DNA of 32,000 nt from Candidatus Saccharimonadota bacterium (GCF_964030745.1 NZ_OZ034918.1:960001-992000); one strand, 5' to 3'; positions 1 to 32,000 are shown, counted from the first letter of the stretch. Numbers and translations: made by a program. Notes: generated by a model from the sequence alone, not told the origin.

Positions 1-187
1 GAACTTCATTACACGCCTGTAGCTGTGCCCCTTATCTCCTTCGATAAAAAGTCTGGCCCGATAGTAAATAGCTGAATCGATATCTTTTTCAGCGGGAAAA
101 TCGTGAACTCAGCCCGCAAGCGGGCTTCAAACAGACGATTTTCTAATCCGCTGAAAAAGATATCGATCAGGTGTTCGTGTTTTACTA
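1..187 (-). mobile_element. MITE-A arm in reverse orientation; left part of a composite element running to 517
   Basis: Near-identical to 13259-13435. Its reverse complement matches the A arms at about 9890-10020, 12030-12185, 24520-24690 and 24835-25000. It contains the long hairpin core. The outer end is degenerate or cut by the window edge. Confidence 0.85.
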
Positions 188-328
188 GGCCTCTTGCAAA
201 ACCTATTTCTAATGGCAATTTTGGTGTCGAAGCTTGTCTATGCTCCTCAAATACATTAAGTATTCTGCGGTGCTCAACTACACTTCTCCTAAAAATTGCT
301 CATCACAAAGTAGGTTTTGCAAGAGGCC
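188..328 (+). mobile_element. MITE-B, a 141-bp palindromic MITE nested inside the composite element
   Basis: Terminal inverted repeats are ggcctcttgcaaaacct.. and ..aggttttgcaagaggcc. It is flanked by the direct repeat TACTA (183-187 and 329-333). It is about 97% identical to the reverse complement of 11873-12012. Confidence 0.9.
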
Positions 329-517
329 TACTAGAGCGCCATTTTTTTATCGAAGGAGACGCGGGGCTGATAATGATAAGAAAAGCTATTGTGGCCGCAT
401 TCCTTTATCGGTGGCCACAAGTGCTGCGTATACCAATATTCCATGTAAAAAATGCTGTTCTACTTAATAGTCAATAATATTTATTTCTTAAGCCCGCGCT
501 ATTGCAAGGACAGATGC
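329..517 (-). mobile_element. arm C of the composite MITE (alternative partner arm to arm D)
   Basis: ctagagcgccattttttt-atcgaaggagacgcgg.. then diverges from arm D. The same arm recurs at 13436-13495 plus 13652-13755, and in degenerate form at 7661-7803. It ends in a TIR-like ..ggacagatgc. Confidence 0.75.
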
Positions 518-579
518 TACTGCATAACCTTTATACAAAATTAACCGCTAATAGGTTAAAAACAATGTGGACACGTAAT

Positions 580-3300
580 TTACATAAAGTTTCGATCTTT
601 TATAGGTGCAACTGGCTCATGTGCTTCCAACCAATTGCTGCCTATATTCCAGTTTACTTTAATGGGTACATTTTCCAGTGGCAAGGCTTGTTCCATGAGT
701 AGCGGAATATGGTGCTGCAGGTCGGCGACTTCTGCTGCTGGTACATTAAAAACCAGTTCGTCGTGTACTTGTATAATCAGTTTGCTTTTCAGTTTATGGC
801 TTTCTAGCCAATGGTGAATCTGAATCATAGCCAGCTTAATCATTTCGGCAGCACTGCCTTGAATAGGGGTATTGATCGCATTGCGTTCTGCAACACTGCG
901 CAGCATGCTATTGCGGGCGTGTATATCGGGTAGTGGACGTTTTCTACCCAGTAGAGTGGTTACATAGCCATTTGCTTGGGCTTTGGCAATGGTTGTTTCC
1001 ATATATCTTTTAATACCTGGAAATTCTTGAAAATAGGCAGCAATCAACTCAGCTGCTTCTTGTCTAGATAAATTGCCCATTCGTTCCGATAGGCCAAAGG
1101 GAGAAATGCCATATATGATGCCAAAGTTGGCTATTTTAGCCTTTCGACGCATTTCTTCATCTACCTCCTCTGTTTTAAAGAGTTTGCTAGCAGTGATTCG
1201 GTGGATGTCTTTGTCTGCCTGAAAGGCCATGATCATTGTGGCATCTTGTGCATAAGCTGCCATAATCCGTAGCTCTATTTGGGAATAGTCGGCAGCAAAG
1301 AGCAGCGCTCCTTTCTGGTGTGGAATAAATGCTTTGCGCAATGCGCGCCCTATGGGGGTTCTAATTGGTATGTTTTGTAAATTAGGCGCTGTAGCACTCA
1401 ACCGGCCTGTAGTTACCACGGTTTGGTGATAAGTGGTATGCAGCCGCTTGTCTATCGGGTGGACCATTTTTGGCAATGCATCTACATAGGTAGAACGGAG
1501 CTTCTGCCAGCCACGGTATTCCATAATGGCTGCAATAATAGGATGCGTTTTGGTTAACTTGGCCAATACCGCTTCGCCTGTGGCGTATTGCCCTCCTTTG
1601 GTTTTAATCGGTTTTGCCTGCAGCTGCAATCTTTCAAATAATACCTCACCCAGTTGTTTGGGAGAATCAATATTGAATCTGGTTTGGGCCAATGTGTAAA
1701 TCTTTTGCGTCAGATCATCAGTGGTGCACTTCATCTTTTCCCCTAGGGTGGCTAGAAAGGGCAAATCAATGGAAACCCCTTCCTGTTCCATGGCTGCCAA
1801 TACTTGTACCAATGGCATTTCAACCCGGTAAAATAGGTCGGCCACGCCTTGTTCTGTTAGTGCTTGGGCAATAGTTGGGTACATTTGTAAGGCGAGGTCG
1901 GCCTGCTCGCCTACCGCTGCTTTGAGCCGCTGGGAGGTTGCTGCTGCTATATGGATTGGGTTAGGGGTATGGTCTAGATATTGTGCAGATAATGCAGCAA
2001 AATGGTGCGGTCTATCTGGTGCAATCAACGCATGCGCAATCATTGTATCAAATAGGGGAGGGGCCATGCTGAGTCCATGGCGCTGCAATACGATCAGTGT
2101 ATGTTTTAAGTTATGTCCTATTTTGACCGCATCTGTTTGGTCAAATAGGGACTTGAGTAGCGATAAAAATGGTTTGGCTGCTGTTGCATCTGTAGGTATG
2201 GCTATATAGTCCGCTTGGCCAGTTTGATAAGCAAAAGCAATGCCTAATAAATCAGCCAGGTGTGCATCCATATTGGTGGTGGCTATATCAAAGGCCCATA
2301 TGGTTGCTTTTTGCAGCTTTTGCATCAATGCTTGGCAGTCTGCCAGGGTCTCTATAAGGGTATAGCCTGCCTTTTGTGCTGTTTCAAATAGATTTGCTGT
2401 TTGCGTGCCAAATAGTCGCTTATTGAGTTGTCTAAATTCCAGTAGGGTAAACAGCGGCTCCAATTTGCTTCTATTGGGCCCTCGGTAATGGCATTGGTCC
2501 CAATCTAGTGTAATGGGGACATCTGTGCAAATAGTGGCCAGCTGTTTGGAAAGCAGCGCTTGGTCTGCATATTGCACGATAGCGGCTTGGAGCTTGCCCG
2601 TTAGCTGATGGCTATGTGCTAGTAAATTTTCCAGATTATCGAACTCCTTTATAAGCTTTCGAGCAGTTTTTTTGCCAATAGAGGGAATACCTGGAATAAA
2701 ATCAGAGGGATCTCCTTCTAACGCTAAAATATCTTTGATTTGTGCTGGTCTAGCAATCTCCCATTGGGCCAAGATTTCTTTTTCGCCGAGTATGGTTGCG
2801 CTTTGACCATGGCTGCTGGGTTTATATAGGTAAACACCCTCTTGCACCATTTGGGCCAAGTCTTTGTCTGTGGACATGATGTAGGTAGTAGCCCCTACCG
2901 CCTTTTGGGCCAATGTGCCCAGCAGGTCATCTGCTTCATAGCCACTATAGGTTATAGATGCAATGCCAAACCCCTCTAGAATCGATTTGATATAGGGAAT
3001 GGCTAGAGAGAGCTCTTCTGGTTGCGCTGGCCTGTGGGATTTATAGGCTGGAAATAGCTTGTGTCGAAAGGTTTTCTCTTTGCTATCAAAGGCAACGATC
3101 AAGTGGGTCGGCTTTTCTTTTTGTAATACCTCTACTAGGGTATTGACAAAGCCCAGTATGGCGCCTGTTTTAACACCTTGTGTGGTAGTAGGAGCTGCTT
3201 TTCCAAGGGCAAAATAGGCCCTGTAGATGAGCGACATACCATCTATTAAAAAGAGCTTTTTAGGTGAATATACTTGCTCATCGCTTTGGTTTGTGGACAT
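580..3300 (-). CDS. polA: DNA polymerase I (5'-nuclease, degenerate 3'-5' exonuclease-like and family A polymerase domains)
   Basis: 906-aa ORF. The N-terminus has the 5'-nuclease motif LIDGMSLIYRAYFA. The C-terminus has family A motifs: DYSQIELRIMA (motif A), RRKAKIANFGIIYG (motif B) and QVHDELVF (motif C). Confidence 0.95.
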   Translation of the reverse strand: MSTNQSDEQVYSPKKLFLIDGMSLIYRAYFALGKAAPTTTQGVKTGAILGFVNTLVEVLQKEKPTHLIVAFDSKEKTFRHKLFPAYKSHRPAQPEELSLAIPYIKSILEGFGIASITYSGYEADDLLGTLAQKAVGATTYIMSTDKDLAQMVQEGVYLYKPSSHGQSATILGEKEILAQWEIARPAQIKDILALEGDPSDFIPGIPSIGKKTARKLIKEFDNLENLLAHSHQLTGKLQAAIVQYADQALLSKQLATICTDVPITLDWDQCHYRGPNRSKLEPLFTLLEFRQLNKRLFGTQTANLFETAQKAGYTLIETLADCQALMQKLQKATIWAFDIATTNMDAHLADLLGIAFAYQTGQADYIAIPTDATAAKPFLSLLKSLFDQTDAVKIGHNLKHTLIVLQRHGLSMAPPLFDTMIAHALIAPDRPHHFAALSAQYLDHTPNPIHIAAATSQRLKAAVGEQADLALQMYPTIAQALTEQGVADLFYRVEMPLVQVLAAMEQEGVSIDLPFLATLGEKMKCTTDDLTQKIYTLAQTRFNIDSPKQLGEVLFERLQLQAKPIKTKGGQYATGEAVLAKLTKTHPIIAAIMEYRGWQKLRSTYVDALPKMVHPIDKRLHTTYHQTVVTTGRLSATAPNLQNIPIRTPIGRALRKAFIPHQKGALLFAADYSQIELRIMAAYAQDATMIMAFQADKDIHRITASKLFKTEEVDEEMRRKAKIANFGIIYGISPFGLSERMGNLSRQEAAELIAAYFQEFPGIKRYMETTIAKAQANGYVTTLLGRKRPLPDIHARNSMLRSVAERNAINTPIQGSAAEMIKLAMIQIHHWLESHKLKSKLIIQVHDELVFNVPAAEVADLQHHIPLLMEQALPLENVPIKVNWNIGSNWLEAHEPVAPIKDRNFM

Positions 3301-3319
3301 ATTGCAACGGTTTTATCAT

Positions 3320-4282
3320 TTACCATGAGTCGGTAAAAAATCCACTTCCTCTGTACTCCCTGCCACCATGTGTATGGTCTAGTGTGGCATGACATCCTAC
3401 TACAGGGCATTTGTTGAATCCAGGCATACATAGGCTGATGCCCACTTGCGCTACTATACCACCTGTATAATGGCTGACGCTAATCAGATGATCCGGGCTG
3501 GATGGTTCATATGCTTCTAAAAACTCATTGTATAAACAAAAACCATAAGCAAGGCGAAGGTTCCAATTCAGGTAACGCGAAAGCTGTTTTTCCCATGTAC
3601 TCCCCAAATCCAAATTACGTTGGTAGACCCAATAACCCCGTTTACCTAGTTCAGAAAAGTTATAGATGCAGGGTGCCCAAGTAGTATCTATTAATACAGT
3701 ATAATATTGACTATTAACTATTTTAAATCCTACTCGCAGCAAAGGGGTCCAAGTAAAATAGTAGCCATGTTCAGGTATATAGCTGAACCCTTTGGTTTCG
3801 TTATTTGGATCATCATGTAAGGCTTTGCTACCAATCCATTGGCCCGTCATGTTTTTTAAAAAAGAACATCGTATAGCTGTACCGGCGCCAATACGTAACT
3901 GGTAGAGGTCTATAGATGCCAAAAGTTGGGCGGCAAGGGTTATACCTTTTCCTGTAAAACCAAAAATCCCTTTAGGATCATAACCAATTTGTTCGGAATC
4001 ATCTTTATCCTTATCCCTTTCAAAATAAATAGAAGGCGCATGGTGCCAACGTATGCGGTAGGCTTGTATCGTAGTGCCATTTATGGGTGCACCATTGATT
4101 TCCATTTCACCATCCTGTCTACCAGGGTGCATGCCACTAATATGGGTTGTATAGCTATCTGCTTTGATACAAAAGCTACTGTGTAGCTGAATGTTGTTCC
4201 AAAAGGAGTGGCTGGTTGCTTGCAATGCGGTCAATGGGGCAAGCCAAAGTAAGAAAGTTAAGCGAAACTTCAAGAGATGCAT
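3320..4282 (-). CDS. hypothetical secreted protein, possibly an outer-membrane beta-barrel
   Basis: 320-aa ORF ending 19 nt upstream of the polA start on the same strand, which looks like an operon. It has a signal-peptide-like N-terminus (MHLLKFRLTFLLWLAPLTALQA), a G/Y/W/F-rich strand-like composition and an aromatic C-terminal residue (..GFFTDSW). I recognise no family. Confidence 0.55.
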   Translation of the reverse strand: MHLLKFRLTFLLWLAPLTALQATSHSFWNNIQLHSSFCIKADSYTTHISGMHPGRQDGEMEINGAPINGTTIQAYRIRWHHAPSIYFERDKDKDDSEQIGYDPKGIFGFTGKGITLAAQLLASIDLYQLRIGAGTAIRCSFLKNMTGQWIGSKALHDDPNNETKGFSYIPEHGYYFTWTPLLRVGFKIVNSQYYTVLIDTTWAPCIYNFSELGKRGYWVYQRNLDLGSTWEKQLSRYLNWNLRLAYGFCLYNEFLEAYEPSSPDHLISVSHYTGGIVAQVGISLCMPGFNKCPVVGCHATLDHTHGGREYRGSGFFTDSW

Positions 4283-4424
4283 GTTTAATTTTTTTTCCTC
4301 TGCAATAGCCCTTAAAATTAGATTTTTTTACCTTTATTTCCTAATTTAAACCAGTCGATGTGCGCTATCTGCCAGTGGGTTTATGGAGTGCTTTGTGGAA
4401 TGGCTGGCGTAGCATTTAACCATA

Positions 4425-4564
4425 GACCTTCTGCAAAAGCTATTTGAGGTGAGCAATTTTTAGGAGCAGCGCAGTCGAGCACCGCAGCATACTAGATGTA
4501 TTTGAGGAGCATAGACAAGCTTCGACACCAAAATTGCCATTAGAAATAGCTTTTGCAGAAGGTC
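4425..4564 (-). mobile_element. MITE-B copy in the divergent intergenic region, ending 14 nt before the lpxB ATG
   Basis: gaccttctgcaaaagc ... gcttttgcagaaggtc TIRs, with an interior that is collinear with the other copies. The flanking pentamers are ccata / tcata. Confidence 0.9.
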
Positions 4565-4578
4565 TCATAAAAATACCC

Positions 4579-5691
4579 ATGCGTTATTATATTATTGCTG
4601 GTGAGCATTCGGGAGATATGCATGGGGCTGATTTGATTAGGCAGCTCAAAGCGATAGATGGCCATGCCGATTTTTGGGCTTGTGGAGGTGGCCAGATGTC
4701 CCAAGCTATAGGAGAGCCTTGTAGGGTAGATGGTTCAACGATGGCCTATATGGGGATAGATTTTTTAAAAAAGTGGTATACCCTATGGAAGTTGCTAAAA
4801 TTTTGTCAAAAAAGCTTACTTGACTATCGGCCTGATGTAGTCATTTTAATTGACTATAGTGGTTTCAATATGCGGCTGGCTCCATTTGCCAAGCGGCATG
4901 GATTTCAAGTACACTACTATATACCGCCCAAGATCTGGGCACATGGCCGGCAAAGAATAGAAAAGATCAAGCAGTATGTAGACCATGTTTGGTCCATATT
5001 GCCCTTTGAGGCAGCCTATTACCACGCTCAGGGCTATGATGCCATCGATTATGTAGGCAATCCGCTGGTACAAAGCGTAGCTGATTATGCTATCAACCCC
5101 GATTTTAGAGCAGCAAATAAACTCGATGAGCGGCCTATTGTAGCCTTATTGCCTGGTAGTAGATTGGATGAAATTCGGCGTCTATTGCCGCTTATGGTTG
5201 CGCAAGCGGAGCATTTTAAAGCCTATCAATTTGTAGTAGCTGGATTGCGTGCCATGCCAGCCAGCTTGTATCAAGCCATATGCCCACCTACTGTGCAACT
5301 GGTTTATGACCAAACCTACGACCTAATGGCTGTTGCACAAGCCGGGGTTATTGCTTCTGGAACAGCTAGTCTAGAAGCTGCTTTGTTTGACTTACCCCAA
5401 ATAGTGGTCTATAAGACCCATCCCTTCGCTTATTGGTTTTACAAATGGGTTGTCACGGTAAAACATATCTCTTTGGTCAATCTGCTTATGCATCACCCAG
5501 TTGTGCCAGAATTGATTCAATACCAACTCACTGGTAACAAGCTTTGTATTGCTTTACAGGATCTTTTATCAGGCCATGGCCGTGTCCAACAAAAAGAAGC
5601 CTATGCAGTGGTTCGCCGGTTACTAGGGCAACAACATGCTGCTGGAGCGGTAGCCAAGTGTATAGTAGCCCATACAAAACGGACGGTTTAA
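4579..5691 (+). CDS. lpxB: lipid-A-disaccharide synthase
   Basis: The LpxB-type N-terminus MRYYIIAGEHSGDMHGADLIRQLK is followed by full-length GT19-like sequence. I moved the start from the track's 4534 to the ATG at 4579, because the first 15 codons of the longer ORF lie inside a MITE-B copy (4425-4564). Confidence 0.9.
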   Translation: MRYYIIAGEHSGDMHGADLIRQLKAIDGHADFWACGGGQMSQAIGEPCRVDGSTMAYMGIDFLKKWYTLWKLLKFCQKSLLDYRPDVVILIDYSGFNMRLAPFAKRHGFQVHYYIPPKIWAHGRQRIEKIKQYVDHVWSILPFEAAYYHAQGYDAIDYVGNPLVQSVADYAINPDFRAANKLDERPIVALLPGSRLDEIRRLLPLMVAQAEHFKAYQFVVAGLRAMPASLYQAICPPTVQLVYDQTYDLMAVAQAGVIASGTASLEAALFDLPQIVVYKTHPFAYWFYKWVVTVKHISLVNLLMHHPVVPELIQYQLTGNKLCIALQDLLSGHGRVQQKEAYAVVRRLLGQQHAAGAVAKCIVAHTKRTV

Positions 5692-5703
5692 CCCTAAAAA
5701 ATA

Positions 5704-6132
5704 ATGGAAAAAAAAACAGGTAGGATTGTAGCGATAGATTATGGACTCAAGCGGGTGGGCATTGCTGTAACCGATCCTTTACAGGTCATTGCTATGCCTT
5801 TTACGACCATAGCGACTTCTACTTTGTTTTCTTTTTTAAAGGACTATTTGCAACAAGAAAAAGTCGTCAGCTTTGTAATGGGTATGCCCAAGGGGTTAAA
5901 TGGTCAGCCCTCTAAAATGAGTGGCGTAGTGGAAAGGGTTGGTGTGCAATTAAAAGCGGCATTTCCAGGGCAAACGCTCTATTACCAGGATGAGCGGTTT
6001 ACCTCTAAACTGGCCATGCAGGGGCTCTATCAAGCCGGCTATTCTAAAAAGGATAGGGGGGAGAAAGGGAATATAGATAAGGTAAGCGCTGCCATTATCT
6101 TGCAGTCTTTTTTAAATGTTTATGACCGCTGA
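5704..6132 (+). CDS. ruvX: YqgF/RuvX-family putative Holliday junction resolvase / pre-16S rRNA nuclease
   Basis: 142 aa, with RIVAIDYGLKRVGIAVTD at the N-terminus and DERFTS..A further on, both typical of YqgF. It lies 12 nt after the lpxB stop. Confidence 0.9.
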   Translation: MEKKTGRIVAIDYGLKRVGIAVTDPLQVIAMPFTTIATSTLFSFLKDYLQQEKVVSFVMGMPKGLNGQPSKMSGVVERVGVQLKAAFPGQTLYYQDERFTSKLAMQGLYQAGYSKKDRGEKGNIDKVSAAIILQSFLNVYDR

Positions 6133-6181
6133 TAAAGGCATTTAGCGCTGCAGCAAAAATAAGAAAACAGATGGTTTAAAG

Positions 6182-6270
6182 GTATCTATTCACGCCTGTG
6201 GCTCGGCCTCTTTATTTCTTTTGATAACCTTGTCTCTCCTTCAATAAAAAGTATGGCGTGGTAGTAGGAT
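6182..6270 (-). repeat. degenerate fragment of a MITE-A end
   Basis: It starts with the family TIR gtatctattcacgcctgtggct. Decayed and duplicated versions of ..ttatctccttcgataaaaagtctgg.. follow. Confidence 0.6.
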
Positions 6271-6478
6271 CCTTTAATATTTCGTTAGCATGCTCCCGGC
6301 ATTCCTTTATTTTCTCCATTATGAAGTCGCTATCCTTTGTCTCTTTTAGTTGTGTAGTAGTTGATATTTAATCTGACAGGCAGTAAAAATTTAGAATGTA
6401 TACATGTCAGTTAAATTTAGTTTGTTAGATGTGCTTTTAAGATACGTGATTTGATTATTTTTTTGAAAGACTAGTTTT

Positions 6479-7561
6479 TTACTTTCTTTTGCCATGTTGA
6501 GCTGAATTCTGCTTGCAATATTCTCTTTTTGCATCTTTTTCCCTATCCTGAATCTGGCTAAAGGTAGACATTAGGCTCTTGTCTGCTAAAATATTCTGGC
6601 GATCCTTAATATTAGTTGGCTTTACGGCACTTTTCGTCTCCTCCTCTTTGGGCCTCTTTTCGTCGTTGCTAGGATCACTCTTTGCTAGGTTACCTTGTGT
6701 ATCATTATTTTTTTGACAAGCTTTTAAACTTTTCTCCAGGTCCTTCATCAGTTCCTCCATCAGTTCCTCCATCAATTTTTTTCCGCATTCCTTAACACTG
6801 TTTTGTATGGTATCTTGGCATGCCGGAGGCATTTTCGCTAGGATTTCTGGATCCTTGAAGTAATCAGCAATGAGTTCCCATTTTGTATTGAACTGTTCAA
6901 TCGTTAAGTCGTTTAGTTGTTGACATGCAGGACCCGAAGCTATTTCGTGACACTTGTCTAGGAATTTATTAGCTTGCTTGTTCGTCTCACTAGTTTCAGG
7001 TGGAGGAGGATAATTGTCCAGGCAAGTAACAAGGTGCTCCAGTTCTTTAAGTGGTAGCGTAAGGCACCAATCCTTAACTTTCTGTTTAAAAGAGGAAAAA
7101 TGATCCCCCATTCGCTTTTTTAACTTATCATCTATAGAGTTAATATCTAGTTGTTCAGCGTACAAATTGTTCTCTTTATTCTGGATTTGAGTGGATGCGT
7201 TCATCCGATATATTAGACTCTTGATGCTAGCCATTATTGCCTTTTTATAACATATTTCTATTTTGCTATCAAACAGTGTTTTGAACTTGCCCTGCAATTC
7301 CTGCAATATTCTATTTTCTGTAGTCTCGTTCGGGTCCTTTTCCTGATTTTGGTTCGGATTATTGTTCTTCTCCTCTTCCGGATTACTTTTGTTCTCCTCT
7401 TCCGGATTACTTTTGTTCTCCTCGTTCAGGGTCTCTTTGGGCTTGGGGTATCCATATGATACGCTCTGGATCTTTTCCTTCTCACTAGACTTATCACAGC
7501 TAGCCACTACACTTACTACTGTAACCAAATAAACTAAAGTTGATTTATAGGAATATTGCAT
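6479..7561 (-). CDS. orphan lipoprotein, paralog family member 1 (360 aa)
   Basis: The signal peptide MQYSYKSTLVYLVTVVSVVASC has a lipobox-like Cys. It is followed by an acidic repeat linker (EENKSNPE x2-3), the module DWCLTLPLKELEHLV and the module KWELIADYF. All of these are shared with the neighbouring ORFs. Confidence 0.7.
   Translation of the reverse strand: MQYSYKSTLVYLVTVVSVVASCDKSSEKEKIQSVSYGYPKPKETLNEENKSNPEEENKSNPEEEKNNNPNQNQEKDPNETTENRILQELQGKFKTLFDSKIEICYKKAIMASIKSLIYRMNASTQIQNKENNLYAEQLDINSIDDKLKKRMGDHFSSFKQKVKDWCLTLPLKELEHLVTCLDNYPPPPETSETNKQANKFLDKCHEIASGPACQQLNDLTIEQFNTKWELIADYFKDPEILAKMPPACQDTIQNSVKECGKKLMEELMEELMKDLEKSLKACQKNNDTQGNLAKSDPSNDEKRPKEEETKSAVKPTNIKDRQNILADKSLMSTFSQIQDREKDAKREYCKQNSAQHGKRK
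6746..6775 (-). repeat. 12-bp in-frame tandem repeat (2.5 units) inside paralog 1
   Basis: catcagttcctc x2 plus a partial unit, encoding LMEELMEELM. Confidence 0.85.
7351..7422 (-). repeat. 24-bp in-frame tandem repeat (3 units, the first diverged) inside paralog 1
   Basis: cttccggattacttttgttctcct at 7375-7398 and 7399-7422, with a diverged unit at 7351-7374. It encodes (E)ENKSNPE repeats. Paralog 2 has one unit fewer at the homologous place (about 9141-9190). Confidence 0.85.
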
Positions 7562-7660
7562 ATAATTTTATACTTTAATATCAAAAGCGTACCTTTTTAA
7601 AAATTGTTATTTGGTTGGTAGAATTAAGTTTAAAGAGTTGTCATAAGGATTAATCTATTA

Positions 7661-7803
7661 TGGCCACAAAAAATGGCGTTCTATTTAATAATCAACAATA
7701 TTTATGTCCTAAGTTGACACCATTGTCCGAACAGATACAAATAATTTGATGCTCAATCAAATCAAGTCCCTAAGGGTATTGTGCTACATTCCTTTATCGG
7801 TGG
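7661..7803 (-). repeat. degenerate, internally deleted arm-C fragments abutting the stop codon of paralog 2
   Basis: tggccacaaaaaatggcgttctatttaataatcaacaatatttat..ccgaacagatac matches the arm-C end. gctacattcctttatcggtgg at about 7785-7803 matches the arm-C interior. Confidence 0.6.
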
Positions 7804-9321
7804 TTATGGTGTTTTGGGTGCTTGTTTGATATTGATAACTAGCTTAGCTATTGTGCTATTTAACTTCTCCTGATACCTCTTATGCGTCTCTTCATGTGTT
7901 GTTATGCTTTGCGTTAATTTTGGAGTAAATATTTTTATAGCCTGATCGGTGGTTTTGAAGCCATCCTGTTTTAGATTATACACCAGAAGCAGATCTTCTG
8001 GCTCTTTAAGATAACCGTAACCGAAAGCGCATTTAGCTATATCATTCGCATAGGCCTGCTCTATCTGTAATAGATTTCTTAATTCTGTGTTAGAAATCAA
8101 TGTAGAATTCTTGCCTTTTAGGGCATCGTTAACCAACTGCTTTACACATGCTATAATATAAGGCGGTTGATTGGGCTGCTTAGTATATAGATCAAACAGC
8201 CTCCCCTGCTCTTCATCGGTCAATTTATTATACCACCCTTTGATATGCTCTATATATTGCTTGCAGTAATCTATGAATTGTATAATATGAGTATTCTTAG
8301 ACTCCATTAAGACTATTGGGTTGCATGCCTGCTTTATTCTAAGTACTACCTCCTTCTCGGGGGATAACTGCTGTTTCGTGTTGAGCTCACTATTTGTTTC
8401 CGTTACGGCTTCATTGATGCGTTCGTTTACCGACTTTTTTAGCTCATCCATAGGGTAATTTTCTGTTCCAGCGAACATTTTTTCTGTTCGCTTTTTCTTC
8501 TCTTCTTCCCTTTGTTCCAATTCCTCCAATCTTTGGTTGGTTTTGTACAGATCATAGTCTTTAAAACCTGTTATTAAACTGATAATGTCTTTCTGGTAAT
8601 TTATTACACGTTGCTTGAATGTATCTTCAATTAGGCTCCTGCTCTTCTCTATATCATTAGCATTTAGAATCAAACTACTACATTTCAGCTCGCGATTTGT
8701 AACCATGTCTGCTATTAGGTTATTAAACTTCTCCCTTGTAGGAGGGAGCCAGTTAACTTGTAGTTCATTGCATTGGTTGTGAAGAACTGTTAATACCTTG
8801 TCGCCATTGTTTTCCGGCTTATATTCGTTCTCTAGGTAATCAGTTATCTGACGAAGTTCCTCAAAGGGCAATTCAAGCAGCAAAGCTTTAGAATGATCTT
8901 TAGCCTTATTAAGATAATCTGCTATATCCTGTATACCCCCTTGTTGTTCTAGGAAACTTTTAAGGTCATTATACTCCGCATGTTCTGTTGTTGTTAGCTG
9001 CTTACAGAACCAATCTATTACACCGTTCTTAGTAACAAGAATATTTGTTACTTTTTCATTCCATACTGTTTCAAACCGCTGTCTCAATTCCTCTAATGCT
9101 ACGTCTTCCTTATTTTCTTTTACTTCTTGTATGGGGGATGCTTCCGGATTATTGTTCTTCTCCTCTTCCGGATCACTTTTCTTCTCCTCGTTCAGGGTCT
9201 CTTTGGGCTTGGAGTATATATGTGCTATGCTCTTAACTGGCTCCTTCTTGCTACAGTTGTTAGCAGTCATGGTTACTACTGTCATCAAATAAACTAAGAG
9301 CGATTTGTAGGAATATTGCAT
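7804..9321 (-). CDS. orphan lipoprotein, paralog family member 2 (505 aa)
   Basis: The N-terminus MQYSYKSLLVYLMTVVTMTANNC and the linker KPKETLNEEKKSDPEEEKNNNP are near-identical to member 1. The same holds at DNA level, including about 70 nt upstream. It carries a diverged module, LLLELPFEELRQITDYLE. Confidence 0.7.
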   Translation of the reverse strand: MQYSYKSLLVYLMTVVTMTANNCSKKEPVKSIAHIYSKPKETLNEEKKSDPEEEKNNNPEASPIQEVKENKEDVALEELRQRFETVWNEKVTNILVTKNGVIDWFCKQLTTTEHAEYNDLKSFLEQQGGIQDIADYLNKAKDHSKALLLELPFEELRQITDYLENEYKPENNGDKVLTVLHNQCNELQVNWLPPTREKFNNLIADMVTNRELKCSSLILNANDIEKSRSLIEDTFKQRVINYQKDIISLITGFKDYDLYKTNQRLEELEQREEEKKKRTEKMFAGTENYPMDELKKSVNERINEAVTETNSELNTKQQLSPEKEVVLRIKQACNPIVLMESKNTHIIQFIDYCKQYIEHIKGWYNKLTDEEQGRLFDLYTKQPNQPPYIIACVKQLVNDALKGKNSTLISNTELRNLLQIEQAYANDIAKCAFGYGYLKEPEDLLLVYNLKQDGFKTTDQAIKIFTPKLTQSITTHEETHKRYQEKLNSTIAKLVINIKQAPKTP

Positions 9322-9559
9322 ATAATTTTATATTTTAAATTTAAAAGCCTAATGTTGTTAAAAACTGTTATTGGCTTATAAAAAAATTTTTGTTCAACCT
9401 TTTGGTTGCTTTGCCTTACAAGCAAAGTAAAATGACCACTGGCAATAAAGTGGCGCAGGTAACTTATGCCCTATCCAATTCAACAAAAAAGATTAGGCAA
9501 ATTTATAAAAATTAATAGAAAATACCTATTATATAGCTGATTTTCTTCGCGCAAGTGGG

Positions 9560-10033
9560 GTATCTATTCACGTCACTGGTTAATAATGAATTTTATCCTT
9601 TATAAAAAAAGTGGGCAAAAAATCAAGCCCTCGGTAAAAAGCTGGGGCATTTTTCTGCTATGGCCATAGCGTTGAGCGCATACGCTACGTTTGGCTGAAA
9701 AAGCAAGTGGCTAATCCATTACCAGCCGCAGCGTCTCCTTCGATAAAAAAATGGCGCTCTAGTAAAACACTGACACCTGAGCGATATATTTTTCAGCCCC
9801 CACCCACACCGCGGGTTATACCCAACAGTGTGGGTTATACCCAAAAAAGAAACTTCATAGAATATAGAATGAAGTTTCTTAGAAGCGGATTAGAAAATCG
9901 TCTGTTTGAAGCCCGCTTGCGGGCTGAGTTCACGATTTTCCCGCTGAAAAAGATATCGATTCAGCTATTTACTATCGGGCCAGACTTTTTATCGAAGGAG
10001 ATCAGGGGCCCAGCCACAGGCCTGAATAGATAC
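9560..10033 (+). mobile_element. composite MITE (module D + module A) carrying an 89-bp nested insert
   Basis: It is bounded by the inverted ends gtatctattcacg ... ctgaatagatac and is collinear with 11659-12197 apart from the nested inserts. No target duplication is detectable. Confidence 0.85.
9798..9886. mobile_element. small nested insert interrupting the hairpin core of the host MITE
   Basis: The canonical tttttcagc|ggattagaaaatcg is split by 89 bp. The insert contains the direct repeat gggttataccc(a) x2, the inverted cccacac/gtgtggg, and the hairpin agaaacttcat-agaatataga-atgaagtttct. Confidence 0.65.
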
Positions 10034-10061
10034 TTTTAAAGTACTACAGTTGGTTGAGTAG

Positions 10062-11339
10062 CTATTGCTGAATTTTGTTCAATTCATTTTCCCATTGTTT
10101 TAGCTTGCCTTGTATGCTGTTTGTGTCGTAACTATTAAGCTTGCTTTCTAGTGCATTTTGGAATTCTTTTGGTGTTTGTGCTAGAATTGTTTGCCTCCTC
10201 ATATAGGTAGCAAGCAGTTCCCACCTCTTTTTTAGCGCTTCTATTTGCATATATAAAAATGTCTTTTCTTTAGGTTCAGTAGAGGCTATATTTATTTTTG
10301 CACAATTGATTTCTAGTATCACACGGTTATGGTTCGGCGTAGATGCAGCGCAAGTTTCCAGTAAAGCAATCAGCCCTTCTAATTCGTTAGCAGGTAATCT
10401 AAGACACCAATCTTGAAGACTCTCTAGATAGGCAGTATAATAATCCGCTAGTTGCTGATAACCATCTAGTGATATATGGTATGCCTTGTATGCTTCATTG
10501 AATCCTGGCAGCTTATTTATGATCTCTTTGATGGTACGCATGACATCATCCTTATAGTTATAACCAATTTTTACATTGCTATTGTATACCATTTTGAACT
10601 TTTCCTGCAGTGGCTTTTGGAGTGCTTCGCTTAAATCTTTTATGCGCTTGTTGTCACCTTCAATATACTGTTGGTTTACCGCTGTTATTGATTGGTGAAA
10701 TTCTTGTGGTATTTCCTTTAGGGTTGCTGGATTGTTCCTGCAAGCAATAAGGAGCGGCACTCTGTCTTTTTCGTATTGATACCATACCTTTCGCAACTCT
10801 TGCCTTATATCGTCTCCAATTTCTTGCTGCAATTTCTGCAATTCCTGCAACTCCTGGCTGATATCGTATTCGGTTGATTGCGGTCCAATAAGATACCCAC
10901 TTAGAAAGTTTTTTAATCCACGCTCACCCTTTTCTATGCTAGCAACCACTAGCTCCAATTGCTTATAGGGCAATCTAAGGCACCATTCCTTGAACTGCTG
11001 TAGAAAAAGCCCATATAGTTCTACTAGTTGTGTTACCTCAGGGAGATTATTCTTAAGGATAAGACCGCATAATTGGTTGCGCAATTGATTTTGCCGTTCT
11101 ATGGATAATTTGGGTATGGTTACCATATATTCAGTTAGGATATTTAGTATGTTCTGTTGAGTATTAGTCATTTTTTGTTCCCATAGAACTTTGACCTTTT
11201 CCTGTGCTAGATGCTGTTGTGCAGCTTCGCTTGGGTTACTTTCTGCAATTTCCATGGATGAAGTTTCATCTCCATCTTTACAACTTGTAAATAAGATTGT
11301 GGACAAACAGAGCACAGTCGCTGTATAAGAATGTTTCAT
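10062..11339 (-). CDS. orphan lipoprotein, paralog family member 3 (425 aa, internally duplicated)
   Basis: Signal peptide MKHSYTATVLCLSTILFTSC followed by KDGDE. The family module occurs twice (EWCLRLPYKQLELVV and DWCLRLPANELEGLI). The C-terminal RWELLATYM..TPKEFQNALESKL resembles member 1. Confidence 0.7.
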   Translation of the reverse strand: MKHSYTATVLCLSTILFTSCKDGDETSSMEIAESNPSEAAQQHLAQEKVKVLWEQKMTNTQQNILNILTEYMVTIPKLSIERQNQLRNQLCGLILKNNLPEVTQLVELYGLFLQQFKEWCLRLPYKQLELVVASIEKGERGLKNFLSGYLIGPQSTEYDISQELQELQKLQQEIGDDIRQELRKVWYQYEKDRVPLLIACRNNPATLKEIPQEFHQSITAVNQQYIEGDNKRIKDLSEALQKPLQEKFKMVYNSNVKIGYNYKDDVMRTIKEIINKLPGFNEAYKAYHISLDGYQQLADYYTAYLESLQDWCLRLPANELEGLIALLETCAASTPNHNRVILEINCAKINIASTEPKEKTFLYMQIEALKKRWELLATYMRRQTILAQTPKEFQNALESKLNSYDTNSIQGKLKQWENELNKIQQ

Positions 11340-11516
11340 ATAATTTTATAATATCAAAAAAGCTAACATAGATACTACTGTAGAGGTGGTTATTGCTTTA
11401 TTTAAAAAAATGCATGAGCATGCACTACTATATAATTAGCTTCTTTTTGATCATATTTGATGCAAACAAAAGACATGATCGGCGATTCCTTAAGCTAAGG
11501 CTCCGACAAATTTATA

Positions 11517-11554
11517 AAAAAATGCATAGAAGATATATCTTCTATGCATTTTTT
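11517..11554. terminator. perfect 38-bp palindrome with A-tract/T-tract arms (bidirectional terminator-like hairpin)
   Basis: aaaaaatgcatagaagata|tatcttctatgcatttttt. It lies between the MITE at 11659 and the start of paralog 3 (11339). Confidence 0.5.
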
Positions 11555-11658
11555 CGATCTGATACTGATCTTTTTGAGTACTTATCGATTATATGTAGCT
11601 TTATACACTATAAAAATCAAGCAAGTTACCAAGCTGATTGCATAAGCTGTAATAATTC

Positions 11659-12197
11659 GTATCTATTCACGTAACTGGTTAATAATGAATTGTATTTCAC
11701 TTTATTCTTGATAAAAAAGTGGACAAAAAATCAAGTTCTGGGCAAAAAGTTGGGGCATTTTACTGCTATGGCCTTAGCGTTAAACGCATACGCTACGTTT
11801 GGCTGAAAAAGCAAGTGGCTAATCCATTGCCAGCCGCCGCGTCTCCTGCGATAAAAAAATGGCGCTCTAGTAGACCTCTTGCAAAACCTACTTTGTGATG
11901 AGCAATTTTTAGGAGAAGTGTAGTCGAGCACCGCAGAATACTTAATGTATTTGAGGAGCATAGACAAGCTTCGACACCAAAATTGCCATTAGAAATAGGT
12001 TTGCAAGAGGTCTAGTAAAACACTAACTCCTGAGCGATATCTTTTTCAGCGGATTAGAAAATCGTCTGTTTGAAGCCCGCTTGCGGGCTGAGTTCACGAT
12101 TTTCCCGCTGAAAAATATATCGATTCAGCTATTTACTATCGGGCCAGACTTTTTATCGAAGGAGATAAGGCGGCCAGCCAGAGGCATGAATAGATAC
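11659..12197 (+). mobile_element. composite MITE (module D + module A) with a nested MITE-B and a perfect 8-bp target-site duplication
   Basis: The ends are gtatctattcacg ... catgaatagatac. The direct repeat aataattc lies immediately outside both ends (11651-11658 and 12198-12205). Confidence 0.92.
11873..12012 (-). mobile_element. MITE-B nested in the composite MITE
   Basis: gacctcttgcaaaacc ... ggtttgcaagaggtc. It is flanked by the direct repeat TAGTA (11868-11872 and 12013-12017). The uninterrupted host sequence gcgctcTAGTAaaacac is seen in copies at 9765, 24510 and 24825. Confidence 0.92.
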
Positions 12198-12573
12198 AAT
12201 AATTCGATGGTTTTGTCTTAGCTATGTTAGCTAGCATCAGTGATCGATACTACATACGCTCCAATAGAGAAAGTGCTTTTGGGGGAAGAATGTAGCAAAG
12301 CTTGCACTACAACAAATTCAAGCCCAAGCCTACCATATGGAGTTATTGAATTACCCTTATATAGATGAAGTAGTGGAATGCGGTGTTGCCTTTTCAGAGA
12401 AATCGGTTGTAGCGGCTTACGCTACTTATGACCTGCTTCATAAGCAGGCTGGAGTGATTATGTTAACTGCTCAATATAGCCAGGAAGAGTGGGAGGAGTA
12501 AATCCATATGTTCTAATTGATTCTATGTTGATCAGAAAGTCAGCCTGGCTGACGTGTAGTTCGGATCGATTTT

Positions 12574-13125
12574 CTATTGAATTTTTTTCATCATTCTGTC
12601 TATGGCTTTGTTTAGCATTGTCTTTTTGGCCTTCTTACGCACTTCTTCACGGTCTTTCTCTGGCATTTCCAGAGGAAATATTGTTAGGAGATCTTCTTGC
12701 ATTTCCTCTGGAAATCCCTCTAAGCTTCCTGGTTGTCGTATCCACTTAGCAAAATATTGCCAAAGTATCTCAACTAGTTTAACTTGGCATTTAACCGGTT
12801 CTTCTATGTTGTTAACATATGAATCATCAGCTTGCCGCCGCTCGTTGCGCTTCTGATTGCACTTATTATATAGTTCTATTAAAAACTCTTTATTGCTTTC
12901 GAAAAACTTCTCTGCTACTTGACGCCACTGCTGATCTTCTTTTTCTTTGAAACACTCTACGATTGTTGATTGTAGTTCCTGTAGCTTCTCTTCGTTACTA
13001 TGAGTTTCACTTTGTGCATCCTGCTGCTTATCAATATGATTAGTGCCAACTGCACACCTAGCTCCCATACATGTTACGAGACACAATAAGGTGGCTTTAT
13101 AGAAATATTGTATGCGACTTTTCAT
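12574..13125 (-). CDS. orphan lipoprotein, short and distant paralog family member 4 (183 aa)
   Basis: The signal peptide ..QYFYKATLLCLVTCMGARC is homologous to those of members 1-3. The body is rich in K/E/Q, and ILWQYFAKW..FPEEMQEDL resembles the C-terminal module of the family. Confidence 0.55.
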   Translation of the reverse strand: MKSRIQYFYKATLLCLVTCMGARCAVGTNHIDKQQDAQSETHSNEEKLQELQSTIVECFKEKEDQQWRQVAEKFFESNKEFLIELYNKCNQKRNERRQADDSYVNNIEEPVKCQVKLVEILWQYFAKWIRQPGSLEGFPEEMQEDLLTIFPLEMPEKDREEVRKKAKKTMLNKAIDRMMKKIQ

Positions 13126-13246
13126 TTTTTATTTTTGACTATTATGTTTCAACAATAGTTAAAAATTTTATAAAAGGCAATTGCTAGTAAGTGCACGTTC
13201 AATGGCGTTAACTTAAGGAATTTGTCTTATTTTTACCTGATTATAA

Positions 13247-13805
13247 GTATCTATTCACGCTTGTGTCTGTGCCCCTTATCTCCTTCGATAAAAAGTCTGG
13301 CCCGATAGTAAATAGCTGAATCGATATCTTTTTCAGCGGGAAAATCGTGAACTCAGCCCGCAAGCGGGCTTCAAACAGACGATTTTCTAATCCGCTGAAA
13401 AAGATATCGCTCAACTGTTAGCGTTTTACTAGAGCGCCATTTTTTATCGAAGGAGACGCGGGGCTGGTAATGATAAGAAAAGCTATTGTGGCCGCCGATA
13501 AAGGAATGCGGCGCTTCAGTAAAGCGGAAGTCTTTAAACAATCTATTGTTCAGCGGATTAGAAAAACAGCCTGTTTGCAGCCCACGAAGTGGGCAAGTTC
13601 TGTTTTTCCCGCTGAACAATAGATTGTTTCATTGCCTTTACTGCGCGCCAAATCTTTTATCGGTGGCCATAAGTGCTGCGTATACCAATACTCCATGTAA
13701 AAAATGCTGTTCTATTTAATAGTCAATAATATTTATCTCTTAAGCCCGCGCCATTGAGTGCACGTTCAATACCTTTACTGCGCGCCCAATCTCTTATCGC
13801 CAGTC
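13247..13805 (-). mobile_element. composite MITE (module A + arm C, reverse orientation) with a nested MITE-E and a rearranged distal end
   Basis: It starts with gtatctattcacgc. The A arm is near-identical to 1-187. Arm C is interrupted at 13496-13651. A partial re-duplication (cctttactgcgcgcc.aatct.ttatcg) lies at 13771-13800. Confidence 0.8.
13496..13651. mobile_element. MITE-E, a ~156-bp element nested in arm C
   Basis: It splits the canonical gtggccgc|attcctttatcggtggcc. Its imperfect TIRs are ggcgcttcagtaaagc / gctttactgcgcgcc-like. Its central hairpin, ttgttcagcggattagaaaaacagcctgtttgcagcccacgaagtgggcaagttctgtttttcccgctgaacaa, is related to the MITE-A core. Confidence 0.7.
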
Positions 13806-13948
13806 ATACACGGGGAGGTATATGGACTACCCATATTTCAAAATAGCAGGTTAAGCTGAAATAAATTCATTATTTTGCACCATTTATTTCAAGATACCGC
13901 TCTATACTGAATAAGTTATTTAGCCAAATTACCCAAGCAACAAAGATC

Positions 13949-15073
13949 ATGCGCACAATAGGTATATATCAGTCATTGGGCGGCCTAGATTATTTTATGC
14001 CCCATCCATTGCCACCTAAAGATCCGCCCCTAACATTTGATGCAGCTATCATGGTGTTATATGGGGAGGCTAGTTTTGCCTTAGGGCAACTCAATGAAAT
14101 GAGTCAGCGTTTGCCCGATATCAATCGATTTATAAAAGCTTATGTCATCAAGGAGGCACTCTTGTCTTCTGCTATTGAGGGGATTCATACTACATTTATA
14201 GATGTCTTAACCCATTCTTTAAATCCATCACAGCCAGACAAGAATGTTCAACTTGTGCTGAACTATACCAAAGCTTTGGATAAGGCATTAACGATGTTAA
14301 CCAAGGAAGGGTTCCCGTTGGCTACTCGGGTTATTTTGGCTGCACATAGGCTGCTGCTCTCCAACGGAGAGGGAGATAAAGCTGCTCCAGGTTGCTACCG
14401 TAAGCAAGCAGTACAGGTTGGCAGTCTGATTCCACCAATTGCCTCAGAAGTGCCCAATCTTATGGCTGCGTTAGAAGCGTATATCCATGAAGTCGATGGC
14501 ATACCAGCGCTTATTAAAGCAGGGTTGGTTCATGTACAATTTGAAATGATTCACCCCTTTTTAGATGGAAATGGACGAATAGGAAGATTATTGATTGTAT
14601 TGATGTTAATGGATCAAGATCTCCTACATTTACCTATTCTCTATCCTTCCTATTATTTTAAAAAATACCATTTGGACTACTACCAAAAGTTAGATCGAGT
14701 GCGAACAGCTGGTGATTTTGAAGGTTGGATGGTCTTTTATTTAAAAGCTATAAGAGATAGTGCCAGAGATGGCTATACAAGAGCCAAGGCAATAGAGCAA
14801 TTGGAAATCAGCTTACAAAAGACTATTCAACAAGATGCAAGATTTGTAAAAATCAGAGAAACAGCAGCTACTGTTTTAAACTTTTTGTTTATACAACCTA
14901 TTACTACGATTGTTGAAATGAGCCAAGCTACAGATAAAGCATACAACACAATCAGTAATATATTTAAGCCATTTGTCGCATTGGGTATTCTAGTGGAAGA
15001 AACCGTGTATAAAAGGAATAAAATCTATCGCTTTCAACCCTATCTTACACTTTTGGAAAAAGAATATGTCTAG
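13949..15073 (+). CDS. Fic family protein (predicted AMP transferase with N-terminal auto-inhibitory motif and a C-terminal extension, possibly a winged helix)
   Basis: The canonical Fic motif HPFLDGNGRIGR (HxFx[DE]GNGRxxR) lies at 14552-14587. An upstream [ST]xxxE[GN] inhibitory motif, SSAIEG, lies at 14165-14182. The length of about 374 aa is typical of Fic_N + Fic + wHTH proteins. Confidence 0.9.
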   Translation: MRTIGIYQSLGGLDYFMPHPLPPKDPPLTFDAAIMVLYGEASFALGQLNEMSQRLPDINRFIKAYVIKEALLSSAIEGIHTTFIDVLTHSLNPSQPDKNVQLVLNYTKALDKALTMLTKEGFPLATRVILAAHRLLLSNGEGDKAAPGCYRKQAVQVGSLIPPIASEVPNLMAALEAYIHEVDGIPALIKAGLVHVQFEMIHPFLDGNGRIGRLLIVLMLMDQDLLHLPILYPSYYFKKYHLDYYQKLDRVRTAGDFEGWMVFYLKAIRDSARDGYTRAKAIEQLEISLQKTIQQDARFVKIRETAATVLNFLFIQPITTIVEMSQATDKAYNTISNIFKPFVALGILVEETVYKRNKIYRFQPYLTLLEKEYV

Positions 15074-15087
15074 TTTATGATTTAAGT

Positions 15088-15146
15088 GAGCATAGACCAG
15101 CTTCGATACCAGCATGGCTATTATGAAATGGGTTTTGAAAAAGGTC
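15088..15146 (-). repeat. half copy of MITE-B between the Fic gene and mscL
   Basis: gagcatagaccagcttcgatacc..ttgaaaaaggtc aligns with the second half of the 11873-12012 copy, about 75% identical by eye. Confidence 0.6.
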
Positions 15147-15229
15147 TAATGTTGTATCTATGATGCAATACCACTATATTCCATCTAGTTGGTTGAAAGT
15201 GACATAATCACACTAATTGTAATCGGGTC

Positions 15230-15589
15230 ATGAGCTTTATAAAAGAATTTAAAAAATTTGCTATGAGGGGCAATGTAGTAGATTTATCTGTAGGGGTTAT
15301 TATGGGTGGTGCATTTGGTAAGATTGTTACTTCTATAGTAGAAGATTTGGTTATGCCTATGATCAATCCATTATTGATAACCGAGCGGAATTGGCAATCC
15401 ATACAAATTGGTCCTGGTATTAAAATTGGCCATTTTGTTGCAGCTGTGCTCAACTTTTTAGTAATTAGCTTGATCATATTTGCCATGATACGGCTCATAC
15501 ATAGACTGAAAAAATCAGAGGCAAAAGCTGAAGTTCCTACCGTTACTGAAAAGCTTTTGATAGAGATAAGGGATGCACTAAAAAAATAG
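15230..15589 (+). CDS. mscL: large-conductance mechanosensitive channel
   Basis: 119 aa. MSFIKEFKKFAMRGNVVDLSVGVIMGGAFGKIV is the MscL N-terminus and TM1 signature. A second TM segment and a charged C-terminus follow. Confidence 0.9.
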   Translation: MSFIKEFKKFAMRGNVVDLSVGVIMGGAFGKIVTSIVEDLVMPMINPLLITERNWQSIQIGPGIKIGHFVAAVLNFLVISLIIFAMIRLIHRLKKSEAKAEVPTVTEKLLIEIRDALKK

Positions 15590-15604
15590 TAGGAGATAAC
15601 ATTC

Positions 15605-18409
15605 ATGCACTTTTTAAACTTAGATAGCCTCAATCCCAAAGATTTTATTATTATAAGGGGTGCTAAAATGCACAACCTTAAAAACATCAATGTAGCCATT
15701 CCACGCAATCAGCTGGTAGTAGTGACTGGGTTATCTGGTTCTGGAAAGTCTTCTTTGATTTTAGATACCCTTTTTGTAGAAGCCCAGCGTATGTATATAG
15801 AGAGTGTCAGCGCCTATGCGCGGCAGTTTCTAGGTAAAATGGAAAAGCCCGCGGTCGATTCTATTCAAGGCCTTTCTCCAGCTATTGCCATTCAGCAAAA
15901 TGTTGCCAACAAAAATCCCCGCTCTACGGTAGGTACGCTCACAGAGCTTTGTGACTATCTCCATCTGCTCTATGCCCGCATCGGTACCACCTATTCTCCG
16001 ATCAGTGGGCAACAAGTAACAAAACATAGCGTTTCTGATGTAGTGGATTACATTCAACAACAGGCGGATGGCACTAAGACATTGATCCTTTATCCCATAA
16101 CAGTAGCCGATCAAGAGGCTTTAAGACAGAAGTTAAAAGTTGAGCAGGGCAAAGGGTTTACCAGAGTCATGCAGGGCGGCGTTCTCTTTTATATCGAGGA
16201 GCTATTAGCCGGCAAAGCAGTGTTGTCCTTAGACCAGCCTATTTATGGATTGGTAGACCGCATTATAGTAAAAAAAGAAGACCGGGACAACCAATATAGA
16301 ATAGCCGATTCTGTTCAAGTAGCCTTTTTTGAAGGGATGGGCCATGCTGTTGTAGAGCTGGTTGGGTTAGGCCAGCAGTCTTTTTCAGATCGATTTGAGC
16401 TAGATGGCATGCAGTTTGCCTTGCCTACCGTTTCTTTTTTTAGTTTTAATACCCCCCATGGTGCTTGTAAAGCCTGTTCAGGGTTAGGCAAGCTGATTGG
16501 CATAGATCCCCATAAAGTAGTACCCAATCCAGCACTTTCTATAATAGAAGGCGCTATAGCCCCTTGGAATGGACCTACTATGTCTAGGTGGTTGGCCCCT
16601 CTTTTGGCTGCACATAAAACCTTTCATTTCCCCATTGATGTCCCCTATAGTAGCTTGACTCCCGACCAGCAAAAACTTTTATGGCAGGGCAGTGGCGATT
16701 TTATAGGCATTGATCGATTTTTTGATTTTTGCGCCAGTCAAACTGATAAAATACAATATCGGGTTTTGCTATCCCGTTACCGGGGTAAAACCCCATGTCC
16801 TGCTTGTCGGGGCAGCCGTGTGCGTTCAGATGCCCATTATATTAAAATAGACCACCATTCTATCATTGACCTATTGTTGATGCCCATTCAGGATCTCATT
16901 CCTTTTTTTGATCAATTATCCCTTACAGCCCGGCAGGCAGCTATTGCCCAAAGAATTCTAGTAGAAATTAAAAACAGGCTTCGTTACCTGGTCCAGGTAG
17001 GATTGGGCTATTTAACCCTTAGTAGGCCTGTTACCACCTTATCTGGCGGTGAGCATCAACGGATTAAATTGGCCACTGCCTTAGGGAGCCCCCTTTTTGG
17101 CACCATTTATATTTTGGATGAACCTACCATTGGGCTCCATCCCCGTGATACCGATCGATTGGTGCAGCTCCTCTTAGATTTAAAAAACCAGGGCAATACC
17201 GTTATTGTTGTAGAGCATGAAGAATTGGTCATGCGTGCTGCTGATTTACTTATTGAGATAGGGCCCCAAGCAGGTGCTGGTGGTGGTAGATTGGTCTTTC
17301 AGGGAACCTTTCCATCATTGTTGCGAACTACTACCCATACAGCACAATATCTTAATGGCACCGCTTCCGTTGCATGGCCCAACCGCAGACGTTCTTGGCG
17401 CCATAGTTTGCGTATTAAAGAAGCTAGCCTCCACAACCTCCAGCAAGTTTCCGTTACCATTCCGCTCAATGTATTAACTGTTGTCACAGGAGTCAGCGGA
17501 TCCGGCAAGTCCACTTTAATCAAAGAAGTCTTTTATCCCGCCTTGGTGCAACAGTTGACCAAGCCCTCAGCCGTTTTAGGGTTACCCGTTGCTGCCGCTA
17601 CGCTGCTCGAGGGTGACCTCAGTTGTATTTGCGCCGTAGAGCTGGTCCATCAAAACCCGTTAGGAAAATCTTCCCGTTCCAATCCAGCCACCTATTTAGC
17701 CATTTATGATCCTATTCGAGAGCTTTTTGCCCAAACCGATCTAGCCCGTTCCCGCCATTACCAGACCGGTCACTTTTCTTTTAACTCAGAAAAAGGCCAA
17801 TGTCCCATTTGTCGCGGTGAGGGTCAGTGCAAGATAGAAATGCAGTTTATGGCAGATATTTATCTGCCCTGTGAAGGCTGCAAGGGAAGCCGCTTTAAGG
17901 CAGAGATAGCCGATGTCACCTATTCTGGCAAGAACATAGCCCAAGTACTCAGCATGACTGTAGACGAGGCGTTGGTATTTTTTCGCGGCCATCCTGTTAT
18001 TTTACATAAGTTAAAGGTATTGCAACAAGTAGGATTGGGCTATATACAATTGGGTCAATCTTCCAGTTCATTAAGTGGCGGAGAGGGGCAGCGGCTTAAG
18101 TTGGCCTATTATTTAGAAAAAGAGCTGGCAGATCAATCCATATTGTTTATATTTGATGAGCCCACTACTGGGCTCCATATGCATGACGTAGCGCAGTTGT
18201 TAAAGGCGATGCATGCTTTAATCCATCAAGGCCATACCGTAGTCGTTATTGAACACAATACCGATGTAATGAAAAGTGCAGATTGGCTTATTGATATGGG
18301 CCCTGATGGGGGCAAGCAAGGCGGTAAAGTCGTATTTACCGGCACGCCAGAGGCATTGATCCAAGAAGATGGGAACCATACCGCCCATTATTTAAAACAA
18401 AAAATGTAA
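15605..18409 (+). CDS. uvrA: excinuclease ABC subunit A
   Basis: 934 aa. There are two ABC modules (Walker A GLSGSGKSS and GVSGSGKST; signatures LSGGEHQR and LSGGEGQR). Zinc-module cysteines are present (CKACSGLG, CPACRGSR, CPICRGEG..CEGCKGSRF). The gene starts 15 nt after mscL. Confidence 0.95.
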   Translation: MHFLNLDSLNPKDFIIIRGAKMHNLKNINVAIPRNQLVVVTGLSGSGKSSLILDTLFVEAQRMYIESVSAYARQFLGKMEKPAVDSIQGLSPAIAIQQNVANKNPRSTVGTLTELCDYLHLLYARIGTTYSPISGQQVTKHSVSDVVDYIQQQADGTKTLILYPITVADQEALRQKLKVEQGKGFTRVMQGGVLFYIEELLAGKAVLSLDQPIYGLVDRIIVKKEDRDNQYRIADSVQVAFFEGMGHAVVELVGLGQQSFSDRFELDGMQFALPTVSFFSFNTPHGACKACSGLGKLIGIDPHKVVPNPALSIIEGAIAPWNGPTMSRWLAPLLAAHKTFHFPIDVPYSSLTPDQQKLLWQGSGDFIGIDRFFDFCASQTDKIQYRVLLSRYRGKTPCPACRGSRVRSDAHYIKIDHHSIIDLLLMPIQDLIPFFDQLSLTARQAAIAQRILVEIKNRLRYLVQVGLGYLTLSRPVTTLSGGEHQRIKLATALGSPLFGTIYILDEPTIGLHPRDTDRLVQLLLDLKNQGNTVIVVEHEELVMRAADLLIEIGPQAGAGGGRLVFQGTFPSLLRTTTHTAQYLNGTASVAWPNRRRSWRHSLRIKEASLHNLQQVSVTIPLNVLTVVTGVSGSGKSTLIKEVFYPALVQQLTKPSAVLGLPVAAATLLEGDLSCICAVELVHQNPLGKSSRSNPATYLAIYDPIRELFAQTDLARSRHYQTGHFSFNSEKGQCPICRGEGQCKIEMQFMADIYLPCEGCKGSRFKAEIADVTYSGKNIAQVLSMTVDEALVFFRGHPVILHKLKVLQQVGLGYIQLGQSSSSLSGGEGQRLKLAYYLEKELADQSILFIFDEPTTGLHMHDVAQLLKAMHALIHQGHTVVVIEHNTDVMKSADWLIDMGPDGGKQGGKVVFTGTPEALIQEDGNHTAHYLKQKM

Positions 18410-18643
18410 TAAATAGTTGCATGTTATTTTTTTTTATGTTATTATTGTAGCAAATTTAAAGGCTTCCTACAAAGCTACCAATAGGTGTGTAGGTAACTGC
18501 AGCTAAGGTGGTATATTTGGATGGTGTTTGGTTATATGTTATTTTTGTGTAAAAGCCCATTGTAGCAGTGTATCGTTAAGTGTTTTAACGGTTAAAAATA
18601 GTTAACTTAATAAGTAGTTTCTTAATCAATAAATTGAGTAAAA

Positions 18644-20761
18644 ATGGTTTATAAAAAAATTGGAGATAAAATTCCTTCTTTATCCAGCCTGCTCTTGGCT
18701 GGAGCATTGTTTACTGCTGGTAAATGTAAGAGTGGTGACCCTGACTCTGGGGTTAAGGACGATCCGAGTATGTTAGAAGGTGATACTTCTAAGCCTGCAG
18801 GCAAACAAGAGGAAGCTGATAATACTGGTCAAAAGCTTAGTTCGCATCTTGCAGAGGCAGTTCAAGCGTTTAAAAGGGCCCTTATCAATTGTTCAGGTTT
18901 AAGTCACTTAGCAGGTGAGAAAAAACCATTGTCTTATGATCTAGTTGACTTTAAAGGCAAGGATAATAAGGAGATGGCTGAAAAAGCTAAGGGTCTATTG
19001 ATTAGTCTCCATGATGAGAATGTTGCCGCATTGGCTTATCCTAAGGGCTTGAAGAGTGCTTTTGCTGCTCTACAGGAGCTTGTTAAGAAGAAGGCCTATG
19101 CTAAATATCCTTATGCATATGCTCTGTCTATCCGAGAAATTCCTGTACACTGGGGGGGGCTACATGGTATTTATTCGGATATGGTGAAAAAAATTACCAG
19201 TTGTATGCCACAGGATAGCTTGAGTTTTTTAATCGAAAAAGTCGATGCATTAATGAAAAGTGCAAATGAAATTTTTGTGTCTTCTAAAGAATTTGCAGAT
19301 AATCCAACAAAAAAACATGAACTCCTTAAAGGTCCTAGATTTGTTAGGTTGTTGAATGGTAGAAGTAGACAAGGCAGTTCTTATCCTGAAGTTCCTATCT
19401 TATTCAACAAGCCGACATTATCCAAGTTGTGGGTTAAGTTTAAACCAGAAGAGTTTCCTAAACCGGATCTAGACAATGCTCGTGCAGGTGATGTTTTAAA
19501 TAAAAGAGGGGCTGCTATACTAACATGGAAAGTAGAAGGTGGTGAGAATCAAGATACTATGCTTCCAGTTGTCGCTATTGCTAATCACATGAATGGTGCT
19601 GATAATGTATTGAAGCAAAAGTTCAAGCATGTTGCTGGTACCGATACGGATATTGTACCAAATGACTGCTTTGAAACGATTGCTACCCCTACTAATAACT
19701 CTGGATTTAACTCACAAGCTGCTATAGTGAAAGAGAATATAAGTTTTGGTCAGCTTTTCTTTTCGATTTTTAAGGGGAATTCGAAGGGAGATTGCGTTCT
19801 CCTAGAACCTTCTTCTCACGCAGACGACACTGTAAAGGTTACTACCGATAATGAAAAATACCAGTATTGGATAGATGCATCTCAGAAAGAGTTAGGTTAT
19901 TTTGCTGATTGTTTGGGTAAACATATTAATTCGAATAATGAACTAAAAGAGTTATTTGTTATTCCTGATGTTAGTCGCCTTGAGGATAACCTACTAAATG
20001 GTATATTCCCTGATAAGCCAGCAAATAGTGGCTTCGGCGCTGTACCAGCAACACAGGATGTAAAGGATTCAACTGGAGCAGTTGTAGTTCAGGGTAAGCC
20101 AGGAACACTGGGTCAAAGTAGTCAATCCGTGCAGTTGTTGGAGAATATTTTGAGTGTTTTCTCGAGCAATCAAATAACTACTGGAAGCCCAGCTCAATTG
20201 TTGCAAAAAATTGGCGAATTGGCGAAGCTGGATCAGAATTCACAAGCACTAGGGGCAGATTTGACTTTTGAGCAGCGAGTCTGCATTGGCCTTGCTAAGA
20301 ATATCCAATCAGCATCATTCCTTACTGATACTAGCGATGGATCAGCAAAAAATATTGTAGATAATGTAACTGCCTTCATTCAAGCGGCATCAAGCTATGC
20401 AATTCTGGTATCTAAATCAGGGACCTATGCTCCTACTCAAAATACTAAATTGATCGCCGCAGCTATTCATAAATTTGATGAGCAACTAAAGATAAAGAAT
20501 AATAGTGCTTCTGTTTCTTATCACGACCTTGAAAAGGCTGCTACAGGTTTTCAAATTGAGCAAGTTCGTCAATGTTTCATAAGTGATTGCAAAGCACTTA
20601 AAGGTGTTATTGCAGCTCGTGTGGAACCTCTTATTGAGAGACCTCTTAATCAGAAAGTAAATTATATAGCTGAGCTCCCTGATGTACAGGGGCTTTCTGA
20701 AGCTTATTATTCAAATCTTGATGAAGTAAGGAAAAATTATCATAATAAAGAAGGGAAGTAA
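18644..20761 (+). CDS. orphan 705-aa secreted protein, possibly a lipoprotein
   Basis: A long uninterrupted ORF with a hydrophobic N-terminus (SLSSLLLAGALFTAGKC) followed by a charged linker. A good intrinsic terminator follows it. I recognise no domain. Confidence 0.7.
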   Translation: MVYKKIGDKIPSLSSLLLAGALFTAGKCKSGDPDSGVKDDPSMLEGDTSKPAGKQEEADNTGQKLSSHLAEAVQAFKRALINCSGLSHLAGEKKPLSYDLVDFKGKDNKEMAEKAKGLLISLHDENVAALAYPKGLKSAFAALQELVKKKAYAKYPYAYALSIREIPVHWGGLHGIYSDMVKKITSCMPQDSLSFLIEKVDALMKSANEIFVSSKEFADNPTKKHELLKGPRFVRLLNGRSRQGSSYPEVPILFNKPTLSKLWVKFKPEEFPKPDLDNARAGDVLNKRGAAILTWKVEGGENQDTMLPVVAIANHMNGADNVLKQKFKHVAGTDTDIVPNDCFETIATPTNNSGFNSQAAIVKENISFGQLFFSIFKGNSKGDCVLLEPSSHADDTVKVTTDNEKYQYWIDASQKELGYFADCLGKHINSNNELKELFVIPDVSRLEDNLLNGIFPDKPANSGFGAVPATQDVKDSTGAVVVQGKPGTLGQSSQSVQLLENILSVFSSNQITTGSPAQLLQKIGELAKLDQNSQALGADLTFEQRVCIGLAKNIQSASFLTDTSDGSAKNIVDNVTAFIQAASSYAILVSKSGTYAPTQNTKLIAAAIHKFDEQLKIKNNSASVSYHDLEKAATGFQIEQVRQCFISDCKALKGVIAARVEPLIERPLNQKVNYIAELPDVQGLSEAYYSNLDEVRKNYHNKEGK

Positions 20762-20803
20762 AATCTTTTGGTTTTTATTCTATCTTTTTAGATTAAGTGT
20801 TCC

Positions 20804-20841
20804 AAAATGGGGGCTAGCTTTTGCTGGCTCCCATTTTTTTT
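20804..20841 (+). terminator. rho-independent terminator downstream of the 705-aa ORF
   Basis: aaaatgggggctagc-tttt-gctggctcccatttttttt. The stem is 12-15 bp with two G-U pairs, the loop is 4 nt, and a T8 run follows. It lies about 45 nt after the stop codon. Confidence 0.7.
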
Positions 20842-21060
20842 ATATTAAGCTAAACACAATAAGATATTATTCTTTTGTAAATTGTATTAAATGATACAAC
20901 TAGGTTTCTAACCTTATTGGTTGCTTCTATTTTAGTGAGTCTCGAGGCTGCGCTCTATGACTTGTAAGCAAGATGGATCTGACTCAAGCAGCCATTCTAT
21001 CCTATATGGTGATCATATAGCTATTTCCACAATCAAGCCCTTATTTCCCGTAAGTTATCA

Positions 21061-23706
21061 ATGCAATCCAAACTTATAAGAGAAAAATTTCTCCAGTTTT
21101 TTATACAAAAAGGGCACGGGCATCAACCCAGAGTGCCTATTGTAGGCAAAGAGGATCCTTCTTTGCTTTTTGTGAATGCGGGTATGAATCCCTTTAAGGA
21201 TATCATTCTAGGCAATCAACCGATTGCTACGCCGCGTGTGGTTACCGTACAGCCTTGTTTGCGTGTATCTGGTAAACACAATGACCTGGAAGAGGTGGGG
21301 GTGGATACCTACCACCATACTTTCTTTGAAATGTTGGGCAATTGGTCCTTTGGGGACTATTTTAAAGAAGAGGCCATAGCCTGGGCATGGGAATTGCTCA
21401 CAGAGGTCTATCAGCTGCCTAAGGAGCGTATCTATGTGACCATATTTGGAGGGGATCAGCAGGATGGCTTGGAACAAGACAATGAAGCTGCGGCTATTTG
21501 GACAAAATACCTTCCTGCAACCCATATCCTTTCCTGTGGCAAGAAAGATAATTTCTGGGAAATGGGTGAACAGGGGCCTTGTGGGCCTTCTTCTGAGATC
21601 CATATAGATATTCGTTCGGATGCCGAACGCGAAGCGCTACCGGCTGCCCAATTGGTAAACAAAGACCACCCCCAGGTCATAGAAATCTGGAACCTAGTAT
21701 TTATGCAATACAACCGACAGGCTTCTGGTAAATTGGTTGACCTGCCGCATAAACATATCGATACCGGTATGGGCTTTGAACGGTTGGCAATGGTATTGCA
21801 AGGCAAAACATCCAACTATGACACCGATATTTTTACGCCCCTGATAGCAAAAATAGAAGAGATTTCTGGTAAAGCCTACGACCAAAATGAAGCTAATAGA
21901 CCTCTTCCGAATTCAATAGCCATGCGCGTGATCGCCGACCACCTCCGCGCAGTAGCCTTTGCCATTGCGGATGGACAAGCCCCTGGGAATGTCAAAGCGG
22001 GTTATGTGATACGCCGTATTTTACGTAGGGCCATTCGCTATGGATATAGCCATTTGGCCATACAAACCCCTTTTATGCACCAATTGGTTCCTGTCTTGGT
22101 GGCACAAATGGAAGGAGTCTATCCAAATCTGACTGCGCAACAACACTATATTGCACAATGCATTCAAGCTGAAGAAACTGCTTTTTTAAAGACATTGGCT
22201 ACTGGGTTGCAGCTCTTTAATCAGCTTGACCCAAGTAAGATCCATCAAGGAGTCATAGATGGCCGTGTAGCCTTTGAACTCTATGATACCTATGGCTTTC
22301 CTTTAGACCTTACCCTATTGATGGCTAAAGAGAAGGGACTCATGATAGATGAAGTGGGGTTCCAAGAGGCACTCCAAGAACAAAAAAGACGCTCTCAAAA
22401 AGATGCTGCCGTCAGCCAAGGAGATTGGCAACTGGTCAACACAGCGGTTCAACCCCGTTTTGTAGGCTATGATCAATTGGTTGTAACCACCTCTATTGTA
22501 CAATGGCGCACCATTACCAACAAACAGGGAACTGCTTACCAATTGGTATTGGAAGCAACTCCTTTTTATCCAGAAGGGGGAGGGCAAGTAGCGGATGCAG
22601 GGATAATTAGACCTCTTTCGGATCTATCTGGTGACCAGGCCATTGAGGTGTCAGATGTACAAAAAGAACATGGGCTAATCGTGCATACCGTTCAACGGTT
22701 GCCTGCTGATCTGAAAGCGCCTATAGAGGCGCGTGTGGATCCGGTCAAACGTACTTTGGCAACGGCTAACCATACTGCCACACATCTGCTTCAGGCTGCT
22801 TTAAAACAGGTGATTGGGGACCATGTGGTCCAAAAGGGTTCTTTGGTAACACCAAGCCTATTGCGATTTGATTTTGCCCATCCTACTAAGTTGTCTGTTG
22901 CACAAATAGAAGCGGTGGAAGCTATTGTCAATCAAAAGGTTAGGGAAAATATTGCCTGTATAGAACAACGTGATGTGCCACTCGAAGCAGCCAAAGCGAT
23001 GGGTGCAGCGGCGCTATTTGGTGAAAAATATGGTGCGGCAGTACGGGTGATTACTTTTGACCCAGCTTACTCTATAGAGCTTTGTGGGGGTACCCATTTG
23101 CCTTTTACAGGACAAATTGGTTTTTTTAAGATCATCCATGAAACCGCTATAGGTAGCGGCATACGCAGAATAGAAGCGTTAACGGCTAGTAGTGCCCACC
23201 AGTTTGTAACCCAACAATCTACTACTTTAACCAGTATAGCTGCATTACTCAAACAGCCTAAAGATTTGGTGCAGGCAGTAGACAAGCTGGTCCATGAAAA
23301 AAAACAGCTACAGAAGCAATTAATGGCCTACCAGGCCAGAGCTATAGAAGAGGCCACGAAGGCACTCCAATTGGAACAGGTTGGTGATGTTTATCTGGTG
23401 GTACAAGCTGTGGAGTTGCCCCATCCCCATGCACTGCAACAGATTGCAAGGCACTATAAAAACCAATATAAAAAAATAGTTATACTGTTGGCTACTACCT
23501 TTGAACAGCAGGCCCACCTGATGTTGATGGTATCAGAGCGATTAGAACAATACAACGCCCATGAGATGATGCAATCCATTGCGCCGCTTATTGGAGGCAA
23601 GGGAGGCGGTCAACCTTTTTTTGCCACTGCAAAAGGCAATAATCCTGCAGGTATATCAGCTGCATTAAAAGCAGCAAGCAGCATGCTTACCATGCCAACT
23701 GCATAA
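21061..23706 (+). CDS. alaS: alanine--tRNA ligase
   Basis: 881 aa. It contains FVNAGMNPFKD, HHTFFEMLGNWSFGDYFK, the editing-domain motifs HTATHLL and CGGTH, and a C-terminal DHHA1-like GGKGGG. Confidence 0.97.
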   Translation: MQSKLIREKFLQFFIQKGHGHQPRVPIVGKEDPSLLFVNAGMNPFKDIILGNQPIATPRVVTVQPCLRVSGKHNDLEEVGVDTYHHTFFEMLGNWSFGDYFKEEAIAWAWELLTEVYQLPKERIYVTIFGGDQQDGLEQDNEAAAIWTKYLPATHILSCGKKDNFWEMGEQGPCGPSSEIHIDIRSDAEREALPAAQLVNKDHPQVIEIWNLVFMQYNRQASGKLVDLPHKHIDTGMGFERLAMVLQGKTSNYDTDIFTPLIAKIEEISGKAYDQNEANRPLPNSIAMRVIADHLRAVAFAIADGQAPGNVKAGYVIRRILRRAIRYGYSHLAIQTPFMHQLVPVLVAQMEGVYPNLTAQQHYIAQCIQAEETAFLKTLATGLQLFNQLDPSKIHQGVIDGRVAFELYDTYGFPLDLTLLMAKEKGLMIDEVGFQEALQEQKRRSQKDAAVSQGDWQLVNTAVQPRFVGYDQLVVTTSIVQWRTITNKQGTAYQLVLEATPFYPEGGGQVADAGIIRPLSDLSGDQAIEVSDVQKEHGLIVHTVQRLPADLKAPIEARVDPVKRTLATANHTATHLLQAALKQVIGDHVVQKGSLVTPSLLRFDFAHPTKLSVAQIEAVEAIVNQKVRENIACIEQRDVPLEAAKAMGAAALFGEKYGAAVRVITFDPAYSIELCGGTHLPFTGQIGFFKIIHETAIGSGIRRIEALTASSAHQFVTQQSTTLTSIAALLKQPKDLVQAVDKLVHEKKQLQKQLMAYQARAIEEATKALQLEQVGDVYLVVQAVELPHPHALQQIARHYKNQYKKIVILLATTFEQQAHLMLMVSERLEQYNAHEMMQSIAPLIGGKGGGQPFFATAKGNNPAGISAALKAASSMLTMPTA

Positions 23707-23723
23707 AACCCAACTACCACTCC

Positions 23724-23972
23724 GTATCTATTCACGTCACTGGTTAATAATGAATTGTATTCCACTTTTTTCTTGATAAAAAAGTGGACAAAAAATCAAG
23801 CCCTCGGCAAAAAGTTCCGGAACCCACCCCTTACAGATGGAAAAACAGAAGTCGCCCGCTACGCGGGCTTCAAAGGAATCTGTTTTTCCCAATCATCTGC
23901 AAGGGGTGGCTTCTATTTCGAAACTTTTTACAGGGGCATTTTATCACTATGGCCATAGTGTTGAACAGATAC
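23724..23972 (+). mobile_element. stand-alone module D MITE with a nested MITE-F, starting 18 nt after the alaS stop
   Basis: gtatctattcacgtcactggttaataatgaattg.. is identical to the left ends at 9560 and 11659. It ends in the TIR-like gttgaacagatac, which corresponds to the internal gttgagcgcatac of the composites. Confidence 0.8.
23811..23930. mobile_element. MITE-F, a ~116-120-bp element nested in module D
   Basis: It splits the canonical aaaaag|ctggggcattttt. Its inverted ends are aaagttccggaacccaccccttacagatg / catctgcaaggggtgg..cgaaacttt. Its core hairpin is gaaaaacagaagtcgcccgctacgcgggcttcaaaggaatctgtttttc. Confidence 0.7.
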
Positions 23973-24366
23973 GAAAATAAAGTGAAAAATTTTTGTCCGA
24001 ATTATTCAGTCCAGTATACTACCATATATGGAGGGAATTTTTTACATACTCAACTAACCGGTTATTACTATCAAGGATTATATATGTTAATACTAAGTCT
24101 AGGTAGTCCACTTAGATTTTATTTAGCCTCTCGGTTCATTATTGTTAGAATGAAAGAGTGGCTAGGAGATTATTCCATTGCTGAATCGGAAGTGTTCACT
24201 AAACCATATGCGTCAAGTTAAGGATTAAGTGATATTTCTTGTAGTCTATTTAGGCTAGAGATTCGGGTCTTTCTATACTTCTTTCAGGCAAAATCTTGAC
24301 CAGTCCAATACTAACTTTTTAAAGAACATTAGTAAACTATTTAACGTTTTATTCAGAATAACAAAT

Positions 24367-24417
24367 GCATCTATTCACCACTGTGGCAGAAAATACGTTT
24401 TTTCTAGCTTTTCGTGA
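24367..24417 (+). repeat. solo MITE end fragment
   Basis: gcatctattcaccactgtggcag.. resembles the family left TIR. It is followed directly by a complete MITE-A. Confidence 0.5.
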
Positions 24418-24695
24418 GTATCCATTCATCACTGTGATTACGTTTTTCTGAAAAAGCAAATAGTTGACCAAGTACCCGTCCGGCGTCTCCTTCGATAAAA
24501 AATGGCGCTCTAGTAAAACACTAACAGCTGAGCGATATGTTTTTTAGCGGATTAGAAAATCGTCTGTTTGAAGCCCGCTTGCGGGCTGAGTTTACGATTT
24601 TCCCGCTAAAAAACATATCGATTCATCTATTTACTATCGGGCCAGACTTTTTATCGAAGGAGATAAGGGGCCCAGCCACAGGCGTGAATGGATAC
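24418..24695 (+). mobile_element. stand-alone MITE-A (~278 bp)
   Basis: gtatccattcatcactgtg ... ggcgtgaatggatac inverted ends, with the full hairpin core. It is somewhat more diverged than the next copy. Confidence 0.85.
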
Positions 24696-24729
24696 ACCAC
24701 TCCAGCTTATGTCCGCCGATAGAAAAATG

Positions 24730-25010
24730 GTATCCATGCATCACTATGGCTACGTTTGGCTGAAAAAGCAAGTGGCTAATCCATTACCAGCCGCCGCGTC
24801 TCCTTCGATAAAAAAATGGCGCTCTAGTAAAACACGAACACCTGAGCGATATCTTTTTCAGCGGATTAGAAAATCGTCTGTTTGAAGCCCGCTTGCGGGC
24901 TGAGTTCACGATTTTCCCGCTGAAAAAGATATCGATTCAGCTATTTACTATCGGGCCAGACTTTTTATCGAAGGAGATAAGGGGACCCAGCCACAGGCGC
25001 GAATAGATAC
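24730..25010 (+). mobile_element. stand-alone MITE-A (281 bp), in tandem with the previous copy
   Basis: gtatccatgcatcactatgg ... ggcgcgaatagatac inverted ends, with an 88-nt near-perfect hairpin core at 24847-24934. It ends 40 nt before the stop of the GlgA-like gene. Confidence 0.9.
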
Positions 25011-25049
25011 GATTTGTGTAGTGGGGCCAGTAAGTAATATGCGGATCCG

Positions 25050-32000: not shown

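What the first reader, a model, noticed from the sequence alone, without database searches (positions are those of the whole stretch)
6479..13125. Tandem family of four orphan lipoproteins, each separated by MITEs, inserted between housekeeping genes
Four same-strand ORFs of 360, 505, 425 and 183 aa open with clearly homologous signal peptides: MQYSYKSTLVYLVT.., MQYSYKSLLVYLMT.., MKHSYTATVLCLST.. and ..QYFYKATLLCLVT... Each peptide ends in a lipobox-like Cys. A charged K/E/N/P linker follows (for example CKDGDE), which is weakly reminiscent of the acidic Bacteroidota surface-lipoprotein export signal.

The bodies are rich in K/E/Q and probably helical. They share a recurring module, W-C-L-x-L-P-x-x-E-L-E-x-L, seen as DWCLTLPLKELEHLV, EWCLRLPYKQLELVV and DWCLRLPANELEGLI; the 505-aa member has a diverged form, LLLELPFEELRQI. 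A second module appears as KWELIADYF, RWELLATYM and ILWQYFAKW.

I do not recognise this as any characterised family. The block lies between ruvX and Fic/mscL/uvrA, and every spacer is occupied by mobile repeats. That is the signature of a rapidly turning-over accessory locus. The working hypothesis is a diversifying surface or host-interface protein family.
Basis: partly seen in the sequence, partly recalled or inferred. Interest (0 to 1): 0.7.

Follow-up and report, generated by a model that had tools for sequence, protein, structure and literature searches.

The report
Cardinium-only exported helical protein family
Four neighbouring genes in an insect endosymbiont (Cardinium of the beetle Philonthus spinipes) encode a previously undescribed, Cardinium-only family of probably exported, all-helical proteins in a strain-variable insert, so they are reasonable but untested candidates for host contact.

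Summary
The four minus-strand ORFs (360, 505, 425 and 183 aa) are real. They share a homologous N-terminal signal-peptide cassette and a ~170-aa all-helical module built around W-C-L-x-L-P-x-x-E-L. A has one module, C has two, B has one plus a degenerate one, and D has a truncated one.

The window comes from the Cardinium endosymbiont of Philonthus spinipes (icPhiSpin1). All four proteins are annotated "hypothetical".

An exhaustive profile search of 1.84 billion protein representatives found eight proteins. The named ones are all Cardinium, and the unnamed ones match this locus at DNA level. There is no hit in Pfam, NCBIfam, PADLOC or PHROGs, no PDB sequence hit, and no Foldseek PDB/BFVD hit for a confident model (pLDDT 84).

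The ~9-kb block (four genes, MITEs and a SoFic-type Fic) replaces ~180 bp between ruvX and mscL in a related Cardinium.

A near-identical strain differs in three ways:
- C lacks one module.
- B's body is swapped after codon ~96.
- dN/dS is about 1.

- Only A and C have a canonical lipobox.
- None fits the Bacteroidota surface-export signal.
- The A–B spacer holds only a repeat fragment.
- Fic belongs to the insert.
- The family is unrelated to the cEper1 cytoplasmic-incompatibility candidates CAHE_p0043 and CAHE_p0044.

Function is inferred, not shown.

The parts
6479..7561 (-). Gene A (360 aa, WP_342265229.1). Layout: signal peptide with canonical lipobox VVAS|C (nt 7496-7561); K/E/N/P linker with a 24-nt tandem repeat (7355-7438, 2.9 copies, NKSNPEEE); one helical module (aa 81-260, nt 6782-7321); K/E-rich tail.
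   Evidence: structure model of aa 81-260 (pLDDT 84, pTM 0.77, nine helices)
7804..9321 (-). Gene B (505 aa, WP_342265230.1). Layout: signal peptide ending ANN-C (non-canonical); linker with two copies of the 24-nt repeat (9141-9189); module 1 (aa 71-245, nt 8587-9111, motif LLLELPFEEL); a weak degenerate second module (aa ~260-431, nt 8029-8544; 10.4-10.9 bits).
10062..11339 (-). Gene C (425 aa, WP_342265231.1). Layout: signal peptide with lipobox LFTS|C followed by KDGDE; two full modules (aa 36-191, nt 10767-11234; aa 236-405, nt 10125-10634).
12574..13125 (-). Gene D (183 aa from Met1; PGAP aa from Met20, WP_342265234.1). It has a homologous N-terminus but a non-canonical Cys context (LVTC/GARC). 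Its single module is truncated (aa 43-183, 140 of 171 profile positions), and its family membership is the weakest of the four.
7526..7572 (-). Conserved 5' cassette: 11 nt upstream, the ATG and the first 36 nt of the coding sequence. Copies lie at 7526-7572, 9286-9332, 11304-11350 and 13078-13124. A and B share ATAAAATTATATGCAATATTCCTAYAAA.
   Evidence: 0 matches expected by chance
9560..10033 (.). MITE-type element in the B–C spacer (474 nt; terminal inverted repeats GTATCTATTCAsG; no real ORF). The listed 110-aa ORF at 9707-10039 lies inside it.
11659..12197 (.). MITE-type element in the C–D spacer (539 nt). It has a nested ~140-nt second repeat at 11864-12010 and a perfect 8-bp target-site duplication, AATAATTC.
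13241..13808 (.). Inverted, truncated copy of the same element (13247-13472) plus further dispersed repeat pieces in the D–Fic spacer.
6175..6227 (.). Solo end fragment (53 nt) of the MITE, just past ruvX at the left edge of the inserted block.
7668..7725 (.). The only repeat fragment in the A–B spacer (46-58 nt, 78-87% identical to 447-504 and 13699-13756).
6117..15148 (.). Inserted (indel) block relative to Cardinium of Nabis limbatus. There, ruvX and mscL are 256 bp apart, and ~178 bp of unmatched spacer corresponds to this ~9 kb.
13949..15073 (+). Fic-domain gene of the SoFic type, inside the same inserted block. GC is 39%, like A-D and unlike the 44.6-45.8% of polA, lpxB, uvrA and alaS.
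   Evidence: PADLOC SoFic, 5.6e-99, full length

Best explanation
These are four paralogues of a Cardinium-restricted family of Sec-exported proteins. At least A and C are probably lipid-anchored.

Each protein has three parts: a conserved N-terminal signal cassette, a low-complexity K/E/N/P linker that varies by a 24-nt tandem repeat, and one or two copies of a ~170-aa nine-helix module.

The array lies in a low-GC, MITE-ridden ~9-kb accessory block, next to a SoFic-type Fic gene, inserted between ruvX and mscL.

The genes change by three routes. Recombination swaps the module-encoding body behind the conserved 5' end. Unequal crossing-over between modules adds or removes a module. Amino-acid substitutions accumulate with little constraint.

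The most likely role is as envelope or surface proteins, or released proteins, of an intracellular symbiont. In that position they would meet host components and be free, or driven, to diversify.

Shown here: homology, modular anatomy, taxonomic restriction, the insertion, and between-strain structural variation. Inferred: export, lipidation, location and host contact.
For: Family and module:
- Pairwise and leave-one-out profile significance.
- Domain counts per protein.
- With a 10-sequence alignment, AlphaFold2 gives pLDDT 84 and pTM 0.77 for A residues 81-260, against pLDDT 37 for C as a single sequence.

Restriction:
- The profile search of 1,835,955,588 representatives gave 8 hits. Four are the window proteins or near-identical forms. 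P0006 is from Cardinium of Brevipalpus californicus and P0007 from Cardinium of Dermatophagoides farinae. Two more come from sequencing-run assemblies (strain table in PMC12342168).
- No known family or fold was found.

Export signal:
- All eight members have K/R in the first 2-10 residues, a 12-residue hydrophobic core (Kyte-Doolittle 1.8-2.7) and a Cys at residues 19-24.
- A and C match PS51257.
- Orthologues of an unrelated Cardinium protein (window 18644-20761) show SGC, GGC, SNC and GKC at the equivalent site. So N or K before the Cys recurs in this genus.
- Cardinium has the Sec pathway (PMC12342168). SignalP 6 predicts SPII lipoproteins among abundant cEper1 proteins (bioRxiv 10.64898/2026.06.05.730497).

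Accessory and variable:
- lpxB-ruvX-mscL-uvrA is contiguous in L001.
- Members in other Cardinium sit at other chromosomal sites.
- GC is 37.6-39.0% against 44.6-45.8% in flanking housekeeping genes.

Comparison with the strain in run SRR15069915:
- The D region is 99.74% identical, and both differences within D are nonsynonymous.
- C has a 600-nt in-frame one-module indel and 13 nonsynonymous versus 2 synonymous changes. An omega of 0.3 or less is rejected at p=0.009.
- For B, the upstream region is 96.8% identical. Codons 1-95 give dS 0.037. Codons 111-186 give dS 0.28 and dN 0.35. Beyond that the two sequences have diverged too far to align reliably.
- The gene after B is different.

Two MITE copies, one of them in the C–D spacer, have 8-bp target-site duplications.
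Against: - B and D, and P0005-P0008, lack a canonical lipobox.
- NCBI's pipeline starts D after the putative signal peptide.
- No SignalP or LipoP run was possible, and lgt/lspA were not checked in this genome.
- None of A, B or C fits the published Bacteroidota surface export signal, so surface exposure has no sequence support.
- dN/dS near 1 is equally what decaying genes show.
- There are no expression data for any member. The accession numbers appear in no searchable paper.
- The structure model rests on only 10 sequences.
- D's membership outside the N-terminus is marginal.
Confidence: 0.5

Rival explanations
1. Functionless remnants. The array would be a set of duplicated orphan genes under relaxed selection in a degenerating, repeat-ridden endosymbiont genome, on the way to becoming pseudogenes, with no present role.
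For: - dN/dS is about 1.2-1.7 between strains and not significantly above 1.
- D is truncated and only marginally recognisable.
- P0008 is a 135-aa stump.
- Modules are lost without apparent consequence.
- Lipoboxes are degenerate in most members.
- The region is full of MITEs.
Against: - ORFs of 360-505 codons stay open in DNA of 38-39% GC.
- The one-module indel in C is exactly in frame (600 nt).
- The module is recognisable between Cardinium of a beetle and of mites. UvrA across Cardinium loci is about 80-86% identical, against only ~20% for the module. The shared pattern of residues is coherent enough for a confident structure prediction.
- The N-terminal cassette is conserved across strains while the bodies diverge.
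Confidence: 0.2
2. Internal envelope proteins without host contact. They would be periplasmic or inner-leaflet lipoproteins with a bacterial role, such as envelope structure or immunity proteins against periplasm-acting toxins, which also occur as tandem paralogue arrays.
For: - They have signal peptides with a Cys but no match to the Bacteroidota surface export signal C-X-K-(D/E)2-X.
- They form a tandem array of paralogues next to a defence-type gene, SoFic.
- Cys residues co-occur in the module: the W-C Cys and a second Cys about 40 alignment columns downstream (~30-38 residues) are both present in A, C2 and P0007. A disulfide, and hence an oxidising compartment, is an inference from this.
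Against: - There is no match to any PADLOC, Pfam or NCBIfam immunity or envelope family.
- No cognate toxin gene is adjacent.
- Housekeeping envelope proteins would be expected at conserved sites and under purifying selection. These genes are strain-variable and sit at different sites in different genomes.
Confidence: 0.2
3. Dedicated host-manipulation effectors, for example cytoplasmic-incompatibility factors or cargo of the T6SS-iv contractile system, acting inside host cells.
For: - In Cardinium cEper1 the current CI candidates are small orphan predicted lipoproteins found in gene pairs near mobile elements (bioRxiv 10.64898/2026.06.05.730497).
- This family is orphan, arrayed and variable, and lies next to mobile elements.
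Against: - This was tested directly. The family profile finds nothing on the first 50 kb of plasmid pCher, which includes the 312-aa ORF taken to be CAHE_p0043 and its neighbour taken to be CAHE_p0044 (best E 0.048 on an unrelated transposase-like ORF).
- No cEper1 protein appeared in the exhaustive search.
- A hydrophobic Sec-type N-terminus does not suggest contractile-injection cargo.
- No reproductive phenotype is known for icPhiSpin1 (PMC12342168).
Confidence: 0.05

Closest known systems
Paralogous helical surface-lipoprotein families of host-restricted bacteria (e.g. Borrelia burgdorferi paralogous family 12, BBH37, PDB 8s2f; CspZ)
   Same: - Lineage-specific multi-copy families of small all-helical proteins behind lipoprotein-type signal peptides.
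- No enzymatic motifs, and variable between strains.
- BBH37 was nominally the top Foldseek hit.
   Different: The structural match is not significant (E 0.16, TM 0.18) and there is no sequence similarity. The Borrelia families are plasmid-borne with canonical lipoboxes, whereas these genes are chromosomal and only two of four have a canonical lipobox.
Variable surface lipoprotein gene arrays of Mycoplasma (Vsp/Vlp type; from general knowledge, not tested here)
   Same: - Tandem genes share a highly conserved 5' end and signal peptide.
- Mature parts are divergent.
- In-frame tandem repeats change copy number.
   Different: No phase-variation switch was found: no homopolymer of 8 or more, and no invertible promoter arrangement. 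The bodies are folded helical modules rather than mainly repeats, and no silent cassettes were seen in the window.
Cardinium cEper1 CI-effector candidates CAHE_0406 / CAHE_p0043 (predicted SPII lipoproteins; bioRxiv 10.64898/2026.06.05.730497)
   Same: Same genus; orphan proteins; predicted lipoprotein-type signal peptides; neighbouring-gene arrangement close to mobile elements; patchy distribution among strains. For CAHE_p0044, as for gene D, the signal peptide was missed by the annotated start.
   Different: There is no detectable homology. The family profile does not hit the pCher ORFs at 39006-39941 (312 aa) or 40015-40725. CAHE_0406 is only 60 aa.
Bacteroidota surface lipoproteins with the lipoprotein export signal (Lauber et al. 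2016, PMC5080379)
   Same: Bacteroidota host; Cys followed by a charged K/D/E stretch. C reads C-K-D-G-D-E.
   Different: The optimum is C-X-K-(D/E)2-X, with K at +3 and D/E at +4 to +6, and D/E never at +3. A (CDKSSE), B (CSKKEP) and C (CKDGDE) do not fit.

Membership tests
Bacterial lipoprotein (Sec/SPII substrate) | Positively charged n-region followed by a hydrophobic h-region | tested here: met
   All four window proteins and four relatives have K/R within residues 2-10 and a best 12-residue hydropathy of 1.8-2.7.
Bacterial lipoprotein (Sec/SPII substrate) | Lipobox before the Cys (PROSITE PS51257 pattern; classical [LVI][ASTVI][GAS]C) | tested here: inconclusive
   Met by A (VVASC) and C (LFTSC). 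Not met by B (ANNC), D (LVTC/GARC) or P0005-P0008. Orthologues of another Cardinium protein alternate SGC, GGC, SNC and GKC at this site, so the genus may tolerate N or K at -1, or lipidation may be decaying.
Bacterial lipoprotein (Sec/SPII substrate) | Lgt/LspA machinery present, and experimental lipidation | not testable with these tools
The literature reports SPII predictions in cEper1 only.
Bacteroidota surface-exposed lipoprotein (LES-dependent) | C-X-K-(D/E)2-X immediately after the lipidated Cys | tested here: not met
   A is CDKSSE, B is CSKKEP and C is CKDGDE, compared with the positional rules in PMC5080379.
T9SS substrate | C-terminal sorting domain (Pfam Por_Secre_tail-type models) | tested here: not met
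   A Pfam scan at E up to 1 gives no such hit for any of the four.
Any curated protein family (Pfam-A, NCBIfam, PADLOC, PHROGs) or solved structure | Score above the family's curated cut-off, or a significant sequence or fold match | tested here: not met
   The best Pfam hits are 11-19 bits, below cut-offs of 22-30. NCBIfam, PADLOC and PHROGs give nothing significant. The PDB profile search gives best E 0.0028 on a 25-residue stretch. Foldseek gives no hit at E 0.001 or better in PDB or BFVD.
MITE (miniature inverted-repeat transposable element), for the spacer repeats | Short, non-coding, multi-copy, with terminal inverted repeats and a target-site duplication | tested here: met
   Elements of 474-972 nt carry the ends GTATCTATTCAsG in inverted orientation. 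At least 7 copies or fragments lie in 32 kb. There are perfect 8-bp duplications, AATAATTC (11659-12197) and ACCACTCC (23724-24695). The 9560-10033 copy has no duplication. The A–B and ruvX–A spacers hold only fragments.
Phase- or antigenic-variation lipoprotein system | A switch (homopolymer or dinucleotide tract, invertible promoter, or silent cassettes) | tested here: not met
   There is no A/T run of 8 or more, no (TA)5 or longer, and only one G/C run of 6 or more (GGGGGG at 6056-6061, within ruvX) in 6000-15300. The window has no extra module copies outside the four genes. The promoter scan is at chance level.
Cardinium CI-candidate families (CAHE_p0043 / CAHE_p0044) | Sequence homology | tested here: not met
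   The family HMMs were run against all ORFs in the first 50 kb of pCher. There was no hit on the ORFs at 39006-39941 or 40015-40725.

The most novel reading that the evidence does not exclude
The family is a recombination-driven diversification system for the host-facing coat of an intracellular, maternally inherited symbiont. A conserved promoter and signal cassette would be kept constant, while helical modules behind it are swapped, duplicated and deleted between paralogues and strains. The modules would be a new fold that binds host targets and contributes to host range or reproductive manipulation.
Probability: 0.1. Interest if true: 0.65.

Novelty: new member of a known kind. Interest (0 to 1): 0.4.

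Why it matters
Cardinium infects a large share of arthropods, and its host-interaction proteins are almost unknown. The first candidate incompatibility factors, reported in 2026, are orphan predicted lipoproteins.

This work defines another genus-restricted family with an export signal. It supplies a usable profile (alignment A3) and a confident domain model. It also gives direct evidence that the locus differs structurally between nearly identical strains.

That makes these genes reasonable candidates for localisation and yeast or insect-cell expression screens. They could also serve as strain-typing markers.

On its own this remains an orphan family without a demonstrated function, which is common in endosymbiont genomes.

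Tried and rejected
- The search for homologous proteins with C425 and with the 10-sequence family alignment returned nothing. It missed even proteins that the listing of cluster members shows are in that collection. These negatives are therefore uninformative and were not used.
- Exact look-ups of ruvX and A found nothing on record.
- The genome-contig scan with A found no relative.
- A metagenome scan for the 5' cassette found nothing.
- Single-sequence AlphaFold2 of C425 was unusable (pLDDT 37).
- P0007 is 304 aa and from D. farinae Cardinium, so I tested whether it is the reported homologue of CAHE_p0043 (312 aa). tblastn against plasmids gave no match, and the HMM gave no hit on pCher. Rejected.
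- The sigma-70 promoter scan was at chance level (31 sites against 29.1 expected).
- Rfam and tRNA scans of the window were empty.
- Literature searches for the accession numbers found nothing.
Full report
**What is there**

The region holds four minus-strand ORFs at exactly the reported coordinates:
- A: 6479-7561, 360 aa
- B: 7804-9321, 505 aa
- C: 10062-11339, 425 aa
- D: 12574-13125, 183 aa

The flanking genes were identified with Pfam. Upstream lie polA, an orphan gene, lpxB (4534-5691) and ruvX (5704-6132). Downstream lie a Fic gene (13949-15073), mscL (15230-15589), uvrA (15605-18409), a 705-aa orphan and alaS.

**Source organism**

UvrA is 80-86% identical to Cardinium endosymbionts and 70% to an Amoebophilaceae MAG. 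An exact look-up then showed that A, B, C and D are WP_342265229.1, WP_342265230.1, WP_342265231.1 and WP_342265234.1. All are "hypothetical protein" of the Cardinium endosymbiont of Philonthus spinipes, on a 1,093,165-bp contig. A 2025 review lists this closed Darwin Tree of Life genome as icPhiSpin1 (PMC12342168).

**Are the four proteins related beyond chance?**

Yes for A, B and C. D is weaker.

- By blastp, A–B gives 2e-21 over the first ~100 residues.
- A–C gives 2e-15 (A 28-256 against C 179-401) and 1e-5 (A 74-182 against C 33-136). C therefore contains the shared region twice.
- I cut out the shared region and ran leave-one-out profile tests against 300 shuffles of each target.
- Scores were A 70.9 bits, C second copy 37.5, C first copy 30.6 and B 13.3. 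None of the 300 shuffles reached these values.
- D scored 7.3 bits, reached by 2 of 300 shuffles.

D's membership rests mainly on two things. Its N-terminus and 5' DNA are homologous to the others, and its WIRQ...FPEEMQEDLL stretch aligns with the W-C-L-x-L-P region.

D's ILWQYFAKW does not belong with it.

The resulting architectures:
- A: signal, linker, one module, K/E-rich tail
- B: signal, linker, one module, one degenerate module (10.4-10.9 bits)
- C: signal, short linker, two modules
- D: signal, short linker, one truncated module

**The N-terminus**

A 47-nt DNA family covers 11 nt upstream, the ATG and the first 12 codons of all four genes. Copies B, C and D are 89%, 77% and 66% identical to A. 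A and B share a 28-mer that is not expected by chance.

All family members have K/R early, a hydrophobic core and a Cys at residues 19-24. Only A (VVASC) and C (LFTSC) match the PROSITE lipobox pattern. B reads ANNC and D reads LVTC/GARC. The relatives read NMRC/CTC, GSKC and SIC/GKC/CGC. PGAP starts D at Met20 and so omits the signal.

One observation softens the failures. The unrelated 705-aa orphan downstream of uvrA has orthologues in five Cardinium loci. At the equivalent position they read SGC, GGC or SNC (in three loci), and the window copy reads GKC. Asn or Lys before the Cys is therefore a recurring Cardinium feature. It could reflect tolerance or decay of lipidation, and I cannot tell which.

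The suggested resemblance to the Bacteroidota lipoprotein export signal does not hold. The published optimum is C-X-K-(D/E)2-X, with D/E absent from +3 (PMC5080379). A is CDKSSE, B is CSKKEP and C is CKDGDE.

**Linker**

The linker carries an in-frame 24-nt tandem repeat encoding NKSNPEEE. A has 2.9 copies and B has 2.

**Is it a known family?**

No.
- Pfam, NCBIfam, PADLOC and PHROGs give only sub-threshold noise.
- A profile search of PDB sequences gives nothing meaningful.
- A profile of the module was read against 1.84 billion representatives and found eight proteins. Four are the window's own or near-identical forms. The others are P0005 and P0008 (sequencing-run assemblies), P0006 and P0007.
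- P0006 is WP_243517493.1, with two modules, from Cardinium of Brevipalpus californicus. P0007 is WP_144086465.1, with one module, from Cardinium of Dermatophagoides farinae.
- The family is therefore restricted to Cardinium as far as HMMER can see.

In the mite symbionts the members sit at other chromosomal places. One lies between a radical-SAM gene and gidB, the other between thioredoxin and tilS.

With the 10-sequence alignment, AlphaFold2 models A residues 81-260 as nine helices (pLDDT 84, pTM 0.77). The single-sequence model of C was useless (pLDDT 37). In this model the W-C-L-x-L-P motif forms the end of helix 4, a turn, and the Pro cap of helix 5.

**Is the block accessory?**

Yes. In Cardinium of Nabis limbatus, lpxB, ruvX, mscL and uvrA are contiguous. 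DNA homology to the window stops at 6116 and resumes at 15149. About 9 kb here therefore corresponds to ~178 bp there.

The block includes the Fic gene, which is a full-length SoFic-type protein (PADLOC 5.6e-99).

GC of A-D and Fic is 37.6-39.3%, against 44.6-45.8% for polA, lpxB, uvrA and alaS.

**The repeats**

They are real MITE-type elements. They carry inverted ends GTATCTATTCAsG and have no ORFs. At least seven copies or fragments lie in 32 kb. Two copies have perfect 8-bp target-site duplications: AATAATTC at 11659-12197 and ACCACTCC at 23724-24695.

They fill the B–C, C–D and D–Fic spacers. The A–B and ruvX–A spacers have only fragments of 46-58 nt. The same elements are scattered across the whole window, so they are a genome-wide feature rather than a mark of this locus.

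**Turnover**

Three contigs from one sequencing run (SRR15069915) come from a very close strain.
- The D region is 99.74% identical over 1145 nt. Both differences inside D are nonsynonymous.
- C is present as a 225-aa form that lacks exactly 200 codons, which is one module plus the inter-module stretch. The junction lies in a short similar stretch (SEA/SEV). There are 13 nonsynonymous and 2 synonymous differences.
- For B, the upstream 249 nt are 96.8% identical and codons 1-95 are nearly identical (dS 0.037, dN 0.022). From about codon 96, both dS (0.28) and dN (0.35) jump, and further on the sequences have diverged too far to align reliably.
- The gene after B is a different lipoprotein, with an LIGC lipobox and an HEFGH motif.

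The simultaneous jump of dS and dN marks a recombination breakpoint behind a conserved 5' cassette. dN/dS is about 1.2-1.7. That is not significantly above 1, but values of 0.3 or less are rejected (p = 0.009 and 2e-7).

No phase-variation switch was found: no homopolymer tracts and no silent cassettes.

**Interpretation**

The anatomy has four elements: a conserved export cassette, a repeat linker, folded helical modules in variable number, and a strain-variable accessory site. The taxonomic restriction adds to this picture.

Together they best fit an exported, probably membrane-anchored protein family of an intracellular symbiont. Such a family would be free, or driven, to diversify, and host contact is the most plausible reason. 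That last step is inference.

The main rivals are envelope proteins with no host contact and genes drifting toward loss. dN/dS near 1 fits the drift rival. Against it are the long open frames, the in-frame module indel, the conserved N-terminus, and a module recognisable between beetle and mite symbionts.

A 2026 preprint reports that the cytoplasmic-incompatibility candidates of Cardinium cEper1 are orphan predicted lipoproteins. I tested for a link. The family profiles do not hit the pCher ORFs taken to be CAHE_p0043 and CAHE_p0044. No cEper1 protein appeared in the exhaustive search. The parallel is one of kind, not of family.

**Verdict**

The "accessory, rapidly turning-over, uncharacterised family" reading is supported. 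The "surface or host-interface lipoprotein" reading remains a reasonable hypothesis.

It is a new, genus-restricted member of a familiar kind: arrayed, fast-evolving exported orphan proteins of host-restricted bacteria. Interest is moderate.

Noticed in passing
window 13949-15073 (+): The Fic gene inside the inserted block is a full-length SoFic-type protein (PADLOC SoFic, 5.6e-99, profile positions 6-360 of 361). It has an intact HPFLDGNGRIGR active-site motif and an N-terminal SSAIEG stretch that fits the (S/T)xxxE(G/N) inhibitory motif. A phage-defence-type gene is odd in a genus reported to lack prophages.
   Followed up: partly
window 18644-20761 (+); L001 13055-, L002 13047-, L003 13034-, L004 11950-, L005 13029-: A 705-aa orphan directly downstream of uvrA is syntenic in five other Cardinium loci at only 24-45% identity. 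It has a lipoprotein-type N-terminus whose residues before the Cys vary between strains (SGC, GGC, SNC, GKC). It might correspond to the widely distributed, abundant predicted lipoprotein CAHE_0757 described for cEper1, but this was not tested.
   Followed up: partly
L086 1668-2756 (run SRR15069915): In the closely related strain, the gene after the B-like gene is a 362-aa protein with a canonical LIGC lipobox and an HEFGH zinc-peptidase motif (weak Pfam Peptidase_Mx1 hit, E 8e-4). It has no counterpart in the window.
   Followed up: partly
window 6182 (+) and 10033 (-): Two copies of the same MITE end (the GCCTGTGGCT-type end) face each other in inverted orientation and bracket genes A and B. 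This could mark a composite mobilisable unit or be coincidence.
   Followed up: no
window 12-504, 4423-4572, 15080-15150, 23723-25013, 29378-29534, 31149-31288: Further copies and nested mosaics of at least two dispersed repeat families occupy many intergenic spaces of the window. The 110-aa ORF at 9707-10039 and similar short ORFs lie inside such repeats and are probably spurious.
   Followed up: partly
L002 1-10000 (Cardinium of Oedothorax gibbosus): In the relative with the closest UvrA, only a C-terminal mscL remnant (residues 69-119) lies upstream of uvrA. It is preceded by transposase-like ORFs, and lpxB/ruvX are not within 10 kb, so this backbone site is rearranged there.
   Followed up: no
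window 25050-25856 (-) and 31275-31964 (-): The 268-aa ORF matches only the N-terminal starch-synthase domain. The 229-aa RmlD-like ORF matches profile positions 66-285 of 287. Both may be truncated genes next to repeat elements.
   Followed up: no
tool behaviour (against 27, 29): The word-indexed protein search returned nothing for queries whose identical or near-identical sequences are demonstrably in the same collection. For this genome its negatives carry no weight.
   Followed up: yes
family N-termini (window 7544-7561, 9304-9321, 11322-11339; P0006-P0008): The first six residues, M-x-[YH]-[SA]-Y-K, and the DNA just upstream are better conserved across Cardinium strains than the mature proteins (~20% identity). 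That is unusual for a signal peptide and is unexplained. It could be a translation-initiation constraint or a specific targeting signal.
   Followed up: no
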